DNA of 64,000 nucleotides. Source: a virus. Both the position numbers and the translations under genes were made by a program. Shown here one piece after another: positions 1 through 64,000 of this stretch. Every line of letters begins with the position of its first letter. Within the stretch, counting starts at the first letter, position 1. Below the pieces are notes generated by a model, which worked only from the letters and a program-made list of their open reading frames with translations, made no database searches and was not told the origin of the DNA. Location: the IMG/VR virus record IMGVR_UViG_3300036828_000413, positions 7,761-71,760 of that record. One strand, given 5' to 3'.

Positions 1-267
1 AAGACGAGCAAGAAGGCTCGCAAGACTGCCAAGACCACTAAAGCGGTCACGCGCAGCAGGGTCGTGGATGCCGCGCGTGACTCAAAGATCATCGCGGCGC
101 TGAAGAAGGGCGTGACCACCTCCCAGTTCCGAGATGACCTGGGCGTCTACACTTCGGGCTCCATGCTGAGCAACCTGAAGCCGGTTGCCAAGCGCCACAA
201 CCTGAAGATCAAGCAGGAAGGCACCAAGGGCAAGTACGTCTACAAGTTCGTCGGCTCTGGCAAGTAA
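1..267 (+). CDS. Lys-rich putative DNA-binding protein (DUF3489-like), 5' truncated
   Basis: Frame open from base 1. KTSKKARKTAK N-terminus and a basic C-terminal domain ending KGKYVYKF. Confidence 0.5.
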   Translation, partial: KTSKKARKTAKTTKAVTRSRVVDAARDSKIIAALKKGVTTSQFRDDLGVYTSGSMLSNLKPVAKRHNLKIKQEGTKGKYVYKFVGSGK

Positions 268-289
268 GTCGGGACCTCCTTTCACCTTC

Positions 290-330
290 CTGCTCTGTGG
301 GGACCACGCCCCACAGGGCAGAACTTTTTT
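290..330 (+). terminator. Rho-independent terminator
   Basis: CTGCTCTGTGGGG/CCCCACAGGGCAG stem followed by AACTTTTTT, just after a stop codon. Confidence 0.7.
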
Positions 331-351
331 GAAGGGAGACCCTATGGATTA

Positions 352-414
352 TTCCGACACTGCACTCCCCCAGCGGGAGTGCAGCACGGAGCAATCACGC
401 TCCACTAAGCAAGC
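352..414 (+). promoter_or_regulatory. Structured early leader repeat, copy 1
   Basis: TTCCG-ACA-stem(CTGCACTCCC/GGGAGTGCAG)-CA-CGGAGC..GCTCC-AAGCAAGC, then RBS and ATG 431. Confidence 0.75.
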
Positions 415-430
415 AAAAAGGACTACGACT

Positions 431-631
431 ATGTCAATCATCGCATTCATTCTGGCCATCATCTACGTCGTCTGGCTCAACCGGCTGATCAGCTTCGGGG
501 TCAAGACGGCCATGCGGATCGCCACGGCCACCGAGGCCTCCGCTCGCAACACGGCCATCCTGGTCGAGATGGCCCAGGCGAGGGCCGGTCACCTGGGCTA
601 CGACGCAGTGGCAAGGGAGCTCGCCCAATGA
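431..631 (+). CDS. Small membrane protein
   Basis: AAGGA RBS. N-terminal hydrophobic helix MSIIAFILAIIYVVWL. Confidence 0.7.
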   Translation: MSIIAFILAIIYVVWLNRLISFGVKTAMRIATATEASARNTAILVEMAQARAGHLGYDAVARELAQ

Positions 632-792
632 CCAATCAAGAGTACTGGGATTTCAATCTCACCCACAAGGGGCGGGCCAAGATGCTTACGCTGCTTGGCC
701 GCGCCCTCGGCTTCCAATTCAAACAGTGGAGTGACCTGCCTGAGGACCTCAGGCAGCAACTCGAAATCCTATGGAGGAGACACATATCATGA
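628..792 (+). CDS. Hypothetical protein (54 aa, below ORF-track cutoff)
   Basis: ATGA overlaps at both ends. Reads MTNQEYWDFNLTHKGRAK... Confidence 0.6.
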   Translation: MTNQEYWDFNLTHKGRAKMLTLLGRALGFQFKQWSDLPEDLRQQLEILWRRHIS

Positions 793-1031
793 AGATCACC
801 TACGAGAACAAGGACCAACTCGACGTCCACGAGTACGAGACCCACAAGTGGTCCGCAGAGGCCTCCACGCTCGGCCTCAAACCGGGCGAGTGGCCCCGCA
901 CCATAGAGACCACGCTCGGCAATGGCATGGTGTTCATCGCCCAGCGCCGGGAGGTCCGAGACGGGGACCTCCTGTGGGTCGACTACTTCCAGGGCAACGG
1001 CTGCATCAGCCTTCGCATCTACAACGACTAA
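789..1031 (+). CDS. Hypothetical protein
   Basis: GGAGA RBS, ATGA coupling to the previous gene. Confidence 0.7.
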   Translation: MKITYENKDQLDVHEYETHKWSAEASTLGLKPGEWPRTIETTLGNGMVFIAQRREVRDGDLLWVDYFQGNGCISLRIYND

Positions 1032-1045
1032 AGGAGGAGTGACCA

Positions 1046-1303
1046 ATGATGAAGATAGGAGACGTGCTGGCAATGAAGAATGGATCCACGAGGGCAAAGT
1101 ACTGGATGTCCCCGGTCCCGGTGTTTGATGACTTCGGGTCCAAGATCGAGGACGTCATGTACGACGGCAAGACGAGGATGGGACCGTGGGCCCTGATGAC
1201 CCCGGCCTCATGGCTCGCCTACGGCGTGGGCCGGACCGGCACGGGCTGCGGCCAGAAGTACAAGAAGGTCCCCGGCGGGAAGTGGCTCAAGGTGGAGGGA
1301 TAG
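1046..1303 (+). CDS. Conserved phage hypothetical protein
   Basis: GGAGG RBS. DGKTRMGPWALM..G.G.GTG.GQKY pattern recalled from phage proteins. Confidence 0.7.
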   Translation: MMKIGDVLAMKNGSTRAKYWMSPVPVFDDFGSKIEDVMYDGKTRMGPWALMTPASWLAYGVGRTGTGCGQKYKKVPGGKWLKVEG

Positions 1304-1304
1304 G

Positions 1305-1541
1305 ATGACTGAAGACCGAACTACCGAACTGGCCGTGCTCAACCTGGTTAGCGCCATGGACAAGCGGCAGCGACTCGAGCTTCTGCGGGAGGTCGTTGAT
1401 AACATGGCCGAGCGCGGGGACGCGGAGGAGATGGCCGACTTCGTCCTGGCCCAGCTGGGCGGGGACGCGGTCCAGGTCTGCTCAGAATGGCTGGGCATCA
1501 AGACGACCGTCGAGGACTGGCTGAACAGGAGGACTAAGTGA
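1305..1541 (+). CDS. Hypothetical protein
   Basis: GGAGG RBS, tight operon packing. Confidence 0.65.
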   Translation: MTEDRTTELAVLNLVSAMDKRQRLELLREVVDNMAERGDAEEMADFVLAQLGGDAVQVCSEWLGIKTTVEDWLNRRTK

Positions 1542-1692
1542 CCAAGAAGAAACTGAAGACCAGAGCCGAGATGGTTCACTTCCTCTACGGGCGAGGAATG
1601 AGCTGCGAGGAGCTGGTCGTGATGACCGACCTGGAGATCAAGGACGGCTATGAGTTCGCCCTTGAGATGGATAAGAAGGACAGGAGAGCCAA

Positions 1693-1908
1693 GTGACACC
1701 GAGAGAACTAGAGGAGATAGCCCGGGGTGCGGTCGAGCGCAACCTCGGGGACGTGGCCGCAGACTACGAGAGCGAGGAGGCGGCCGCCGACGCCATCTAC
1801 GACGAGGCCTACACCCTGGCCTATGACGCACTGCACGACGCGGGGGTGGACGATCCCACCGCCCGCAGGATAGCCCAGAGCGTGGCCCAGTGCTACGCCC
1901 AACCGTAA
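1693..1908 (+). CDS. Acidic hypothetical protein
   Basis: AGGAG RBS, GTG start. Confidence 0.65.
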   Translation: MTPRELEEIARGAVERNLGDVAADYESEEAAADAIYDEAYTLAYDALHDAGVDDPTARRIAQSVAQCYAQP

Positions 1909-1911
1909 GTC

Positions 1912-1973
1912 CATCGACCCTGCCCTCCCCTTGCCGGAGGGCAGTACGATGCACTTCGCATCGCATAAGCAAG
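1912..1973 (+). promoter_or_regulatory. Structured early leader repeat, copy 2
   Basis: CATCG-ACC-stem(CTGCCCTCC/GGAGGGCAG)-TA-CGATGC..GCATCG-AAGCAAG, then RBS and ATG 1988. Confidence 0.75.
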
Positions 1974-1987
1974 AAAGGAACTATCAC

Positions 1988-2644
1988 ATGGCACCAAGAA
2001 AGAAGAAGGAGGTGGCGATTATCCCGCCTCAACAACCCGTAGAGACACTCGTCTCTTGGGACCAAGCGATCAAGCGAGGCAAGGAATGCCTCGTCAGGGC
2101 TAGCGACATCCAGTGGGAGCTGGGTGAGCTGGCCGACCGCATAGAGCCAAAGTACGGAGACGAGACCCTAAAGAAGTTTGCGGAGGAGCTAACGGTTAGT
2201 CCGCTTACATTGAGAAACTATCGAGCCGTTTTCCGCGCATTTCCACAAAAAAACCTACGTAGGTTTAATTCATTTGGGGTCTGTGCAGTCTTCGCATCTC
2301 AAGAGGATCGTCTCAAGCTCGTAGCCAAGAGGACATGGACTGTGACCGAGGCGAACAAATTTATCAAGGCCCGTAAAGAGAAGTTACTGGAGAAGGCAAA
2401 CAACGAGCGAGGCCCAGACACAGTAGAGGAAGAAGATGAGCAAACAGAAAATCCAGAGGAGAGGTGGCAGAGGAGCTTGAGCAATTACACGGGAGACATC
2501 TTGGCCATGACCAGCCTCTGGAAGAAGCAGTTTGGAGACTGGAGGAAGTTCAAAGTGCCCTCCGACTTGATGAAGCTCGCATTACAGGCCGAGGAAATAT
2601 GGTCTGAACTTGTACACGAACTTAGGGAGAAAACAGATGGCTAG
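1988..2644 (+). CDS. Hypothetical protein, possible DNA-binding (W.LG...KYG..L..FA...L.NYR pattern)
   Basis: GAAAGGAA RBS. Pattern resembles DUF1016-N-like helical domains. Confidence 0.6.
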   Translation: MAPRKKKEVAIIPPQQPVETLVSWDQAIKRGKECLVRASDIQWELGELADRIEPKYGDETLKKFAEELTVSPLTLRNYRAVFRAFPQKNLRRFNSFGVCAVFASQEDRLKLVAKRTWTVTEANKFIKARKEKLLEKANNERGPDTVEEEDEQTENPEERWQRSLSNYTGDILAMTSLWKKQFGDWRKFKVPSDLMKLALQAEEIWSELVHELREKTDG

Positions 2645-3188
2645 ACGAAAGTCCTACACGAGAATTTACTATGGTCCAGAGGGCCACGAGCGAGACCTGT
2701 GGTGGACCGTAGAGGTAAGGGACGCCACCAAGGCGGTCAAGATCAATGGAAAATTGATCCACGCCATAGAGGGCCAAGCGGGTACTACCGTTGGATGCTC
2801 TATGTCGAACACTGCAGTGGATTTGGACAACGTGGGAGAGTTTCCTCACTCGGTCTATCTGGCTGCCTTTACTCGCAGTCGAGCCTTCGTAGTCGACAAG
2901 ATCAAGAATGGCGCTCCGAGTAGTGCGGTCAAATACAGACACAGCTACGGAGACATTATCGATCTGAACGACGGTAAGGCTCTCGAGCGTATAGCTAAGA
3001 AAGACCCATCAATCATAGAGCGAGAGTTTGTGTTGATGGTTCCGAAAAAGCGCACTCCAAAATCTCTCCTGCCTGGACCAGGATTGACCAAGACAGGCAT
3101 CACCACCAAGGCATTCGTTCCTCGAGGCGCGCTCAGGCGAGCTCAGAAGGCTGGACTTATCAGCCAGGGAGTAAGGATTAGAAAATGA
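2637..3188 (+). CDS. Hypothetical protein
   Basis: GGAG RBS, overlaps the previous stop. Confidence 0.7.
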   Translation: MARRKSYTRIYYGPEGHERDLWWTVEVRDATKAVKINGKLIHAIEGQAGTTVGCSMSNTAVDLDNVGEFPHSVYLAAFTRSRAFVVDKIKNGAPSSAVKYRHSYGDIIDLNDGKALERIAKKDPSIIEREFVLMVPKKRTPKSLLPGPGLTKTGITTKAFVPRGALRRAQKAGLISQGVRIRK

Positions 3189-3388
3189 AGAATGAAGACG
3201 AGGGCAGGCTGTGGGAGGTCACGCTGATGGCCAGCGTGTTTGCCAACCGCCCCAGCCTTACCAAGCTGGTCCGGGTCCGCGCCTGGACCGGGGCTGGGGC
3301 TGAGCTCAAGGCGGTCGAGCTGAACCCAGACTGGAGACCAGTCGTCCGCCACACCAAGATCGTAGAGCAACCACTAAAGAGGAGGTAA
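3185..3388 (+). CDS. Hypothetical protein
   Basis: ATGA coupling. Confidence 0.6.
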   Translation: MKNEDEGRLWEVTLMASVFANRPSLTKLVRVRAWTGAGAELKAVELNPDWRPVVRHTKIVEQPLKRR

Positions 3389-3394
3389 AGAGTC

Positions 3395-3604
3395 GTGACT
3401 TTAATAGCGAAGTACCCAACGAAGCAGGCGGCCAAGGAGGCCGTCGGCCAGAAGCTGAAGTACCAAGAGACGAGCCTGTTCGGAGCTGAGTATCGAGATG
3501 ACGGCCGGCTCACCGTTGCCAACCGCCCGCTCATAACGGGACTGGGCAGGGAGTGGTTCGGCATCATAACGATGAGAAACGGCAGGATAGTCAAGGTCGA
3601 GTAG
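3395..3604 (+). CDS. Conserved phage hypothetical protein
   Basis: GGAGG RBS. YPTK..KE.VG..L.Y.ETS.FG.EY pattern. Confidence 0.7.
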   Translation: MTLIAKYPTKQAAKEAVGQKLKYQETSLFGAEYRDDGRLTVANRPLITGLGREWFGIITMRNGRIVKVE

Positions 3605-3606
3605 TT

Positions 3607-3684
3607 CATCGACGGGACGGCCGGGAGCTGGGGTCATAGGACCGGCCGTCCAACGATGCACTCCCGCATCACCAAGCAAGCAAG
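3607..3684 (+). promoter_or_regulatory. Structured early leader repeat, copy 3
   Basis: CATCG-ACG-stem(GGACGGCCGG/CCGGCCGTCC)-AA-CGATGC..GCATC-AAGCAAGCAAG, then RBS and ATG 3700. Confidence 0.7.
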
Positions 3685-3699
3685 ACAGGAGACTAGAGT

Positions 3700-3897
3700 A
3701 TGGCTAAGGCGACCACGAACAACGACAACGGCAAGTCCATATCGGTCAAGATGACATTGGCCAAGACGACCAAGGGCACGTACGTGTACAACTCCGTAGA
3801 CAGCTCGGCTGCCATCAGGTCGGTGTACATCAACAAGGATGGGATGCCGGACGGGGCCTGGCAGACGATCCGCATGAACGTCGTGGAGGAGAAGTAG
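3700..3897 (+). CDS. Hypothetical protein
   Basis: AGGAG RBS, directly after leader copy 3. Confidence 0.7.
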   Translation: MAKATTNNDNGKSISVKMTLAKTTKGTYVYNSVDSSAAIRSVYINKDGMPDGAWQTIRMNVVEEK

Positions 3898-3898
3898 C

Positions 3899-4096
3899 GT
3901 GCACTGGAAGGTCAGACTAGACGACCAGAATGGCCGGTTCTGGCTGGAAGAGGACCGCAAGTGGTCCGACTCTACCGACCGCGCCCAGAGGTTCACCACG
4001 GAGAGGGAGGCCGACCTGGCCGCATCCAGGGCCAGGGCCTCGGCCGCAAAGTCCGAGGATTGGTTTCCCAAGATCAGGGTGGTGGTGTTCAAATGA
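3899..4096 (+). CDS. Hypothetical protein
   Basis: GGAGG RBS, GTG start. Confidence 0.6.
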   Translation: MHWKVRLDDQNGRFWLEEDRKWSDSTDRAQRFTTEREADLAASRARASAAKSEDWFPKIRVVVFK

Positions 4097-4281
4097 TCAA
4101 CGAGGAGGGACAGCAGTGGCTCGCAGAGGCGGCCTATGAGCACTTTCGAGAAAGAGTTACCAGAGAGCAGATGGCCGACATGATCGACATGCTGCTCTCG
4201 GACAAGGAGTCATCACCGCTGCTGAAGAAAGTGGTCCTTCGCATGGCCATGATCTTCAGCTCCAAAGAGGGACACTCGTAA
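4093..4281 (+). CDS. Hypothetical protein
   Basis: ATGA coupling. Confidence 0.55.
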   Translation: MINEEGQQWLAEAAYEHFRERVTREQMADMIDMLLSDKESSPLLKKVVLRMAMIFSSKEGHS

Positions 4282-4298
4282 CGAAGGGGACTGGGATT

Positions 4299-4508
4299 AT
4301 GGACGACCGGACTGCGACGACGACTGTGACTAGAGAGCAACTAGCCGAGGCCATCGAGCTGGCCGAGGCGAGACTGAAGCAACTGCACAACTGGGCATTG
4401 ACCAGGCAGATAGCCCGGCTGAGAGACCTCGAGGCCAGGCTCCTGGAGCTGGAGGCCTGGGAGGCAGAGCCCAGGCTGCTCAGGCCTGGGGAGTACTCGG
4501 GACTATAG
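4299..4508 (+). CDS. Small coiled-coil protein
   Basis: Heptad-like L/E/R-rich sequence. Confidence 0.55.
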   Translation: MDDRTATTTVTREQLAEAIELAEARLKQLHNWALTRQIARLRDLEARLLELEAWEAEPRLLRPGEYSGL

Positions 4509-4512
4509 GATT

Positions 4513-4575
4513 GTATCGGGCCTGCACTCCCTCCGGGGAGTGCAGTGCGATGCAATTCCGCATCAATAAGCAAGC
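4513..4575 (+). promoter_or_regulatory. Structured early leader repeat, copy 4
   Basis: GTATCG-GGC-stem(CTGCACTCCC/GGGAGTGCAG)-TG-CGATGC..GCATC-AAGCAAGC, then ATG 4592. Confidence 0.75.
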
Positions 4576-4591
4576 AAAGAAAGAGACGACA

Positions 4592-5344
4592 ATGAGAAAG
4601 GTTTTGATGACTACCGTCGCGGCAGCGTCCCTCCTCTGCGGAGGGGCCAGTGCTGAGACCCTCGTGGTCCAGGCCAACGACGGATACATGAACATCCGTA
4701 CGGGTCCAGGGACGAACTACTCCCTGGTCGGGACGGTGCCCAACGGCAAGAGGATCAGCTGGTCGGGTCCGGCCACCTGCGTCAGGCGGCAGGATGGGAT
4801 CGCCGGCGCTGACTGGTGCAAGGTCAACGTGTACAATGGCCAGCTGGCCCCGGTCGGGAGCTACTACAACCAGACGGGCTGGGTCTCTCGTGCAGGCCTC
4901 ATGCCGGTCTACGAGGACGAGACGCCCGCCCATCCCCGGGCGAGCGCTGATCCTTTGGGCATAGACAACCAAGACGCGCTCGTCTGCGACCGTCCCCAGA
5001 TCATGCTGGGCGACGACCGCGATCCCAACCCGGTCACGTGGATCGAGGTCTCGTATGTCCAGGCGGACCACGCCTGGCGCATCTTCCACCACTTCCAAAA
5101 TGGTGGCGTAGTCTCCAGGTCGGAGCAGTACGCGATCGTCGATGAGACCAACCCGAGCAAGTTCCAGTGGAGTGGAAGCCTAAACCGCAATCGCTCCCTG
5201 TACATGGTCGGCGAGGTGAAGCGCGACGGGTACTACTACGAGTGGCTCTACGACCGCTCGCACGGCAACCGGCTGGATATGTCCACGCGGTCCAAGTGCC
5301 GCCTGGCCCATCCCGAGCTGGCCATACCCCACCCTGCATCGTGA
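4592..5344 (+). CDS. Secreted protein with bacterial SH3 (SH3b) domain
   Basis: Sec signal MRKVLMTTVAAASLLCGGASA. DGYMNIRTGPGTNY...WCKV...TGWVS matches the SH3b pattern. Confidence 0.75.
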   Translation: MRKVLMTTVAAASLLCGGASAETLVVQANDGYMNIRTGPGTNYSLVGTVPNGKRISWSGPATCVRRQDGIAGADWCKVNVYNGQLAPVGSYYNQTGWVSRAGLMPVYEDETPAHPRASADPLGIDNQDALVCDRPQIMLGDDRDPNPVTWIEVSYVQADHAWRIFHHFQNGGVVSRSEQYAIVDETNPSKFQWSGSLNRNRSLYMVGEVKRDGYYYEWLYDRSHGNRLDMSTRSKCRLAHPELAIPHPAS

Positions 5345-5352
5345 GGTGAGAG

Positions 5353-5844
5353 ATGATCAGCACCAGAGCAAACCAGTCGGCCCTGCTGAAGAGCAAGGTC
5401 GACCAGCTGGAGCACAGGCTGAGGGAGCTGGAGGCGTCGGCCGTAGAGATACGGTCGATGATCAGCCGGGTGGAGGCCAGTCCTCCGCTCTCGCCCTCCT
5501 CCTTCCTGGCTCCGCACCCGGCGCCCGAGCAGCGGTCGCCCAGTGTCCCGATCTTGAAGAAGAATGGGCAGGTGCTCAAGAAGGCCCTGCCCCCACCCCC
5601 ACCCAGGGTCAAGGTAGTCAAGATCAAGAAGGGCCACCGCAAGACCAAGTTCACCACCGAGGTCATGGCCAAGATCGAGGCCTGGGTCGCAGAGGGACTG
5701 ACCAGGCTCCAGATCGCAGATCGACTTGGGACCACCCTGGGCAGTCTCCAGGTCTCGTGCTCCAGAAAGGGCGTGAGCCTGTGGGCCAAGAACCGCGCCC
5801 GCAGGCGAGAGGTCGTGATCATCAAGCAAGAGGAGGCCGCGTGA
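5353..5844 (+). CDS. Coiled-coil plus C-terminal HTH protein
   Basis: EGLTRLQIADRLGTTLGSLQVSCSRKGVSL is HTH-like. Confidence 0.65.
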   Translation: MISTRANQSALLKSKVDQLEHRLRELEASAVEIRSMISRVEASPPLSPSSFLAPHPAPEQRSPSVPILKKNGQVLKKALPPPPPRVKVVKIKKGHRKTKFTTEVMAKIEAWVAEGLTRLQIADRLGTTLGSLQVSCSRKGVSLWAKNRARRREVVIIKQEEAA

Positions 5845-6215
5845 TGGCAAGAATAAAGCAATATGATGTCGACTATGTAGGCCACGGAAGCTGGGACTCG
5901 TTCGTCAAGCTGCGGGGCCGGATCATCACCGAAGCCCCTGTGGTCTGGGATGTGGACCGTGAGAGTGAGAGCCTACTGACTTGGCGCAAGACCAAGCGGG
6001 ACGCCCTTCACCTGCTCAAGGAAGTGAAGACCTTCCCGGTGGCAGTGTGCTACAAGCCACCAGACTTCGAGAACATCAGAGAGAGCTCGAGCGACAACAT
6101 CTATAGACTGCTGACCGTAACCGCAGTTGAAATATCTGACAAGTCACGAACGAGGTCGGACCTCTATCCCGACGCCCACGCGGTGACTTGCAAGATAGAA
6201 AGAGAGGGGCTGTGA
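5844..6215 (+). CDS. Hypothetical protein
   Basis: GGAGG RBS, TGATG coupling. Confidence 0.6.
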   Translation: MARIKQYDVDYVGHGSWDSFVKLRGRIITEAPVVWDVDRESESLLTWRKTKRDALHLLKEVKTFPVAVCYKPPDFENIRESSSDNIYRLLTVTAVEISDKSRTRSDLYPDAHAVTCKIEREGL

Positions 6216-6411
6216 GGTACAGGGTCGTCTTCGAGATCGAGAGCAAGATGTCCAAGAGGGATGTGAGCCAGGCGTTGCTCAACGGCTTCCTGAAGGACAG
6301 AGGGGACATGTTCGTCCCCTCGTCCTGCGGGGAGCTGATCTACCTGGCCGTCGAGCAGGTCGAGAACCAGATGCTCTTCGAGCACGCAACTCTGTTTGGG
6401 AGTAGGATCAG

Positions 6412-6633
6412 ATGACAGGCTACGTGACGGCAATGGGCCACTGCTTCGGGTGCGGCAGGATATTCAGCTTCAACCCGGTGAGGGTCCCGTCGATAACGAT
6501 CAACGGGACCAGGGAGCCGATCTGCGCTGGCTGCGTAGAGCGGGCCAACCCCCTGAGGGTCAAGAATGGACTGCCGCCGATCATCCCGGCGTCAGACGCG
6601 TACGAGGGCTGCGACGAGGGAGAGCTGGAGTGA
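6412..6633 (+). CDS. Small Cys-rich (CxxC..CxxC) protein
   Basis: CFGC and CAGC motifs, ATGA coupling. Confidence 0.65.
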   Translation: MTGYVTAMGHCFGCGRIFSFNPVRVPSITINGTREPICAGCVERANPLRVKNGLPPIIPASDAYEGCDEGELE

Positions 6634-6645
6634 TCAAGATTTACG

Positions 6646-6929
6646 CGATGTTGTGTCTGCCATTGATACCGCTTCGCAACGGTAGATTTTTCGGCCTAGT
6701 CTGTGCCGAGAATTATGCACGCGGTGGCAGATCGATTCTGCTCGGCGTGTTCAAGAGGGGGTGGGTGGCGGCCGCCTTGCTGTTGGCAGCCTCCGACTTC
6801 CCAACCGTCCGCTTCTATGACCGGAGCGGGCGGAGCGTGGGTACGACCACCACCTATTCGGGTGGCCAGACCAAGGTGTACGATGAGCGCGGTCGCCTCG
6901 TGGGGACCGCAGCAAGGAGACCAAAGTGA
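6646..6929 (+). CDS. Hypothetical protein with YD..GR..G beta repeats; start uncertain
   Basis: FYDRSGRSVG / VYDERGRLVG repeat after a hydrophobic stretch. Confidence 0.45.
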
Positions 6930-7156
6930 TTACCGAGGTAGAGATATTCAAGGGCAGGTGGCTCGGGCGTCTCCTGGAGGAGGGGCCGGAGCAGAGCCTG
7001 ATCAAGATCACCAAGGGACCGGCCCACATGGTCGGGCTGGTCCAGTGCTTGATGAATGCAGACTGGGAGAGAGTAAGTGAAAGAAAAAGTCCTGGACGCT
7101 TGCGCGGACGGGAGTATGATGGAACGCGAGCTGGGACCAAAACCAAGGAGAGCCGC

Positions 7157-7819
7157 ATGAGCGATGAGAGCGTACAATCGACAGAGCCAGAGGTGAAGGT
7201 GAACTACGTCGAGAAGTACAACGAGCTCGTCGCGGAGGCGGTAGAGATAGGACTGACTGCCAAGCCCATCTCTACTCGCTTCCGGGACACAGAGACTGGG
7301 ATCAAACGCTGCGAGGCCCTGGTCAATGCGATCGCCGCCCACAGGGAGAAGATCGCGTCTGGAGAAGTAGCAGCACCCCCGCCGGAGGCGGAGACTGAAC
7401 AGCAGTCACCGACCCCCGCGAAACCAGAGAGGAAGAAGAAGATGGCAAAGAGTTCGGCAAAGAAGAAGGAGAGGGTGGCCGCACCCAAGAAGGCCGCGAA
7501 GAAGGCGACCACGGCGGCCCCAAAGACCAACTCCCAGCTTAGCGGGGTCGAGGCGGAGTTCTGCGACAAGGGCGGCACGCTCCGTGGCAAGGCGGTGGTC
7601 TACCTCCACGGAAAGAAGAACAAGAAGGTCCCGCTCGCTGAGCTCTACCGCCACGTGTACGACGGGAAGCCCGGGGATGCGGCCAGCATGGTCAAGCTCA
7701 AGACCGTGATCATGGGCATCTCCATGCGGATCGAGGACGGCAAGCTGCCCTACAGAGTGGAGTACGACGGCAAGGGCGAGGACCTGACCGTCATGCTCGG
7801 AACCAAGAGCGGGAGGTGA
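7157..7819 (+). CDS. Protein with histone H1-like Lys/Ala linker, putative DNA-binding
   Basis: AAGGAG RBS before ATG 7157. Contains AAPKKAAKKATTAAPK. Frame is open from 6926. Confidence 0.65.
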   Translation: MSDESVQSTEPEVKVNYVEKYNELVAEAVEIGLTAKPISTRFRDTETGIKRCEALVNAIAAHREKIASGEVAAPPPEAETEQQSPTPAKPERKKKMAKSSAKKKERVAAPKKAAKKATTAAPKTNSQLSGVEAEFCDKGGTLRGKAVVYLHGKKNKKVPLAELYRHVYDGKPGDAASMVKLKTVIMGISMRIEDGKLPYRVEYDGKGEDLTVMLGTKSGR

Positions 7820-7891
7820 TCCACGCGAGATAGTACCCAAGGCCCCAGCGAGAGCTGGGGCCATCACTGTATCCAGAGAGGGAGATCCAGA

Positions 7892-8191
7892 ATGAGAGCG
7901 AAGACCAGGGCGATGCCGTGGACGGCCACGGAGAGTATTGTGATCGAGCGGATCATAGACCGCGCCATATTCATGTTTCCAGACAGAGAGAGGCAGGATG
8001 TATTCATGGACATCACCGCGACCATCATGGGCGGGTGCAGGCTGAGGCTCGATGACTGGCTGGCCTCCGACGATGAAAACTTCACCCACGACCTCGTGGG
8101 GATCGAGCTCCACCTCAACCGCCAGACCTTCCGATTGGGTGACTGCTTCCTGCCGAGATTTGCGACGCCACGGGTGGAGGTCTTCAAATGA
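7892..8191 (+). CDS. Conserved phage protein (DUF6874-like)
   Basis: MDITAT...LRLDDWL..DD.NF.HD..GI..HLNR.T..L..CFLPRF pattern. Confidence 0.7.
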   Translation: MRAKTRAMPWTATESIVIERIIDRAIFMFPDRERQDVFMDITATIMGGCRLRLDDWLASDDENFTHDLVGIELHLNRQTFRLGDCFLPRFATPRVEVFK

Positions 8192-8700
8192 ACTACGACC
8201 CATTCCAAAAGCTGTTTGCGCTCGGCATGAAGCGCAGCCTCCCCGAGCTCCTGACCTGCGAGGGACCTGCGTTCGACTGTGGGGCCAGCGGCAGGCACGT
8301 GGCGCCTGGGGCTACACCATTGGGGCCACCCCAATGGCGCATCCCGAGGGACACGATCCCCGCCGAGGACGGGAGCGTGGCCACGATCCACGCCTACCAC
8401 TTCCTCGAGCACCTGACCGGCGACGAGGCAGTGTTCTTCCTGAGGGAGGTCGAGCGGGTGCTCATCCCCCACAGGGGCGTGATGAACTTCTCGATCCCAT
8501 ACTACAACACGGTGCTCGCGGCCCAGAGCCTCGAGCACAAGAGCGTGTGGTGCGAGGAGACGTTCGCCAAGTTGTTCTCCGAGGACACCTTTGAGTACTA
8601 CGGGAGGTGGCGGCTGCGGGTCCACTTCTTGGTCATAGCCGGGATAGTCAGTCGCAACCTGGCCCTCCTGGGCCAGCTCGTAGCGGAGGAAGAAAAATGA
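8188..8700 (+). CDS. Class I SAM-dependent methyltransferase-like protein
   Basis: FDCGAS (motif I-like), IPAEDGSV..I.AYHFLEHL, LREVERVL. Confidence 0.7.
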   Translation: MNYDPFQKLFALGMKRSLPELLTCEGPAFDCGASGRHVAPGATPLGPPQWRIPRDTIPAEDGSVATIHAYHFLEHLTGDEAVFFLREVERVLIPHRGVMNFSIPYYNTVLAAQSLEHKSVWCEETFAKLFSEDTFEYYGRWRLRVHFLVIAGIVSRNLALLGQLVAEEEK

Positions 8701-8975
8701 AGGAGGATAAAAAGATGAAGTACTCCAACTCGGAGCAGAAGCTGCTCAACCTGATCCCGACAGACGGCACACCGATCTCGACGGAGGAGCTGGCGATCAA
8801 GCGATACGAGGGCGAGAAGGTCCCGTTCAACAGTCGGGGGATCGTGCTGGCCACGCTCTCCCAGCTCATGCGAAAGGTGGACCACAACAAGGAGAACTTT
8901 CGGATCAGAAAGGGCAGGCGGATGGGACCCATCCCCTCAGAGATTTGGGTGGAGAAGCGGAGGGCCAAGCGATGA
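8697..8975 (+). CDS. Putative winged-helix DNA-binding protein
   Basis: Basic protein with a helix-rich N-terminus and beta wing. ATGA coupling. Confidence 0.55.
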   Translation: MKEDKKMKYSNSEQKLLNLIPTDGTPISTEELAIKRYEGEKVPFNSRGIVLATLSQLMRKVDHNKENFRIRKGRRMGPIPSEIWVEKRRAKR

Positions 8976-10425
8976 GCTACATCCCAGCCCTGCCCTGCCA
9001 CCCCCACCAGGAGACCGCAGAGGCCAAGATGAGAGGACGCAGGGCCTTTGCCCTGCTGATGGCCATGAGGACCGGCAAGACCAAGACCGCGATCGACGAC
9101 TTCGGGGCAATGGAATTGGACAAGGAGGTCCACGACCTTCTTGTCCTCGCCCCTGCCGGGGTCTACCGCACCTGGAGGGATGAGTTCGAGAAGCACGCCA
9201 GCGAAGACCTGCGGGAGCGAACTCGCGTCCACGTATGGGAGACCAAGGGAGGCGTGACCCACGATAAGGCGCTGAGAAATTTTTAGCGGCCGACGACGAC
9301 GACAGGAGACCTAGACTATTGCTCGCCAACATCGAGGCCACCAGTTCAGTGGAAAGAGTGCGGAGCGCGCTCGAGCAGTTCGTAGGCCAGAGGCGGGCCG
9401 AGGTCATCATTGATGAGAGCACCACCATCAAGGGACCGGACACCAACAGGACAAAATTCGCCATACGAAGGCTGAAGCCACTCTCCTCGTACAGGAGGAT
9501 ACTATGCGGACTTCCGACGCCACGCGACCCACTGGACCTCTACGGCCAGTTCAGCTTCCTCGACTACGACATCCTTGGCTACACCAGCTTCGTGCTCTTT
9601 CGCCGCCAGTACGCCATCGTGGTCATGACCCAGATGCCGGGGATCAGGTGGCTGGTCCCGATGGTCAGGGGGTTCAAGAACCTCCCCGAGCTGTATGCCA
9701 AGATCGAGCCCCACTCCTTCCGAATCCGGCTGGAGGACATCGTGGACCTGCCGGTCACCTGGCAGGTCCGCCACGTAGAGCTGACCGACCAGCAGAGGCG
9801 GGCCTACGAGAGCCTGAAGAAGAGTGCGTTCGCAGAACTAGAGGACGGTGGACTAATTACTGCGCAATTAGTCATCGTCCAGATGCTCCGACTCCACCAG
9901 CTGCTCATGGGCTACACGAGGGACAGCGAGGGTGTGCTGCGGGAGTTGCCGGAGAAGCGCACAGAGGCGCTCCTCCAACTCCTCGAGGAGTACGACGGCA
10001 AGGCGATCATATGGTGCAGCTACGACTACAGCGTGAGGAAAGTCTCGATGGCCTTGGCCGAAAGATACGGGCCCAAGGCCATCGCCCAGTTCTGGGGCGG
10101 GAACGCCAGCGTGAGAGAGGAGGAGGACCGGAGGTTCAAGGCAGACCCGGAGTGCAGGTTCATGGTGGCCACCGCCGGCAGCGGGGGCCGAGGCAGGAGG
10201 TGGGACGTGGCCAACCTCGTGGTCTACTACAGCAACACCAACAACCTCGAGCACCGAGACCAGAGCCAGGAGCGGGCCAAGGACATGACCAAGACCGAGC
10301 CCACGGCGTACGTCGACCTCGTGGTCCCCGGCTCCGTGGACGAGGTGTTGATCAAGGCGCTCCGCAAGAAGATGGATCTTGCGGCCGTGATCACCAACGA
10401 CAACTACAGGGAGTGGTTGATCTAA
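8972..10425 (+). CDS. SNF2-like superfamily 2 helicase, split by a -1 frameshift at 9277-9286
   Basis: Walker A MRTGKT in ORF ending 9286. IIDEST, ILCGLP and QSQERA motifs in the -1 frame to 10425. Confidence 0.85.
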
Positions 10426-10447
10426 CTCAAACGACAGGAAAAATTCA

Positions 10448-10867
10448 ATGCCGCACATTCTTATCGTCGAACTAGAGTCGGAAGATTTCTCAGACGAGCT
10501 GCTCGCATTTTATCAAATGGCCAGCAAGATTGAGGGGGCGAAGGTCAAGAGGATGGAGATCAAGACATACGATGATCCAAAATCTCCACCTCCTTCTTCA
10601 TCTCCAGAGAGGTCTTACGGAAGAGTATCTCGCTACTTCAGAGAGGGTCACTCGGACAAAGGGATAAAGTCCTGGGACTTGATCAGAGAGCTACTCAAGG
10701 ACAGACCCATGCCCAAGGAAGTCCTGAGACGAAAGTTCGACTCGTGGCCATTCCCGGGCAGAAAAGGTTTCAAGTTCTCAACCAACACGTTCTCAGCCGA
10801 ATTCGGAAAAATGAAAAAGGCCGGGATAATCACCGAGAATGAGGATGGAATAGTTGGCTTAAATTGA
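10448..10867 (+). CDS. Hypothetical protein
   Basis: AGGA RBS. Looks AT-richer than neighbours. Confidence 0.65.
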   Translation: MPHILIVELESEDFSDELLAFYQMASKIEGAKVKRMEIKTYDDPKSPPPSSSPERSYGRVSRYFREGHSDKGIKSWDLIRELLKDRPMPKEVLRRKFDSWPFPGRKGFKFSTNTFSAEFGKMKKAGIITENEDGIVGLN

Positions 10868-10883
10868 AAGGGGAGGCTGATAT

Positions 10884-11189
10884 ATGAAGTGTCAAAGATG
10901 TGGATTTGAGAGAGAGCGACTACACATTTGGGCGGATAGCGTATACGTCAAGATGCCGTTCAGCATAAATCAAAACCGTTTCATCATAGAAGTAGAATGC
11001 GAGAAGAGGAGTATTGAGATTGAGATTGAGGTCCCTTTGGATAAGGTGACAATCACTCAAAAGGCATACATCAACATTGGACACATAGAGCCGTACTGTC
11101 CTGGCTGGGATGAACCGAAGGGACGACCCTTTATGGACGTTCTTCAAGAACTGCATAACAAGATACGCACACTCGAGGGAGGGAAGTGA
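10884..11189 (+). CDS. Hypothetical protein
   Basis: GGAGG RBS, N-terminal CxxC. Confidence 0.65.
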   Translation: MKCQRCGFERERLHIWADSVYVKMPFSINQNRFIIEVECEKRSIEIEIEVPLDKVTITQKAYINIGHIEPYCPGWDEPKGRPFMDVLQELHNKIRTLEGGK

Positions 11190-11468
11190 ATGAGAGAGGC
11201 TAAGATCACGATCAACGGAAGAGAGCTGAGCGAACCCCAGAGCCGGACGGTCAGGCTGGCGATCCTCGCCTTCCTCGGCGAGATGAGTGACCACCGAGTG
11301 GCCGAGGCCCTGGGCAACATGGCCCTGGAGTATCACCTGCGGCTCACCGAGGTAATGGGCATAGTCGATGAGACCCCGGTGGAGCCGGGCCCGACCGCCG
11401 GGACTGACGAGCAACTGCTGGCCAGGACGCTGGAGTTCATCGCCGAGTTGGCCAAAAAGGAGAAGTGA
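11190..11468 (+). CDS. Hypothetical protein
   Basis: ITING..LS..Q..TVR.AI pattern, operon packing. Confidence 0.65.
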   Translation: MREAKITINGRELSEPQSRTVRLAILAFLGEMSDHRVAEALGNMALEYHLRLTEVMGIVDETPVEPGPTAGTDEQLLARTLEFIAELAKKEK

Positions 11469-11935
11469 TGGGCGGGAAGTGTGGGAGCTGCACGGCGTGC
11501 TGCCGGGTGTTTGCCATCCAGGAGTTCAAGAAGCCGGCCGGGAAGTGGTGCCGGCACTGCGCGATCGGAGATGGGTGTCGGATCTATGACCGGCGTCCAT
11601 CCGTGTGCACTGAGTTCACCTGCGTCTGGCTGGAGAGTTTCGGTCACTTGACCGAAGGTCTCCCGCCCGAGGCCCGCCCGGACAAGTGCAAGGTGGTGTT
11701 CAGCGCAACCACCAAGGATGGACTTATCTCCGGGACGGTCATGCCCGGCTACCCCGACGCATGGAGGAGGGGAGCGGCCAAGTGGATGATAGACAGGATG
11801 GTTGGGGGAGGACTATCGGTGGTCGTGGGACTGCCGGCGTCGACGAGCAAGGTGATGATCGACAGGTACGGAGAGCGAGAGGTAGAGATGACTGAGCCCG
11901 ACGAGCGAGGGATGCAATGGAGCATAAGTGAATGA
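11465..11935 (+). CDS. YkgJ-family CxxCxxCC Zn/Fe-chelating protein
   Basis: CGSCTACC..WCRHC...CRIYDRRPSVCTEFTCVWL. Confidence 0.8.
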   Translation: MMGGKCGSCTACCRVFAIQEFKKPAGKWCRHCAIGDGCRIYDRRPSVCTEFTCVWLESFGHLTEGLPPEARPDKCKVVFSATTKDGLISGTVMPGYPDAWRRGAAKWMIDRMVGGGLSVVVGLPASTSKVMIDRYGEREVEMTEPDERGMQWSISE

Positions 11936-12138
11936 CCCACACCTACCTGAAGATGTTCGAGAAGCGATACGACATAGGCCAGTGGCTGATCAACCGGGAG
12001 GGCCACCACCAGTTCCAGAGGCTGTTCTCGGTGCCGTCGATCACCCAGGCGATGACCGCCGTAAATATGCTGAACGGGGGCACGCGCACGGCGGCGGCCG
12101 CGCTACATATCGTAGAGGAGGAGAGGAGGGAAGAGTGA
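11932..12138 (+). CDS. Hypothetical protein
   Basis: ATGA coupling. Confidence 0.55.
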   Translation: MTHTYLKMFEKRYDIGQWLINREGHHQFQRLFSVPSITQAMTAVNMLNGGTRTAAAALHIVEEERREE

Positions 12139-12182
12139 CCCACTGGAGGAGACCCATTACAGCGAGGAGGAGGAGGAGTGAA

Positions 12183-12653
12183 ATGAACTTTATTGCGATC
12201 GACCCCAAGCGGGCCAGCGTTGAGATCGTCGGCGCCGATGACGTAACAGACGTCTACGGGCGGGTCGGCCTGGAGCGCAACCAGGTGGACCACGGAATGA
12301 TCTACAGGTTCGAGAACGGAGAGAGCTTCAACATCGTGGTCTATGAGGCTGGCTTATTCAAGGGCGACCAGGGCCGCTACTTCAGTATCGGCACCCACCT
12401 CTACGAGGGCGGCGCCGTAATCTACGCAGCCGATGCGATGGGCGAGACCATCTCGATCAACCACAAGCCACCGGTCATGTTCTATCGGGACGTCAGGGAG
12501 GTCGAGTACGCCATCGAGACTGGAGAGGTGGTCAGACCGCAGCGATCCATCAACGGAGAAGTCACGTGGGTCTGGCCGGAGGTCAGGGACCACCGCATGA
12601 ACGCGCGAGAGACCGAGCTCATGGTCGAGACGCTGAAGAAGGGTGGACTGTGA
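12183..12653 (+). CDS. Hypothetical protein
   Basis: Strong GGAGG RBS before ATG 12183. Confidence 0.7.
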   Translation: MNFIAIDPKRASVEIVGADDVTDVYGRVGLERNQVDHGMIYRFENGESFNIVVYEAGLFKGDQGRYFSIGTHLYEGGAVIYAADAMGETISINHKPPVMFYRDVREVEYAIETGEVVRPQRSINGEVTWVWPEVRDHRMNARETELMVETLKKGGL

Positions 12654-12869
12654 GGAGGGTGACCCCTTGGCACAACACGACTACAGAGAGGTGACCAGGT
12701 TCGCAATTGAGTTGGTCACGATCAAGTACCTGGGCGGAAACTTGGCCTCGGTCATGCGGGCCAAGTTTCCCGGAATATCCAACCGCATGATCCGCAAGGC
12801 ACTGGGCGACGCAAGACTGCTGCTCGCCCTGAGGCAAATCATCACCAAGGAAGAAGAAGGAGACTGAGC

Positions 12870-13271
12870 GTGGCATTCAAGCTGAGCAAGCAGGAACTGG
12901 AGCTTCGAGACCAGCACGTCGAGAAGCTGGAGAGGGCGTGGTCGAACATCGAGCAGGCCATCTCCAGCTACAACCAAGTAACGAACGAGGAGCTTAGGGA
13001 GCCGGTTGAGAAGGCAGTGGCCGACTACAACGAGGTCCTGGGCGGGGCCAAGGAGTTCGCAGAGAAGATAGCCAACCGAATGGACGGGGAGTTCGACGAG
13101 AAGTCCGAGAAGTGGCGAGACAGCGAGAGGGGCCAGGCGGCCGCAGAGCTGAGGGACACGTGGCAGGAGATGGAGATGGAGAAGCTCGAGCTGGAGTGGC
13201 CCGACGACCTGGCCGTGAATGACCCCGACCACGCCCCTGAGCTCGCCGAGCTCCCGACGGAGGCTGAGTGA
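12870..13271 (+). CDS. Acidic helical protein
   Basis: AAGGAG RBS. SEKW..SERG motif. Confidence 0.7.
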   Translation: MAFKLSKQELELRDQHVEKLERAWSNIEQAISSYNQVTNEELREPVEKAVADYNEVLGGAKEFAEKIANRMDGEFDEKSEKWRDSERGQAAAELRDTWQEMEMEKLELEWPDDLAVNDPDHAPELAELPTEAE

Positions 13272-13326
13272 TGTAAAGAGGGCTTCACCCGGCGCACCCC
13301 GGTCTCCTGTAGCGCTGGGTCGAGGA

Positions 13327-13369
13327 GTGGGGCGGGCGGATCGTGGACACTGCCCGTCCCACTTTTGTT
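13327..13369 (+). terminator. Probable terminator hairpin
   Basis: AGTGGGGCGGGC/GCCCGTCCCACT stem followed by TTTGTT. Confidence 0.6.
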
Positions 13370-13386
13370 CTTGAAAGGAGGGACGC

Positions 13387-13635
13387 ATGACGGAGACCTG
13401 CCCGCACTGCGCTACCAGGCTCAGGCGGCACGTGGACCTCGTGACCAAGCACCACCATGCCAACGGAGACTACACGCTGTGCGTATGGTGCGGCCACTGG
13501 TGCGTGTTCGACGACCACTCACCCGGAGGGATGAGGCTGCCGTCCCTGAGGGAGCAGCGCTGGCTGGATGCCAACCCGAGGGCCGCCGCGATGGTCGGAG
13601 GGTGGAGACTGTGGAGGAGGAACAGACAGACCTAG
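13387..13635 (+). CDS. Zn-ribbon-like small protein
   Basis: CPHC...CVWC motifs, AGGAGG RBS. Confidence 0.65.
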   Translation: MTETCPHCATRLRRHVDLVTKHHHANGDYTLCVWCGHWCVFDDHSPGGMRLPSLREQRWLDANPRAAAMVGGWRLWRRNRQT

Positions 13636-13716
13636 CGCCAAAAAGAAGGGCGTGGGACTGAGGCCCCACGCCCAGTTTGTACCAAGGAGACTGTACCTTA
13701 TAGGGAGGAGAGGGCT

Positions 13717-13914
13717 GTGACCAAAACCACATTGACGCCGGAGGAAAAGATTCGGGCCGCCGCCGCCAAGGTCATCTACGGCACGAGTGACGCGGAGATC
13801 GCATTGATCCTCGGGGTATCCAACCACGGTCGGGTCAATGAGGCCTTGAAGGAAATTTTGGCCCCGCTCAAACTGACTGAGCCGGGTTACAAGCAGAGGG
13901 ACAATGGGGAGTAG
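13717..13914 (+). CDS. Small HTH-like protein
   Basis: DAEIALILGVSNHGRVNEAL, GGAGG RBS. Confidence 0.6.
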   Translation: MTKTTLTPEEKIRAAAAKVIYGTSDAEIALILGVSNHGRVNEALKEILAPLKLTEPGYKQRDNGE

Positions 13915-13916
13915 CA

Positions 13917-14087
13917 ATGGTTGCCAGCAGGACCACCACGGAGCAGATCATCAGGATACTGCTCAAGTACGTCGACAAAAAGACCGCGATCAAGTTGGCG
14001 CGGGACCTCCACAACCACGTCAGGGGCAACCAGAGCGTGGTGGATACTTTCGGCCGCATCGTGGAGCGACTCCACGATGAGGAATAG
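13917..14087 (+). CDS. Hypothetical protein (56 aa, not in ORF track)
   Basis: GGGGAG RBS. Reads MVASRTTTEQIIRILLKYVDKK... Confidence 0.55.
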   Translation: MVASRTTTEQIIRILLKYVDKKTAIKLARDLHNHVRGNQSVVDTFGRIVERLHDEE

Positions 14088-14111
14088 TCAAACCCAACCT
14101 GAGGAGACCAC

Positions 14112-14594
14112 ATGATCAGAAGAACAGACCCAGGCTTCCACGTAGTGTCCGATGACTCACAGGACATCGACCGGATAGCCGGCGACATGGAGAGCGAGGT
14201 CAGGGAGCTCGTGAAGCAATCCTCGCCCCTGCCCAAGATGCCCGACTACGTGACCCACGACCCCGAGGTGGACTACGTGGGCAAGCTGACCAGTGAGGCA
14301 TTGGTCATGAGCTACGAGGCCACTGCCAAGCAGATCGAGGCGATGGGCCAGGGGCTGATCGAGGGCGTGAGGGAGTGCGAGCGGTCAGCCCTGGCGTTCG
14401 TCAAGGAGCTGGAGCGGACCAAGCAGGAGACCGATGAGGCCGTGAGGCAATGCCTGGCAGCGGCCGAGGTCTACAGAGGACAGGCGAGGGAGTTGTTCAA
14501 GCAAATCCAAGACAGAGCCATGCTCGCGGCCAAGGTCAGAGAGACCGCGTCCGCGATGATCGATGATCTTCACAAGCAAGGAAGGACTGACTGA
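14112..14594 (+). CDS. Coiled-coil hypothetical protein
   Basis: GAGGAG RBS. Confidence 0.7.
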   Translation: MIRRTDPGFHVVSDDSQDIDRIAGDMESEVRELVKQSSPLPKMPDYVTHDPEVDYVGKLTSEALVMSYEATAKQIEAMGQGLIEGVRECERSALAFVKELERTKQETDEAVRQCLAAAEVYRGQARELFKQIQDRAMLAAKVRETASAMIDDLHKQGRTD

Positions 14595-14957
14595 ATGTTC
14601 AAGATTGAGGTACTATGCGACGACAAGAACCTACCCAGAGTGCTCCACGCGCTCACTGGGCTGATCCTCGGGAGCCCGAAGATCAATCCGGTGGTCAACG
14701 CTGAGGAGCGAGCCGGCAAGGTCAGGGCCAAGACCAACGGCAGCCCATCGGCCCTGCTGTCCGCCTGGCTGGGCCAGCACAAGCTGACCAGGATCACCGC
14801 GGCAGAGATCAAGCAGTTCTGTCGCACCAACGGCTACTCGGAGCGCAGCTACAACAGCGTGATCAGCCAGGCGCTCAAGCACAAGGTGCTGCGGAGGTCG
14901 GGCAAGGCCAAGGGCACCGGCACACCGTCCGTCTACACCGTGATCGGAGGCAAGTGA
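14595..14957 (+). CDS. Putative DNA-binding protein
   Basis: Basic wHTH-like C-terminus. Confidence 0.6.
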   Translation: MFKIEVLCDDKNLPRVLHALTGLILGSPKINPVVNAEERAGKVRAKTNGSPSALLSAWLGQHKLTRITAAEIKQFCRTNGYSERSYNSVISQALKHKVLRRSGKAKGTGTPSVYTVIGGK

Positions 14958-14958
14958 C

Positions 14959-15246
14959 ATGGCCAAGAAGCGAAAGTCAAACGGCAGCTGGACGCCCCCG
15001 GTGTACAAGTCCTACGTGTTCAAGGACAAGGACCCGGTGATCGACGAGCTCCGCACGCTCGCCGAGGACTACTTCGGGGAGAAGGTCTCGGCCAAGAACC
15101 TGAAGGGGATCGCCACTGCCGGTGGTCCCACCGTCCAGACCATGAAGCAGTGGTTCTTCGGCAAGACCAGGCGGCCATCCAGCGCGAGCGTGGAGGCGGC
15201 CGGTCGATCGATCGGCTTCGAGCGAACCTGGAGGAGGCGGAAGTGA
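14959..15246 (+). CDS. XRE-like HTH protein
   Basis: IATAGGPTVQTMKQWFFGKTRRPSSASVEA. Confidence 0.7.
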   Translation: MAKKRKSNGSWTPPVYKSYVFKDKDPVIDELRTLAEDYFGEKVSAKNLKGIATAGGPTVQTMKQWFFGKTRRPSSASVEAAGRSIGFERTWRRRK

Positions 15247-15473
15247 CCATAAGATACAGGTACGAGGTGAGCGGCACGGCCGCAGGCGGCCAGACGTGGA
15301 CGACCAAGGGCCACGTGGACACGGAGCAAGAGGGAGAGTTCTCACTGGTGCCCGACGCAGTCATGCGGCTCTCCTTTGCCCAGCTGACCAAGGGGCTGGC
15401 CGTCTACGGCCTGCCCGGCGTGGGCTGCAAGGGACCCTACACCTTCCTCCGCATGCTTGTGGAGAGGGTCTAG
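15243..15473 (+). CDS. Hypothetical protein
   Basis: GTGA coupling. F.QLT.G.AVYG.PGVGC.GPY pattern. Confidence 0.6.
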   Translation: MTIRYRYEVSGTAAGGQTWTTKGHVDTEQEGEFSLVPDAVMRLSFAQLTKGLAVYGLPGVGCKGPYTFLRMLVERV

Positions 15474-15653
15474 GGGCGCGGGGGAGGAGGGCTAGGTCCA
15501 GGGAGGCTCTAGACCTCCCTGGCCTGCTAGGCCCTGCCAGCCGCCCTCTCTCAGGGCCTGGCAGGGCCTGTGTGGTAGGTGTTTTTTCCTGGGGTATCCT
15601 TCCCTGGCTCCATAGAAACACCTACCAGCCGCCTCCTGCCAGCCTCCCTCCAC

Positions 15654-15692
15654 GGGGAACTCTAGCCTGCGGGCTAGGGTTCCCCCTTTTTT
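15654..15692 (+). terminator. Rho-independent terminator
   Basis: GGGGAACTCTAGCC/GGCTAGGGTTCCCC stem followed by CTTTTTT. Confidence 0.8.
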
Positions 15693-15875
15693 GCGTTCCA
15701 TACCCTACAATACTACCTCCAACCAGTCAGGGGTATTTCCGCATGGGAAGGGGTGTCCCTGCGGGAGCTAGTCCCTGTTCAATTAGCTCTCACGGATCGC
15801 TATTCACTTTTGCCGCTACTCCTCTCCGTTCCGGTGAGTTAGAAAGAAAGAAGAAAGAGAGAGGAGGTGAGACGA

Positions 15876-16040
15876 GTGAGCGACGAGAGATACGGTCGGT
15901 TTCTGACCATTGGCCAAAAGGTCTATGACCTGCTCGAGGCTATCCCTGAGCTAAGGGGATTTGAACTAGACGATCTTGCCGGAGTAATAACCGGAGAGAT
16001 AGTGGACGAGATAGAGGAGAGGGAGAAGGTAAGTGACTGA
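15876..16040 (+). CDS. Small acidic protein (54 aa, not in ORF track)
   Basis: GAGGAGGT RBS. Reads MSDERYGRFLTIGQKVYDLLEAIPEL... Confidence 0.55.
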   Translation: MSDERYGRFLTIGQKVYDLLEAIPELRGFELDDLAGVITGEIVDEIEEREKVSD

Positions 16041-16164
16041 TCGAGAACTGGCCTCTGAGGCTATTGACTTATTGACTGAGTTTATGTGTCACAAAGAGGG
16101 CGAGAGCCTGGAGGATTTTAGAGAGAGGGTTGCGGAGTTCTTGGCAAGAGTACCGCACCCGTAA
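16033..16164 (+). CDS. Small protein (43 aa, not in ORF track)
   Basis: Overlaps previous stop. Reads MTDRELASEAIDLLTEFMCHK... Confidence 0.5.
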   Translation: MTDRELASEAIDLLTEFMCHKEGESLEDFRERVAEFLARVPHP

Positions 16165-16178
16165 AAAAGAGGAGAGGG

Positions 16179-16210
16179 AGGGGCGGCCTGCGGGCTGCCC
16201 CTTTTGGTTT
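16179..16210 (+). terminator. Terminator hairpin
   Basis: AGGGGCGGCC-TGCG-GGCTGCCCCT followed by TTTGGTTT. Confidence 0.65.
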
Positions 16211-16446
16211 GAACGATCATGGAAAGGCAATTTGCGATGAGCTACACCGTCAGGATTACTGAGGAAGAACGATTGTTACAACGAAAAGAGGACCTCCAAA
16301 CAATTGAGAATTTACTTCGCGTGTTTGGTACATGCGACTTAAACTAGCAGCCCTTGCAGATGGATGGAGGCCCGGGTGGGATGGGCGGCATCGGCTCTAT
16401 CCTGCTCGGATTGTCTGGCGTGGCAGGATGGGGCGCCGCAGTCTCA

Positions 16447-16689
16447 CTACCGGATTGGGTGAAAGGGCGGGCCAGACCCGACGAGGCACCCGAGCAGGCC
16501 GAAGATCATGTAGACCACGAGTATGGCGACGATCGCCCACAGGACGATCATGATGATCTGGCCGACCACCGGCATCCCGGTGACGCCGGTCACCCACGGG
16601 ACCAGCAGCTTGATGCAGGCCACGATGGCCCCGACGATGATCAGCCAGACGATCAGCTGCTCCAGAAATCCAAGCGTAAAGCACGGCAT
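16447..16689 (-). CDS. Putative holin (2 TM helices)
   Basis: Two hydrophobic helices, immediately downstream of the endolysin. Confidence 0.7.
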   Translation of the reverse strand: MPCFTLGFLEQLIVWLIIVGAIVACIKLLVPWVTGVTGMPVVGQIIMIVLWAIVAILVVYMIFGLLGCLVGSGPPFHPIR

Positions 16690-16692
16690 GTC

Positions 16693-17610
16693 CTACTCCT
16701 CCTGTTCAAACTCCCAGTCCACGGTGCCCATGCCGTCGACCCCCAGCTCGCGGGCCAGGGCAGGCGAGAGGTCTATCCCAGCGCCGTTGGTCTTGCGCCC
16801 GGTCATGTCGGTCCCGGTCTCCGCCTGCGGCCGCGTGCCCTTGTCCCAGTAGGGGTCGTCGATGTTCCACGGGCCGACGTCCCAGATCTCGGCGACGGCG
16901 TAGCTCCCGCTCTCACGGTTGTAGACTATGACCCGGGGCCGCTCGCCCTCGAACCTGTCGGGCAATGCCACGTAGAGGTCCTCGTCATTGAGCACCTTGT
17001 CCTCGTCGTACGCGGACACGTTGTAGTCGCCCTCGCCCCCAAACACGCTGGCCGTGATGGCGGTCTGGTTGTCCGGTACGCCATCGGGGATGAAGTGGAG
17101 GCCCGAGAGGCCCACCGCGATTGCGCGGCAAATCCTGTCGAAGTTCTCCTTGTACAGCCCCACGTCCGCCGAGGAGTCGACGAAGCAGACCTCGAGCAGG
17201 ACGGCCGGCTCCTCCGTGTTGTTCAGGAAGTACAGGTCCGTCCGCTTCTTCGCCCCGCGGTTGGTCAGCTCTCCGAACTTGGAGATGGCGTTCGAGAGGT
17301 CGCTGGCCAGGGCCGCCTGGGTGACGTACAAGACCTCGCAGCCCATCGGCTTTGCAGTGTCCGTGTAGGCGTTGAAGTGGACACTCACGTCCAGGTCCCT
17401 GGCGTGGTTGTTGTGGAAGTCCACGATGGTCTCGAGGTTCTCGCCCTGGGTGGTGCTGGTGTCGTCGTGGAACGGACGCGCGTCCACGCCCAGCCTGGCA
17501 AGGTAGCGGACGACTTCGTCCGTCACCTTGCGCGCCTCATCGACCTCGTCGATGTAGCCGGAGGCCCCACGGACCAACCTGCCGTGGCCGGATGAGATGA
17601 CGATGTTCAT
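16693..17610 (-). CDS. Endolysin: Amidase_3 N-acetylmuramoyl-L-alanine amidase plus C-terminal RlpA-like DPBB domain
   Basis: ISSGHG, E, SVHFNA and LLEVCFVD amidase motifs. WDVGPW...IDLSPALARELG. Confidence 0.9.
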   Translation of the reverse strand: MNIVISSGHGRLVRGASGYIDEVDEARKVTDEVVRYLARLGVDARPFHDDTSTTQGENLETIVDFHNNHARDLDVSVHFNAYTDTAKPMGCEVLYVTQAALASDLSNAISKFGELTNRGAKKRTDLYFLNNTEEPAVLLEVCFVDSSADVGLYKENFDRICRAIAVGLSGLHFIPDGVPDNQTAITASVFGGEGDYNVSAYDEDKVLNDEDLYVALPDRFEGERPRVIVYNRESGSYAVAEIWDVGPWNIDDPYWDKGTRPQAETGTDMTGRKTNGAGIDLSPALARELGVDGMGTVDWEFEQEE

Positions 17611-17768
17611 GGCTCTCTCCTCTCGAGCTGTTGTTTGACCTTCTCAAGCCAGAACAGACAGAGGTAGAGGCCAACCATCTGCCACTGGACCGCGGCCCGG
17701 GTCCAGGCTGCCACCGGGTCGTCCCGCGGGATCTGGTCACTGACCACCAGTCTCAGCCGCCTGGCCAT
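17607..17768 (-). CDS. Small hypothetical protein
   Basis: AGGAG RBS, ATGA coupling to the endolysin. Confidence 0.5.
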   Translation of the reverse strand: MARRLRLVVSDQIPRDDPVAAWTRAAVQWQMVGLYLCLFWLEKVKQQLERREP

Positions 17769-17982
17769 TTGCTCTCTCCTGGATCTGCACGAGCGCCGCC
17801 TGGGGCCACGGATCAACAGTCTGCCTGTCGTCCCAGACCACGCCGACCGTGTCAAGGAACTGGGTCTTGGTCTTGACCACGCCGCGGCGCCTGAGCCAGT
17901 CTGGCCCGGTCCTTTGCTTCCGCCTCATCATCACCCGGGCCACTCTTCCCGACAGCTTTACTCGATCTCCTATCTCCACCAT
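17737..17982 (-). CDS. Small basic hypothetical protein
   Basis: IGDRVKL...RRGVV...VGVVWD, SH3-fold-like pattern. Confidence 0.55.
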   Translation of the reverse strand: MVEIGDRVKLSGRVARVMMRRKQRTGPDWLRRRGVVKTKTQFLDTVGVVWDDRQTVDPWPQAALVQIQERANGQAAETGGQ

Positions 17983-18087
17983 GGCCTGCACCCCTCGCTG
18001 GCCCCCTGCCCCTCCGGATCAGTCTCGCGAGCCGCTCGGCGGCCCTGGCCATGGCCGCCCTCATCTGCTCGCAGGTCTCGCACGCCA

Positions 18088-18336
18088 TCACTTGGCCTTA
18101 TCTTTATCGGCTTTCTCAAGCGCGTCGATCTTCTGCCTGACCTCATTGCAGCTCTCAATCACTGCTACAAACTTGCCATCGGACATGCTGATCGCGCACT
18201 CCGCACCGGGAGCCAGGTGCTTGCCCTGGTCTTTCTCCCTCATGACGGTTATCTCATTTGGATTGATGTCAATCTCATGGCCGTCCAGACCGTGCAGCAC
18301 GATCAAGTGAAAGGCCAGAGTTATGAACGGATCCAT
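18088..18336 (-). CDS. Hypothetical protein (FlbD-like beta fold)
   Basis: L..LDG.EI.INP.EI......I.M.DGK...V.ES..EV..KI pattern. Confidence 0.6.
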   Translation of the reverse strand: MDPFITLAFHLIVLHGLDGHEIDINPNEITVMREKDQGKHLAPGAECAISMSDGKFVAVIESCNEVRQKIDALEKADKDKAK

Positions 18337-18337
18337 T

Positions 18338-18736
18338 TTATTTCGGCGCACTGCGGGCCGCGGCGGCCTCTTGGCCCTTCTTCTCCAGCGCGGCCCTCGC
18401 CTCAGCCTCGCGGCGCTGGGCCGCATCCTGCTCGTCCCACGCCCTCCTGGCCTCCGGGTTGCGGAAGATGTAGGCGCGGTTCTGGGCCTCCAGCTCGCTC
18501 GGGGTCGGCGACCTGGGATCGGGCGGCGTCCTGGCCAGGTCGATGAACTCCTGGAACATCTTGAGGCTGGTGATCACCTGGTTCTGCTGGGCGTGGCCGA
18601 CGAACTCCACCTCGCCCCTCCTGTCGAACCACTGCACGGCGCTGACGTTGCGCCCGCGCAGCACCTTGAGGTCCGCGAACATGGCCTTGCCGTCGATCAC
18701 AACCATGTTGTCTGCCGGGATGATTGATACTCTCAT
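18338..18736 (-). CDS. Putative tail fibre assembly protein
   Basis: MRVSIIP.D..V.IDG...AVQW....GEVEF pattern, downstream of fibre genes. Confidence 0.6.
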   Translation of the reverse strand: MRVSIIPADNMVVIDGKAMFADLKVLRGRNVSAVQWFDRRGEVEFVGHAQQNQVITSLKMFQEFIDLARTPPDPRSPTPSELEAQNRAYIFRNPEARRAWDEQDAAQRREAEARAALEKKGQEAAAARSAPK

Positions 18737-18737
18737 C

Positions 18738-19052
18738 TTACTGCCTCCTTCCAATTAAGCGGCCAGCGGCCATGTCTGCGGCCAGCGAGACGGCCTCGGC
18801 GACCCCCTCGACCACGCCGTTGCGGAGTGTCTCCAGCGCGGCGCCAGTCTGGCGCTGCATCTGGGCATTCTCGACCAGCAGCATGGGCAGGATCGCGATC
18901 GCGCAGTGCCAGTTGTCGAGCAACTCCTCGCTCTGCGGGTTCTTGCCGATCACGCGGGTCCACCACGGGCACTTGTGGCAGACCTCGCTGACGTCCTTCT
19001 GGTGGAGCGGGCAGACCTGGCCCGCGGCGGCGTGGGGGACTTGCTGGGTCAT
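18738..19052 (-). CDS. Cys-rich conserved phage protein following fibre gene
   Basis: CPL..C..C.WW...W.CAIA.LPMLLVEN...RQTGAA.E.LRN. Confidence 0.7.
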   Translation of the reverse strand: MTQQVPHAAAGQVCPLHQKDVSEVCHKCPWWTRVIGKNPQSEELLDNWHCAIAILPMLLVENAQMQRQTGAALETLRNGVVEGVAEAVSLAADMAAGRLIGRRQ

Positions 19053-19891
19053 CAGTTCTTGCTCGCTAGGATGACATCGCAGTATGCGATGCCCATGGTG
19101 ATCGGATGGCTGTGGGCGCCGCCGCCCGTATTGCTGGACTGGACCTGAATGTTCTGGGCGTATGAGGCGTAGCCTGCCCCGCTGATGTCATCCGCTGGTC
19201 CATTGATGCGCGGCTGCAGCGTAGTGTTGGTCGGGTCGAATTGAGAATGGGCCGAGATCCACGTCTGCTGGGAGGTCGGCACCTTCAGCAGCGAGTTGCC
19301 AGCGAAGTAGACCGTGATTGTATTGGTGGCGTTGGACAGGACGCCGGCCGCCATCTCGCCCAGGGCCAGCGTGTGGTTGCCGGTGGCCGCCTGGGCCATC
19401 ACGGTCGAGAACGGGTTGGTGCCGCCGGCCACGCCTCCGCTGCCCGAGACCACCCTCAGCGCCTTGTCGTTCTGGGTGGTCAGCTTGGTCCACCCGACCG
19501 GGGCGGCGCCCTGGTAGAACAGCATCACCGTGCCCGCCTGGATCAGCTGATCCATGCCGACGTTGGCCTGGGCCTGGAGCTTCTGGGGACCGGTCAGGGT
19601 CTGCGCGATGTCGTAGCGGACGTTGCCCTGGCCGGCCAGCGCGGCGATCTGCGCATCGGTGTAGTGCTTGTCGGTCGCGTCCGTCGGGTTTACCGGGTCT
19701 CCGAACAGGGTCAGCTGGGCCGTCATCGGAGTACTGCCGTCCGTGTAGACCGGCACGCTGCCGGGTCCGGGAGGAGCCACGCCGTGCGTGGTCCACGTAG
19801 TGCCGTTCCACGTGTACTGCGGCACTCCGGGAGCCGGCGAGGTTGGGTACTTGTCACCCACCGTGGGAGTATTCGGAAAGTTGAGGGCCAT
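19052..19891 (-). CDS. Tail fibre / collar-like protein
   Basis: MALNFPNTP N-motif. GTVMLFYQGAAPVGWTK collar-like segment and C-terminal HSH. Confidence 0.75.
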   Translation of the reverse strand: MALNFPNTPTVGDKYPTSPAPGVPQYTWNGTTWTTHGVAPPGPGSVPVYTDGSTPMTAQLTLFGDPVNPTDATDKHYTDAQIAALAGQGNVRYDIAQTLTGPQKLQAQANVGMDQLIQAGTVMLFYQGAAPVGWTKLTTQNDKALRVVSGSGGVAGGTNPFSTVMAQAATGNHTLALGEMAAGVLSNATNTITVYFAGNSLLKVPTSQQTWISAHSQFDPTNTTLQPRINGPADDISGAGYASYAQNIQVQSSNTGGGAHSHPITMGIAYCDVILASKN

Positions 19892-20760
19892 CAGGCGTAC
19901 CTCCCGCGTGGGTCGATCCAGCCGAAGGTGTTGAGATAGAGCGTCGGGTTGGTGCCGCCGCCGCGCGCGGCTATCTGGCCAGAGAGGTTGGAGCGAACGT
20001 TGAACCTGCCGCCCGCAAACTGGCTGGCCGCCTGCAAGACCATCTCAATGCCGGCACCTGCGCCGCCCGGAGCCTGGTCGGTCTCATCCGGGCAGAAGAA
20101 ACTGACCATGTTCTGGTTGGTCGATCCGTCGATCGCCGCCCTGAACAGGGCATTCACCGTGATGCCGGTCGGTATGGTCAGCGAGAACAGTGTCCTTGGA
20201 GTGAGCGAGAGCGCCACGCCGTTCGCGTCGGCGACGGTCGTGAGCCAGATGAATTCATCGCCGAATTGGGAGAAGGCAGTCCACTGGCCCGAGGCGTTGG
20301 TCCGCATACTCCCGATGCGCCGGGCCAGGCTGTAGCCGCCGGGCAGCGTCGGCGCAGTCGGCGACAGAGAGACGAGCGCATCCACGACGGACGTGTCCAC
20401 CCGCTTGATCGCGTGGGCGTGGTACCAGGTGCTGTTGGCGATCGCGCCGGTGTCCAGACCCCCGTTGCCACCGCCCACTGCCCACGCGGCCGTCGTCTTG
20501 CTGATCGACGCCGCCAGCGTCATCATGTCCGTGAACGATGAGTCGCAGGCCTGGCCCGCCGCCACTGAGAAGGTGGCCGAGGACCCTGCCGTCGAGAGCG
20601 TCATGCCGTGCAGCGCACCGCGGACGACCGGTATGAGCCCGCTCGACCAGCCGCCAGGCATCCACTCACTGCCGTCCCAGCGCCACACTGGCACGCCCGC
20701 CACGGCTGGGTTCGGAAACAGCTGGCCAACGCTAGGCGTGTTTGGGAAGTCGAGTGCCAT
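19891..20760 (-). CDS. Tail fibre-associated protein
   Basis: MALDFPNTP N-motif. Body homologous to the C-terminus of 20761-23694. Confidence 0.7.
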   Translation of the reverse strand: MALDFPNTPSVGQLFPNPAVAGVPVWRWDGSEWMPGGWSSGLIPVVRGALHGMTLSTAGSSATFSVAAGQACDSSFTDMMTLAASISKTTAAWAVGGGNGGLDTGAIANSTWYHAHAIKRVDTSVVDALVSLSPTAPTLPGGYSLARRIGSMRTNASGQWTAFSQFGDEFIWLTTVADANGVALSLTPRTLFSLTIPTGITVNALFRAAIDGSTNQNMVSFFCPDETDQAPGGAGAGIEMVLQAASQFAGGRFNVRSNLSGQIAARGGGTNPTLYLNTFGWIDPRGRYA

Positions 20761-23694
20761 TTAGAAGCTCTTGCCCCGGTCGTCTGCGTAGCCCTCTGTG
20801 GCAAAGAAATAGGCGTTGCCGCCGAACTCAGATATGGCGACTTGCGCGCCGGTGTTGGTTAGCGTTCGCTGGCTGCTCCACTGGCCACGGGTCGTGGTGC
20901 CGTTGGCCAGCGTGCCGCCGAACAACGGTTGGCCCAAGCCGGCCTGCGTGGCCCTGGCGCTTTGAAGATCGGGCGACCTGACGCTGACCGTGACCTGATT
21001 GCCACTGCCGAATACGGTCATGTCCAAGAACGGCTCCACGCGCACGCCGGTTGGGACGCCGGCCAGCGTGAAGTTCGCATCGGTCGTAGACGGAGTAATG
21101 CTTTCCGTGACCGGCGCCACCCAATAGAAGAAGTCGCCGTACTGATTGAACGCGGTCCACAAACTGCTGGCCGTCTTGACGCTGCCGATCCGGCGGAACA
21201 GCGTGTAGTTGGCGGGCAGGGTCGGTGCGGTCGCCGAGAGCGAGAACAGCACGTCGACCACCTGGGTGTCGAGCCGCTTGATCAGGTGGACGTGGTACCA
21301 CGCGGCGGCCGATATGGTGCCGGTATCCAGACCCCCGTTGCCGCTGCCTGCCGCCCACGCGCTGGTCGTCTTGCTGATCGCAGAGGCCAGGGTCATCATG
21401 TCGGAGTTGGTGCCGTCTGCGGCCTGGCCCGGCGCCACCGAGAACGTCGCGCTCGAGCCCGCGGTCGAGAGGACCAGCCCAGCGAGGTAGGATCGAACGA
21501 CGTTTGCCGCGGAGTGGGACGCCGCGAACACCCACTGCGAGCTGGTGCCGTCGTTGTAGTAGACGTACATCTGGCCGTTGGCGCTGTTCCACCACAATGA
21601 TCCAGCGGCCGCGCCAACGGGCGCAGTGTCCTGGACGTAGACCGAGGCGCCGCCACTGACGGCCGACCATGCGCCGTTCTTGCGGCCATAGGTGTTGCTG
21701 TCCGAGGGCGCATCCGACAGCTTGGTGGTGTCGCTGGGATGGACGTGGTCCTGGCGCGCAAAGCGCAGCGAGGTCCCGATGGCCACTGAGCCATTCATCA
21801 ACGGATTGGCGTTGGCGGCCTGGCCCGCCACGAACGCCGTGGTCGCGAGCAGGGCCGTGTTGTCATTGGCGGCCGGTGTGGGCGCGGCCGGTGTGCCAGT
21901 GAACGTGGGCGAGGCCAAAGGGGCCTTGGTCGTGTCGCTGGGGTGGACGTGGTCCCCTCTGGAGTAGGCAGTGGCCGTGCCGGCCGCGCCCACGCCATCC
22001 ATCGCCGGAGTGGTCGTGGACGGGGCGGCTATGCCCGCGCCAGCGATCGCGCCTCCGACGAACGCGGTCGTGGCCAGCTTGGTGGAGGAGTCGCCCGCCG
22101 TGGGCGTGCTGGCCGTGGTCGGCACCCCAGTGAACGCAGGGGACGCCAGGGGAGCTCGCGTGGTGTCTGTGGGGTGGACGTGGTCCGCGCGGGCAAAGTG
22201 CGTAGACGCTCCCCGCACCGCAGTCCCGTCCATGGCCGGGGTACCGTCACCCGCCGCACTGGCCTGTCCTACCACGTAGGCCGTGGTCGCGATCTTGGTG
22301 GTGTTGTCGTCGACCGCTGGAGTCGGGGCAGTGGGCGCGCCGGAGAATGCTGGAGAGTTGAGTGGCGCCTTGGTATCGGCGTACTGCTTGGTGGCCGCGC
22401 CCAGGGGCACCGTCGGATCGGCGCTGAGGACCAGCGCACCCGTCATGGTGCCGCCACTCAGACCAACGACCTTGCCCCACGCCAGGCTCGATCTGCCATA
22501 GAAGAAGCCGTCGTTCGGTGCGTCCGCGATCGCGTGGGTGTCGACGTAGTGCTTGGTGGCGGCGTCGTTGGTGCCTGTGGGATCAGCGCTGAGCGTCAAG
22601 ACGCCGGTGAGCGTGCCGCCTCCGATCGGCAATACCTGGCTCCACGCCAGACTGGCCCGACCGTAGGTCTTGCCGTCGTTCGGAGCATCGGCGATGCCGC
22701 CGCTGTGAAGATCAACGTAGTTCTTGGTGGCGGCCTGTAGGCTGGCAGTCGGATCGGCGTAGAGCGTCAGCGCGCCGGTCATGGTGCCGCCAGACACCGG
22801 CAGGTAGCCGGCGAGGTCTGGGATCGGCGCCGCGATCACCCACTGGTGGGAGTCACCGTCGAAGTAGTAGACGTACAGGCAGCCATCCGTGGTATTCCAC
22901 CACAGCGTGTTGTTGTCTATGCCGGTGGGCGGCGTGTCGCCCACGTAGACTTGGGAGGTGATGCCACCCGGAGAGCCTGAGGACGCGACCAGCGCCCACA
23001 GCCCAGCAGACAAGTCGGCCGCGAAGTCGATGCCGGAGATGTGACCCGCCGTGGGCACGTAGGACGCACCGGAGTGCGTCACCAGCGAGGCAGGCGGTCC
23101 CGTAGTGTAGGCCGTGCTGGTCGCCCACGGAACTGGCGGGGTCGACCACGGAGGAGGGCCGCTTGGACCGATCGGCCCGGCCGGTCCCACCGGCCCTACG
23201 ATCGAAGTGCCCGTGCCCCACGGCGTGGTACCGGTCGAGGACTTCGGCCCATAGATCACGTGGTTGGTGGTGTCGATGTAGAAGTCGCCGGGCGTGCCGA
23301 GAGGATTGGTTGGCGGCCCTGAGCCGTTTCTGATGGTGTTGCCTGGCGCGCCCACCGGGCCTTGCGGTCCTACCGGCCCGACTGGACCAATGGGACCAAT
23401 CAGCGAGAAGCCGGGCGGCCACGCGCCGCCGGCCTTCGGGCCATACATCAAGGCGGTGCGCAGATCGATGTAGAAGTCGCCATTGATCCCGAAGGAGTTG
23501 GCCGGTGGCCCATTGCCGTACAGCACGGAGTTTCCGCGAGGACCGGGCGGCCCCTGGTCTCCCGTAATGATGTCCGTGGGAGCGTCACCGTCCTCGACCT
23601 CTACGTCGCCCTCAAATGGGTCTTGGATGATCTCAACGTCGCCGATGTCGTCGAGCACTACAACGTCGCCGCTCGGAGACAGGCCATTGGTCAT
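20761..23694 (-). CDS. Long modular tail fibre protein
   Basis: Repeated modules: GDFYID..YGPK x2, GGTMTG..AATK.YVD x3, APLASP.F.G.PT x3, DHVHP x3, short collagen stretches. Confidence 0.85.
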   Translation of the reverse strand: MTNGLSPSGDVVVLDDIGDVEIIQDPFEGDVEVEDGDAPTDIITGDQGPPGPRGNSVLYGNGPPANSFGINGDFYIDLRTALMYGPKAGGAWPPGFSLIGPIGPVGPVGPQGPVGAPGNTIRNGSGPPTNPLGTPGDFYIDTTNHVIYGPKSSTGTTPWGTGTSIVGPVGPAGPIGPSGPPPWSTPPVPWATSTAYTTGPPASLVTHSGASYVPTAGHISGIDFAADLSAGLWALVASSGSPGGITSQVYVGDTPPTGIDNNTLWWNTTDGCLYVYYFDGDSHQWVIAAPIPDLAGYLPVSGGTMTGALTLYADPTASLQAATKNYVDLHSGGIADAPNDGKTYGRASLAWSQVLPIGGGTLTGVLTLSADPTGTNDAATKHYVDTHAIADAPNDGFFYGRSSLAWGKVVGLSGGTMTGALVLSADPTVPLGAATKQYADTKAPLNSPAFSGAPTAPTPAVDDNTTKIATTAYVVGQASAAGDGTPAMDGTAVRGASTHFARADHVHPTDTTRAPLASPAFTGVPTTASTPTAGDSSTKLATTAFVGGAIAGAGIAAPSTTTPAMDGVGAAGTATAYSRGDHVHPSDTTKAPLASPTFTGTPAAPTPAANDNTALLATTAFVAGQAANANPLMNGSVAIGTSLRFARQDHVHPSDTTKLSDAPSDSNTYGRKNGAWSAVSGGASVYVQDTAPVGAAAGSLWWNSANGQMYVYYNDGTSSQWVFAASHSAANVVRSYLAGLVLSTAGSSATFSVAPGQAADGTNSDMMTLASAISKTTSAWAAGSGNGGLDTGTISAAAWYHVHLIKRLDTQVVDVLFSLSATAPTLPANYTLFRRIGSVKTASSLWTAFNQYGDFFYWVAPVTESITPSTTDANFTLAGVPTGVRVEPFLDMTVFGSGNQVTVSVRSPDLQSARATQAGLGQPLFGGTLANGTTTRGQWSSQRTLTNTGAQVAISEFGGNAYFFATEGYADDRGKSF

Positions 23695-24038
23695 CGCGAT
23701 GGTCCCGCCTCAACGACCAAGACGCCAGACCAGATCTTCTTCTTGATGCTGTTGATCGTCATGATCAGAGACTGGTCATAGGACCCGAGCGAGAGTTGGA
23801 GCAAGTTGTCCTGAATAATCAGAATGGTGAATTGTCCTCCCACGGGATTGGTGATTGTGATCTCACCAGTGTCGGTCGAGAGCGTCAGGAACGCGGTCGC
23901 GTCCTCCGCGTGGCGGCGCAGCTTCATCACCATGTCCACGCCGGTCAAGTCTATCGGACTTCCGGTCGTCTTCGTCTTGTAGACGAAGCTGCGATAGAAG
24001 TCTGCGTCGTTCGCGCAGGTGATGTTGCAGATCGCCAT
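23691..24038 (-). CDS. Fibre/baseplate attachment protein (BppU-N-like)
   Basis: PIDLTG..M.LR...LST..G.I.IT...G.F.I...YD pattern. Confidence 0.6.
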   Translation of the reverse strand: MAICNITCANDADFYRSFVYKTKTTGSPIDLTGVDMVMKLRRHAEDATAFLTLSTDTGEITITNPVGGQFTILIIQDNLLQLSLGSYDQSLIMTINSIKKKIWSGVLVVEAGPSR

Positions 24039-24040
24039 AT

Positions 24041-24634
24041 CTAGAGACCCACGTAGGCCGAGTCGATTTCGGATGGCAGCGTGATGACGTTGGTCAAAAT
24101 CTTGTTGGCGGTGTCCGAGAACACCGTGTAGCAAGTGTTGGTGTGGTCGCCGACCGTCTTGCCCATCTCGATCATCTGTGCCGCATCGAGGTCATAGAAG
24201 TTGCCGTCTGAGCCAAACCACTTGGTCGTGAAAGTCGGATCGGCCAGCGCCAGCGTGTAGCCGCCCTGGATCAGGTTGCGCGAATAGTCGTCGGTCTTGA
24301 CCGGCACGCCAGCCGCAATCATACCGCTGTTGACGTGGTTGAACCTCGTCAGGGCGTTGTAGTTATCCAGCTGGTACTTGTAGTATTGGTTCTCCGCAGG
24401 CTGCGACATGGTCGTACCATTCCACAGCCACGCCGGCATGAAGCGGAATGTGAAGTCCCAGATCTCGCTCTCGTCCGCAGCCGCATAGGGTGACTCTCCA
24501 ATGCTCGTGACCCAATTGCCGTAGTCCACGTCGGTGGCTGGATCAACGTAGATGTTTCGCCTCGATCCGTAGACCATTCCGGCAGTGGTAGCGACCGACC
24601 AGTACCAATCTTGTTCCTTGAATTGACCGGGCAT
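24041..24634 (-). CDS. DUF4376-like tail fibre chaperone
   Basis: V.TDD.SR..I.G...W...DG.F..LDA.Q....G..V..H...C pattern. Confidence 0.7.
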   Translation of the reverse strand: MPGQFKEQDWYWSVATTAGMVYGSRRNIYVDPATDVDYGNWVTSIGESPYAAADESEIWDFTFRFMPAWLWNGTTMSQPAENQYYKYQLDNYNALTRFNHVNSGMIAAGVPVKTDDYSRNLIQGGYTLALADPTFTTKWFGSDGNFYDLDAAQMIEMGKTVGDHTNTCYTVFSDTANKILTNVITLPSEIDSAYVGL

Positions 24635-24646
24635 ATTTTCAATCCT

Positions 24647-26002
24647 TTAGTTGGAAGCGTACTGACCACCCGTGTCCTGCCACCCAGCCGCACTCCCCGG
24701 AAGATAGCTCAGGGGGATGCCACCGCCCGCGATGATGCCGTTCCATCTGATCATGTACTTGTAGCCGCTGACGTAACCTGGATTGACGAACGTCATCTGG
24801 TATGGGGTTGGAATCAGGATGGTCGAGTCCGGACCGCAGGCCGCAAAGGCTTGAGTGACCGTCATGGCGCCCAGGAACGTCCACACCCTCTGGCGCACTA
24901 CGTAGTGACCTGGCGCGTCCCAGTACTGCGGCTGCATCTGGCCACTATAGATCGACTGCATGCCGTAGGCGCCGGAGTGGCCGGCGCCAAACGTGTGTGC
25001 GCCCGGATAGATGATCCCGCCGAACGAACACCAGACCGCGTTGCGAACAGTGCCGTTGGTCTGACAGTCGTCGGTCCAGATCTGGCCTCCGTTCGCACTG
25101 TAGAAGGCATTGTTGTTGATGTCACCGGTGCCGACGGATATGCCAATGCCCTTGACCGTGACACGATTCGGGCTGTCCAAGTGGACGGTGTTAGCGACTC
25201 CGGTGGGAAGCCCAGTGACGAACGTGTTCGTCATGCTCGCGCCGATGTAGCTGACCGCCGGCCCAGGCACGGGCGGAATGATGATCTGCTCAGGATAGGT
25301 GCCGGCTGCGATCATGACCGTGGCCGTATAGACTGACGGACCATATTGAAAGATCGTTGCGGTCGCCTTACCGATGGTCTTAAACGGTCCATGCGGTCCC
25401 GAGACGGTCGCGGTCGTGCCGTCGTACAGCGTGTCGCTGCCGATCCCACCATTGACGTACCACACTGTGTTCGCAGTCAGGATCGGCAGAAAGCCTGGGC
25501 CACCCCCACCGCCTGCCGCAGCGAAGTTGATGCCGTAGAGCTCAAAGTTGTTGTGGAGCTTGCTGTAGGTCAGCAGCGACTTGTAGTTCGCGGGCATGTC
25601 GCCGGCCTGCAGCGGATCGCCTCCCCTCCGCACGATATTCTTGAACCCAAGACCGCTGACGTTGATGGTCGATGGACCGGTATTGGCATTGGCTGGGATG
25701 ACCCAGATCGCCAAACCGTCCCAGTACTGGAGCGGGGGAGGAGACAGGGCGATCGAGTAAGCATTGGCCGACCCAGTGTCAAGTCCGTAGGTCAATTGGC
25801 CGGACTGGATGCCTCTGGCCAGTTGGTTCAGGTCTGCGTTGTCCGGCACGATCCCCGTGTTGTTGATCAGGTTGACGATCTCTCGCTGGGGAAACTCGAT
25901 GGAGGCCGCCGGAGGAATTGATCCAGGAGTCGCGGTGGCTGGATTTCCGTTTACGTATGCGGCGTTCGGATCGCTGACGCCGTATGGAGCGTTATATTTC
26001 AT
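24647..26002 (-). CDS. Tail fibre protein (Mu gpS position)
   Basis: GSIPPAASIE.PQREIVN N-terminus, DTGSANAY..NTGPSTINV, beta-helix-like C-terminus. Confidence 0.8.
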   Translation of the reverse strand: MKYNAPYGVSDPNAAYVNGNPATATPGSIPPAASIEFPQREIVNLINNTGIVPDNADLNQLARGIQSGQLTYGLDTGSANAYSIALSPPPLQYWDGLAIWVIPANANTGPSTINVSGLGFKNIVRRGGDPLQAGDMPANYKSLLTYSKLHNNFELYGINFAAAGGGGGPGFLPILTANTVWYVNGGIGSDTLYDGTTATVSGPHGPFKTIGKATATIFQYGPSVYTATVMIAAGTYPEQIIIPPVPGPAVSYIGASMTNTFVTGLPTGVANTVHLDSPNRVTVKGIGISVGTGDINNNAFYSANGGQIWTDDCQTNGTVRNAVWCSFGGIIYPGAHTFGAGHSGAYGMQSIYSGQMQPQYWDAPGHYVVRQRVWTFLGAMTVTQAFAACGPDSTILIPTPYQMTFVNPGYVSGYKYMIRWNGIIAGGGIPLSYLPGSAAGWQDTGGQYASN

Positions 26003-26011
26003 GGCTGCCTC

Positions 26012-26791
26012 TCACGGTGTTCCGGCCATAGGATCACTTGGTGTTTGAACATTGGAGTAATCATAGACTATCTCGGTGTGGGCTGGCTTCCATCTGTTCA
26101 AGACGCACTCCAGGTCTTGGGCTATCCCGATGCGGAGGTGGGGATCGACGCCGCACTGTCCCGAGGCGCACCTGAACCACGACAAGTTGGATTGGTGTAC
26201 GTGGACCGTCCAGAAAAATCGGTTCGTGTCGGGTCCCAGTCCATAGTTGGGATACTCAGACAACTCACCATTCGCAACTCTCTCTCCGTTCGGGTCATAG
26301 ATGGGCAGGTAGCCACGGACGAACATGTCCGAGAACATCGGGTCACTGCCGTCTCCGTAGACCCGGTTGTCCCCGCAGCGATCGAGCCCAACCATGAATG
26401 GTCGGTACTCAGTGATCGTTATGTCATAGCCGATCTTGGCTGCAAAGTCGATGTAGAACTGCCTGGACTGAGAGCCCAGGAGGGTCATCCTCTGGACCAG
26501 TGCGATCTGGCGCTCCTGGACCGTCTGGGGCGCCGTATAGCATGGGTCTGGCAGTCCCCAGTTGCGCTCCCAGTCGGGCAACAGCTCTACGGTAATTCTC
26601 GGATCACTCTCCCTCTCCAGGAGGTCTGCGGCTCGACCGTCTACGTAGCCCCAGTACTCACACAAACCGTCGCAGGCCTGCCACAAGAAGCTCCCGATGG
26701 AGTGCTTCGGCCACGCCTGGCCATTGGGCAGCAGCGAGAAGAAGGCCTCTCGATAGTTGCTGCCTGATCTGCGGACGTGGCGGTCACTCAT
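26012..26791 (-). CDS. Baseplate protein Mu gp48-like (DUF2313/YmfQ)
   Basis: LLP.GQAWP...LLERESDP....ELLPDWER.WGLPD.C...KPAHT. Confidence 0.9.
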   Translation of the reverse strand: MSDRHVRRSGSNYREAFFSLLPNGQAWPKHSIGSFLWQACDGLCEYWGYVDGRAADLLERESDPRITVELLPDWERNWGLPDPCYTAPQTVQERQIALVQRMTLLGSQSRQFYIDFAAKIGYDITITEYRPFMVGLDRCGDNRVYGDGSDPMFSDMFVRGYLPIYDPNGERVANGELSEYPNYGLGPDTNRFFWTVHVHQSNLSWFRCASGQCGVDPHLRIGIAQDLECVLNRWKPAHTEIVYDYSNVQTPSDPMAGTP

Positions 26792-27872
26792 AGGAGATGG
26801 TACCCAAGACTGCCATGTTGCCGTCGCTGTCCATCACGACGTCCTCGATCGGACTTGCCAAATAGAACGACTGGACAGATGGGGCATTCATGATCGCATA
26901 GTTGATCCAGGACGCATAGATGGTTTGGCCGGGAGCGGCCCTGAGCTTCAGCATGTTTTGGATGGAGAGCTCGATCTCTGCCTTCACCTCGTCGGTATTT
27001 GGAACGAGGTTGCTGATGGTGACGTCGACGAACTGCTTGATCGGGGCGACCACGTAGCAGTCCTTGACCGTGACCGGTCTGACCTTGTCGATGTAGCCAG
27101 CGACGGTCTCGATGTCTCCTGGAGTTGGCCACCCGTCGTCGCTGGCCCTCAAGTCATCCATCAAGAACCAGACCACTATGGTGCCGATCCCCATTCCGTT
27201 GCCCTTGGCCCACGCCCTGGTCACTCCGGGAATGGCCAGCGCCCACATCTCGTAGTCGGTGAGGTCTCCGCCCATTGGCGGCTGCCTGATCCGACGCAGT
27301 ATCCTGGACCTCAGCTCGTCGTTGGTCTCTACGTCGGTCCCACCATCCATTGTGACTACTGTGGTCGAGGGGTCCACCCCTGGGGGAGCGGCCAAGAAGC
27401 CCAGGGTGTCCTCCGGCTCCATATTGCCGACCGTGCCGCCGTCCAGTGCGGTGACCGGGAGCTCGGTGGGCCCAGACCCAACTACCATTTGGGCGGTGAC
27501 TTGGTATGTGGCGTTCTGGGAACCAGTGGCGCCCAACAGAGCGCCGGCAGGAATGATGCTTCCATTCACCCCCGTGGCTGCGACAGATCCAGTAGCCAGT
27601 GAGGCCTGCTTCCTCCCAGTGCTCCCATCCGCATTGACCAGCCAAATGTTGCCGAACCTGTCTAGCCACTCGTCCTCAGCTGTGTCAGGCATGAGCTGGA
27701 GTGCCAGCCAGTCCACGTACTCCAGCGTAAGGAAGCACAGCGCACCCTGGGTGTCGCTCATGACCCTCAGCACACTGTTTGGTACGGTCGCGTCACTTCC
27801 TGGAAGCGAGCCATGGATGCTGTCCCTGACCAGGCTCCTGACTTCTCTCAGGGTTGGGGTGTTCCATGGCAT
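26784..27872 (-). CDS. Baseplate J-like protein (Mu gp47)
   Basis: PDTAE.EWLD, GG.D.ET..ELRSRIL.RI..PP.GG...DYE.WAL..PGV.RAW. Confidence 0.92.
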   Translation of the reverse strand: MPWNTPTLREVRSLVRDSIHGSLPGSDATVPNSVLRVMSDTQGALCFLTLEYVDWLALQLMPDTAEDEWLDRFGNIWLVNADGSTGRKQASLATGSVAATGVNGSIIPAGALLGATGSQNATYQVTAQMVVGSGPTELPVTALDGGTVGNMEPEDTLGFLAAPPGVDPSTTVVTMDGGTDVETNDELRSRILRRIRQPPMGGDLTDYEMWALAIPGVTRAWAKGNGMGIGTIVVWFLMDDLRASDDGWPTPGDIETVAGYIDKVRPVTVKDCYVVAPIKQFVDVTISNLVPNTDEVKAEIELSIQNMLKLRAAPGQTIYASWINYAIMNAPSVQSFYLASPIEDVVMDSDGNMAVLGTISYE

Positions 27873-28384
27873 TATGGCATTATCCCTTGCCAGAGCATCT
27901 GGTACATCAGGTCGATGGCATAAGTCGGACCTCGATAGATGCGCACGATCGCATCAATCTGCTGCTTGTCTACTCTCATCGAGAGGATTTCATACCTGCT
28001 GGCTATCTTGTGGTCAACGAACGGCTGGATTGCGTCCCTGATGTAGTTCGTCGCCCAGGCCTGGGTGGCTCCGAACTTGGACTGGACCGACTCAATGGCG
28101 CTCCTCCTCAGCAGCCAGAGCTTGCACCCGATCGGCCAGGCGTTCCAGATCACGTCTCCATCAAAGTCACCCCACCACCCCTCCCTGTTGGTCGAGTCGG
28201 GATCGGGCAGCCTGTCCGTCACGTCGGCCAGCGCGTTGGTACCCAGGGCGACCATCACCGCAGTAGCCAGAGCCCTGGTGTCGTCCAGCTCTCCATCAGA
28301 CAACAACTGCCAGTCGATGTTGACCTGGTACTGGGGATACTGGGACTTCTGGACGGTCCTGATGTCTACGGGAAGCGTGGTCAT
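27872..28384 (-). CDS. Baseplate protein Mu gp46-like
   Basis: L.TAV.VAL.T...GWWGD.....IG.KLWLLRR. Confidence 0.9.
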   Translation of the reverse strand: MTTLPVDIRTVQKSQYPQYQVNIDWQLLSDGELDDTRALATAVMVALGTNALADVTDRLPDPDSTNREGWWGDFDGDVIWNAWPIGCKLWLLRRSAIESVQSKFGATQAWATNYIRDAIQPFVDHKIASRYEILSMRVDKQQIDAIVRIYRGPTYAIDLMYQMLWQGIMP

Positions 28385-29343
28385 CTGATCGCCAACGCCT
28401 GTTCGATCACTGTCAGTCTCGCCTCGATGGCCTCAAGCCTGAGTGATAGCTCATCGACCCACGTGGGCGAAGCAGCTCTCGATGGCTGCGGTGTCGTTTT
28501 CGCCGGAAGCGGGAACGCCATGCCGGGCGGTATCTTCACGCCGGACGGCAGCGAGGGCATCGGCAGTGACGGCAGTGATGGCATCTTGAAGCCAAGTCCA
28601 CCAATAATTGCGTCTATGTAACTCTTGGTCGCCAGGTGGTTCGGCGCCGCCGGAGGAGCGGCCGTCACCTGCTTCATGAAGTGGCCGAAGCCACCGGTGA
28701 ACTTGTTACCGAAGATCTGGACCAGCTGGCTGGAGCCATCAAACGCCATAGCGCCGGAGGTTGGCTGGAATGAGTGCAGGGGCGACTTGTGATTTATGGT
28801 CTGGTCGTGGGCCAGATCGGTCTCGTCCTTAGTCATTTGCAAGTATTGCTTGCCGCTCTGGGTATACCGTTGCTTCTGGCCCTGCGCCTTCTGGTTGGAC
28901 TGCTGGTCCTGCGGAGGGTCGCCCAGCTGGAGCTTCAGCTTCTTGTCGGTGCGCCCGGTGAGAAACACTCCGTCGTTGTTCATGTGGAGCTGGTGCTGGA
29001 GGTAGTCGAACATCGCGACGTCGCCCTTCTGCAACTCCTTCAGGCGAAAGCGACGGTCGTCCATGTTCCCAAACACAGGGAAGCTCCGGTTGCCACCCAT
29101 GAATTGAACGAAGGTCTCGGCACTCTGGGTAATCTTACCTTGGGCGTCCTTGACTGCGTCCCTTACGACGCTGGTAAAGCCGTAGTTCTGCGGGCTCTCG
29201 ATCGCGCTCCTGGCCTCGTTAGCCATGAAGTTACCCTTGCTCTCCTGCATGAGCTTTGTGTCATCGACCTCAGGAACGGTGACCCTAGCTCCTCCGGCCA
29301 CGTAGGACCGAAACGAGGAGTTGGCTGGCGTGGCTCTGTGCAT
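28381..29343 (-). CDS. Baseplate spike Mu gp45-like
   Basis: IE.PQNYGFTS...GGNRS.....DDRR.RL..L..G.VA.FD. Confidence 0.85.
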   Translation of the reverse strand: MHRATPANSSFRSYVAGGARVTVPEVDDTKLMQESKGNFMANEARSAIESPQNYGFTSVVRDAVKDAQGKITQSAETFVQFMGGNRSFPVFGNMDDRRFRLKELQKGDVAMFDYLQHQLHMNNDGVFLTGRTDKKLKLQLGDPPQDQQSNQKAQGQKQRYTQSGKQYLQMTKDETDLAHDQTINHKSPLHSFQPTSGAMAFDGSSQLVQIFGNKFTGGFGHFMKQVTAAPPAAPNHLATKSYIDAIIGGLGFKMPSLPSLPMPSLPSGVKIPPGMAFPLPAKTTPQPSRAASPTWVDELSLRLEAIEARLTVIEQALAIR

Positions 29344-29347
29344 CTTT

Positions 29348-30580
29348 CTACTCCACTGGCACGATGGCTTGACCCGGAGGCACCTGCTTCGGAAGCTGGT
29401 CTGGAATTGACTGATCTGGAGCCTTGCCCACGTTCATCGGGGCCGTGTCCTTCAGCGCCCACGGCTGCTTCAAATCGAGCTGGGTCTGGGTCCCGTTGCT
29501 GTTGTCTTGAGTGAATGTAACGGTCTCTATCTTCATCATCATATTCAATGGACACATCGGAGAGTAGACGAACACGTTGTCCCCCGGCCACCACAGATTG
29601 GTGTCATCCCTGAACCAGCCCTGCACTGTTGCCGTTGCATCTATCTGGGGTCCCTCGTGCCACAGCGCCTCGTTCTTGGCCCTGTCCAAGACCTCCTGGA
29701 TGTTCTTGACCGGCTGCTCCGAGGGAGTGATCAGCAGGCTCTTGAGGAAGCCAGTACCACCCCAGCTGGCCTCGAGCTCGCTGGCCTTGGTGCCCCAGTT
29801 GTCGTCGCTGGCCGCCGACTGGGCGACCACCTTGTATTCCTCGTAGGTGTGGTCCTTGTGAAAGACGCACTGCATCTTCTTGATGTTCTGACCCTCGATC
29901 AGCTGGGTGTTCAAAACTGGCATGTGATGGTCGCCGATCGCAAGGAAGTTTCCCCAGCTGTCGCTCCCAAGGATGATCCCTCTCGGCCTGGCTATCCTCT
30001 CGAGGAAGTCCCAGATCGGCTCGCCCGGCTGGTTCTGGAGCTTGTCGAACGGGGTGGCATTCAAACTGCCAACTGGAATTATCTTAGAAGGATACGGGCT
30101 GACCACCTTCTGGGCCACCTGGAGCCAGGTCATGCCGTCGAAGCTGCCACTCTTGGTATTGACGCTGCTCCTGGCCACTGGTGCAGTCGCACTCTTGCCC
30201 TGAATTTCGATCCCGTGCTGGTTGGCCTCGTAGGCCACCTGCCTAGTCTCGATGAAGCCGGCCAGAACATTGACGCCGCCGAGATTGACATAAACTGTTT
30301 CTCCAGGCATGAACTGGAGCTTGTAGAACATCCCAGCTGGGGTATCACGCTCAACGCTCTGGAAGCGAAAGTAAGAGTACGCGTCGTGCCACTTGAGCTG
30401 GACGAATATGCTCTCCCAGTCTTCGAAGTTTATCCCATTGACGATCAGCGTGGCCTGCTCGTAGGGCACTCTGGAGTTGGGGTCTCGAGCAGGGATCGAG
30501 TACTGGGTGACCGGGGGAGCCGGTTCAGTCGTGCCTCCGGTGATGATCACTCTGGGCGGTGCAGTCCCTCCGTCGCTCAT
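29348..30580 (-). CDS. Baseplate hub Mu gp44 (gpP)-like
   Basis: L.VNG..FEDWES, QPGE..WDFLERIAR.RG, TVQGW......W.PG..V.V. Confidence 0.88.
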   Translation of the reverse strand: MSDGGTAPPRVIITGGTTEPAPPVTQYSIPARDPNSRVPYEQATLIVNGINFEDWESIFVQLKWHDAYSYFRFQSVERDTPAGMFYKLQFMPGETVYVNLGGVNVLAGFIETRQVAYEANQHGIEIQGKSATAPVARSSVNTKSGSFDGMTWLQVAQKVVSPYPSKIIPVGSLNATPFDKLQNQPGEPIWDFLERIARPRGIILGSDSWGNFLAIGDHHMPVLNTQLIEGQNIKKMQCVFHKDHTYEEYKVVAQSAASDDNWGTKASELEASWGGTGFLKSLLITPSEQPVKNIQEVLDRAKNEALWHEGPQIDATATVQGWFRDDTNLWWPGDNVFVYSPMCPLNMMMKIETVTFTQDNSNGTQTQLDLKQPWALKDTAPMNVGKAPDQSIPDQLPKQVPPGQAIVPVE

Positions 30581-31248
30581 TGCGACAGTGCCTGGCCGAT
30601 GGGCGGACAGAACGCCGGATGAACCACCTTGTTCTCAGCCCGTATCTCATCGTACCGACTGGCGTCCCCGTAGAGCCTCTGGGAGATGACTAGGGACGGC
30701 AGAGGCTTGGCAAACTGGTATGACAGCATGTAAGGCAGCGGCCTGCCGGTCGCCACCAGGTAGTTAACAATGGCCGCCCTCAGGCCTATGATCGCCTGAT
30801 AGTCCATCGGATCCATGGTGTCGGCGGCCACTTCCTCGGCAGAGTTGAACGGGATCTGGATTTGGTTGATCAAGTCATCGACGTCTTGGCGACTCTTGAA
30901 CGTCATATTCGAGATGATCTTGCCCTCCTGGGCCAGGGCCAGGTGGATGCTCCTGTCCCTGACCATGGTGGCCCCGAGCGACACTGGTCGCTCAGCATCC
31001 AGCAGCACCCTAACCTCCTCCATCTGGGGTAGAGTGGCGCCGGTCTGGCGGACTAGATCGAAACACATGTCCAGGGGAGGACCCATCTGGTCATAGTAGA
31101 GCAGCGAGAGCGCATTCGCCAACGTCCATCCTATCACGACCTTGGCCTGGATGGCCGCTTGGTCCGTTCCAGAGATGCCAATCGACAAATTAGCCAGCGT
31201 CCTCTGGATGATCCCCTCGGCCTCTATGGCGTCTGGCTTGTCCATCAC
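30577..31248 (-). CDS. Mu gpN C-terminal-like protein
   Basis: PLPSLVISQRLYGDASRYDEI..EN.V.HPAF.P. Confidence 0.75.
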   Translation of the reverse strand: MMDKPDAIEAEGIIQRTLANLSIGISGTDQAAIQAKVVIGWTLANALSLLYYDQMGPPLDMCFDLVRQTGATLPQMEEVRVLLDAERPVSLGATMVRDRSIHLALAQEGKIISNMTFKSRQDVDDLINQIQIPFNSAEEVAADTMDPMDYQAIIGLRAAIVNYLVATGRPLPYMLSYQFAKPLPSLVISQRLYGDASRYDEIRAENKVVHPAFCPPIGQALSQ

Positions 31249-31832
31249 TTTCCCCAGTTTCCAAATCGATCATTGAACGTGGCATTCTCCACGGGAGGGT
31301 CTGGCCCAGCCAATCCTCGCTGGGTCTGCTGGCGGAGCGTGTCTGCCGCCGAGTTCAATACGGTATTGGTGTTCTGCGAGGGAGAGAGATATTGGGGAGG
31401 CACACCAAACTCTGAAAATTCTATGTCAAACGTGCAGTAGCCTCCGAACCTGTCCTCCTCCGTCATCCTGTATCTCGTGACGACTACGTTCTCAGATGGC
31501 CTCGTCGAGAAAACTAGCGCACCTGGTCCTGGTTGGTCCAACGCAGTGATCAGAGCGTCCCTGCCGACTCTGTAGTCCACGTTATATAAACCATCTAGGG
31601 TCGGGCCTTCCGCGGTGAATGGGTACGTGATGAAATACGCCCGAACGGTGAAGCTCTTGGCCCTCCTGCCCATGTCCTCTGCGTACGGCAACTCCTTCTT
31701 CGGAAACTCGTGCTCCACTACCCTTCGACCAGTGTCTCTGCTGTTGGCCTCAGTGAAAAACATCGCGCTCCTGAATGAGGCCGTGATCCATGCGTCTCGA
31801 AATGGAAGATGGATGTCCTTGATCGTGCTCAT
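31245..31832 (-). CDS. DNA circularisation protein N-terminal domain (Mu gpN-like)
   Basis: ASFR...F.......GRRVVEHEFPKKE.PYAEDMGRRA. Confidence 0.88.
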   Translation of the reverse strand: MSTIKDIHLPFRDAWITASFRSAMFFTEANSRDTGRRVVEHEFPKKELPYAEDMGRRAKSFTVRAYFITYPFTAEGPTLDGLYNVDYRVGRDALITALDQPGPGALVFSTRPSENVVVTRYRMTEEDRFGGYCTFDIEFSEFGVPPQYLSPSQNTNTVLNSAADTLRQQTQRGLAGPDPPVENATFNDRFGNWGK

Positions 31833-34039
31833 CAGTCGGCCGTTTCTGCAAACGTTGATGGACCGGTCTTGGCCGGAACCATCTGGGTGCTTCGCTCCGG
31901 ACCAGTTGGTTTGAACAATCGCTCACTGCCCAAAGTGGCGTCGCCCCCTCCGCCACCAATGTTCACAGCTACCTTGCCGGTGGCATCTACCTTCACGGTC
32001 TTGATCGATCTTTTATCCACGATGTCTCTTGCCGCCTGAGATGATTCGCCGGCAATGCGATTTGCCTCTGCCAAACGATTAGCCACGCTTTGTGGGTGAC
32101 TCCCAATTGTTGAAAATCTTCTTCCCAATATCCCACCGCGCAGACCTCTGCCGCTTTGCACTGAGCTCTCTGAATCTCTCACAAAAGCATTGACCGAAGC
32201 GTCAATGTCATAGGCATTCCCGCCGGGCACTTGACTGTGGCTGTATTGGAAAACACCAAAGGATCCACCCGGATCACCTAAATTCTTTGCTTTTGGATTA
32301 AATTCAGACTCGGATGCAGCTACGGCAGTCCCAAATTTTGCCCATTCCTCGGCAGAGCCGGTCTTGAACCCAAAGCGAGCGCCGTCTGGAGGAATAGTAC
32401 CAACTAAGTTGGATTTCTTATACGCCGCAAGCAACTTCTGATAAACGCTCCCACCCCTCGTGCCAGCTTTACCACCAACGGCGGCAGCTGGCTCAGGACC
32501 GACGGCAGCTGCTCCAGCCATTGTGGCTGCGGCCGCTTCAGGCGTCTTGGCACCGATCGTGCCCATGGACTTTGCGCCAGTGGTAAAAGGATCAAGTCCG
32601 GGCGCCCCAAGATTGCCCATACCAGAAGAAGATGGAGCAGCTGAAGATGGACCGGTCGATGGACCAGTTGAAGATGGACCAGGACCGGATGATGGACCGG
32701 TCGATGGACCAGATGGACCAGATGGACCAGCTGAAGCTGGAGCGCCGCCACCTCCAGGTGTAGCGCCGCCACCTCCGCCTCCAGGCGGAACGTTGATCCC
32801 CAACTGCTGGGCGGCCAGGTAGTCATTGAGTCGCTTCAACTGGCCAGTATTGTCCTTCATCGTGTTCTTGTATTCTTCATTGTCGTCGGACATCGAAGAA
32901 AGCAGGTGCGTAGCTTTTGCCTCTCCCTCTTCGCCCTTTGTCTTCGGCAGAGCGTCGAGACCGAGTTGCTCACCCAAGCCCTTCTTGTCCGCCTCGCCCT
33001 TGCTGGTGCTCTGGTACAGGTCTGTGATCCACTTCCAGAACTTTATCGTATTCACGCCAGGGATCATGAACGACATGGTATCGAATGTACCCTTGGCGAC
33101 CTGCTTGGTCAGCGGCTTCTCCCACAGCTCGTGCAGGGTCTTGGTCAGAGAGATGGCTAGATGAAGTCCTGTAACAACCACGCCATTCGGCGAGAGCGCG
33201 GACGTCGATATGTCGTCCATCCAGTCGTTCCACTCCTTCTTGAGGTCCTTGATGCCCGTGTAAAATTCTTTCGTTGCAGCAGTTTGGGCATCGATCCTGG
33301 CCCTATCTTCTCCACTCACAGGCTTCAGCTGGACGCCTCGCAGTATCGAGTCGAGTCCCCACTGCTCCAAGAACTTCTTTGTAAACTCAGTGGCATCAGC
33401 CAAGTTGTTATTGGTGTCCTTCATCCTCTCGTTGAAGACGACCTGGGCCTGGGCCATCGCTTTATTCATGGCAAGGATCGGGTCCTGCTCCTTGAGGATG
33501 CTCTGGATGCCGGCCTCCATCTCATCTCTGTGGCGGCCAGCCATATCCAGCAATTTGAGATGTTCAGCGCTGCCGACGCGGCCTATCTGAGCGTAGGCCT
33601 CGTTGAACCTTGCTACGTTCGCATCGGCCTGGTCCGCACCGAGCCCAATCCGATCAAGCTGCTCCTCTATGCTCTTCAAGACCGCAGGATGAACGCCGAA
33701 CACCTTGGCCTTGTTGTTCAGCTCTGTGATCTTGCTCGAGAACTCATTCAGGCCGTGGATACCGGCGATCACCACAGTGCCTAGTGCCGTAACAGCTGCA
33801 CCTGCCGCTCCGAACTTTCCGATGAAGCCGAGCATGGCCTTCTCGCCGCCAGTCGCCAGCTCTTGAAGCTCCTTTATCTGCTTGGCCAGCTCCGCATGGC
33901 CGCGCTTAAACCGCTCAACGTGAGCCTGGGCTGCCCCACCGCCCAACTGAGCCATATGCTGGTGAACAGCTTTAAAACCGGCGGACGCATTGTCCGTCAG
34001 CGTTATAACCAGCCTGAGTTCTTCAGTCTCAGTGGGCAT
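31832..34039 (-). CDS. Tape measure-like protein 2 with lysozyme/SLT-like domain
   Basis: Helical N-terminus paralogous to 34039-36213. G/P/S linker, then AASESEFNP.A.N....GSFGVFQ. Confidence 0.75.
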   Translation of the reverse strand: MPTETEELRLVITLTDNASAGFKAVHQHMAQLGGGAAQAHVERFKRGHAELAKQIKELQELATGGEKAMLGFIGKFGAAGAAVTALGTVVIAGIHGLNEFSSKITELNNKAKVFGVHPAVLKSIEEQLDRIGLGADQADANVARFNEAYAQIGRVGSAEHLKLLDMAGRHRDEMEAGIQSILKEQDPILAMNKAMAQAQVVFNERMKDTNNNLADATEFTKKFLEQWGLDSILRGVQLKPVSGEDRARIDAQTAATKEFYTGIKDLKKEWNDWMDDISTSALSPNGVVVTGLHLAISLTKTLHELWEKPLTKQVAKGTFDTMSFMIPGVNTIKFWKWITDLYQSTSKGEADKKGLGEQLGLDALPKTKGEEGEAKATHLLSSMSDDNEEYKNTMKDNTGQLKRLNDYLAAQQLGINVPPGGGGGGATPGGGGAPASAGPSGPSGPSTGPSSGPGPSSTGPSTGPSSAAPSSSGMGNLGAPGLDPFTTGAKSMGTIGAKTPEAAAATMAGAAAVGPEPAAAVGGKAGTRGGSVYQKLLAAYKKSNLVGTIPPDGARFGFKTGSAEEWAKFGTAVAASESEFNPKAKNLGDPGGSFGVFQYSHSQVPGGNAYDIDASVNAFVRDSESSVQSGRGLRGGILGRRFSTIGSHPQSVANRLAEANRIAGESSQAARDIVDKRSIKTVKVDATGKVAVNIGGGGGDATLGSERLFKPTGPERSTQMVPAKTGPSTFAETAD
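32640..32732 (-). repeat. GATGGACC-based tandem repeat encoding GPSS/GPST linker
   Basis: Repeated gatggacc units on the + strand. Confidence 0.8.
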
Positions 34040-36213
34040 CAGTCGCTCTCGATGGGCATAGTTCTATTTGTCTCAGTACTCTTGAACGCTCCATCACCCT
34101 CCACCTTGACGTCAGAGCCTCTGGGAGCCTTGACGTCTGCGGTCAATTTTCCATTGACTTCAACTTTAGTAGTTCTAACCTCCTTGTCGGTCTTATCCAG
34201 CAAGCCTCGTGCCTCCAATATTTTTTTCTTGTGAGCCGCAGCTTCCGGGGACATAACCTCAAAGTGCATAGGGTCTCCAAAACGACCTCCCCATGAAATT
34301 CCCCTAGCCCAAGCCATCTCCTCTATGTCGGCTGGCATATCGGTCGTGTTACCTCTGAATTCATTTCTCCCAGGATTGACATCGACGGCCGTACCCCAGG
34401 AATGTTCGGACAAGCCTCCGCCTCCACGCTTCTGGCGAACATTCAAACCAGATATATCATTGATCTTGTAGCCTCGATCCAACAAGTCATTGAAGAGCGC
34501 CTTGAACTTTTCTGCACCAGCCGCGTTGACCTGGACCTTTTTTCCGTTCTTCAAGGTGATCCACGTCTGATTAGTTCCTGGCCGACCAAATGCTCCTGTC
34601 TCTGCGTAGTTAAACTCTCCACGCTCTCCCTTGCGACGCTCATATCCACGCGCCACGCCTCCAGCGGCCGTACCCTTTACACGCTCTCCAGTGTCCCCGG
34701 TATCGGGTTCGCTTGGAGCACCTTTGTCATCTACACCACCGCCCTTCCCGCTGCGAGGATGGCTGTCACCAGCTCCATCTCCAGACCCAGGACCAACTCG
34801 ACTACCATTCGGACCCCAATCTCCACCTGCACCGCCACCTCCAAACCCTCCGCCTCCGCCGCCCCCACTGAACCCAGGCAAACCTCCGAGACCCTTCAGC
34901 TCCACATCACCCCGGTCGAGCAACTTGAAATTCTCATTCAACCGCTTCGTTTCCGCCGTATTCTTTTCAATGTTCTTGAGGTAGTCATCGCCCTGTCTCA
35001 TACTGTTGTCGACTTCCCTGCGATCCTCAATGTTCTCAGATCGCCTCATCCACTCCCAACCCTTGCCTATGCTTGGGATTTGATCGCCGACAGTCGAACC
35101 AGGAGCTGGAGCTGACATCAACCCAGCGGATTGTTCAGAGGCCGGCTTTGCCGGAGCGGTTGGAGCGCTGGGCCAACGCTCCTCAAACGTGGCACCACCA
35201 CCCTGATCTCCAATGCCTGTCGCTGCATGCTTGAGCAAATCCACAGTAGTGAGAGCGCCAGATTTTACATTGGTAGGAACCCACGGCTGCTTCCAGAGCT
35301 CGCGAAGCTCCTTGACCAAATCCAGCATGAGGTGGAGACCGGTAACGATCACTCCACCTGAACCCAACAGGGCCGTACTCAAATCAGCTCCAAGCTCCTC
35401 CACCTCATGGCTAAGATCGGAGACTGTTTTCTTGTATTCTGAAGTCGCCTTGGCCCTGGCCTCAAACCGTTTCTTTTCTTCCTCGGAGACTTCTTCGACG
35501 TGACGAAGGACCTTCAGCACCGGGTCCAGCTCCCACAATTTCAGGAAATCGTTCTGGGACTTGATAGCGTCAGCCCGATTACCATCAGTCTCCTTCATTC
35601 TTTCTTCATACACCACATACGACTGGCGGATAATTTCCTGGAGCTTGCCGGCCTGAGTGGTCTGAGCCTCGATGCGCTGAATGCCCTGTTCCATCAAAGT
35701 GCCAAATTGTCCGGCGGCCTTGATCATCTCCATTCGCTTTTCACTGCCGATCCTGTTCACCTGAGCCAGCACGTTGGACAAACCAGCCATGCTCTGCTCT
35801 ACAGTTCCGGCCGAGACCCCAAGCCTGTCATACTGCTCTATCAAACTCTTCAGCTCAGCTGGGTTCATCCCGATGACCTTGGCCTTGTTGGTCAAATCCA
35901 CCACCCTGTCTGCAAACTCCTTCAAGCTGCCCAAGCCTACGAGGATCGAGGCAGCAAAGCCACCCATGGCAGCACCGGCTACGCCAAACTTTCCAATGTA
36001 GCCAGTCAATGCTCTACCGCCGCCCTCAGCTAACTCGCCCAGCTCCTTGATTTGTTTTGCCAGCTCTGACTGTTCTTCCTTCAGCTTGTCCATAGCCGTC
36101 TTGCCAGCTCCAGTGGCAAGCTCTTTAATATCATCACGTATCCTTGAGACGCCCTCTGATGCCTCATTGATCAGAGAGACGCGAAGCTGGAGTTCTTGGA
36201 GCTCGTTTGGCAT
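34039..36213 (-). CDS. Tape measure-like protein 1 with M15 metallopeptidase domain
   Basis: Directly follows the tail chaperone. SEHSWGTAVDVNP...WGGRF.DPMHFE matches the M15 Zn-peptidase pattern. Confidence 0.82.
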   Translation of the reverse strand: MPNELQELQLRVSLINEASEGVSRIRDDIKELATGAGKTAMDKLKEEQSELAKQIKELGELAEGGGRALTGYIGKFGVAGAAMGGFAASILVGLGSLKEFADRVVDLTNKAKVIGMNPAELKSLIEQYDRLGVSAGTVEQSMAGLSNVLAQVNRIGSEKRMEMIKAAGQFGTLMEQGIQRIEAQTTQAGKLQEIIRQSYVVYEERMKETDGNRADAIKSQNDFLKLWELDPVLKVLRHVEEVSEEEKKRFEARAKATSEYKKTVSDLSHEVEELGADLSTALLGSGGVIVTGLHLMLDLVKELRELWKQPWVPTNVKSGALTTVDLLKHAATGIGDQGGGATFEERWPSAPTAPAKPASEQSAGLMSAPAPGSTVGDQIPSIGKGWEWMRRSENIEDRREVDNSMRQGDDYLKNIEKNTAETKRLNENFKLLDRGDVELKGLGGLPGFSGGGGGGGFGGGGAGGDWGPNGSRVGPGSGDGAGDSHPRSGKGGGVDDKGAPSEPDTGDTGERVKGTAAGGVARGYERRKGERGEFNYAETGAFGRPGTNQTWITLKNGKKVQVNAAGAEKFKALFNDLLDRGYKINDISGLNVRQKRGGGGLSEHSWGTAVDVNPGRNEFRGNTTDMPADIEEMAWARGISWGGRFGDPMHFEVMSPEAAAHKKKILEARGLLDKTDKEVRTTKVEVNGKLTADVKAPRGSDVKVEGDGAFKSTETNRTMPIESD

Positions 36214-36874
36214 TATTCTCCCGACTCTATCGCTCGCGTCCTCTCAAGCTGGGCCGTCCTGGATAGGTGAAGCTGAACCTCACTGATGGACATCTCTAGA
36301 AAAGTGCGAGGATCGAGGTGGTAGTAGCTGGCCAGTCGATAACAATCGATGATCATACCGTCGTCGATGACGGTAGTCACCACGCCCGCAGATCTGGTAA
36401 AAAAAATTTTCTCAGGCGATACGCACAGCTGTTCCAGTCACGTGGATCCATCGCCTCTAGCAGGGGCGGGAGGATGCCACTGAGCGCGCCCATGATGTAG
36501 GTCATCTTGCGCTCCTCGATGATGATCTCTCCATCCCAGAGCATCCTGGTCGGATTGCCGATCCGGTTGATCTCGCTCGCCCTCGGCTCTCTGAACGTCA
36601 GGCTGGTGACCTGCTCTCCCTTGTCATTCATGATTGATCTGTACAAGAGTTGTACGGTCACTGGCCACTGGTCGGCACTCTCTCGAATTTCTTTCCTGAG
36701 CTGGTCAGCTTCGCTTATCGGAGGCTCGGGAGTTGGAGCCTCGATCTTCTTTTGTGATGGGAGCGGTTCCTGAGGAATTGCCGATAGCGGAGCCTCAGGC
36801 AGCGGACCCTCCGGTGGAACAAAGCCCTCCCTGATCCGCGGTTGGCCATTTCCCTTGGTCGGTTCTACTGTCAT
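36213..36874 (-). CDS. Tail assembly chaperone, -1 frameshift product (gpGT / E+E' analog)
   Basis: Slippery AAA TTT TTT TTA at 36398-36410. The -1 frame is open (..DCYRLASYYHLDPRTFLEMSISE..) to a TAATG overlap with the tape-measure start. Confidence 0.8.
36377..36874 (-). CDS. Tail assembly chaperone (Mu gp41 / P2 gpE-like)
   Basis: LTFREPR.....L.AMDP.D pattern, between tube and tape measure. Confidence 0.85.
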   Translation of the reverse strand: MTVEPTKGNGQPRIREGFVPPEGPLPEAPLSAIPQEPLPSQKKIEAPTPEPPISEADQLRKEIRESADQWPVTVQLLYRSIMNDKGEQVTSLTFREPRASEINRIGNPTRMLWDGEIIIEERKMTYIMGALSGILPPLLEAMDPRDWNSCAYRLRKFFLPDLRAW

Positions 36875-36882
36875 TTTTCACC

Positions 36883-37251
36883 TCACGCGATTGAAATCTC
36901 CTGGCAGGCCAGGCCCTCCCAGCGAACCCTGACCTGACCGTCCCGAGTATTGTTCTCAAAGCCACACTTGCAGGTCCCACCAGTCAGCGTGTACTGCATC
37001 CCATTGGCCAATTGGGCAATCACGGTTACGTCAGTTTCTGTCTCAAGGTCCTCGAGCAAGAGACCCGGCACAGTGGACAAGTCTCCCTCTATGTACGGAA
37101 CGCGAGGAAGTTCTTGAAAACCATGGACGCCGTCTTGACCCGCGATCATGGTCCGCTCAACCGAGCTTGGACTTACAGTAAAGTTACCGCGGAGGGCCAG
37201 TTGGACGCCGTCCACGGTCAGAAACGCGATACCAGCAAAGCGCTGTGCCAT
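36883..37251 (-). CDS. Tail tube protein (Mu gpM-like)
   Basis: AG.A...VDG..L...G...ER...AG.DGVHG..E.PRVPYI. Confidence 0.9.
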   Translation of the reverse strand: MAQRFAGIAFLTVDGVQLALRGNFTVSPSSVERTMIAGQDGVHGFQELPRVPYIEGDLSTVPGLLLEDLETETDVTVIAQLANGMQYTLTGGTCKCGFENNTRDGQVRVRWEGLACQEISIA

Positions 37252-37284
37252 AGTTCAGTCTCCTTTCTTGAGGGTCTACGTGTT

Positions 37285-38874
37285 TCAGCCAGGAGCACCA
37301 GAGGAGGCCTGGAACGGAGGCGGAGCTTGGCCGATGATCTGAAGATCAATTCCACGATCATACTGGAGCCTGAACTGAGCCAACACGGCGAAGATGCGAA
37401 GCTGGTTGATCAGGTCTGGCGGATAGAGCACGTTGACCCTGTTCGGATTGTTCGGATCGCGCTCCACGATCAAGTTGGCCTTGAACGCCTTGAGGTTCTC
37501 GACCAAGCCGTTCCACATGTCCATCTGATACTCATTGACTAGCTCGGCCTTGATGATGCCAGGGGTCACAATGGCCTGACCTGGACCAAACTTGGTCCCG
37601 TCGTCGGCCAGCTTGCTCCTCGGGAACTTGCTAGTGATCGCATGCTTCTGATTGCGGAGCAACTTGGCCAGGGTAGCCAGCGTAGTCACCAGTTCATACG
37701 CATCGTCCGGAGACCCATAGAGGTTCAGCTGGTAGGTCGTCTGTTCCCTCAGGATCATCGGCTGGTCGTCGGTCCCAACTTCCTGGATGGCCAAACCATT
37801 GGAGGCCAAGCTGTTCAGCTCAACAAAGTCGAACCTGTCCTGCAGCGGACAACCCTTGATATTGTTCAGCGAGAGGGTCTGGAGCGGTCTCGCCGGGTCA
37901 TTGATCAGAGCCCGCTGGGCCTTGGCGGTATAGGCTGCGGCGCACTCAAACATCGGAGACGGTGTAGTCGTCTCAAACGCCATGATGCTCTCCACGCCGC
38001 TGTTCAGGGTGTCTCCAAACGCAATCAAGGCGGCGTAGGTCCCTCGCTTGGCACTGAACACGTGGCCGAACTGCTGGCGCTGCCATCCCCAGCGACCAGT
38101 GTCCGTGAAGCCATACTCCTGGTCCCACGCGAACAGTGAATTGGTGTCCGAATAGGGCAGGGCCACGTACTCGTAGGCCTTCTTTTGAATGTTGGCGATG
38201 GCCGTCGTCATGACTGGCACGCCAGTGCCTCCGGTCAAGAGGCCGGTCGCCGGCAGGGCCATCACTAGACCTGGAGGAGTTATCTCTGATCCAATCGTGC
38301 CATAGTAGTTCAGCTGGATCGTAATCTCATTGCCGTTGACACCCTTGAACAGAGAGGTCAGCGTCACTGTGCCACCAGTTGATGCCGCCGATACGGGCAG
38401 AGCTGGGTTTCCAACCGTGTCAGTAAACGCATTGATGGCATCGGCGATGGCTTGACCAATGGTAACGACCGTGTCGGTGGACATGATATTGATCGGAACG
38501 TGGGTCCCAGCGATGTAGAGGTGGATCGTTCCGGCCTCAGTTGGAGCCGTGGTCACGTTGATGGTTCCGGTACTAGCGACACCTCCCGTCGGCTCTGCGA
38601 GCGGGAGACCCCAAACCTCATTGGCAAAATTATTTTTATAGAAGGCCTGGAACATTCGAGAGAGCTCGGACCCAGGACCAAAATGCTTATCGGCCTGGGC
38701 TTGGCTTCCAATCGGGATCGGAATGTCATGAACGGCGTCTCCATCACTGGTCATAACGCCCACCACCAATGATATTAGATTGACCGTTGGGAGACCAGCC
38801 ATGCTGGGATCGACTTCGACCCAATAGAGCGGCACCTTGATATTGGCTGGAATGTTGGAAAAACTGATCGGCAT
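37285..38874 (-). CDS. Contractile tail sheath protein (Mu gpL-like)
   Basis: ISF..IP...KVPL...E.D, DPARPLQTL, NR.NVL.PPDL.NQLR.FA. Confidence 0.93.
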   Translation of the reverse strand: MPISFSNIPANIKVPLYWVEVDPSMAGLPTVNLISLVVGVMTSDGDAVHDIPIPIGSQAQADKHFGPGSELSRMFQAFYKNNFANEVWGLPLAEPTGGVASTGTINVTTAPTEAGTIHLYIAGTHVPINIMSTDTVVTIGQAIADAINAFTDTVGNPALPVSAASTGGTVTLTSLFKGVNGNEITIQLNYYGTIGSEITPPGLVMALPATGLLTGGTGVPVMTTAIANIQKKAYEYVALPYSDTNSLFAWDQEYGFTDTGRWGWQRQQFGHVFSAKRGTYAALIAFGDTLNSGVESIMAFETTTPSPMFECAAAYTAKAQRALINDPARPLQTLSLNNIKGCPLQDRFDFVELNSLASNGLAIQEVGTDDQPMILREQTTYQLNLYGSPDDAYELVTTLATLAKLLRNQKHAITSKFPRSKLADDGTKFGPGQAIVTPGIIKAELVNEYQMDMWNGLVENLKAFKANLIVERDPNNPNRVNVLYPPDLINQLRIFAVLAQFRLQYDRGIDLQIIGQAPPPFQASSGAPG

Positions 38875-38878
38875 GGGA

Positions 38879-39160
38879 TTAGTCCTCCTCTGACTTTTGC
38901 CCGCTTAATTTGACCGAGCCTTCCTTCAACCTTCTATTGGTGAAGGTGTCCTTCGGCCACTCGATGTCGCCGGTGCTGCGAAAGCCTCCAGCGACGGGAT
39001 GCTTGAGCAGTCTGCGCATGTCATCCGCAGTAAAGCCCTCTCCATCTGCCGGCTCCACGCGCACACCCTCAACCTTCCTCATGTCCTTCACTCTCTGGAG
39101 GCGAGCCTTTGCTCGCTGGCCAGGGGTGAGCACTTCAGTCTTGACATCAACCATGATCAA
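38879..39160 (-). CDS. Small protein upstream of sheath (DUF2635-like)
   Basis: W..DTFT.RRL.EG.V pattern at the Mu gp38 position. Confidence 0.6.
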   Translation of the reverse strand: MIMVDVKTEVLTPGQRAKARLQRVKDMRKVEGVRVEPADGEGFTADDMRRLLKHPVAGGFRSTGDIEWPKDTFTNRRLKEGSVKLSGQKSEED

Positions 39161-39792
39161 CTCCTTCTCGCTGCCCTTAGCACATCCAGCATGTACTTAA
39201 CCGAGACCTGCTGGCGCTGATCCATCTCGGTTTGAGTATCTCCCGCCTTAATCCCAGTGGTAACGTCGATCTCATCCAGCATGTCAGTGATGTCCGGATA
39301 CCACTCGCTGCGGGTGAAGCAACTGACCTCGTACTGGAGTTCACCGATGGGCGTCTCGTTATTGAGCCCTGCGTTGCCAAACACGTGGCGCCTCGATCCC
39401 CTGGTGACGCTCTCTATGCCCACGCCCTCCGGGTTGTTATTGGTCAACACATTCATCAACTTTATATTCGTCCAAAGAGAGCTCATGATCTGGAGGTAGG
39501 CCGCGTCGATCCCATGCTCCAACGCATCCTGATCATTGTTGGCTTGAATTACCGAGAAGCCCACGCGACACGTGTGGTTGAATCGAATGCACCCGGCGTT
39601 GGCGTCCCCGTCGGGGACCATGACCTCATCCACGACGTAGACGCCGAGGAACGGCAGCAGATTGGCTTGCACCGGATGCATCTTGGTCTTGCGAAAATTA
39701 TAGCCAGAGAAATATGAATTGGCCGTGACGACGTCATACATCGCGTCCCTGATGTCTACGGCGAAGCTCTGGGTCTCCGTTACAGCCATCAC
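39157..39792 (-). CDS. Putative tail terminator / completion protein
   Basis: Position, LPFLGVYV.DE pattern. Confidence 0.6.
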   Translation of the reverse strand: MMAVTETQSFAVDIRDAMYDVVTANSYFSGYNFRKTKMHPVQANLLPFLGVYVVDEVMVPDGDANAGCIRFNHTCRVGFSVIQANNDQDALEHGIDAAYLQIMSSLWTNIKLMNVLTNNNPEGVGIESVTRGSRRHVFGNAGLNNETPIGELQYEVSCFTRSEWYPDITDMLDEIDVTTGIKAGDTQTEMDQRQQVSVKYMLDVLRAARRS

Positions 39793-40136
39793 ACGAGCGC
39801 CTTCAGCTCCAGAGTGACCTCGCCGCCCCCGTTGTGGAACACATTGGTTATCTCGAAGCCACCCTCCGCTGGCAGGCCTGAGATGGGCTCGGGGGGAATG
39901 TCTATGGTATCTCCCTGCACGGGCAGGACTGAGAACTCACTGGCCCTTATGTCCAAGATGGTCTGTTGGTCGGAGAAGATGCTGCCATCCTCGAGCATCA
40001 CATTCAGGGTGCGGCTGTCATAGATGCCTCTGTTGCCTCCAGTAAACGAGTTGCCCAGCGTGGACGTAAAGTTCACCGGGCGACCAAACACGTCCTGGGT
40101 CTGCATATAAATGAGCGTGGAGAAGTTTACCGCCAT
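39789..40136 (-). CDS. Putative head closure protein (gpFII-like)
   Basis: Beta-rich, P.QGD.I.I...GGGE..L.L pattern, position. Confidence 0.65.
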   Translation of the reverse strand: MAVNFSTLIYMQTQDVFGRPVNFTSTLGNSFTGGNRGIYDSRTLNVMLEDGSIFSDQQTILDIRASEFSVLPVQGDTIDIPPEPISGLPAEGGFEITNVFHNGGGEVTLELKALV

Positions 40137-40501
40137 GTCAGCTCCTTCGCCATCAACTCATCCATCCTCTTGACCAGCTTCTCATAGAGCTCGGGCCTCA
40201 GGATTGGTCTGTTCGTGCCGGATCTGACTACGCCGAGGCGCGGCCTGTTGGCCGTCTTGCGGGCTCTCAGGACGGCATTGATCTTCTTCTGGTCTCGTTC
40301 TGCTATCCTCGAGGTCGGCCAGATGTCCGTCTCTACAGTGTTCTCATCCGGCGTCTCTGTGTTTGGAAAGCGGCGCCGCATGTCCTCCGTCTGCCAATTG
40401 GTCAGCTCTTGGGCCATGTGCTTGGGAAACTCCTCGAGCTTCTTGGTCATCGCCTCAAGCCTGGCGATCAATCCACTCACGTCTAGGGATATGACCAGCA
40501 T
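40127..40501 (-). CDS. Putative neck / morphogenesis protein
   Basis: Position, RPIL motif. Confidence 0.5.
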   Translation of the reverse strand: MLVISLDVSGLIARLEAMTKKLEEFPKHMAQELTNWQTEDMRRRFPNTETPDENTVETDIWPTSRIAERDQKKINAVLRARKTANRPRLGVVRSGTNRPILRPELYEKLVKRMDELMAKELTWR

Positions 40502-41145
40502 CAGACCTCAAGCCTCACATAGTGCATGAGCAGGCTGTTGGCCGCTCCGCCGATGATCCCCTGGATCGTAAGACCCTTGCCCTGCTGGGTGGCGTCAAAG
40601 TACATCACGCGGCTGTCCTTGTGGGATATGCTTCGTATCCCTATCACGGCCAGCCTGTTCATCAGGGCCTGACCCTCTCGCACCAGCAGGGCCGCCGCCT
40701 GCTTGAGTGCGGGCGGCGTCTCGTCAGGTAACAGATAGCCTCCCCAGTAGGTCACCTTGACCGGCTCATCATTGGTTGAGAGCAGCTCAATCTTTCCAGA
40801 CTTCTCCTCGATCTCGTAGGTCGATGGGTCGAGCACGGATCCAGTTGGGCTCTCCACCGTTAGCGATGCGCTGAGGTCGAGGGGATAGTGGCTCAAGAAC
40901 ATTCGCGTCATCGTGTTGGTAGCGTCGTAGTTCACGCATCGCCAGATCTCGCTGACCTCCTCGTAGGCAAACACCCTGTTGCAGACGGTAGCGATCACGT
41001 CCGAGTATTGGGTTATGTACTCCTGGAGCACCTGGTCCTGGGTGGTGTCCGTAGGATGGATGCCGATCAAGACCTTCAGGTCAGCCAGCGAGATCAAGTC
41101 GTAGTTGTTTGCCGGAGTGAGAACCTTTATGACCCGATCAGCCAC
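40501..41145 (-). CDS. Head-tail adaptor (gp6/gp15-like)
   Basis: L.SLADLK..I.....D..L...I...CNR.F, V.Y.GGY...P.ALKQA. Confidence 0.8.
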   Translation of the reverse strand: MADRVIKVLTPANNYDLISLADLKVLIGIHPTDTTQDQVLQEYITQYSDVIATVCNRVFAYEEVSEIWRCVNYDATNTMTRMFLSHYPLDLSASLTVESPTGSVLDPSTYEIEEKSGKIELLSTNDEPVKVTYWGGYLLPDETPPALKQAAALLVREGQALMNRLAVIGIRSISHKDSRVMYFDATQQGKGLTIQGIIGGAANSLLMHYVRLEV

Positions 41146-42439
41146 GTCCAGTCTCCTCATTGTATTGCTCGAAGAGCGATCGGATGCAGACCGGCTCGAC
41201 CTCCATTCCGTTGGATAGAACTGGAGTGATCGTATAGGTCTGCCTGTCCAGCCTCCACGTCTTGATCACAGGCGCGTCCCTGCCAGGCGCTCCTGGACTA
41301 CCATTCGGACCATGGTCGCCTCGGTCTCCCTTCGGTCCCGGCTTGCCAGGCTTGCCGTGAGATGCAATCAGCTGCCAGTTGTCTCCCGGACACGATCCTG
41401 GATCGTCACACTTGGCGATGAAGCTGGAGCCATTGAGCGCCACGATGTTCAACTGGTCATAGTGCCAGTCTTCGCGATAGGTCCCACACACGATCGGCAC
41501 TGGAGCGTTGCGTCCACCGGCCGCGATGCATGTCCAGTCCTCATGCGGAGGGGCATGGACCGTGTCTCGCTTGGCCTGGTACGTGCTACCCTCGAGAGAA
41601 ACCAGATCGCTCTGGTAGTTGACTTGGCCTCTTGCGAACGGCCTGACGTCCTTCAAGACCCCCGGCGCACCATCCTTGCCGGCCTGGCCGTCCTTGCCTG
41701 TGAGGCCTTGCTCGCCCTTCTCGCCTCTTTCGCCTTGTTGACCGCAATCGCCTTGTTCACCCTTCTCACCCTTTTCGCCATCCTTGCCTCCAATTCCATT
41801 CTCGCCTCGCTCACCACGCTCACCCTGGGGACCAGAATCACCCTTCTCGCCCCGCTCCCCCGATGGCCCGCCGGGACCAAGATCGCCAGCTGGACCGACA
41901 TCTCCCCGGTCGCCCTTCTCACCCTGCTCGCCACGCTCGCCGTTGAGCCCATTCTCTCCGGGCTCTCCGTGGTCACCGGGGTCGCCCTTCTCGCCGACCT
42001 CGCCCTTTTCTCCACGCTCACCGCTCTGGCCAATCTCTCCGCGCTCGCCCTGTTCTCCGCGCTCACCCTGCTGTCCACGCCATCCCTGCTCTCCACGCTC
42101 GCCCTGCGTACCTCGCTCACCCTGGGGTCCTGGCTCACCTCGCTCTCCCTTTTCTCCCGGAGGACCAATTGGACCAGGTTCTCCGTCTCTCCCGTCCTTC
42201 AACTCGGCGAGCCTGGAGTTAATCCGCTCGTTCAAGGTAGCAACCTGGGTCTCGAGCTTGGCAATGATCGCGCCCGACTGGGCCTCCATCAGCCTGCAGT
42301 GACGCTCCCACTCCGCGTCCTTGCGATCGAGTATCTCGGCGAGGGCTATTCGCCACGCATCAAGCAGAGTTTCTTCGCCGCTGTCCAACTCGCTCAGTGA
42401 GGCGGAGAAGGTTTCTGACTTCCCGTTGGATATCATCAT
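41138..42439 (-). CDS. Collagen-like repeat protein
   Basis: N-terminal coiled coil, long G-E-R/K triplet run, short aromatic C-terminal modules. Confidence 0.85.
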   Translation of the reverse strand: MMISNGKSETFSASLSELDSGEETLLDAWRIALAEILDRKDAEWERHCRLMEAQSGAIIAKLETQVATLNERINSRLAELKDGRDGEPGPIGPPGEKGERGEPGPQGERGTQGERGEQGWRGQQGERGEQGERGEIGQSGERGEKGEVGEKGDPGDHGEPGENGLNGERGEQGEKGDRGDVGPAGDLGPGGPSGERGEKGDSGPQGERGERGENGIGGKDGEKGEKGEQGDCGQQGERGEKGEQGLTGKDGQAGKDGAPGVLKDVRPFARGQVNYQSDLVSLEGSTYQAKRDTVHAPPHEDWTCIAAGGRNAPVPIVCGTYREDWHYDQLNIVALNGSSFIAKCDDPGSCPGDNWQLIASHGKPGKPGPKGDRGDHGPNGSPGAPGRDAPVIKTWRLDRQTYTITPVLSNGMEVEPVCIRSLFEQYNEETGRG

Positions 42440-43781
42440 GGTTACCCTTCTCGGGTGGAGTAGGCTTGGCGTCCCCCGGAGGTGGCTTCGGCTCAGGACC
42501 AGCTGAGGGAGGAGCCGGAGGAGCCGCAGGGATCGCCCCAGCCGCACTCAACGGAACGACCTGTTGCTGCACCCTTGGCTCATCCCCAAACTTGACGTCC
42601 GGCAAACCCTCAGTGTTGCGGGCCTCATTGGGCGCTAAGATGCCACCCTGAACGCCCCTGGCCAGGGCGTCAATTCTTTCCTTCATGGCGGAACGCAGCA
42701 GCGCAGCGGTATCGAACTCCACATACTCATCCGGCTGGCCCTTGAGCTGGAAGAGCAGTCCAAACGCCTCTTCAACGTGGTTGAGGCAGAAGCCCAGGCC
42801 ACTGGCAATCCAGCTCTGCATCAGGAGCTCAGAGCTTCCATAGGGAGCGCCGCCTATACCCAAGATCTGGAGCGGTACTCGAAAGGCCAGCGCGATGTGC
42901 TCATTAGTCAACTTCATCATCTCTGCGGTCGCGGCGTCCTTGCCTCCAACGGCCCACGGCTGGACCTTCAATCCCGCCGTCAGGATCGGCGTACCACCCT
43001 GGTGGATGCCCTGGACCTGCTCGTTCCATCTGTCTCGAAGGGCCTGGACCTGGTCCTTGTCCAACACGAGGTCGGTAGACAAGACGGCGGACGGCCTCGC
43101 CTCGTTCATATAGAACGACTGCTGTTGCTTCGAGATCGCTCCAGCGACCGCCATGTCTCCATAGGCCGCCAGGATCGGGCTCTCACCAACCAGAGGGTTT
43201 GGAAACCGGCGGTTCACGTGGAGCTTGATGTGGAGCACGTCGCGCATGGGCACGACGAGATACTCTTCCTTGAACCTCTTGGCCACTATGTCGTTTCCGG
43301 CCAACCAATAAAATACGTCTCCGGTCTCGGCCAGGCGGGGATAGGACATCTCCGGATGCATCGGATGGAGCTCATCGATCTCATAGCGATCGTTGCGGAG
43401 CGCCAGAGCGTACGCATTTCCGGTCAGATAGAGCTGGCGAACTATGTTCAGAAGGAAGTCACTGATCGATTGGTAATCGTTGGGATGTCTCAAAGTGCGG
43501 GCGAGTGCCGAGTTCTTCACCCGGTCTCGCCCGCCCTTAGTGTTCAGTCTCCAATGGTCCCCTGGACACATGGCGACCGTCTGGGCGTAGGCTGAGACAC
43601 ACGCCTCAACCATGGCCGAGCAGGTCGTCATGAACAGAGGATCGTAGCCCTGCTGCCACCAATTGATCCCCGCGCCCGAGGGCAACCAGCCTCCCGTGAT
43701 GGGAAGATAGTATGGCCCAGGACGAAAGCCGCCCTCGACGGCCTTCAAGACGGACCTGAATTTGGCGATCAATCCGGCCAT
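42360..43781 (-). CDS. Portal protein (HK97 family)
   Basis: V.ACV..A..VA, PN.YQ..F...L.L.GNAY, G.SPI, IA.AFRVP..LG, PNEAR..EGLP. Confidence 0.93.
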   Translation of the reverse strand: MAGLIAKFRSVLKAVEGGFRPGPYYLPITGGWLPSGAGINWWQQGYDPLFMTTCSAMVEACVSAYAQTVAMCPGDHWRLNTKGGRDRVKNSALARTLRHPNDYQSISDFLLNIVRQLYLTGNAYALALRNDRYEIDELHPMHPEMSYPRLAETGDVFYWLAGNDIVAKRFKEEYLVVPMRDVLHIKLHVNRRFPNPLVGESPILAAYGDMAVAGAISKQQQSFYMNEARPSAVLSTDLVLDKDQVQALRDRWNEQVQGIHQGGTPILTAGLKVQPWAVGGKDAATAEMMKLTNEHIALAFRVPLQILGIGGAPYGSSELLMQSWIASGLGFCLNHVEEAFGLLFQLKGQPDEYVEFDTAALLRSAMKERIDALARGVQGGILAPNEARNTEGLPDVKFGDEPRVQQQVVPLSAAGAIPAAPPAPPSAGPEPKPPPGDAKPTPPEKGNHDDIQREVRNLLRLTERVGQRRRNSA

Positions 43782-43784
43782 AAA

Positions 43785-44069
43785 CTACTCAGACTTCGCG
43801 TGCTGCTGTCTGGTCGAGTATGGCCTCGCAGAGGAGGGACTGGCCTCAACGTGCCTGGTCTGGACGCTTGGATCAGGCCCGCTACCATCCTCTTCATGCT
43901 CGAGGATGTGCGCACCCAGGGCGGACATATTGAGCTCCTCCTGGGTGGGCGTCGGCTTGCCCTTCATGCGCTCGGCAAAGTCAGCCCGAGACTTCTCGGT
44001 GGCCTTCTGCTCCTCGGCGAGAACCTTCTTGGCGTTCTCGGTCGAGGCATCGTCTGCGTACTTCGTCAT
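43785..44069 (-). CDS. Small hypothetical head-module protein
   Basis: GAGAGGA RBS, lies between capsid and portal. Confidence 0.7.
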   Translation of the reverse strand: MTKYADDASTENAKKVLAEEQKATEKSRADFAERMKGKPTPTQEELNMSALGAHILEHEEDGSGPDPSVQTRHVEASPSSARPYSTRQQHAKSE

Positions 44070-44089
44070 AGTATCCTCTCTTTCTGAAT

Positions 44090-44178
44090 GGAAGTGGAGC
44101 GGTGGTTTCCTAAGCTAAACCACCGCTCCTGGGGCAGCGGGCTCTCGCCCTCCACGTCCACCACTTCCTTGCGGAAGC
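44090..44178 (-). ncRNA. Late intergenic structured motif, copy A
   Basis: Minus strand: CTTCC-GCAA-GGAAG TGGTGGACGTGGA GGGC-GAGA-GCCC GCTGCCCC plus a 13-bp hairpin. Core shared with 52964-53058. Confidence 0.55.
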
Positions 44179-46422
44179 TCACCAAGTGACGCTCTGGGTC
44201 CAGGCCACCGTGCCAGCCCGGCGCTGCAGCCAGTTCAGAGGCAGCACCATTCTCAGGGCCAGCGAGTCGGTCTGGAACAGCGAGCGCTGCGGAGTCGCAA
44301 CGACGCCCGGAGAGCCAGCGACCAGGTCGGTCGGACTGGTGTCCTCCATGTGCAGCGTGGCCTGGTCGCTCATCTCCATTCTCGGAGCGTCACCACCGAC
44401 GACCACGAAGTCGGCCGCATCCACCAAGACCATCGTCTTTGCGGGAACGACCGCGGAGTCGATGAACGGGATGGTGGCCAGAGACCCTCCGCGGATCTCA
44501 TCCCTGAACGGGAAGATGCCCGTATTGGCGGCTGAGAGCAGAGACGCGCGGAGCATGTCCGTCTGGTTGACCAGCCAGACCAGGTTGCGGACGTTGCCAT
44601 AGGTCGCTGTACTGATCGCGTTGATCAGGCCAACGATGTCTCCAACCAGCGCCGCAATGCCGCCACCTGCGGTTGCCGTAGTGGCCGCCACGGCATTGAG
44701 CAGGCCGGCTGGCCTGATCGTGGTCGCAGGGTTCGCGTCGATCAACACCGTGTCGATCGCCACCGTGGTGTCCTGCTGGATGGCCTCTCGCAGGAGACCC
44801 TCAATCGCCGGGATGGAGTGCTCGTCCATCTCCTTGGTCCAAGTCGTAATGACCGCCATCTTCTTCGGAGTAAGCGTCTGGCTGGTGAACGCACCCTGCC
44901 TGACCGGGATGGCCAGACCCTCACCCACGAACGAGCCAGCCAGGCTGGGCGTGCGGGAGCGAGTTGGAATGATGATCTTTCCAGTCAGTCCGAAGCTCAG
45001 GCTCAGTCCTTTCGGCGCAAGCCGGGTGAGGATGCCCTTGGGCATCAGCAGCGGCATGAGCGGAGCGAACGTGGTCTGGACGAGCTCCTGGGCCCAGCCC
45101 GCTACGGTAGTCATGGCCGGGGCTGAGGCTGAACGGAGCACGATGTCAGCAATCAGCTTGACCGCGTCATCCTTGTACTCAGGATAGCGCGCGGCGATCT
45201 TGGCCAGAGTGTCCTCAAGGTTGCTGCCCCAGCCCTTGGAGAAGTAGGCCAGGGTGCCAGCCTTTACGAACAGATCGAGCGGATCGAACTCCTTCGTTCG
45301 GTTGTGGATCACCGTTGGTGCCTGCACCCGCTCGGTGCGCTCTCCGGTGGAGACAACGAGCGACCGTCCACCGCGGACGGTCTCCTGGACAGACCGCGCC
45401 AACAGCTTCTCACTGTCGACGAGGGTGTCGTGGGTCCGCTCAAGTTGGACGATGTCCTCCCTGAGCTTGCCGATGGCCTCCAGCTCAGTGCCGCTTACGT
45501 TGCTGTCATCCATCTTGTCGATATGGTCTTGAAGAACATCACGCTTGGAGGTAATTGCGGCCTCCAGGTCCATGATGCGTTGAGCGAGGCTAGACATTTG
45601 TCTGCCCTTTCCATTGCCACGATTATTCCTGGCGTGCCCGCCGTTGATCGCCTTCCTGATCGTACGGTCTCTTTTGCCTTGCCCGGCGAACACCATGTCG
45701 ATCGTCTCAGACGAGATACCCAGGGACTTTGCTACGGCGAGTGCGTTTGGGTTTGCCGGTACGGCAACCACACTGGTCTCGATCAGTTCGCACTTGGTGT
45801 AGACGCTGCCCCAGTCAGTTCCTTCTCTGTCCTTTCGCTCCTTTGGTCTGAACCCAACGGAGACTGCGCGGAGGATGTCTGCGTCGATCAGTCTCCTGAT
45901 CTCATCGATCCTCTGGCTGGTACCCTCCTTGGCCAGCTCGAGGTGACCGCGTAACTGCTTGTTCTCAATGCGGACGTTCGCCCACTTTCCAATCGGAAAA
46001 GTGCTGTTGTGGCCAAACAGCGCGATCGGGTTCTTCTTGAACTCCCGGAGGTCCCACCCGTCGGACATGATCACGTCATCCATCCGGTCCGGCGTCTCGT
46101 CCGAGAGGATGAACTCCATCCCGCTGACCTGCGAGGCGTGGGTCTTGTACTTCAGATCACTGGCCTTTCTGTCCTCCCAGAGCATCTGGCAGACGTCCTC
46201 GTTGCCGATCTCATCGACGCAGTCGGATATGAACTCATCCTGCTCGTCGTCCTCGTAGTCACCTGGGTCAGGCACCTGCTTGTCCTTGTTTCGCCAGATG
46301 TCCATGCAGATGGCCACGGCCTGGTCCTGCGGACGCTTGTCCGGACCGGTGCCAACCATCTCTGGCACGCACCTGGCCATGAAGTCACTCTGGCTCTCGC
46401 CCTTGTGGGGTTTGATTGGCAT
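44179..46422 (-). CDS. Fused prohead protease - major capsid protein (HK97 fold)
   Basis: DR.DD.I...G...KNPI.LF.H and AVSVGF..E.SVV.VPANP protease motifs, coiled-coil delta domain, then capsid FVGEG..IP...SLFQ. Confidence 0.93.
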   Translation of the reverse strand: MPIKPHKGESQSDFMARCVPEMVGTGPDKRPQDQAVAICMDIWRNKDKQVPDPGDYEDDEQDEFISDCVDEIGNEDVCQMLWEDRKASDLKYKTHASQVSGMEFILSDETPDRMDDVIMSDGWDLREFKKNPIALFGHNSTFPIGKWANVRIENKQLRGHLELAKEGTSQRIDEIRRLIDADILRAVSVGFRPKERKDREGTDWGSVYTKCELIETSVVAVPANPNALAVAKSLGISSETIDMVFAGQGKRDRTIRKAINGGHARNNRGNGKGRQMSSLAQRIMDLEAAITSKRDVLQDHIDKMDDSNVSGTELEAIGKLREDIVQLERTHDTLVDSEKLLARSVQETVRGGRSLVVSTGERTERVQAPTVIHNRTKEFDPLDLFVKAGTLAYFSKGWGSNLEDTLAKIAARYPEYKDDAVKLIADIVLRSASAPAMTTVAGWAQELVQTTFAPLMPLLMPKGILTRLAPKGLSLSFGLTGKIIIPTRSRTPSLAGSFVGEGLAIPVRQGAFTSQTLTPKKMAVITTWTKEMDEHSIPAIEGLLREAIQQDTTVAIDTVLIDANPATTIRPAGLLNAVAATTATAGGGIAALVGDIVGLINAISTATYGNVRNLVWLVNQTDMLRASLLSAANTGIFPFRDEIRGGSLATIPFIDSAVVPAKTMVLVDAADFVVVGGDAPRMEMSDQATLHMEDTSPTDLVAGSPGVVATPQRSLFQTDSLALRMVLPLNWLQRRAGTVAWTQSVTW

Positions 46423-46435
46423 CGTATTGTCCTCC

Positions 46436-47077
46436 TCACTTTCGCATGAACGCCAGCCAAGAGCCCTCCACGGACTTGATCGGCCAGCCATCCGCGACTA
46501 GACGCTCGAGCGCCCTGGTCACCTCCACGGCTGGGTTGCCGTAGTCGTGCCAAACAATAATCCCACCCCGCCTGACCAGCTCCTCAGCCAGGTAGCTCTC
46601 GTGGGTCACGGCCTCATCGCTGTGGTCTCCGTCTATGAACACGGCGTCACACGGCTCGAGGTCATCTCCGCTCAGTCTGATCGACGGAGAGGTGAGCAGG
46701 AAGAAGCGAGGGTCATCCGCCGCATATGCCCCAGCCCTCTCCGGGACCTCGGAGAGTTGGCACGAGAGCGTAGTTATGTGGTCCGGACCCACGTCGACCC
46801 CAATGTACCGCTCCAGGGTCTCCACGCACTCCAGCACCCGCTTGGCCGTGATCCCAATGTTGCAGCCAAACTCAACCATGACTCTCGGCGAGACACTCCT
46901 GACCAGATCGACCAAGATTGAGGTCTCGCTGCCGTTGAGATACTTGCTGAAGTGACTCGCCTTGACCTGGGTTGGTTTTATCGAGACCTGGCTCAGCGCT
47001 GATCCAGTGCGCTGAGCCAGTCTCCGTCCACGACTTGGCGACACAATCTGACGTTGTCGTACCATCTCACACCCCAC
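46436..47077 (-). CDS. Class I SAM methyltransferase (Methyltransf_24-like); start uncertain
   Basis: MVEFGCNIG, YIGVD, DAVFIDGDHS..AV, GGIIVWHDY. Confidence 0.85.
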   Translation of the reverse strand: MGCEMVRQRQIVSPSRGRRLAQRTGSALSQVSIKPTQVKASHFSKYLNGSETSILVDLVRSVSPRVMVEFGCNIGITAKRVLECVETLERYIGVDVGPDHITTLSCQLSEVPERAGAYAADDPRFFLLTSPSIRLSGDDLEPCDAVFIDGDHSDEAVTHESYLAEELVRRGGIIVWHDYGNPAVEVTRALERLVADGWPIKSVEGSWLAFMRK

Positions 47078-48168
47078 CTCCAGCTCGACCAGTACGATAG
47101 CAGTCCAGTTACTCTCGGGTGGCCGATCGCTCCAGCGAGGTGGAGCGCGGCCGTGTCTACGCTCACGATCTCATCCATGGCCGTCATCAACCCAGCGCAG
47201 TCGGCAAAGTCCTCAAACCTGTGGGGGATGACTCCGAGATCGGCCGCGAGCTCAGCACCCTGGGACTGAACGCTGTGCAGCTCTGCGTCTTGGCCCAGGG
47301 CTCGCGCGAGCAGGCCTAGCTCGATCTCTCTGGGGTAGTCTGCGTCGCAGGGCTTGCCCACTGACCACGCCAGGCCTATCCGCCTTCGCCTCTTCGACCC
47401 GAGCTCTATGTGCCACTTGTTGGTCAGGCGCATGGGCGGGCGGAGGTACGGCGCACCCAAGACGACGTCGTCTGGGGTGATGTTGAGTATGTAGAGCAGG
47501 TGGAGGATCGGAGCGAAGAAGTCGCAGTCAATTGGCTCCGCGACCACGATCCCACACTGCTCGGCCAATTTGCGCAGCTCGGGAGGCATGACCATGATCG
47601 TCTTGGGCATGTCCCGCACGTAGCGCATCATCATGATGCTGTCACCGAACCCGTGGGCGTGGAGCAAGAGCAATCGCTTTCCGGTCAGTGGCTCACCCTT
47701 CCACGGCCGCAGACCCAGCGAGAGCGCGTGCTCGACCTGGGGTCTCATGAACGGCCTGCTCTGCTCACACTCCCAGTACTCGTGGAGACCCTCGCGCCAC
47801 CTTCCGGCGGACAGCAGGATCATGGCCCGATTGAACTTGGCCCTCAGCGTGGGTGCCGCCAACAGTGTCAGGTCCGCTTCCACGAGAGCGTCCGATAGCT
47901 CATTGCGCCTGTACAGCTCAACCATCCGGTTGAAGTGGAGGAGGTAGTCATCGATGTCGGTCTTGAGCTCATTGGTGACCCTCCTCCTGCCGATCGGTCT
48001 ACCCTCATAAGACACGAGGGTAGACTCGGGCACGACCGCCCTGTGCCCGTTCTCGCCCCTGACCTCAAATACCTCTCCGCAGCCGGTCAGTCCCCTCCAG
48101 CCATAGGGCGTCTGCTCGCAGGAGACGATCGGATCCATGTCCGGCAGGTCATCGAAGAAGCCAGTCAT
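46993..48168 (-). CDS. TPR-containing GT-B glycosyltransferase (GT9-like)
   Basis: FN.A..LL..G.W.EG..EY, W.GE.L.GK.LLL...GFGD.I...RY, IGLAWS, DFAD.A.L...MD.IVSVDTA.LHLAGAIG. Confidence 0.85.
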   Translation of the reverse strand: MTGFFDDLPDMDPIVSCEQTPYGWRGLTGCGEVFEVRGENGHRAVVPESTLVSYEGRPIGRRRVTNELKTDIDDYLLHFNRMVELYRRNELSDALVEADLTLLAAPTLRAKFNRAMILLSAGRWREGLHEYWECEQSRPFMRPQVEHALSLGLRPWKGEPLTGKRLLLLHAHGFGDSIMMMRYVRDMPKTIMVMPPELRKLAEQCGIVVAEPIDCDFFAPILHLLYILNITPDDVVLGAPYLRPPMRLTNKWHIELGSKRRRRIGLAWSVGKPCDADYPREIELGLLARALGQDAELHSVQSQGAELAADLGVIPHRFEDFADCAGLMTAMDEIVSVDTAALHLAGAIGHPRVTGLLSYWSSWRWGVRWYDNVRLCRQVVDGDWLSALDQR

Positions 48169-48172
48169 CGCG

Positions 48173-49246
48173 CTACTTCCACGCTGGCGTGAGCCAGGCC
48201 ACACCTCGCGCGTCTCGGAGCACCCAGGACACGGGCCACCTCAGCTTGAGCGCGATCGAGTCGCTCTGGAACAGGCTTCGCTCTGGACCGGTTGAGCCGA
48301 ACGTGCCGGTTGGAACGGTGTCCATCAGCAGAGTGCCGGTGCTGGCCGTCTCTATGTCCGGGGTTGGACTGATCGCGGCCGCGAGTGCCTGCGGGGCGAT
48401 CACGATGACGTCGGCGCCGACCGCGGGTGAGGCCACTGGGATGATCATCGCGTCGGTGCCCTCGGCCTTGAGGCTGCCGTACCGCCCGCTGGCGCTGGCC
48501 AGGCGACCGATTGAAGAGACGATGAAGAACGGCCCATTGCCTCCGACCTGGCCCACGCCGTTGAGCAGCGTGGCCATGTCCTCGAAGAAGGCGCCGAACG
48601 CGTCCGCGTTGCCACTGGCCGTGAGCGCCACGATCCCGTTGCGGATGCCCGCTGGCGCTGCGGGGGTGGCCACAGTGTTGCCGAACAGCACCGCGTCCAG
48701 GGCCAGACCCGCAGACCTGACCAGGGTGTCTCCGATGATCGCCTCTGCGTTCGAGCTCTCGACCATCTCCCGCGTGAGCACGGCTATCGAGGCCAGCTTG
48801 TGCGGGAGCAGCGTCTGGCCAGTGTCGGAGAACTGGCGGACTGGGATGGGGTCGCCCTCGGCGACGAACCCTCCATTGGCCGCCGAGGCCACGAACCCGG
48901 GCACGCCGAGGCTCCCGGCCCCATTCCACGTGAGCAGCAGGCTTCCACCCAGCACCCTCGCCCCAGACGAGGCGGCGCCGAGCGCCTGCATGACGTCTGC
49001 GGTCACCTTGTGGGCGAGCTCCATGGCCCACCCAGGGATCGTAGTCATCGCCGGGGCTGAGGCCGCCTTGACCACCGCGGCCAGCTCTCGGTCGCTGGGC
49101 CAGAGCTCGGCGACCACGGCCTCGAACCTGGACTTTCTCACCACGGCCACGGCCCTGGCCACCAGCATTCGCCGGAACAGGTTGCCCCGAGGCAGGTCGA
49201 GCGGGGGCTCGCTCTTTTTGAAGGTTTGTATGACCAGCTCGTTCAT
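48173..49246 (-). CDS. Second major-capsid-like protein (paralog of the capsid domain of 44179-46422)
   Basis: Shares ASAPAMTT..GWA.EL, FV.EG..IPVRQ, RSLFQ.DS.AL and VAW blocks with the main capsid. Confidence 0.88.
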   Translation of the reverse strand: MNELVIQTFKKSEPPLDLPRGNLFRRMLVARAVAVVRKSRFEAVVAELWPSDRELAAVVKAASAPAMTTIPGWAMELAHKVTADVMQALGAASSGARVLGGSLLLTWNGAGSLGVPGFVASAANGGFVAEGDPIPVRQFSDTGQTLLPHKLASIAVLTREMVESSNAEAIIGDTLVRSAGLALDAVLFGNTVATPAAPAGIRNGIVALTASGNADAFGAFFEDMATLLNGVGQVGGNGPFFIVSSIGRLASASGRYGSLKAEGTDAMIIPVASPAVGADVIVIAPQALAAAISPTPDIETASTGTLLMDTVPTGTFGSTGPERSLFQSDSIALKLRWPVSWVLRDARGVAWLTPAWK

Positions 49247-49256
49247 CGTGCGACTC

Positions 49257-50855
49257 CTATGCGATCAGGGTGTCCAGGTCGACGACCTTCTTCGGCTCCT
49301 TCACGGCGCCGGCGGACAGGGCCATGGCCATGGCCACGAGGGCGTCGATCCTGGACCGGTACTTGGTATTTGACTTGTCGAACTTGCGGCCGCCCGCCGG
49401 GTCCTTGACCACGACGGCGTTGTTGGCGCACCAGGTCAGCACGGGATTGAGCCCGTGGCGGATCTTCTCCTGGACGATCAGTCGCTCCACGCAGTCGACT
49501 GCTGGGGACATGTCCTTGTAGCCCTGCCCGTGCTCGACCAGCGGGACCCGGCAGCCGATCTGGTCGAGCTCCCGCTTGAGCTCGTGGATCCTCCACCGGT
49601 CGAACGCGAGGCCCTGGATCGGGTTGATCCCGTTGATCTCGGCGATCTTCCTCGCGACGGCCCGAGGGTCGGTGGCCACGCCGCTCCCGATGACCAGGCC
49701 CTGCCGCTCCCAGACCTCGTAGGGGACGCCGTCCTCCTCGCCCTTGTCCCTGAGGTTGCCCGGCACCCACACCCACGGCTTGACGTTCCAGTCCCCGCGC
49801 TCATCGAGGTAGGCGACCACCAGCGCCGTGAGGTCCCTCGTGCTGCCGATGTCCAATCCAGCCCAGACCCGCGCGCCCTGGGGGATGACCGGCTCCTGGC
49901 CGCAGGCCCGCCACGCACTCGGCTCCATGAACCTCGCCTCCGCGGCCACCCGCTGGTTCAGGATCAGGTTGCGGAACGCGTTCTCCTTCGTGGCCATTCT
50001 CTGGGCCTGGCCGGCCAGTCGCTTGACGTCCTCCCTCGACCTGAAGTCGCCCAGCGCGGGGTTGGCCAGCTCCCACGTGTCTTCGGACCACGGGTCAGCG
50101 TCCTCGGGCGCCGCATACAGGGTGAGCAGAAAGGAGTGGTCCTTGATCTCGCCGGCGTTCACCTTGATCCCATAGTCGATCAGGTGGGAGAGCGGGGCGT
50201 AGGAGTCGGCCGCCTGCGTGGAGATGACCAGCATCAGCGGCTCCTTGCGGGCACCCATCGCGCTGTCCATGGCGTCGTACAGCTCGCGAGAGTTGGCCTG
50301 GCCCAGCTCGTCGTACACGACGAAGCTCGGGGAGAGGCCCATCTTGGTCTTCGCCTCGGAGGTCAGGGTGTAGTAGATACTCCCGTTGTACACGTCGGTC
50401 ATGCTCTTCGTGAAACTGGAGATGTTCACCCGGGCGCACAGCCACGGGTGGTGCATGACGATCGCCTCCATCTCGTTGTATATCTTGCCGGCCTGGAACC
50501 GATCGTTGGCGCAGGCGTACACCTCGCCGCGGCTCTCGGCCTCGGGACCACAGAGGTGGCAGAGCGCGAGCGCCGCAGCCAGCTGGGTCTTTCCATTCTT
50601 GCGGGCCATCGAGAGCACTGCGGTCCTGACCAACCGCAGGTCTCTCTGGTTGACCCGGTAGACCCTCCTGATGAACAGCTTCTGCCACGGTCTCAGGAGC
50701 AGCTTCTTCCCGGAGTCGGCGCCACTGGTGACCGTGAGGTCCTCGATGAACGCCATCACGCGCTCGGCGCGGGAGAGGCCAGGCTTGTCCCACGGGTTCA
50801 CCCTCTGTGGGGGTGTGGACGCCTTCGGGATGGCGCCTATGCCTCTCCTGCCCAT
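49257..50855 (-). CDS. terL: Terminase large subunit
   Basis: LRPWQ, Walker A ARKNGKT, Walker B VVYDE, ISTQ, nuclease GLDIG...DLT, IDALVA. Confidence 0.95.
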   Translation of the reverse strand: MGRRGIGAIPKASTPPQRVNPWDKPGLSRAERVMAFIEDLTVTSGADSGKKLLLRPWQKLFIRRVYRVNQRDLRLVRTAVLSMARKNGKTQLAAALALCHLCGPEAESRGEVYACANDRFQAGKIYNEMEAIVMHHPWLCARVNISSFTKSMTDVYNGSIYYTLTSEAKTKMGLSPSFVVYDELGQANSRELYDAMDSAMGARKEPLMLVISTQAADSYAPLSHLIDYGIKVNAGEIKDHSFLLTLYAAPEDADPWSEDTWELANPALGDFRSREDVKRLAGQAQRMATKENAFRNLILNQRVAAEARFMEPSAWRACGQEPVIPQGARVWAGLDIGSTRDLTALVVAYLDERGDWNVKPWVWVPGNLRDKGEEDGVPYEVWERQGLVIGSGVATDPRAVARKIAEINGINPIQGLAFDRWRIHELKRELDQIGCRVPLVEHGQGYKDMSPAVDCVERLIVQEKIRHGLNPVLTWCANNAVVVKDPAGGRKFDKSNTKYRSRIDALVAMAMALSAGAVKEPKKVVDLDTLIA

Positions 50856-50858
50856 CGT

Positions 50859-51500
50859 CTATTTCGTCGGTGCCGGGTGGTCTACGTTCGGAGTGCCGAC
50901 CACGACCCAGCCGGTGCTCTCGCTCCAGCCGAGGTGCCACTCGATCAGCTTCTGCCTCTCCTCGTCCGGCGTATCCGGCGGCAGGAAGATCGGTGGGGTC
51001 GGGAACGGCTGGTTTGCGCCGCCCCAGATCCCGAGCGGGGGAGGAGGAATCACAATCGGGTGGCTGGGCACTCCAGGCTCGACCGCGTCCGGAGGGATGA
51101 CGATCGGGTGGGCTGGGTGGCCAGGCGAGGGCCAGATGCCCGGCGGCAAATAGATCGGGTGCTCAGGCTTGCCACCGCCAAGGCTGCCCGGAGGAATGAC
51201 GATCGGGTGGCCGGGATACACCGGGAGATAGATCGGGTGGGTGGGCACGCCGGGGGCGATCGCGTCCGGAGGGATGATGATCGGATGCGATGGACCTCCG
51301 CCCGGAGCGATCGGGTGGGCTGGGTGGCCAGGCGAGGGCCAGATGCCCGGAGGAGGTCCGCCGGGAGCGATCGGGTGCGCCGGGTAGCCTGGCCCAGGCC
51401 AGACCTCTGGCGGGGGACCGCCAGGGGCGATCGGGTGGGTCGGCACATTGCCCGACGGCTCGTCGAGCAGCATGATGTAGGCCAGTGAACCTCTTGGCAT
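50859..51500 (-). CDS. Proline-rich P-x-H-P-I repeat protein
   Basis: AGGAGG RBS. Nine PxHPI units and a Trp-containing C-terminal segment. Confidence 0.85.
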   Translation of the reverse strand: MPRGSLAYIMLLDEPSGNVPTHPIAPGGPPPEVWPGPGYPAHPIAPGGPPPGIWPSPGHPAHPIAPGGGPSHPIIIPPDAIAPGVPTHPIYLPVYPGHPIVIPPGSLGGGKPEHPIYLPPGIWPSPGHPAHPIVIPPDAVEPGVPSHPIVIPPPPLGIWGGANQPFPTPPIFLPPDTPDEERQKLIEWHLGWSESTGWVVVGTPNVDHPAPTK

Positions 51501-51667
51501 GTTAAAACCTCCTGGTTTGGTCTATTGCCGGATTTCCGGCAATAGACTGTTGAACGAACGCCACCCCCTATGCAATACGCAGAAGAGGCCCGCCTGTTAA
51601 GACGAACCTCCTCTGAACCTAGACGGACCGAAAGCCAGGGGGTGAGGGGCCTCGGTCCAATCTTCGG

Positions 51668-52030
51668 TTAGGGCGTTACACGGGTGAACCCGATGCCAAC
51701 ACCGGCACCCACGTTATTGGATAGCGCACCGGAGGCCGCAGCGCCATTCCCGATGCTCAACGCACCGGACGCGGCATTGCTCTGGCCAGCCGAGGCACCG
51801 ACCGCGGACGACAGGCTGCCCGCGGGCGAGTTTGCGGCGATCCCAGCACCGAGCGAGGTGTTGGTTCCAGTTGCGAGCGATCCGGCCGCGGCAGATCCAG
51901 TAGAGCCAGCAACCGTCGCCGTATTCACGTGACCAAAGTTAAATCCGGTGCCGACGGCCACGCTGGAGCCAGCAAGAGCTGGGCCAGACATGAGGGCGGC
52001 AGCGGCCACAGAGAGCAATAATTTACGCAT
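51668..52030 (-). CDS. Secreted Gly/Ala/Ser-rich protein
   Basis: Signal peptide MRKLLLSVAAAALMSGPALA. Mature region nearly uncharged. Confidence 0.8.
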   Translation of the reverse strand: MRKLLLSVAAAALMSGPALAGSSVAVGTGFNFGHVNTATVAGSTGSAAAGSLATGTNTSLGAGIAANSPAGSLSSAVGASAGQSNAASGALSIGNGAAASGALSNNVGAGVGIGFTRVTP

Positions 52031-52103
52031 AGGTCTCACCTTTGTTAGCTGCCCCGAGTGCTAGACTGGCCCGGGTGCGGCAGCGACCACCCGAGCGAGC
52101 TCG

Positions 52104-52844
52104 CTAAGACTTGGCTCCATCTGGTGCGGAGGGCTGCGCAGTCTTTTTCTTCGGGTGGTGGGTGTAGGCCCAGACCCGGCACTTCTGGCCGGGCTCGTCG
52201 TAGTCATTGCAGAGGCGGTCCCTTCCGGTCTTGCCGTCGACCAGCAGGATCGGTCCGCCGGAGTGGTTGAATGCCTGCCTGAAGTTGTCAGGCGGTGGCG
52301 GCGGAGCGGCCGCCGGGAATAATACGAAGCCCGCCGACTGGGGCGGTGGCGGCAGATAGACCACGCATATCTCGGGCATCGAGCGGTAGACGTCTGGCTG
52401 GAGGCAGAGCCTGGCGATGGCCGCCTTCTTCAGGCCGAAGCTCCAGAGCGTACGCGCATCCAGCCTCGCAGCGCAGCTTGGGTCTGGGATCGTTGTCCCA
52501 AACGTGGCCCCGGTCCCAACCACGCCAGCTCCCGCAGATACAGACCCAAGGCAGGTCTCCAGGCCCGCGGCCGCCAGACCCGGGGCGAACACGGTGGGCA
52601 CGTTTTTTATGGTCTGGGTCCCGGTGTTGTTGACGGTCTGGACGGCTGGGGTGTTGGCGTTGACCGTGAGGCTAGAGGTGGACGATCCACCCTGGCCTCC
52701 CTGGCCAGAGATCGCGACGGCCTTGGCCGCCGAGGCGGAGCTAGACTTGGCTACCCCAACCCCGGTGGCCGTGGTGGTCTGGGCGATCGCCGGGGCCGTG
52801 GTCAGCGCCAGCGACAGCGATAGTGCGTAGACGAGAGGTCTCAT
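52104..52844 (-). CDS. Secreted Cys-containing protein
   Basis: Signal peptide ending APAIA, S/T/A-rich stretch, ETCLGSVS.G...FG.T..D..C..RL..R.L...G...AA.ARLC. Confidence 0.8.
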   Translation of the reverse strand: MRPLVYALSLSLALTTAPAIAQTTTATGVGVAKSSSASAAKAVAISGQGGQGGSSTSSLTVNANTPAVQTVNNTGTQTIKNVPTVFAPGLAAAGLETCLGSVSAGAGVVGTGATFGTTIPDPSCAARLDARTLWSFGLKKAAIARLCLQPDVYRSMPEICVVYLPPPPQSAGFVLFPAAAPPPPPDNFRQAFNHSGGPILLVDGKTGRDRLCNDYDEPGQKCRVWAYTHHPKKKTAQPSAPDGAKS

Positions 52845-52963
52845 GCTCAGTCCCCTTTTGTTTTCACGCCCCTTTTTAGTGGCGGGGACCTTAAACGCTT
52901 TGTGGCTTTTTGGCAGTAGCTTTTTGGCAACACTAAGGCAAAAAATTTCTCACGAGAGGAACT

Positions 52964-53058
52964 GCACGGGATTTTAATCACCGCCCGTGCTCGGTGAGGG
53001 GCAGACAAAGTTGGGTGTTCGCCCAACTCCTCCACGGTCCACCACTCCCTTGCGGGAG
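52964..53058 (-). ncRNA. Late intergenic structured motif, copy B, with H-type pseudoknot
   Basis: Minus strand: CTCCC-GCAA-GGGAG TGGTGGACCGTGGA hairpin CTGCCCC, then TCACCG-A-GCACGGG-CGGTGA-TTAAAAT-CCCGTGC. Confidence 0.55.
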
Positions 53059-53061
53059 ACG

Positions 53062-53157
53062 CTAATAGAATGCGAATGTGAGCAAGAGAACTACGATCAC
53101 TAGCAGCGTAATGACAACCATAGCGGTCCTCCGGTCGTCATCCCAGGGCGTCTGCAT
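53062..53157 (-). CDS. 31-aa single-TM peptide (not in ORF track)
   Basis: MQTPWDDDRRTAMVVITLLVIVVLLLTFAFY. Confidence 0.5.
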   Translation of the reverse strand: MQTPWDDDRRTAMVVITLLVIVVLLLTFAFY

Positions 53158-53398
53158 TGTTTACCCACTGTCTCACCCCGAGATTTTGAGCCGACCTCAC
53201 TGCCTCCCGTCAAACCAGGAGTTAAACCGAGAGGCAGGAGGCCGGGCCCACTGCCGAAGCCTCTCGGCCACGGAAGAAAAGAGCGGCGGGCGCTTGCAGT
53301 CGCCCCTACAGTTTGAAGTCCGTCTATTCGGACTGCCGCCAAGTTTAGGGAGGCCACCCCCTATGCAAGGCGTCCGCCCAGGAACCCAATGGAACCGA

Positions 53399-53716
53399 TT
53401 AATCCGTGAATACTGGCTTACCTCACGGTCTGAAAGAAGAAAATTCTACTACGGTTCCCGAGCTCGGTAGAATGGGTCGCCGGATACCTCCAGAATTACG
53501 GATTACGGAACTCACTTAGCCGGGTTCCAAATCCGTAAACCGTGGTGTTCACTACGGAAATCCGTTGGCCCAAATCTGATTTGAAATATGTATAAATTCC
53601 CGCGCCGCCGCGGAACAATTCGTGGGGGGAATAACTTTCTCGGCAGCCCCCCCTCCCCGTAATTTCATTCCCCGCAGGAGAATAACATTCTCTACGGTTC
53701 CCGAGTTCCGTGAGGT
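53399..53716. other. Putative cos / packaging region with iterated YACGGWWY sites
   Basis: Non-coding, next to the HNH gene. About 11 ACGG-core sites in both orientations and a quasi-symmetric AATTCCCGCGCCGCCGCGGAACAATT. Confidence 0.55.
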
Positions 53717-53726
53717 ATCGTATTAT

Positions 53727-54065
53727 TCACCCGCTGGCTCGGCCAGTCCTGGCTCTCTCGTTCGAAGGATGGGCAGGATCGAGCGGCCAACCGTCCGCAC
53801 CAAACTTCACATCGTAACCGCGCAGCTCTTGCAATCGCTTGCGTCTGTCATGGCAGTCGAAGCAGAGTGACTGGAGCTCACCTATCAGGAACGAGTTATA
53901 GTCTCCACGATGAGGTACTACGTGGTCGGCCACTCTGGCCGCAGAGACCTTCCCTGCGTCGGCACACTTCCTGCATAGCGGCTCTAGCCTGAGCTGGAGG
54001 GCTCTACGCTTCCACCACCTAGCGCTATGATACCACTCGTGATACTTGCCTTTCCGTGCTGCCAT
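53727..54065 (-). CDS. HNH endonuclease (terminase-associated, HK97 gp74-like)
   Basis: WY.S.RW...R..QL..EPLC..C...VADHV.PHRGD...LQSLC..CH. Confidence 0.92.
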   Translation of the reverse strand: MAARKGKYHEWYHSARWWKRRALQLRLEPLCRKCADAGKVSAARVADHVVPHRGDYNSFLIGELQSLCFDCHDRRKRLQELRGYDVKFGADGWPLDPAHPSNERARTGRASG

Positions 54066-54156
54066 GCTTCGCACTCTGCCAAAACCACCAGCAGACTGAT
54101 TAGACTAAGCGCGAGCGAACCGTAGGGCGGCTTGTATTGGTTCTTGATTGGCCGAC

Positions 54157-54660
54157 TTATGCGGCTGCCAAGTCCGTCTCGCTATGCCAGACTGGTGTTT
54201 CTCCTCCAAAAAAGTTGGTTACGATCTTTACGCTGTTTCCGCGAAACTCATTGCACGTTCCGACGTGACCTCGCATCACTCCGGATAAGATCACGACCTT
54301 GCGACCAACGGTCAAGCGAGGCGCGACTTGGACGATCGGTGCGGGCACGAGACCCTCGCTCTCGCTGGAACGCATCTTGGAAATTTCCTCGTCTAGCCGA
54401 TCACTGCTCGCCGGGCTCTCGCCTTCCATGACGACGCCGGTTATTCCGTCTACATCGAACAGGAAATAAAACACCCTGCTCCTCACGAACAGGTAGCAGG
54501 GATAAAGCGGTTTTACGATCCAGCGCTTGCGGTGAGAGCGGCGGTCTATGGTCTGCTGGGCGAACTTGGGCCAGTAGCTCTCGGTGTCCAGCCGGGCCAG
54601 GCGCGAGACAACCGTGCTCTCCACGTTGGCCATCACCCTAGCTACTATCCAAGCTGGCAT
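54157..54660 (-). CDS. NusG/RfaH-family transcription antiterminator
   Basis: NGN domain W.V......E......L.......Y.P...PLYPCYLFV and KOW motif G.KV.I.SG.M.G..G. Confidence 0.85.
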   Translation of the reverse strand: MPAWIVARVMANVESTVVSRLARLDTESYWPKFAQQTIDRRSHRKRWIVKPLYPCYLFVRSRVFYFLFDVDGITGVVMEGESPASSDRLDEEISKMRSSESEGLVPAPIVQVAPRLTVGRKVVILSGVMRGHVGTCNEFRGNSVKIVTNFFGGETPVWHSETDLAAA

Positions 54661-54991
54661 CCTGGGGGAAGCTCCTTGAGCGAGGAGGTGAGGACTTGGC
54701 TTGGGGCGCGAGCATCCTCCAAACGAAAAAGTTTGTCCAGCTCTCAAGCGGAAGTGGCCTTGCCACACAAGATCCGATGGCTTTTTCATTTCCATTTTAG
54801 GGGCACTTTTCTAAAAGTTGCTTACTTAATTCCTTCTCTTTTTTTCCTATTCTCACACCAACTAAGAGAGCAAGGCCTAAAAAATGGAAATGGAAATGCC
54901 AGAAACATTAGAGAAACAGGAATGAATGAATAAACACTACTTTTTGTGGCAGCAAGCCTGACCCAAAGAGGGAACTAAAAAACCTCACGGA

Positions 54992-57364
54992 TTAAAGGCC
55001 CTGTAATTCTAGTGCAAGCTTGCTCAAATCTATGATGCAAAGGTCCTTGGCATCGGCGCCAGCCCAGGTGATCTCATTAGGGTCTCTGGCTGCCAGCTCC
55101 TTAGAGGTGGAGATGACCCTGGCACCTAGCGAGCGCTTGTAGCCTGGGGCAGGCTTGCTCACTTTTTGCTTGCCCACATACAGACCCTCCTGCTCGGCGA
55201 TCTTTCTGATGTACATCGGTCTCTCAGTCTTTTCGCTGGAGCGACCATTGTTGTAGACCTCGTCGATGGCCCGAACGCCGTCCTTATCGAACATGACGAT
55301 CGGCAGGCCATCCTTGGCCGCGGTAGCCAACCTGTGCACCTCGGGTGACGCTGACTTCTCCAAGTGGCCGAGCTCGCCCTCGCCGTTGCTCTCGCAGGTC
55401 ATCTTGCACCAGCGAAAGTCGTTGCGGATGAGCTCTTGCCCAACGCTGTCCGACTCCTCGACCATCTGGGTCTTGGTCGGTGTCCACGGGGCCTCGCTGC
55501 CGGCCACGACGTGGCCCCTGTCCCTGACGTAGTCCTTGGCCCACTGCTTGACCTTGCGGTAGCCGTCCTCCATGTCCAGCCAGTCGTGCAGCCTGATCCA
55601 GTACTCGTGCGACTGCTTGGACGAGCTCACCTGGGGGACGAACCACCTGCGGTCCGTGTTATCCAGCCTGAGCGCCCGCATGGAGTTGCTGCACGCGATG
55701 ATGTGGACGTGGTTGTCGACGTAGTACTCGCTGACGAACTTCTTCTCAACTCTCAGCGTCTTGTCGGTGATCACCTCCTTCAGGCGGTTGTACGCGGCGG
55801 TGCTGTGGCCCTGGTAGATTTCGTTGACCACGACCAGCTGCTTCTCAGCCCACTCCGAGAACCTGCCCAGGATGCTGCTCTCACTGGTGGTGGCCACGTT
55901 GCTCCGGCCGAGCACCCTGGACACGATGTCGGACAGCGTGGTCTTGCCGACGCCCTGCATCTCCGAGATCAGCAATAATCCGTAGTTCATCTTGACGCCC
56001 GGCTTGGCCATCAGCGTGGCCAGCCACTGCTTGATGATCTCTCGCTCATAGTCGCTTGGAAACAACCTGTCGAGAAAGTCCGTGAACAGCGTGTAGTCCA
56101 CGTGCTTGGCCTCCTTGGCAGTGTAGTCTCGCACACCGGACGGCTGGTAGACGTTCAGGCTCATCTCTCGCTCCTTGGAGAACAGGCCTGGCTTGGCCGC
56201 GGGATCGTAGATCACCTTGACGCCCTTGCCCTGCCACACCTTTCGCAGGTATCGCCCGGTGTAGTCCACGTCGGACCACGGGGCGACCACACTGTCGAAC
56301 TGGCCTTGGTTGTGGTAGCAAAACTTAGTCAGCCTGGCGTGGCAGAAGAACTCTGGGTTGACTGTGTGGATCCACTCCTCGGCGAACTCCTTGGTCAGTG
56401 TGTGACCGGGTGCACCAGCCTTGCCTGCGGTCCGCTCCAGCCGCTTTGTGGCCCACGTGGCTGGCCACGCGTAATCCATCAGTGACGTCTCTACGGTCCC
56501 AGCCCTGGACACGAGCGCGGCCGGGATGGCGTCCGCGAGGTCCCACCCGGGCGGGAAGCGGTCGTCGAACTTGATCGCGAACATCCTGCCGCCGTACCTC
56601 CGCGAGAACACCTGGGCCGCGGCCTTGCCCACGCCGTCGTTGTCGGCCACGTAGTACAGGTCGCCCTCGATCTTCTCCCGCCTGAGCTCCTCGTAGTCGC
56701 AGCGGTGGATGGCCAGAGCGCCGCCGATCGCGCCCCAGTGCTCAAACAGGGCCAGCTCGTCGCTCCACGGGTGTCGCTTTCGCTCATCCCTCCGCTCAGG
56801 GTCGTTGACCAGCCCGTCTATGAAGTGTGCGGTCTTGGCGCCCTCGTGGACCATGAGGCTCGCCTTGTTGCGTCTCACCGGTGGCTTCCAGAACGGGAGC
56901 GCACCGTCCGGCTCCATTTGCCGCCAGATTGGTCGGCCACCCTTGACTACGAACATCGTCCATGGAACGTAGTACTTCTTCCCGTCGTCGGCCTGCCTGC
57001 GCTCCTGGCACATGACCACTTCCTTGCGAGCGAGGTCCCAGAAGGTGTACAAATTTCCGCTCACTTGCCCACTGTCTAACAGGTCTTGGATGTGGGCCTC
57101 GCTGGCCCGCACGCTCTTGGGAAACTCGACCTTGCCCAACTCCTTCTTGATCGCCTCAGCCTCCTCCTCGGTGGGCGCGTACTCCTCCGCGCTGCACTCA
57201 ATCGAGAAGTCATTGGCGATCTTGACCAGGACCTTCTCCACGTAGTAGTGAGACCCGTGGTACTGCTTGATCATGAACCTGCGGAAGTTCAGCTGCTCGG
57301 CGCCGATCCGGTCGATGTATGCCCTCAGTGCGGGGAATTTGGCGTAGTGATACTCATACTCCAT
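54992..57364 (-). CDS. TOPRIM primase fused to SF3-type helicase (DUF5906-like)
   Basis: VHEGAKTA and VADND..G TOPRIM motifs. QGVGKTT Walker A, VVNEI, LKE.IT...V..K, SN...L....DRRW. Confidence 0.88.
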   Translation of the reverse strand: MEYEYHYAKFPALRAYIDRIGAEQLNFRRFMIKQYHGSHYYVEKVLVKIANDFSIECSAEEYAPTEEEAEAIKKELGKVEFPKSVRASEAHIQDLLDSGQVSGNLYTFWDLARKEVVMCQERRQADDGKKYYVPWTMFVVKGGRPIWRQMEPDGALPFWKPPVRRNKASLMVHEGAKTAHFIDGLVNDPERRDERKRHPWSDELALFEHWGAIGGALAIHRCDYEELRREKIEGDLYYVADNDGVGKAAAQVFSRRYGGRMFAIKFDDRFPPGWDLADAIPAALVSRAGTVETSLMDYAWPATWATKRLERTAGKAGAPGHTLTKEFAEEWIHTVNPEFFCHARLTKFCYHNQGQFDSVVAPWSDVDYTGRYLRKVWQGKGVKVIYDPAAKPGLFSKEREMSLNVYQPSGVRDYTAKEAKHVDYTLFTDFLDRLFPSDYEREIIKQWLATLMAKPGVKMNYGLLLISEMQGVGKTTLSDIVSRVLGRSNVATTSESSILGRFSEWAEKQLVVVNEIYQGHSTAAYNRLKEVITDKTLRVEKKFVSEYYVDNHVHIIACSNSMRALRLDNTDRRWFVPQVSSSKQSHEYWIRLHDWLDMEDGYRKVKQWAKDYVRDRGHVVAGSEAPWTPTKTQMVEESDSVGQELIRNDFRWCKMTCESNGEGELGHLEKSASPEVHRLATAAKDGLPIVMFDKDGVRAIDEVYNNGRSSEKTERPMYIRKIAEQEGLYVGKQKVSKPAPGYKRSLGARVISTSKELAARDPNEITWAGADAKDLCIIDLSKLALELQGL

Positions 57365-57599
57365 GGGATACTCCTCATGCGAGGGATTGATCGGTGATAA
57401 ATCAGGAGGAGTTGGCTTGGCGCAAGCACTCAAGCACGAACCGCAGTGTTTAATGGGTGTGAACGCGGATCCACCCACGTGGAGCTTAGACACACTTTTC
57501 TCCGTGAGTAAACAAAATAATTCATATTTTTTTACCCGTTATGAAAAATTAGTGATAGGCTTCATTTCTTCACGAAACGCCTTCCCAGGGAGCTCGTCC

Positions 57600-58136
57600 A
57601 TGGATATTCCATCATCGACCAGGAGGATGAGTGAGCTCGCGCGAGAACTGCGGGACCGCAACAGGGCGGTAGCGGACCTGGAGGACCGCCTGCGTGAGGA
57701 GAATGAGCGGATCAGGGCGATCACCCAGGGAGAGATGGTGGACGTGATGCACGAGATGGACGTGTCCAGGTTCGACATCCCAGCCGACGGCAATCTCCCT
57801 GCCATGTACTTCGAGATGGGCAACCACTACAACGCCAGCATATCATCCAAGTGGGAGGATGAGCGCAGGGAGGCGGCGTTCGGAGTGCTGCCCGACGAGC
57901 TCCTGAAGATCGAGGTGACCGCGCTGTTCGCCAAGGGCGAGGCCGAGATCGCCAGGGACCTAGCGGAGGAGCTCATGGTCGCCGGATACACAGTCACCAT
58001 CAAGAAGTCGGTTCACTCATCCACGCTGAAGTCGTGGCTGCGTGAGCAGTTTGAGAATGGCCGCCAGCTGCCCGATCTGGACACGATCGGGGCCAGCATC
58101 TTCAACGAAGTCCAAGTCAAGGAGAAGCGAGCATGA
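57600..58136 (+). CDS. Conserved phage replication-region protein
   Basis: Coiled coil, M..M.V..F, VH..TLK.W.REQ.E.G pattern. Confidence 0.75.
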   Translation: MDIPSSTRRMSELARELRDRNRAVADLEDRLREENERIRAITQGEMVDVMHEMDVSRFDIPADGNLPAMYFEMGNHYNASISSKWEDERREAAFGVLPDELLKIEVTALFAKGEAEIARDLAEELMVAGYTVTIKKSVHSSTLKSWLREQFENGRQLPDLDTIGASIFNEVQVKEKRA

Positions 58137-58921
58137 CCAAGGGACAAGTCGCGTCCAAGAGCGAGCGCCACCAGCAAGTTTTGACCGAGGACTACGCCGA
58201 CAAGTACGCCGGCGAGGAGACCCACGTTGACCGCGAGCACACGATCACACCGCGGGCGACAATTTTACAGGGATTGTCACCCCAGGTGAAGCGGAACAAC
58301 GTTGCGTACGTGGAGGGCGCCGCGCCGGGCATGATCTTCCTGTCCTCGTACCACGCCCCGCTGATCGACGGCGACGAGGGCATCGTGTTCCAGCCGTGCC
58401 TGTTCCAGACCATGTGGGAGGTCAGGACGCCGAAGGAGTCGGGCGCGATGAACTACATCGACGCGTTCCCGGAGGTCCAGGCCGGGTGGGAGGCCCACCG
58501 GGCCGAGAAGGGGTTCGTGTGGTACCGGACGCCCGAGGGCAACGTGGCCAACCTGATCCACATCCACATCGGGATCATCCACCTCAATCTCGAGCGGCTG
58601 GCGTACGCCGTACCCATGCACGGGACCGGAATGTTCATCTCGAAGCAGTTCAACGGGCTGGTAGGCTCTCGCCGCACGGACAGTGGCAAGCCGGCCGCCA
58701 GGTTCACGTTCACCTACCGCATGCGGGTCAAGTCCCAGACCAACGCGATGGGCGAGTGGGGCCAGTGGGCGATCAGTCCCGAGGGCAAGGCCACGAATGA
58801 GGAGCAGGACATGGCCCACGAGCTCGTGGCCGCGTTCAAGGAGAACCGGGCCAGCGTCGAGCGTGAGGCGCCGGGCGAGTACGCCGGCGACAACGGTGGT
58901 GGTGATGATGCCGCTATGTAA
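58133..58921 (+). CDS. Putative ssDNA-binding / recombination protein
   Basis: PR..ILQ.LSPQV....Y.EGA.PG.I, N..G.W..W, acidic C-terminal tail. Confidence 0.65.
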   Translation: MTKGQVASKSERHQQVLTEDYADKYAGEETHVDREHTITPRATILQGLSPQVKRNNVAYVEGAAPGMIFLSSYHAPLIDGDEGIVFQPCLFQTMWEVRTPKESGAMNYIDAFPEVQAGWEAHRAEKGFVWYRTPEGNVANLIHIHIGIIHLNLERLAYAVPMHGTGMFISKQFNGLVGSRRTDSGKPAARFTFTYRMRVKSQTNAMGEWGQWAISPEGKATNEEQDMAHELVAAFKENRASVEREAPGEYAGDNGGGDDAAM

Positions 58922-59071
58922 GGCGATGGTGGATTGCAGGGGGTGGCGCGTCAACATTCTCAGCGAGCGGTCGCTCGGCTATCGCCATTGGCGGTTCGGC
59001 CTCGTAAGGGTCGATAACTTTCGTGGCAGTGGTGATTGGTGGCTCGCATTCTACCGCGTTGGGAGATCGCC

Positions 59072-59248
59072 ATGCCGCTGAACCGGGCCCACCTCGTGGT
59101 CAAGGTAGACGGCAAGCGACCAGTCTCAGTGGTGGTCATGGTGGCCCAGACCATGGTCGCCGAGGTGACCATCGAGGAGTTCAAGCGAATGTACTCTCAG
59201 ATCGACAGAATGGAGGACCACCTGCATGACGAAGCTGGCGAAGTATGA
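59072..59248 (+). CDS. Small hypothetical protein
   Basis: GGGAG RBS. Confidence 0.45.
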   Translation: MPLNRAHLVVKVDGKRPVSVVVMVAQTMVAEVTIEEFKRMYSQIDRMEDHLHDEAGEV

Positions 59249-59864
59249 CGCTGCCAAAAGGGCATTAGCGGAAGCTAGAAAGGTGGATGAGGTTCTAGCC
59301 ATAGAGAACGATGCCAAGAAGCTCGAAGCATATGCCAGACAGGCGAAGGACAAGGACCTCTTGGAGAACGCTGCAGAGATCAGGGCCCGAGCGGAGCGCA
59401 AGCTCGGACAGATGATGGCCGCCAGTCCTAAAGCTCCTCCAGGACCAAAAAGATCGGGTCCATCCATGGACCCGATTTCCTTAAAGCAAGCCGGCATTGG
59501 CAAACGTCTCGCTGATCGCGCCAGAACCGCAGCCAGGGATAGCGAAGAGACTTTCGAACGAGTGACGCTTCCCAAGGTGAAGGAGCGAGCGCGAAGGCAA
59601 ATTGAACATCGTGAACCAGAGCTTCCAGATGCGCCAATCAATGTAAACCAATTCGCCTGCGTCCTGGCCGATAGGTTGATCGAACAAGTCAGATTGGCCA
59701 CCTCAACTCGCGATCTCAATAAATTAATTGAACTGCGAGATGAGATTGGTCCGAGTGCGCTCAGTGAATTTCTCAACGCTGTTGATAGTTGTATAGAAGC
59801 GTTGGAGAGGTTGAAGGGAATGGTGGCATCTTCAAGGGACAACGTCGTAAGATTGAGGAGTTAA
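59226..59864 (+). CDS. Hypothetical protein with YDAA..ALAEA..VDEV..I..A..L..YARQAK N-terminal domain
   Basis: GGAGG RBS. This N-terminal pattern is recalled from phage proteins often fused to methylases, but no methylase motif is present here. Confidence 0.7.
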   Translation: MTKLAKYDAAKRALAEARKVDEVLAIENDAKKLEAYARQAKDKDLLENAAEIRARAERKLGQMMAASPKAPPGPKRSGPSMDPISLKQAGIGKRLADRARTAARDSEETFERVTLPKVKERARRQIEHREPELPDAPINVNQFACVLADRLIEQVRLATSTRDLNKLIELRDEIGPSALSEFLNAVDSCIEALERLKGMVASSRDNVVRLRS

Positions 59865-59866
59865 AT

Positions 59867-60424
59867 ATGGCGACCAAAGAAGAAATCAAATTGGCTAATC
59901 TAGCCGCAGAGGTCATAGCCGAGCTCTATCAAAATCCAGACAAGAACGGAACTAATCTCAAACAAATCACTGATCGCATGTACGAAAAGTACGATCCCAA
60001 GATGCTTCAAGAGCTGACGACAATCAAGGGACCTATTGCCGTGCTCAGTGATGGAATGATCACTCGCAATATAATTCGCTATCAATTAGATAGAAAACAT
60101 GTCTGGGTGTTACCGCTCAAGGGGACTTTCCAGCGAGACTTTCCAGATTGGGTCAACAAACTCCCTACGATCGAAAAGCTCAACAAGAAATTGGCCGGGC
60201 GAGGCGCATCTAAATACGTCTGTGGAGGAGCGATGAAGTGCATAGGCTTCTTGTTCGTTGGACCTGAGCCAAATCGCGCCGCTGCTCAACATCTATTCAA
60301 CATCTATTCTCGTGCGAGAAAAAAGTCAGCAAGCACGCATCAACAAGGTACTGAGAACATCCATGAGGCAGCGGAAAACCTGCTTCACTTCAAACCAAAA
60401 GAAATTGGAGGTGGACGCTCATGA
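59867..60424 (+). CDS. Hypothetical protein
   Basis: GAGGAG RBS. Looks AT-richer than neighbours. Confidence 0.7.
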   Translation: MATKEEIKLANLAAEVIAELYQNPDKNGTNLKQITDRMYEKYDPKMLQELTTIKGPIAVLSDGMITRNIIRYQLDRKHVWVLPLKGTFQRDFPDWVNKLPTIEKLNKKLAGRGASKYVCGGAMKCIGFLFVGPEPNRAAAQHLFNIYSRARKKSASTHQQGTENIHEAAENLLHFKPKEIGGGRS

Positions 60425-61431
60425 CGGAACTGAACAAGCGGATCGCTGACATTCCGATCCCCCAGAGGCTCGCTGGCTTCCCGCTCAGCGACGAGGGCTA
60501 TCCGGTCCCGTACTTCGTGCCGTTCGTCAACGGCCAACCTGAGTTCCGAGCGATGGACCCAGAGAAGTTCACCCACGCGGTCAGAAGTCGCAAGTGCTGG
60601 CTGTGTGGGGGAACGCTAGGGAAATTTCTCACCTTCCCGATCGGGCCCATGTGCGCGATCACGCGGACCACGGCAGAGCCACCCTCCCACCTCGAGTGCT
60701 GCGAGTACGCGGTGCGGGCGTGCCCGTTCCTCAGCCAGCCGCGCATGAGACGCAACGAGAAGGACCTTCCTGACAACGCCGGAATGGCCGGCATTGGCAT
60801 CAAGCGCAATCCAGGCGTCACGGTGTTGTGGACCACGCTGGGCTACAAGCTGTTCTCGGCTGGCAAGGGCTATCTGTTTCGGCTCGGAGACCCTGAGCAC
60901 ATTGAGGCCTACGCCCTGGGCCGGACGGCCACGACGGAGGAGCTGGCCCACAGCATCATCACTGGCTACCCTCAGCTCCAGGTCATTGCCACGCAAGATG
61001 GACCTGAGGCTGAGGACGAGCTGGCCAACTACTACGCGACCGGCCTGCGGGTGCTCGGGCTCCGGGCGGAGGACATGTACTCAATCGAGAGGGAGCTGGC
61101 CAATGAGGATCATTGGAGCGGGCATGGCGGGACTTCTGGCAGCGAGGATGCTCTCACGGCACAATCCGGTAGTCCTGGAGAAGTCTCCAGTCCTACCCCA
61201 CAACCACAGCGCGGTCCTGAGGTTCTCGACCAACAGGGTGGCGGAGGTCCTGGGCATCCCGTTCAAGCGGGTCCAACTGGTCAAGACGGTGGTCCCCTGG
61301 CGCAACCCAGTGGCGGACGCCATGGCCTACTCGCGCAAGGTGCTCGGCGAGTATCGCTCGGATCGCAGCGTGTTGCTGCCGGAGCGATGGCAGTCTACCG
61401 AAAGATACATAGCGCCCGAGGACCTGATTGA
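60421..61431 (+). CDS. Cys/His-rich conserved phage protein
   Basis: GYPVP.FV......P.FR, CWLCG..LG...F.IGPMC......EPP.H.EC..YA..ACPFL. 3' end overlaps the next gene. Confidence 0.75.
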   Translation: MTELNKRIADIPIPQRLAGFPLSDEGYPVPYFVPFVNGQPEFRAMDPEKFTHAVRSRKCWLCGGTLGKFLTFPIGPMCAITRTTAEPPSHLECCEYAVRACPFLSQPRMRRNEKDLPDNAGMAGIGIKRNPGVTVLWTTLGYKLFSAGKGYLFRLGDPEHIEAYALGRTATTEELAHSIITGYPQLQVIATQDGPEAEDELANYYATGLRVLGLRAEDMYSIERELANEDHWSGHGGTSGSEDALTAQSGSPGEVSSPTPQPQRGPEVLDQQGGGGPGHPVQAGPTGQDGGPLAQPSGGRHGLLAQGARRVSLGSQRVAAGAMAVYRKIHSARGPD

Positions 61432-62041
61432 GCGTATGGCTGAGGGAGTAGAAATTGAATTCGGTCACGAATATCAATTTCTACCCGACCAGCCCAAGGT
61501 CATCTCGACCATTCCGATGCCTACGCTGGCCAAGCTGATGGGCTACAAGAAGGAGCTCGGCTGGAAGTGGATCGATGGCAAGAACCTGGTCACCCGGGTC
61601 AAGGGCTGCGAGGCCTACGTCAGCATCATGGTCCCAGACCCCAACGTGCCGTTCTCCCGGGCTACCATCACGGGCGACCAACTTATTGTTGAATTGACCG
61701 GTGACGTCACCCAGCCCGAGAAGATCATCTACAAGGCCTGCGAGCTCCTGGGGATCACCGAGCGATGCAATGACGTCAAGCTCGTGGACCAGAGCTACGC
61801 CAAGATCGCCCCGATCGATGAGGATGAGCGACGAGCATTTATCCACTGGGCTAGTACTGTAACTGGCCGAGCCTATCAACTCGGACGCTTTGCGACTTGG
61901 AGACCTCGGCTATTGCTAGACGATCTTGTTCAAGATGTCCGCAAGATTGAGAGGTGGATTACGATGCCCAGTGGATACGAACAGGACCTCGAACTGGTTA
62001 AGGAAAGAGATGGATCATTATCCAGTTTATCACGGCGTTGA
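61103..62041 (+). CDS. FAD-dependent oxidoreductase (UDP-galactopyranose mutase-like fold)
   Basis: MRIIGAGMAGLLAA Rossmann motif, ISTIPMP, C-terminal LGRFATWR. Confidence 0.82.
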   Translation: MRIIGAGMAGLLAARMLSRHNPVVLEKSPVLPHNHSAVLRFSTNRVAEVLGIPFKRVQLVKTVVPWRNPVADAMAYSRKVLGEYRSDRSVLLPERWQSTERYIAPEDLIERMAEGVEIEFGHEYQFLPDQPKVISTIPMPTLAKLMGYKKELGWKWIDGKNLVTRVKGCEAYVSIMVPDPNVPFSRATITGDQLIVELTGDVTQPEKIIYKACELLGITERCNDVKLVDQSYAKIAPIDEDERRAFIHWASTVTGRAYQLGRFATWRPRLLLDDLVQDVRKIERWITMPSGYEQDLELVKERDGSLSSLSRR

Positions 62042-62148
62042 TAAAAGTGGACGAGATTGGAAAGGAAGGTTCACACTGCTAGAATGAAGCGTTGGCATCG
62101 CAAAGAGAAATCTACAACCGACTCCAACTCTAACTCTATGAGGATATC

Positions 62149-62592
62149 ATGACCGACTACGCCGAGCTACGAAAGCTGAGCATCGACGACCTGCTCAATC
62201 GTGCGATCGACCAAGGCAACGGCGCCAGCAGGCAGGAGATCAAGACCAGACAGATGGCCATCAAGCCATCCGTCAAGCTGGGTGACTTTCTGCTCTCCGA
62301 GCTGATGAAGTCCAGGGGAGTTGAGCGGGCCCAGCCGGTGGTGCCGGACGCCGGCAACGACCTCGCGGAGATCGACATCTCAGACGATCCCGATATGATC
62401 TGCGTGCTCGCCCGCAAGTGCCTGCGGGACGGGTTCACGGGCCAGGGCATGCGAGACGCTGACCGGGCCAAGTCGTACATCAAGATGGCCGCATCCAATC
62501 CTCGGGTCATGGATGAGCTACCCGAGAGCGGCACGGCGTTCTGGAAGTCGGCCTCGTTCAACTATCGGCTGTGGAAGTCGGAGAAGAAGTGA
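62149..62592 (+). CDS. Hypothetical protein
   Basis: GAGGA RBS. Confidence 0.7.
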   Translation: MTDYAELRKLSIDDLLNRAIDQGNGASRQEIKTRQMAIKPSVKLGDFLLSELMKSRGVERAQPVVPDAGNDLAEIDISDDPDMICVLARKCLRDGFTGQGMRDADRAKSYIKMAASNPRVMDELPESGTAFWKSASFNYRLWKSEKK

Positions 62593-62888
62593 TGGCCAGG
62601 AGCTACCTTTGCGTTGGGGGTCCGAAGGCAGGGCAGCGCGTGGCGGTCAGGGAGGGCGTGAGGATCATCAGGGTCCCGATCGCCCCCAAGATCGCCCACG
62701 CCGTCGATCCCAACACCGAGGACCAACTCAAGATAGAGGTGGTAGAGTATCGAGAGCAGACGCTCGTCGGTGACGAGCTGGCTGGAGGCTACGAGAGCGT
62801 GACCGTGTGGGCCCCGACCACCCAGGGCCCACGCCAGACACTCGAGCTGTTGTTGGAAGCGTATGAAAAAACCAGGAGAGAGCCATGA
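62592..62888 (+). CDS. Hypothetical protein
   Basis: TGATG coupling, CVGGP..G motif. Confidence 0.65.
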   Translation: MARSYLCVGGPKAGQRVAVREGVRIIRVPIAPKIAHAVDPNTEDQLKIEVVEYREQTLVGDELAGGYESVTVWAPTTQGPRQTLELLLEAYEKTRREP

Positions 62889-63670
62889 GAGTCACACTGA
62901 TCGACTACACCGGAAAGTTCGCGCACGACCCGTGGTACGCCGCCGGCCTAATGATCTGGACCAAGCAGACCCGCACCCAGATGTCCGCTGGGGGTCTCCA
63001 AGAGATTTTGAAGAGAACTCCAGACGAGCTGGAGCAGGAGCTCAAGTACATGGCGGCCACGGTCCCATCGAGCTGGGAGTTCTGCGACTTCACCTTCCTG
63101 GTCGAGGGCGTCACCAGGGCGTTCACCCACCAGTTCGTGCGGACCCGCACTCTCTCGTTCGCCCAGCAGGCGATGCAGGTCCTCCGGGTGGACCAGGGCA
63201 ATGGGTGGGACTACCTCGTCGGGGAGACGATCAAGACCGATCCTAGGGCGAGAGCAGTCTACAAGGAAGTTATGGAGACGATCGCGCTTGGCTATACGCA
63301 ACTCGCAGACACACCAGGCATCCACACCGAAGACGCGCGGGGCGTCCTGCCGACCAACATCCTCACGAACATCGTGGCCAAGGGCAACCTTCGTGTATGG
63401 GCTGACCTCTTGAGAAAGAGGGCCAGCCCACGCAACCAGGGCGCCAAGCCGAGCAGCGAGGGCGAGTGGTCCGTAGTCCACCGAGAGATCAAGCGGCTGA
63501 TGATCGAGGCCCTGCCGTGGACCGACCTGTTCCTCAACCGCACCGAGGACAGGGTGGCTGCGGACATGTACGCGATGCTCGAGCGGCTTCCGTCTGAGTT
63601 GAAGTCTCTGAAGACGGATCTCACGAAGGGCGTGGACCAGCTGCTGACCAACGTGGGAGAGGAGCGATGA
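62885..63670 (+). CDS. thyX: Divergent flavin-dependent thymidylate synthase (ThyX-like)
   Basis: FTFLVEGVTRAFTHQFVRTR..SF.QQ, EDARGVLPTN..T......NLR. Confidence 0.8.
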   Translation: MRVTLIDYTGKFAHDPWYAAGLMIWTKQTRTQMSAGGLQEILKRTPDELEQELKYMAATVPSSWEFCDFTFLVEGVTRAFTHQFVRTRTLSFAQQAMQVLRVDQGNGWDYLVGETIKTDPRARAVYKEVMETIALGYTQLADTPGIHTEDARGVLPTNILTNIVAKGNLRVWADLLRKRASPRNQGAKPSSEGEWSVVHREIKRLMIEALPWTDLFLNRTEDRVAADMYAMLERLPSELKSLKTDLTKGVDQLLTNVGEER

Positions 63671-64000
63671 AACCTCCAGCCCAATTTGTAAAGCTGATGA
63701 TGATGACCACCAGCTCCCACGACCAGGAGGCCCTGACAGCCATCCGCAAGGCCAACGCCATACTCGCCTCAGCCAACGTGAACTGGGAGGAGTTCTTGAA
63801 CGCGACGGAGGCCGCCAAGAGCGGTGATGGCTTCTCAAGCTACGGCAGCCAGTTCAGTCGCCAAACCAGCTTCACCGACTCCTCCGAGATCGATCCCTTG
63901 TTCGATGCTGCGTTCGCCAGGGTCAGCAAGGGGGCCAGCTTTCGCCACTTTCTAGACAGCGTCCACGATTGGTGGGAAACCAAGGGCTATCTCACCGAAA
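63667..64000 (+). CDS. Hypothetical protein (DUF2786-like N-terminus), 3' truncated
   Basis: KLMMMTTSSHDQEALTAIRKAN, ATGA coupling. Confidence 0.6.
   Translation, partial: MKPPAQFVKLMMMTTSSHDQEALTAIRKANAILASANVNWEEFLNATEAAKSGDGFSSYGSQFSRQTSFTDSSEIDPLFDAAFARVSKGASFRHFLDSVHDWWETKGYLTE

What the first reader, a model, noticed from the sequence alone, without database searches (positions are those of the whole stretch)
31832..36213. Two tandem paralogous tape-measure genes carrying different cell-wall hydrolases
Seen: two similar-sized proteins (724 and 735 aa) with homologous N-termini (MP.E..EL.L...L...AS.G; ELAKQIKEL.ELA.GG..A..G.IGKFG.AGAA; L.NKAKV.G..PA.LKS), a shared NT...KRLN junction, Gly/Pro/Ser linkers and related C-termini (DK....T.KV...GK). 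The cargo differs: an M15 Zn-peptidase (SEHSWG.AVD...DPMHFE) versus a lysozyme/SLT-like domain (ESEFNP...GSFGVFQ), the latter looking AT-richer. Long-tailed phages normally have one tape-measure gene. Inference: a hetero-oligomeric tape measure delivering both a peptide-cutting and a glycan-cutting enzyme, or two tail types, forming a polymorphic cargo slot.
Basis: partly seen in the sequence, partly recalled or inferred. Interest (0 to 1): 0.78.

Follow-up and report, generated by a model that had tools for sequence, protein, structure and literature searches.

The report
Two tape measures, two wall enzymes
An uncultured phage with a contractile tail keeps two old copies of the normally single tail "tape-measure" gene, one carrying a peptide-cutting and the other a sugar-chain-cutting cell-wall enzyme, and its relatives keep the same gene pair while swapping the enzymes.

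Summary
Two adjacent, translationally coupled minus-strand genes (724 and 735 aa) lie between a frameshifting tail chaperone and Mu-type baseplate genes. They share 39% identity over their first 327 residues (E 1e-72), a junction motif and a C-terminal tail. Copy A carries an M15_4 zinc peptidase with its metal ligands intact. Copy B carries a lysozyme-fold domain with an invariant Glu-Ser (best solved match Z 12.2) that falls below every Pfam cut-off.

The pair is one old duplication. All 16 loci of the clade, the window included, keep both genes. On the tree A-type and B-type form sister clades. Both evolve under purifying selection (dN/dS 0.06-0.08) and diverge in step (Mantel r 0.96). Cargo is swapped as a cassette in both genes. 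All 16 A-type copies carry peptidase-type cargo. Nine of the 12 B-type copies with a complete cargo carry glycan-cutter-type cargo, and the other three are unassigned. Some single-gene relatives carry both enzyme types on one chain.

Whether the two proteins sit in the same tail is an inference and was not tested. My boldest reading is a three-plus-three hexamer. Six literature searches found no description of this arrangement. This scan has noted tandem tape-measure paralogues before, on other, unrelated DNA.

The parts
36377..36874 (-). Tail assembly chaperone (165 aa), short form
   Evidence: Pfam Phage_TAC_7, 27.8 bits (cut-off 25); phrog_166 tail protein
36398..36404 (-). Slippery heptamer T TTT TTA near the end of the chaperone gene. 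A -1 shift here reads into the 56-aa ORF.
   Evidence: Read directly from the sequence. The 56-aa ORF lies in the -1 frame. The shift itself was not shown.
36213..36383 (-). 56-aa ORF in the -1 frame, the likely extension of the long chaperone form (G/GT or E/E' type)
   Evidence: phrog_32181 E 3e-4
34039..36213 (-). Tape-measure paralogue A (724 aa), upstream copy with N-terminal signature L-Q-E-L-Q-L-R-V
   Evidence: (phrog_9570 and phrog_2276 tape measure, E 1e-9 and 3e-6)
35254..36213 (-). A: conserved N-domain (aa 1-320), including a hydrophobic 19-mer at aa 76-94
   Evidence: 39% identity to B; dN/dS 0.06-0.08; Kyte-Doolittle mean 1.80
34936..34962 (-). A: junction motif N-T-A-E-T-K-R-L-N (aa 418-426)
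   Evidence: Invariant and nearly invariant columns of A1
34255..34572 (-). A: M15_4 / LAS-type zinc peptidase cargo (aa 548-653), with ligands H604, D611 and H650
   Evidence: Pfam PF13539, 40.3 bits; invariant residues; phrog_1768 endolysin E 1e-11
34048..34212 (-). A: conserved C-terminal tail (about aa 668-722), close to the form seen in single-copy relatives
   Evidence: 49.4 bits against a profile of single-copy relatives
31832..34039 (-). Tape-measure paralogue B (735 aa), downstream copy with N-terminal signature E-E-L-R-L-V-I
   Evidence: phrog_2013 lytic tail protein E 6e-5
33080..34039 (-). B: conserved N-domain (aa 1-320), including a hydrophobic 19-mer at aa 76-94
   Evidence: Kyte-Doolittle mean 1.89
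32825..32851 (-). B: junction motif N-T-G-Q-L-K-R-L-N (aa 397-405)
32018..32455 (-). B: lysozyme-fold cargo (aa 529-674), with presumed catalytic E577 followed by S578 and a G-V-F-Q motif at 595-598
31868..32032 (-). B: C-terminal tail (about aa 670-724), diverged from the form in single-copy relatives
   Evidence: 27.5 bits against a profile of single-copy relatives
30577..31832 (-). Two ORFs (195 and 223 aa) that match the N- and C-halves of a Mu gp43-type baseplate hub protein, directly downstream of B
   Evidence: Pfam DNA_circ_N 69 bits; phrog_184 positions 8-150 and 280-403 of 411

Best explanation
These are two paralogous tape-measure proteins of a Mu-type contractile tail. They come from one old gene duplication that a whole phage clade has kept.

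Each protein keeps the same family frame. It has an N-domain of about 320 residues with a hydrophobic stretch, a short junction motif, a glycine-rich linker, a cargo slot and a conserved C-terminal tail. The duplication divided the labour. The upstream copy (A) always carries an enzyme that cuts the peptide stems of the cell wall, here an M15_4 zinc peptidase. The downstream copy (B) carries an enzyme of a glycan-strand-cutting fold, here a lysozyme-like domain with a single catalytic glutamate. In both genes the linker and cargo behave as an exchangeable cassette that recombination moves between diverged backbones. All of this is shown.

The next steps are inferred. Both proteins bind the one chaperone pair encoded upstream and are built into the lumen of the same tail. 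On contraction they are expelled into the periplasm, where the two enzymes open the wall together ahead of the DNA.
For: Position: the genes lie between a TAC_7 chaperone with a T TTT TTA slippery site and Mu gp43-48-type baseplate genes.

Paralogy: 39% identity, E 1e-72.

Retention: of 60 related viral loci, 15 plus the window hold an A-type gene followed by a B-type gene. On the tree the A-types form one clade (16 upstream rows plus L045, support 98). The B-types form its sister clade (16 rows, support 99). The joint clade has support 96.

Selection: dN/dS of the N-domains is 0.064-0.081 for A and 0.065-0.069 for B against the two nearest loci.

Co-divergence: Mantel r is 0.959, reached by 0 of 5000 permutations, and mean distances are 0.461 and 0.459.

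Cassette exchange: identity to L007 and L008 is 90-96% up to about aa 445, 10-30% across the cargo, and 63-100% in the tail. Against L003 the backbone is 50-66% identical but the M15 cargo is 80-90% identical. Linker and cargo have low GC3.

Division of labour:
- A-type, 16 of 16 peptidase-type: 4 M15-type, 7 CHAP-type, 3 YkuD-type, 2 YkuD plus M15.
- YkuD-type fold: AF2 pLDDT 84.9; the top 20 matches are all L,D-transpeptidase folds, Z up to 7.0.
- B-type, 12 with complete cargo: 2 lysozyme-fold, 6 Hydrolase_2-like (ESM Atlas lead, 0.93), 1 PF18013, 3 unassigned.
- One further B-type protein from a metagenome carries GH24.
- None of my seven cargo-class profiles occurs in both gene types.

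Single-gene relatives with a peptidase and a glycan cutter on one chain: 5 of 19 firmly single loci, plus P0008, P0010, P0011, P0012, P0014 and P0018.

Enzyme integrity: H604, D611 and H650 in A. In B, E577-S578 are invariant, the profile aligns to the catalytic stretch of C-type lysozyme at E 7e-4, and the best fold match is DslA at Z 12.2, rmsd 2.9 over 135 residues.
Against: No data on virions, expression or activity exist for this uncultured phage, so co-assembly is pure inference.

Three of the 12 B-type cargos (one class, present in the window's three nearest relatives) could not be assigned to any fold. The only lead is a weak tblastn match, E 2e-3 to 7e-3, to Yersinia-phage virion proteins. 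One of these is annotated as a lytic-transglycosylase-domain protein, and Pfam finds nothing in it.

Several cargo assignments fall below curated cut-offs:
- CHAP in L005 and L014: Pfam E 2-4e-3; TIGR02594 49-53 bits against 70.55.
- The five CHAP2-type cargos have no direct Pfam hit.
- The Hydrolase_2 reading rests on one language-model look-up.
- The B cargo misses every Pfam cut-off, and Foldseek against the PDB gave no match at E <= 0.001 (best 0.064).

Doubts on the evolutionary story. Of the 19 firmly single loci, 8 show only one recognised cargo class and 6 show none, so the two-cargo ancestor is not established. The three loci that hold other, separate duplications (L027, L056, L059) do not show the same peptidase/glycanase split. 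dS is near saturation (0.7-1.0). The tree used the quick method.
Confidence: 0.65

Rival explanations
1. Two kinds of tail. Each virion is built around only A or only B, so a burst yields a mixed population with either a peptidase-armed or a glycanase-armed tail. This would hedge against differences in the host wall.
For: Each protein has the complete family frame, with N-domain, junction and C-tail, and could in principle serve alone. The N-domains are of like length, so both would give the same tail length.
Against: The clade shows a strict complementary split of cargo types, and 16 of 16 loci retain both genes. This fits joint action better than alternatives, because single-gene relatives put both enzyme types in one particle. 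The two ends have diverged reciprocally. The C-tail is more ancestral in A in 11 of 11 loci. The N-domain is more ancestral in B in 15 of 16. That suggests non-equivalent roles and argues against interchangeable ones. The genes are translationally coupled.
Confidence: 0.2
2. Only one copy is the true length-setting tape measure. The other has become an accessory ejected or tip-associated wall-degrading protein that reuses the tape-measure frame to be loaded into the tail, or a non-virion lysin.
For: B's C-tail has diverged from the family norm (27.5 bits against 49.4). A's first residues have diverged from the family signature. No other wall hydrolase family was found among the 70 window ORFs scanned with Pfam.
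Against: Both keep the whole N-domain under equal constraint, with dN/dS 0.06-0.08 and mean distances 0.461 against 0.459. Both keep the junction motif and the hydrophobic stretch. Neither has a signal for a different location.
Confidence: 0.1
3. A recent, redundant duplicate on its way to decay, or an assembly artefact.
For: Nothing beyond the general rule that long-tailed phages have one tape-measure gene.
Against: The paralogues are only 39% identical. The same arrangement stands on 15 other independently assembled contigs. Both copies are intact and under purifying selection.
Confidence: 0.03

Closest known systems
Single-gene tape-measure proteins with embedded wall hydrolases: mycobacteriophage TM4 Tmp (PMC1796659, seen only as a search listing and as a cited reference) and phiCbK gp95 with a CHAP domain (PMC3556154, passages read)
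   Same: A tape-measure frame carries a peptidoglycan hydrolase that is thought to act after ejection from the tail. Many single-gene members of the window's own family do this, some with two enzymes on one chain.
   Different: Here the gene is duplicated and the two enzyme types are allotted to separate paralogues. A whole clade keeps this arrangement.
Anabaena myophage A-1(L): tape measure gp13 and baseplate hub gp15 (PMC10966104, passages read; PDB 8kea)
   Same: A contractile tail delivers a glycan-cutting and a peptide-cutting activity together. The lysozyme domain of 8kea chain A matches the B cargo model at Z 7.1.
   Different: In A-1(L) both activities sit on one hub protein outside the tube lumen and the tape measure is a single gene. 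Here they ride on two tape-measure paralogues.
Pseudomonas myophage P7-1 tape measure gp82 (bioRxiv 10.1101/2025.11.26.690771, passages read)
   Same: It is a contractile-tail tape measure with a putative lysozyme-like segment. The paper reports six copies in the lumen, with only three C-termini forming the cork at the tail tip.
   Different: It is one gene, so one polypeptide must fill both kinds of position. No sequence similarity to the window proteins was tested.
Bdellovibrio Bd0314 DslA (PDB 6ta9) and family-1 lytic transglycosylases (MltE, MltC, Slt70, phiKZ gp144)
   Same: They share the fold of the B cargo. DslA gives Z 12.2, rmsd 2.9 A, 135 residues. The transglycosylases give Z 7.1-8.2. 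The Glu-Ser and G-x-x-Q motifs match.
   Different: Identity is only 12-19%, and Pfam SLT is below its cut-off. The residue aligned to the second catalytic Asp of C-type lysozyme is Ser (my reading of the alignment). Hydrolase or lytic transglycosylase chemistry therefore remains undecided.
Tandem tape-measure paralogues noted earlier by this scan on other DNA (e1-6112669, e1-5906333, e1-5915717, e1-1960707, e1-5875042, e1-6155574)
   Same: Two or more old, intact, adjacent tape-measure copies, several with different wall hydrolases.
   Different: They are other, unrelated phage lineages. Sequence and place look-ups found no look-alike of this window in the scan. Those notes are unchecked. The peptidase/glycanase split across a 16-locus clade is specific to this report.

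Membership tests
Phage tail tape-measure protein | Gene lies directly after the tail assembly chaperone pair (two forms made by a -1 frameshift) and before the baseplate or hub genes | tested here: met
   TAC_7 chaperone, T TTT TTA site and a -1 frame ORF upstream. Mu gp43- to gp48-type genes downstream.
Phage tail tape-measure protein | Sequence match to curated tape-measure models | tested here: inconclusive
   No Pfam TMP model passes in A or B. In A, PHROG tape-measure families match at E 1.3e-9 (phrog_9570) and 2.7e-6 (phrog_2276). In B only phrog_2013 'lytic tail protein' matches, E 5.9e-5. Relatives hit TMP_2, TMP_3 and PhageMin_Tail below cut-off, and one (P0025) hits PhageMin_Tail above it.
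Phage tail tape-measure protein | Protein fills the tail tube lumen and its length sets tail length | not testable with these tools
   Uncultured phage; no virion data.
Peptidase_M15_4 / LAS zinc peptidases (cargo of A) | Pfam model above its gathering score | tested here: met
   PF13539, 40.3 bits against 25, aa 597-653.
Peptidase_M15_4 / LAS zinc peptidases (cargo of A) | Metal ligands His-x6-Asp and a downstream His (motif recalled from knowledge of LAS enzymes) | tested here: met
   H604, D611 and H650 (and D647) are invariant in 6 of 6 aligned cargos.
Transglycosylase SLT, PF01464 (cargo of B) | Pfam model above its gathering score | tested here: not met
   14.7 bits against 21.3. SLT_3 scores 15.0 against 27 and Phage_lysozyme2 13.1 against 28.2. 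B is therefore not filed as a member of PF01464.
Lysozyme-like superfamily (cargo of B) | Lysozyme-type fold | tested here: met
   AF2 pLDDT 91.3. The eight chains at Z >= 8 are DslA, two fungal muramidases, four lytic transglycosylases (MltF, MltE, MltC and the entry 5o2n) and one GH124 cellulase. DslA is the best: Z 12.2, rmsd 2.9 A, 135 aligned. Foldseek alone was weak, best E 0.064.
Lysozyme-like superfamily (cargo of B) | Catalytic glutamate at the end of the first core helix | tested here: met
   E577 is invariant in 29 sequences. It aligns with Glu35 of human lysozyme in the profile match, E 7e-4 (the residue number of lysozyme is recalled).
Mu-type contractile tail module | Sheath, tube, gp43 (DNA_circ_N), gp44/P, gp45, gp46, gp47/J and gp48 homologues in that order | tested here: met
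   Pfam hits above cut-off for each, except that gp44's last two domains are below it.

The most novel reading that the evidence does not exclude
The tail lumen holds a three-plus-three hexamer of the two paralogues.

In single-gene contractile-tail phages, six tape-measure chains fill the tube but only three C-termini plug the tail tip. One polypeptide must therefore fill two non-equivalent positions (P7-1 and A-1(L)). In this clade gene duplication would have resolved that six-to-three mismatch. One paralogue specialises for the tip-plugging position and the other for the free position. That would explain four observations:
- the two ends diverged reciprocally;
- both copies are always kept;
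- both evolve at the same rate;
- each copy can carry its own enzyme, halving the globular load per chain in a narrow lumen.
Probability: 0.3. Interest if true: 0.8.

Novelty: new variant of a known kind. Interest (0 to 1): 0.62.

Why it matters
The tape measure is the textbook single-copy ruler of long phage tails. A clade that has kept two diverged copies for a long time, under equal constraint and with complementary enzymes, implies one of two things. Either the tail core can be built from two different proteins, or one phage makes two kinds of tail.

It also gives a natural system for three open questions:
- how six chains meet a three-fold tail tip;
- how folded enzymes are packed into and expelled from the tube;
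- how far wall-degrading cargo can be exchanged.

The cassette borders seen here (glycine-rich linker upstream, conserved C-tail downstream) show where nature swaps such cargo. The cargo set includes domains that no curated family covers. These are a new lysozyme-fold family of 188 clusters, a YkuD-like peptidase class and one unassigned class.

Tried and rejected
Complex prediction: A 1-320 with B 1-320, each with a 15-row alignment, gave ipSAE 0.00 and 0.01 against a mark of 0.32. That is no answer either way, and the controls were not run.

Phage collection: tblastn of B found no match. A matched only through its M15 domain, in 92 records.

PDB sequence searches: phmmer of A and B gave nothing for B and only glycine-linker noise for A. 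Profiles of four relatives' cargo classes gave nothing or linker noise.

Cargo classes: hhalign between cargo classes aligned only linkers or gave nothing. NCBIfam gave only sub-cut-off TIGR02594. The unassigned B-type class of L005, L007 and L008 stayed unassigned after ESM Atlas, tblastn, Pfam and hhalign.

Genome and metagenome scans:
- The first genome-contig scan found nothing.
- A DNA pattern scan then found 14 loci: 10 Bradyrhizobium, 1 Pseudolabrys and 3 proteobacterial MAGs (two labelled Alphaproteobacteria). All show one N-domain within 2-kb flanks. This makes only a weak host hint for the window's phage.
- The metagenome scan added one short locus.
- The Pfam YkuD model found nothing in the window's own record.

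Literature: searches with the phrases listed found no paper that describes two paralogous tape-measure genes. The passages read in PMC3556154, PMC3447690, PMC8407745, PMC2147016, PMC7302621 and PMC3271669 concern other things. Subscription journals and supplements were not searched.

Rejected: recent redundancy or an assembly artefact (see rivals).
Full report
WHAT IS THERE

The window is most of a 71,760-base IMG/VR virus record, estimated 96% complete. Two genes lie on the minus strand at 34039..36213 (724 aa, called A here) and 31832..34039 (735 aa, called B). Each stop overlaps the next start by one base. This holds from the small ORF upstream of A through to the gene after B (coordinates).

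Upstream lie the following:
- a sheath gene, with Pfam Phage_sheath_1 and Phage_sheath_1C;
- a tube gene (Tail_tube, 102 bits);
- a TAC_7 tail chaperone;
- a T TTT TTA heptamer near the chaperone's end, at 36398..36404, followed by a 56-aa ORF in the -1 frame.

That last feature is the usual two-form chaperone that precedes a tape-measure gene. Downstream lie homologues of Mu gp43 (split into two ORFs), gp44, gp45, gp46, gp47 and gp48. A and B therefore occupy exactly the tape-measure position of a Mu-type contractile tail.

A and B are 39% identical over their first 327 residues, E 1e-72. An alignment with nine database relatives shows a common frame. It has a conserved N-domain, a junction motif (N418 and N426 invariant), glycine-rich linkers, a variable middle and a conserved C-terminal tail. 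BLASTP misses the tail similarity. A profile made only from single-copy relatives finds it in both, at 49.4 bits in A and 27.5 bits in B. Both proteins have a hydrophobic 19-mer at residues 76-94.

THE TWO CARGOS

A carries Pfam Peptidase_M15_4 above its cut-off (40.3 bits against 25). H604, D611, D647 and H650 are invariant in six aligned cargos of this type.

B's cargo passes no Pfam cut-off. SLT, SLT_3 and Phage_lysozyme2 all score weakly. An exhaustive search nevertheless found 188 clusters at E <= 0.001. Most are embedded in long tape-measure-like proteins next to CHAP, Amidase_2, M23, M15_4 or VanY domains. In 29 sequences E577, S578, G595 and Q598 are invariant. The profile aligns this stretch to the catalytic region of human lysozyme, E 7e-4.

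The AlphaFold2 model is confident, with pLDDT 91.3. The full structural scan puts Bdellovibrio DslA first (Z 12.2, rmsd 2.9 A, 135 residues). Muramidases and lytic transglycosylases follow, and the rest of the list is lysozyme-superfamily. Foldseek against the PDB was weak, best E 0.064. Against viral models the best row was a mycobacteriophage tape measure, E 6e-4. I file B's cargo under the lysozyme-like superfamily and not under Pfam SLT.

AN OLD DUPLICATION KEPT BY A CLADE

A scan of IMG/VR returned 60 related loci. Profiles of the N-domain, junction and C-tail sort them as follows:
- 15 loci show two adjacent full-frame genes of the A-then-B kind. In four of these the downstream gene is cut by the contig end.
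- L027, L056 and L059 also show two adjacent genes, of another kind.
- L045 has the upstream gene broken into two frames, and the contig ends just after it.
- 41 loci show one N-domain. Of these, 19 are firmly single (complete gene, at least 1 kb on both sides). The other 22 are cut too short to tell.

A maximum-likelihood tree of 78 N-domains was built with the quick method and SH-aLRT support. Two partial rows were left out. All 16 downstream copies form one clade (support 99). All 16 upstream copies plus L045 form its sister clade (98). The two join at 96. The two subtrees show the same groupings.

The two L027 copies are each other's sisters (100), so that duplication is separate. L056 and L059 sit elsewhere on long branches that the tool flags as unsafe.

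N-terminal signatures are fixed within each type. Distances among A copies and among B copies over 15 loci correlate at r = 0.959, reached by 0 of 5000 permutations. The means are 0.461 and 0.459. dN/dS of the N-domains against the two nearest loci is 0.064-0.081 for A and 0.065-0.069 for B, although dS is high at 0.7-1.0. Both copies are therefore inherited together, intact and equally constrained.

CARGO IS A SWAPPABLE CASSETTE

Against L007 and L008, whose N-domains are up to 91% identical to the window's:
- A is 90-96% identical up to about residue 445, 10-30% across the cargo and 63-100% in the tail.
- B against L007 is 83-100% up to about residue 420, 6-13% across the cargo and 83% in the tail (L008's B gene is cut by the contig end before the tail).

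Against L003 the reverse holds. The backbone is 50-66% identical but the M15 cargo is 80-90% identical.

A metagenome protein 81% identical to B carries GH24 lysozyme in the slot. Third-position GC drops from 0.70-0.76 in B's N-terminal two-fifths to 0.35 in the linker and 0.445 in the cargo. A shows a milder drop.

DIVISION OF LABOUR

I built profiles of seven cargo classes from the loci and ran them over all family members. No class occurs in both gene types.

Upstream copies:
- M15-type in the window, L003 and L004, with Pfam above cut-off.
- M15-type in L007, shown only by BLASTP to the window's domain: 27% identity, E 8e-7, motifs aligned.
- CHAP-type in L005 and L014, with Pfam CHAP and TIGR02594 both below cut-off.
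- CHAP-type in L006, L009, L010, L013 and L019. These have no direct Pfam hit, but the same profile covers Pfam CHAP above cut-off in P0010 and P0014.
- A new class in L008, L011 and L015. It also occurs with an M15-like domain in L021 and L044.

For that new class I gathered 24 relatives. An alignment of 23 sequences, the L008 domain and 22 of these relatives, shows an invariant His and Gly-Cys. The model has pLDDT 84.9. Its top 20 structural matches are all L,D-transpeptidase-fold proteins (Tlde1a Z 7.0, Pgp2 6.5), after which Z falls to 3.1. That Z is modest. The uniformity of the list and the motif make the case.

Downstream copies with a complete cargo (12):
- lysozyme-fold in the window and L021;
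- a class in L003, L006, L010, L014, L015 and L019 whose nearest ESM Atlas clusters carry PF07486 Hydrolase_2 (score 0.93, 24 of 30 hits; a lead, not a test);
- PF18013 in L011, 64.5 bits;
- an unassigned class in L005, L007 and L008.

In total, 16 of 16 upstream copies carry peptide-stem enzymes. Nine of 12 downstream copies carry glycan-cutter-type domains on evidence of varying strength, and three are unknown.

WHERE THE SPLIT MAY COME FROM

Several single-gene relatives carry one enzyme of each kind on the same chain:
- CHAP-type with Hydrolase_2-like in L030, L035, L041, L043, L057 and P0014;
- the reverse order, Hydrolase_2-like (a weak hit) then CHAP-type, in P0008;
- lysozyme-fold with M15-type in L048;
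- M15-type with Hydrolase_2-like in L055 and P0011;
- CHAP with Glucosaminidase in P0010;
- GH24 with CHAP-type in P0012;
- PF18013 with CHAP in P0018.

This suggests a two-enzyme ancestor whose functions were parcelled out after duplication. Among the 19 firmly single loci only five show both kinds, eight show one and six show none with my incomplete profile set. The ancestor therefore remains an inference.

RECIPROCAL DIVERGENCE AND THE BOLDEST READING

I scored the clade against profiles of single-copy relatives. The N-domain scores higher in B in 15 of 16 loci, and the exception is a truncated gene. The C-tail scores higher in A in 11 of 11 complete pairs. Each paralogue has thus kept one ancestral end.

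Two structural papers, of which I read passages, report six tape-measure chains in the lumen of contractile tails but only three ordered C-termini at the tip. These are P7-1 (bioRxiv 10.1101/2025.11.26.690771) and A-1(L) (PMC10966104). A three-plus-three hexamer of A and B, with each paralogue fitted to one of the two positions, would account for the reciprocal divergence, the obligate co-retention and the equal rates. Nothing here tests it. The one complex prediction gave no answer.

COMPARISON AND NOVELTY

Tape measures with built-in wall hydrolases are known. A passage on phiCbK gp95 was read, and the TM4 paper was seen only as a listing. A-1(L) puts a glycanase and a peptidase on its hub. 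Six full-text searches found no paper on two paralogous tape-measure genes. Subscription journals and supplements were not covered.

This scan's own earlier notes report tandem tape-measure paralogues in other, unrelated phages. One note says that doubled genes are already known in print. I could not trace that statement.

I therefore rate this as a new variant of a known kind. Its added value is a 16-locus clade with a clean peptidase/glycanase split, documented cassette exchange and a testable structural hypothesis.

Noticed in passing
window 36398..36404 and 36213..36383 (- strand): The tail chaperone gene ends with a T TTT TTA heptamer, and a 56-aa ORF follows in the -1 frame. This is a likely programmed frameshift giving a long chaperone form.
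   Followed up: partly
window 30577..31832 (- strand): The Mu gp43-type baseplate hub (DNA_circ_N family) is encoded as two separate overlapping ORFs. They match the N-terminal and C-terminal parts of phrog_184 (positions 8-150 and 280-403 of 411).
   Followed up: no
window 41138..42547 (- strand): A 469-aa protein with three collagen triple-helix repeat stretches (Pfam Collagen, 117 bits) sits between the head-tail connector genes and the portal gene.
   Followed up: no
window 44179..46491 (- strand): A 770-aa protein joins a prohead serine protease (Peptidase_S78) and a major capsid domain (Phage_capsid) in one reading frame.
   Followed up: no
TMP-A aa 473 and TMP-B aa 482; loci L003-L062: Short boundary motifs stand 20-60 residues before cargo domains. 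A V-G-P-G-(T/S)-G-x-G-A-G-like motif occurs in 6 of 19 upstream copies and 25 of 59 single or database proteins, often between two cargos. An L-D-x-F-T-x-G motif occurs in 9 of 19 downstream copies. They may be recombination joints or processing sites.
   Followed up: partly
L027, L056, L059: Tandem tape-measure genes also occur outside the main clade. L027 is a separate duplication (its two copies are sisters, support 100). L056 and L059 sit on long branches. These pairs do not show the peptidase/glycanase split.
   Followed up: partly
whole window: Among the 70 ORFs scanned with Pfam, the only wall-hydrolase family found is the M15_4 domain of TMP-A. No separate endolysin was recognised. The first 7,760 bases of the record lie outside the window and were not scanned.
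   Followed up: no
L045:5104-8266: The upstream tape-measure gene of this contig is split into two overlapping frames, while L021 and L044 have the same gene intact. This is a frameshift or a sequencing error.
   Followed up: no
L063-L076: Single-gene members of the family are prophage genes in Bradyrhizobium (10 of 14 loci), Pseudolabrys and other proteobacterial MAGs (two labelled Alphaproteobacteria). This is a hint at the host range of the wider family.
   Followed up: partly

Follow-up and report, generated by a model that had tools for sequence, protein, structure and literature searches.

The gp24 protein of phage T4 is thought to be a local duplicate of the main capsid gene. This capsid paralog has a propeptide of 10 residues, as against 65 residues in gp23, and forms 11 pentons (PMC9958956). 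Virus-encoded modification of capsids has been described separately: A064R and A061L of PBCV-1 build and O-methylate the capsid glycan (PMC9614988), and the glycosyltransferase genes of mycobacteriophages have been taken as a sign of capsid glycosylation (PMC11256854). In FlmG, a glycosyltransferase combining TPR and GT-B parts, binding of the protein substrate falls to the TPR part (PMC7591256). In the open-access literature that we searched, we found no description of a capsid paralog gene linked in this way to a glycosyltransferase gene.

Such an arrangement is present in the viral DNA analyzed here (IMG/VR record IMGVR_UViG_3300036828_000413); by 'the window' we mean the entire analyzed stretch of 64,000 nucleotides. 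Between the large terminase gene (terL) and a gene for a fused protease, scaffold and major capsid protein (fusion) lie three genes, for a standalone capsid paralog (cap2), a glycosyltransferase (GT) and a methyltransferase (MT) (Table 1). The three open reading frames (ORFs) lie on the minus strand at the positions given in the first-pass annotation, and the two pairs of capsid motifs quoted there were recovered in our translations.

Table 1. Features of the head module and the inserted genes (positions in the window)
Feature	Coordinates	Strand	Basis
terL, large terminase, 532 aa	49257..50855	-	Pfam TerL_nuclease (7e-31) and TerL_ATPase (2.5e-21)
cap2, standalone HK97-fold capsid paralog, 357 aa	48173..49246	-	Homology to the C-terminal part of fusion, fold, phrog_617, dN/dS
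GT, glycosyltransferase-like, ~391 aa from ATG 48168	46993..48168	-	N-terminal beta domain, TPR-like helices, GT9-like GT-B domain
MT, SAM-dependent O-methyltransferase-like, ~209 aa from ATG 47065	46436..47065	-	Pfam Methyltransf_24
fusion, prohead protease-scaffold-major capsid protein, 747 aa from ATG 46422	44179..46422	-	Peptidase_S78, Phage_capsid
Terminator-like hairpin directly past the fusion gene	44120..44140	-	Consensus scan, pattern match only
Small conserved head-module protein, 94 aa, predicted	43785..44069	-	Kept 3' of the fusion gene in relatives
Portal protein	42360..43781	-	Pfam Phage_portal (1.4e-66)
Collagen-like protein of the head module	41138..42547	-	Pfam Collagen (2.4e-34)

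Only 10 bases separate the terL stop from the cap2 start, and the cap2 ribosome-binding site, AGGAG with a 7-nt spacer to the ATG, overlaps that stop. The GT ORF spans 46993-48204, its probable start lying four bases past the cap2 stop, and the MT ORF spans 46436-47077, also with a probable internal start. The fusion ORF (44179-46491) encodes 770 aa and has GGAGG 8 nt upstream of the tabulated ATG. Its product matches Peptidase_S78 (3.2e-08) and Phage_capsid (2e-09) in Pfam, phrog_617 (3.8e-83) and the NCBIfam family major_cap_HK97 (1e-11). A consensus scan of the minus strand from terL to the fusion gene found no terminator-like hairpins. Further downstream, the 94-aa protein had no family match in Pfam, PHROG, NCBIfam or PADLOC. 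As listed, the ORF of the collagen-like protein runs into the portal gene, so its true start is probably later; the alignment of its relatives begins at about residue 26-38.

cap2 is homologous to the capsid part of fusion. BLASTP against the 770-aa fusion ORF gave 34% identity over 317 aa (E 2e-28; cap2 58-351, fusion 451-764), and profile-profile comparison (hhalign) extended the match to cap2 20-351 and fusion 379-743 of 747 (probability 100, E 3.4e-45). Since cap2 aligns to the capsid part only, it has no counterpart of Peptidase_S78 (137-252) or of the stretch between protease and capsid. The AlphaFold2 model of cap2 (pLDDT 82.8) shows a complete HK97 fold. A Foldseek search of PDB with this model gave 260 matches at E <= 0.001, of which 8gta scored best (2.9e-11), with phage capsids, HK97 (1ohg) among them, and encapsulins at the top. 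The initial description of a 357-aa HK97-fold paralog devoid of protease and long scaffold is thus borne out. At the level of sequence families, cap2 matches phrog_617 (1.2e-12) and has no Pfam or NCBIfam match at E <= 0.01, although some orthologues do carry PF05065; the best hit of its profile among PDB sequences is 9d9w (E 0.0059). The possibility that cap2 is an encapsulin shell protein was considered and rejected: the likeness is confined to the fold, the encapsulin E-value in the PDB profile search was 0.085, no Pfam family is matched and the neighbors are phage head genes.

We found 363 homologues of cap2, and a wider search at E <= 1e-30 yielded 936 representative clusters, the best 150 of which are mostly about 350 aa long. 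A tblastn search of 50,697 phage records for cultured relatives gave four weak matches (about 27%), all to Ralstonia phages. The same comparison for GT gave a single match (21.6%), and for fusion 115 matching records, every one below 60% identity. Among the phage records searched with cap2, GT and fusion, none represents a cultured isolate usable as a model.

cap2 is under purifying selection, with dN/dS of 0.05-0.20 compared with 0.08-0.10 for fusion in 10 pairwise comparisons. Decay of the paralog, which would bring dN/dS near 1, thus finds no support; the cassette is conserved and reflects neither chance nor decay. The same data bear on the notion that cap2 is superfluous, a relic of two head modules having recombined, and is being lost. 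Base composition and mosaicism speak for it, as cap2 and terL are GC-richer (0.682 and 0.661) than GT, MT and fusion (0.60-0.62) and terL is mosaic among relatives. However, besides the low dN/dS, full-length cap2 is intact in 112 loci, corresponding to 73 clusters at 95% identity, and 38 columns are invariant in an alignment of 67 sequences. We consider this explanation extremely improbable and already close to refuted.

The genomic neighborhood identifies GT as the conserved partner of cap2. In searches seeded with cap2 (45 loci in all), GT is the next gene in 38 of the 39 loci with at least 1300 nt of downstream sequence, the gap ranging from -267 to +71 nt. In one relative (L019) a further copy of the capsid gene and one ORF lie in between. 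In another (L047) the fusion gene follows cap2 directly and both GT and MT are missing; therefore, the sugar would not be essential to cap2. The linkage holds in the opposite direction as well. When GT was used as the seed (80 loci in all), a standalone capsid paralog was present upstream in all 70 loci with at least 1100 nt of upstream sequence. In 64 of these it is cap2 itself (>= 45% identity): 51 loci have it directly before GT, and in 13 the distance is 70 nt to 3 kb. The standalone capsid gene of the remaining six, also within 4 kb, has diverged further (36-44%); one of them is a rearranged genome in which the capsid gene and GT are 2.7 kb apart. After clustering of standalone capsid genes at 95% identity, GT accompanies 67 of 68 testable clusters, a count biased by the GT-seeded loci. 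The association of the paralog with a glycosyltransferase, proposed initially from this one locus, thus extends to nearly all testable loci. The same cannot be said of the tight coupling to terL that was also proposed: it is not conserved, as kilobases separate terL from cap2 in four relatives (L017, L021, L025 and L042), and terL identity to relatives varies between 34 and 95% while cap2 holds at 84-87%. The partner that is kept is GT rather than terL. Even so, the enzymes and cap2 do not always co-diverge; in one relative (L003) cap2 is 84% identical to that of the window, GT 65% and MT 63-71%.

The cassette is an insertion, as had been suspected. The ancestral order is terL, (protease-)capsid, small gene, portal; two related prophages and three cultured phages show this order, and all five lack the cassette. 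The prophages (L062 and L064) keep the fusion and collagen genes and have neither cap2 nor GT, and the three cultured phages have the same head-module order with a fusion or a single capsid gene only. It follows that cap2 is an accessory protein not needed for shell closure. A role of cap2 in pentons would therefore require that the main capsid protein had secondarily lost the ability to close the shell on its own.

The GT of the window is divergent, and its assignment draws on orthologues and on structure. Its own matches to Pfam GT9 (E 0.0042, 16.9 bits, under the 22-bit cut-off) and to NCBIfam heptsyl_trn_I (16.8 bits versus a cut-off of 185.3) are sub-threshold. At E <= 0.1, GT9 (PF01075) is matched by 26 of 27 orthologues (best 3.8e-5) and TPR_2 by 18 of 27. 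Comparison of the GT sequence with solved structures gave nothing meaningful (E >= 0.41); the profile matched TPR proteins in PDB (8bu0, 5.4e-05). In the AlphaFold2 model (pLDDT 90.4), helices at 84-146 are followed by a Rossmann-type part at 178-400. Foldseek placed 1psw first (1.6e-5), together with 3tov and 2h1h, and also returned WaaC, OGT/SPY and TibC; in structure GT comes closest to lipopolysaccharide heptosyltransferases, at a TM-score of only 0.40. Invariant residues form two sets, H182, G185, G187 and D188, and D350, T351 and H355. Judging from the model, GT looks like a sugar-handling enzyme with the TPR plus GT-B build found in protein O-glycosyltransferases. A predicted complex of GT with cap2, both given as alignments, scored 0.05 and 0.02 against a mark of 0.32, a result that counts neither for nor against binding. 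Two chromosomal GT homologues (34-35% identity, 640-671 aa from the first start codon, TPR-rich) occur in one Proteobacteria MAG; their neighbors are housekeeping genes and are uninformative.

The third gene is assigned more directly. MT matches Pfam Methyltransf_24 (PF13578) with 1.7e-11 and 45.3 bits, over the 26.3-bit cut-off; its family profile matches cation-dependent O-methyltransferases in PDB (best 6jcl, 4.6e-5), and D145 and D147 are invariant in the family. A partial match (1.4e-06, residues 142-200) is to a PHROG family labeled DNA methyltransferase. Relatives of the window-type MT occur in 23 loci. Divergent counterparts in five scanned relatives (L007, L009, L011, L020 and L040) are of TylF type (5e-12 to 2.6e-18), as is that of L041, which is identical to L040 across shared genes. 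From the TylF likeness and the neighboring GT we infer that the substrate is a sugar hydroxyl. Unlike GT, MT is not a fixed member of the cassette: in six loci no MT lies between GT and the fusion gene, so that of the two transferases first linked to cap2 only GT is a conserved partner and MT is optional. Other relatives have Methyltransf_23 and MptE-like genes (L005 and L006), a GDSL gene (L006) or, in several cases, large ORFs of 424-1043 aa between MT and fusion, which have no Pfam match. The genes downstream of GT are a variable tailoring set that differs even between close relatives.

The nature of these enzymes raises the question of their target. cap2 might be a shell or assembly protein while GT and MT modify something else and owe their place beside it only to a junction that tolerates insertions. 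Candidate targets would be the main capsid protein, the collagen-like protein of the head module and, in lysogenic conversion or superinfection exclusion, host lipopolysaccharide or exopolysaccharide. Characterized GT9 enzymes act mostly on lipopolysaccharide, and the relatives found by structure (1psw, 2h1h and 3tov) are heptosyltransferases of this kind. Two copies of GT homologues in a Bradyrhizobium genome indicate that at least some members are prophages. Gene content after GT varies, GT can be swapped without cap2 in the manner of morons, and the collagen-like protein is encoded in the same module. On the other hand, every testable GT locus has a standalone capsid paralog, the rearranged genome included, and the two prophages without cap2 also lack GT despite having the fusion and collagen genes. 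Moreover, protein glycosyltransferases are built in the same way, with TPR plus GT-B, and the genes sit inside a late head operon with no terminator-like site until the end of the fusion gene. Weighing these observations, we regard a different target as unlikely.

The reading that we prefer, tentatively and as a possibility rather than an expectation, is that cap2 is a minor surface-display subunit of the shell, possibly located at vertices, which is O-glycosylated by the coupled GT and whose sugar is then methylated. We infer that cap2 enters the virion as a minor component of the head structure. Having the capsid fold and no protease or scaffold of its own, it would co-assemble with the fusion protein, which supplies both. 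Its task would be to carry something on the outer surface of the head, in this phage a sugar. GT, coupled to cap2 in translation, would attach the sugar in the cytoplasm: its N-terminal beta and TPR part would hold cap2 as the acceptor while the GT9-like GT-B part transferred the sugar from its putative donor. The O-methyltransferase would afterwards cap a hydroxyl of that sugar as the presumed methylated site. As for the position in the shell, vertices (pentons) would be the likeliest site by analogy with T4 gp24; this is the weakest step of the proposal.

A variant locus is consistent with surface display. L143, a distant relative, has a head module like that of the window (fusion 43% and portal 64% identity), and the slot before its fusion gene is occupied by one 894-aa gene with a cap2-like domain and a C-terminal extension of about 540 aa; GT and MT are absent. 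Going by its sequence, this fused form fits a display subunit and looks structural. The long proteins P0314 and P0334 were examined as possible cap2-GT fusions and rejected, as they have no GT part (hhalign probability 0.1). Their extension has no match among PDB sequences, and a search of the Atlas gave only sub-threshold leads to fibre-like clusters (scores <= 0.87, TM <= 0.43).

Phylogenetic analysis separates cap2 from its neighbor. In a quick, unrooted IQ-TREE tree with long branches, for which SH-aLRT is the only support measure, cap2 groups with lone capsid genes and apart from the fusion capsid domains of the lineage (96% SH-aLRT). A topology uniting cap2 with the capsid domains of the lineage to the exclusion of the lone genes was rejected by the AU test (p 7e-6), which disposes of a recent duplication of the neighboring capsid gene as the source. 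A duplication further back, in the wider lineage, is compatible with the data (p 0.43) and may be the origin of cap2. Two of the lone genes are found in bacterial genomes, one (L060) beside RepB-primase/DUF5906 and the other (L061) beside integrase, Prim-Pol and VapE; by gene arrangement these loci resemble phage satellites.

These affinities speak for an alternative in which cap2 is no part of the virion and serves in contests over how capsids assemble. It could be a subunit that interferes with satellites or capsid-sensing defenses or acts as a decoy against them, or it could come from a satellite, as a gene now domesticated that redirects the size of the shell. The longer branches of cap2 relative to the main capsid domain, indicating faster evolution, point the same way. 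Yet its position, gene order and strong ribosome-binding site suit a late structural gene, the fused form of L143 looks structural, the island copies have no GT, and the tree that suggests the kinship has the shortcomings just mentioned. Nothing supports the decoy against capsid-sensing defenses raised in the first-pass annotation, and a PADLOC scan of seven proteins gave no match. We therefore judge a function outside the virion quite improbable, more so than a different target of the enzymes. A broader version of the display reading is more speculative, and we put it forward as doubtful. The scaffold-less HK97-fold family as a whole would consist of dedicated display subunits, occupying a shell position reserved for an outward appendage: a methylated O-glycan made through the coupled TPR-GT9 enzyme in most members of this lineage, a fused extension in others. 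Islands would have captured such a protein, letting a satellite insert its own subunit into the helper shell.

The host is probably a Gram-negative alphaproteobacterium, and the phages, which form an uncultured group from soil, are probably associated with Bradyrhizobium. A search of sequencing runs matched the locus to four soil-metagenome DNA runs, two of them with at least half of the sampled words, and to no RNA runs. If cap2 is a glycosylated shell subunit, the cassette would be a compact and widespread genetic system for sugar-coating the heads of soil phages. The division of labor, one capsid protein for the shell and a second for surface chemistry, is not known to have been described for tailed phages and would offer a handle on how phage surfaces diversify. 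The system would also lend itself to capsid display as a natural scaffold, and satellites might use it to interfere with the capsids of their helpers.

Set beside the described systems, the locus combines familiar elements in a different way. Like T4 gp24, cap2 adds another HK97-fold protein to the head module, beside the main capsid gene, and is made without a long N-terminal assembly part, here the protease-scaffold part of about 380 residues present in fusion. Unlike gp24, it is not a local duplicate of its neighbor, it is encoded upstream of the main capsid gene with enzymes in between, and close relatives manage without it. The likeness described here is one of architecture and gene context, and a penton site for cap2 is putative. 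Head modules with a protease-major capsid fusion (phrog_617; NCBIfam NF045541) are found, for example, in Salmonella phage FSL SP-016 and Rhizobium phage RHph_X2_26; they follow the order terL, fusion (or protease and capsid), small gene, portal, and their main capsid gene is of the same family as that of the window. In these phages the interval from terL to the capsid gene is free of a further capsid gene, GT and MT, and identity to the fusion of the window is about 25%. With FlmG, OGT and SPINDLY the window GT shares a TPR-like module N-terminal to the GT-B catalytic domain, OGT, SPY and the GT9-like protein heptosyltransferase TibC being among its Foldseek matches, but it has only about 4-5 TPR-like helices and an additional N-terminal beta domain, and its likeness to FlmG is one of build. 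As in mycobacteriophages and PBCV-1, the virus itself carries a glycosyltransferase and, as in PBCV-1, a putative sugar O-methyltransferase too, whereas the enzyme families differ, GT being of the TPR plus GT9-like type. In those systems the glycan is on the main capsid protein and also on the tail tube; here the enzyme gene is tied to that of a separate capsid paralog.

The window covers most of a 71,760-bp IMG/VR virus record with a completeness rating of 96%. As judged from its ORFs and family matches, the minus strand carries the head and tail genes. The main capsid gene encodes prohead protease, scaffold and major capsid protein in one polypeptide (hereafter fusion). Between it and terL lies a cassette of three genes: a 357-aa standalone HK97-fold capsid paralog (cap2), a glycosyltransferase (GT) and an O-methyltransferase-like enzyme (MT). 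The first-pass annotation had recognized all three, and sequence, profile and structure comparisons bear it out.

Features of the head module and neighboring genes in the window
Feature	Coordinates	Strand	Remarks
Primase-helicase	54992-57493	-	
NusG-like antiterminator	54157-54795	-	
HNH	53727-54074	-	
Three family-less proteins upstream of terL	50859-51500, 51668-52039, 52104-52844	-	
terL	49257-50855	-	
cap2	48173-49246	-	
GT ORF	46993-48204	-	probable start ATG 48168
MT ORF	46436-47077	-	
Fusion ORF	44179-46491	-	770 aa; Peptidase_S78 (137-252), Phage_capsid (503-699); probable start ATG 46422
94-aa gene		-	3' of fusion, before portal
Portal	42360-43781	-	
Collagen-like protein	41138-42547	-	Collagen 2.4e-34
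Adaptor		-	after collagen-like gene
Sheath	37285-38874	-	baseplate genes also further on
Tape-measure-like gene	31832-34039	-	735 aa
Tape-measure-like gene	34039-36213	-	724 aa

The cap2 protein is 34% identical to the C-terminal part of fusion over 317 residues (E 2e-28). In the profile-profile alignment of the two families, cap2 residues 20-351 match only residues 379-743 of 747 in fusion (probability 100, E 3.4e-45), which makes cap2 a copy of just the capsid part. With a pLDDT of 82.8, its AlphaFold2 model matches HK97-fold capsids and encapsulins. In the GT model (pLDDT 90.4), residues 22-76 form a small beta domain, 84-146 TPR-like helices and 178-400 the GT-B part, consistent with the TPR/GT9-like label given initially. 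By sequence the GT9 match of the window protein is weak, below the Pfam and NCBIfam cut-offs; it recurs in 26 of 27 GT orthologues, and TPR_2 in 18 of 27. Structurally, the GT model comes closest to lipopolysaccharide heptosyltransferases and a GT9 protein; TibC, a protein heptosyltransferase, ranks lower, together with OGT, SPINDLY and FUT8. MT passes the Methyltransf_24 threshold, as had been suggested, and its family profile matches cation-dependent O-methyltransferases among solved structures. It also has a partial PHROG match to a family labeled DNA methyltransferase.

Junction reading places the cap2 start 10 nt past the terL stop, which is overlapped by AGGAG; the most likely GT start lies four bases past the cap2 stop, and the most likely fusion start is preceded by GGAGG. 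A simple scan of the minus strand revealed no terminator-like sites from terL to the fusion end and one just past the fusion gene. Within 44179-50855, GC content is higher in cap2 (0.682) and terL (0.661) than in GT (0.620), MT (0.602) and fusion (0.610). Identity to a relative, L003, is 83-84% for cap2 and fusion, 63-71% for GT and MT and 34% for terL. The uneven GC content and unequal identities point to a mosaic history within the module.

Several neighboring genes deserve mention. The trio upstream of terL, kept in the closest relatives, comprises a proline-rich repeat protein in which the motif HPI..PGG recurs and two proteins rich in Ala/Gly/Ser whose starts resemble signal peptides; searches returned no Pfam, NCBIfam or PADLOC family and one weak PHROG match. 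The collagen-like gene, directly 3' of portal, is kept in relatives, including those without cap2, and possibly encodes a head fibre. The tandem tape-measure-like proteins are paralogs with 39% identity across the first 327 residues and different C-terminal parts; Peptidase_M15_4 matches the upstream one at 597-653, and the other has no Pfam match.

Co-occurrence across genomes was analyzed from both sides and confirmed the linkage of cap2 and GT. The unbiased, cap2-seeded set comprised 44 viral loci and one genome locus, of which 39 had at least 1300 nt 3' of cap2 and were thus testable. GT is the next gene in 38 of these 39 (gap -267 to +71 nt), counting L019, where GT is separated from cap2 by another capsid copy and a 647-aa ORF. 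The sole exception, L047 from a Proteobacteria MAG, has cap2 followed directly by the fusion gene. Even in four of the six short loci the beginning of GT is still visible. Among the 80 GT-seeded loci, 70 had the required 1100 nt 5' of GT. All 70 encode a standalone capsid protein: cap2 in 64 (immediately before GT in 51, 70 nt to 3 kb off in 13) and a more divergent gene, 36-44% identical to cap2 and at most 4 kb away, in six. Two near-identical loci of these six are rearranged, with the capsid gene after the adaptor and GT-MT before the sheath. With both sets pooled and clustered at 95% identity, GT is present in 67 of 68 testable clusters, a count inflated by the GT-seeded loci. Some relatives have three capsid-fold genes per head module, fusion and two standalone paralogs (L019, 2139-3179; L134, about 4808-5641).

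The other neighbors are less constant. MT is optional: within the cap2 set, 23 loci have relatives of the window type, five scanned loci and L041 (identical to L040 over shared genes) have TylF-type enzymes, and six loci have no methyltransferase between GT and fusion. L005 and L006, otherwise close relatives (cap2 85%), have MT replaced by an insert of ~6 kb (6300-12804 and 6543-12963, respectively) encoding a Methyltransf_23 enzyme, an MptE-like (PF01973) protein and several family-less ORFs, plus a GDSL hydrolase in L006. In L007, L009, L038, L040, L010 and L019, the interval from GT/MT to the fusion gene holds big ORFs of 424-1043 aa without a Pfam match. Nor is terL a conserved partner of cap2. 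Its identity to the window terL ranges from 34 to 95% among relatives, and in several loci it lies kilobases from cap2, so the tight cap2-terL coupling read from the window is not conserved.

The whole cassette is accessory. In two prophages of bacterial genomes that have the same head module, L062 (fusion 54%, portal 71%, sheath 67-78% identity) and L064 (fusion 36%, portal 52%), the fusion gene directly follows terL/HNH, and cap2, GT and MT are all missing; L062 may be damaged, as its terL matches in three pieces. Three cultured phages with a distant module (~25% identity) have the order terL-(protease)capsid-small gene-portal and nothing between terL and the capsid gene. To call the cassette inserted was thus fair, and for building a shell the main capsid protein evidently suffices.

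Where, then, did cap2 come from? A first tree separated cap2 (38 rows, longer branches) cleanly from fusion capsid domains (22 rows). With outgroups added, one branch (96% SH-aLRT) splits fusion capsid domains, L062, L064 and the cultured phages from cap2, the extra L019 copy and four lone capsid genes of bacterial genomes; these trees are unrooted quick searches with long branches, and the groups were named after the tree was seen. Forcing cap2 together with the capsid domains of its own lineage to the exclusion of the lone genes was 57.8 log-likelihood units worse (AU p 7e-6), whereas a group from which only the cultured phages and L064 were left out was not rejected (p 0.43). By this phylogeny, therefore, cap2 is no recent tandem copy; an old duplication and acquisition appear indistinguishable by these tests. 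Two of the lone genes adjoin an integrase, Prim-Pol and VapE (L061, 5761-12598) or a RepB-primase/DUF5906 protein (L060, 5944-10601), and no further head genes were detected at either locus. The two loci look like satellite-like islands, each holding one capsid-fold gene, and give cap2 an unexpected tie to phage satellites.

The paralog is widespread and maintained. There are at least 363 cap2 homologues in a 90%-clustered collection, and the cap2 profile finds 936 representatives (E <= 1e-30) in a 50%-clustered library, the best 150 being mostly ~350 aa. Measured against the four closest relatives and among those, dN/dS of cap2 is 0.05-0.20, similar to GT (0.13-0.15), with somewhat lower values for fusion (0.08-0.10) and portal (0.03-0.06); cap2 is therefore not the decaying gene that a ratio near 1 would have indicated. 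The window DNA was found in soil metagenome sequencing runs, and matches (E <= 1e-20) occur in 6 of the 301 genomes around the single MAG with cap2. GT homologues bear names from Bradyrhizobium (one genome with two copies) and from a MAG of Xanthobacteraceae. The Proteobacteria MAG with a cap2 prophage encodes, in addition, two chromosomal GT9-like, TPR-rich proteins of 640-671 aa amid housekeeping genes, 34-35% identical to the phage GT (L050, 8763-10685, minus strand; L051, 8748-10763, plus strand).

The best 150 representatives also include two similar proteins of 819 (P0314) and 894 aa, in which the cap2-like domain is confined to residues 1-357. A 67.7-kb viral contig carries the 894-aa gene (L143, 1578-4262) immediately before a fusion gene (43%), with portal (64%) and collagen-like genes next and no GT or MT in the locus. 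By eye, the C-terminal extension of ~540 aa in this protein includes a repeated motif and Gly/Pro-rich linkers. Comparison with GT showed that the extension is no glycosyltransferase. Sequence searches against solved structures found no relative, and the structural leads, fibre-like clusters, are all sub-threshold. In HK97-fold shell proteins and encapsulins the C-terminus points outward. If so here, the L143 protein would be a capsid-fold subunit with an external appendage, in the slot taken in most relatives by cap2 and the transferase.

Taken together, the best reading is that cap2 may be a minor shell subunit specialized for surface display. Having no scaffold or protease of its own, it would depend on fusion for assembly and maturation. 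GT, confined to loci with a standalone capsid paralog among the 70 testable GT-seeded loci and, judging from its start, translationally coupled to that paralog, may hold its protein substrate by the TPR module ahead of the GT-B catalytic domain. The set of methyltransferases and other tailoring genes behind GT varies among close relatives, the pattern one would expect of a surface glycan. However, the existence of cap2 without GT in L047, the relatives that manage without cap2 and the family resemblance of GT to lipopolysaccharide enzymes count against a display subunit. The proposal of a minor or vertex capsid protein carrying a methylated glycan is supported in part: the conserved, selected cap2-GT cassette stands, while recent tandem duplication and terL coupling do not. 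Vertex placement, argued by analogy, is its weakest step.

Known systems provide precedents for either half. T4 gp24, a capsid paralog, is described as having a short propeptide and forming the pentons (PMC9958956), and PBCV-1 A064R and A061L as building and O-methylating a virus-encoded capsid glycan (PMC9614988). In FlmG, as in the window GT, a TPR module precedes GT-B, and its TPR part is reported to bind the protein substrate (PMC7591256). Conserved and under selection, the cassette combines two known ideas in a way that the open-access literature searched does not describe.
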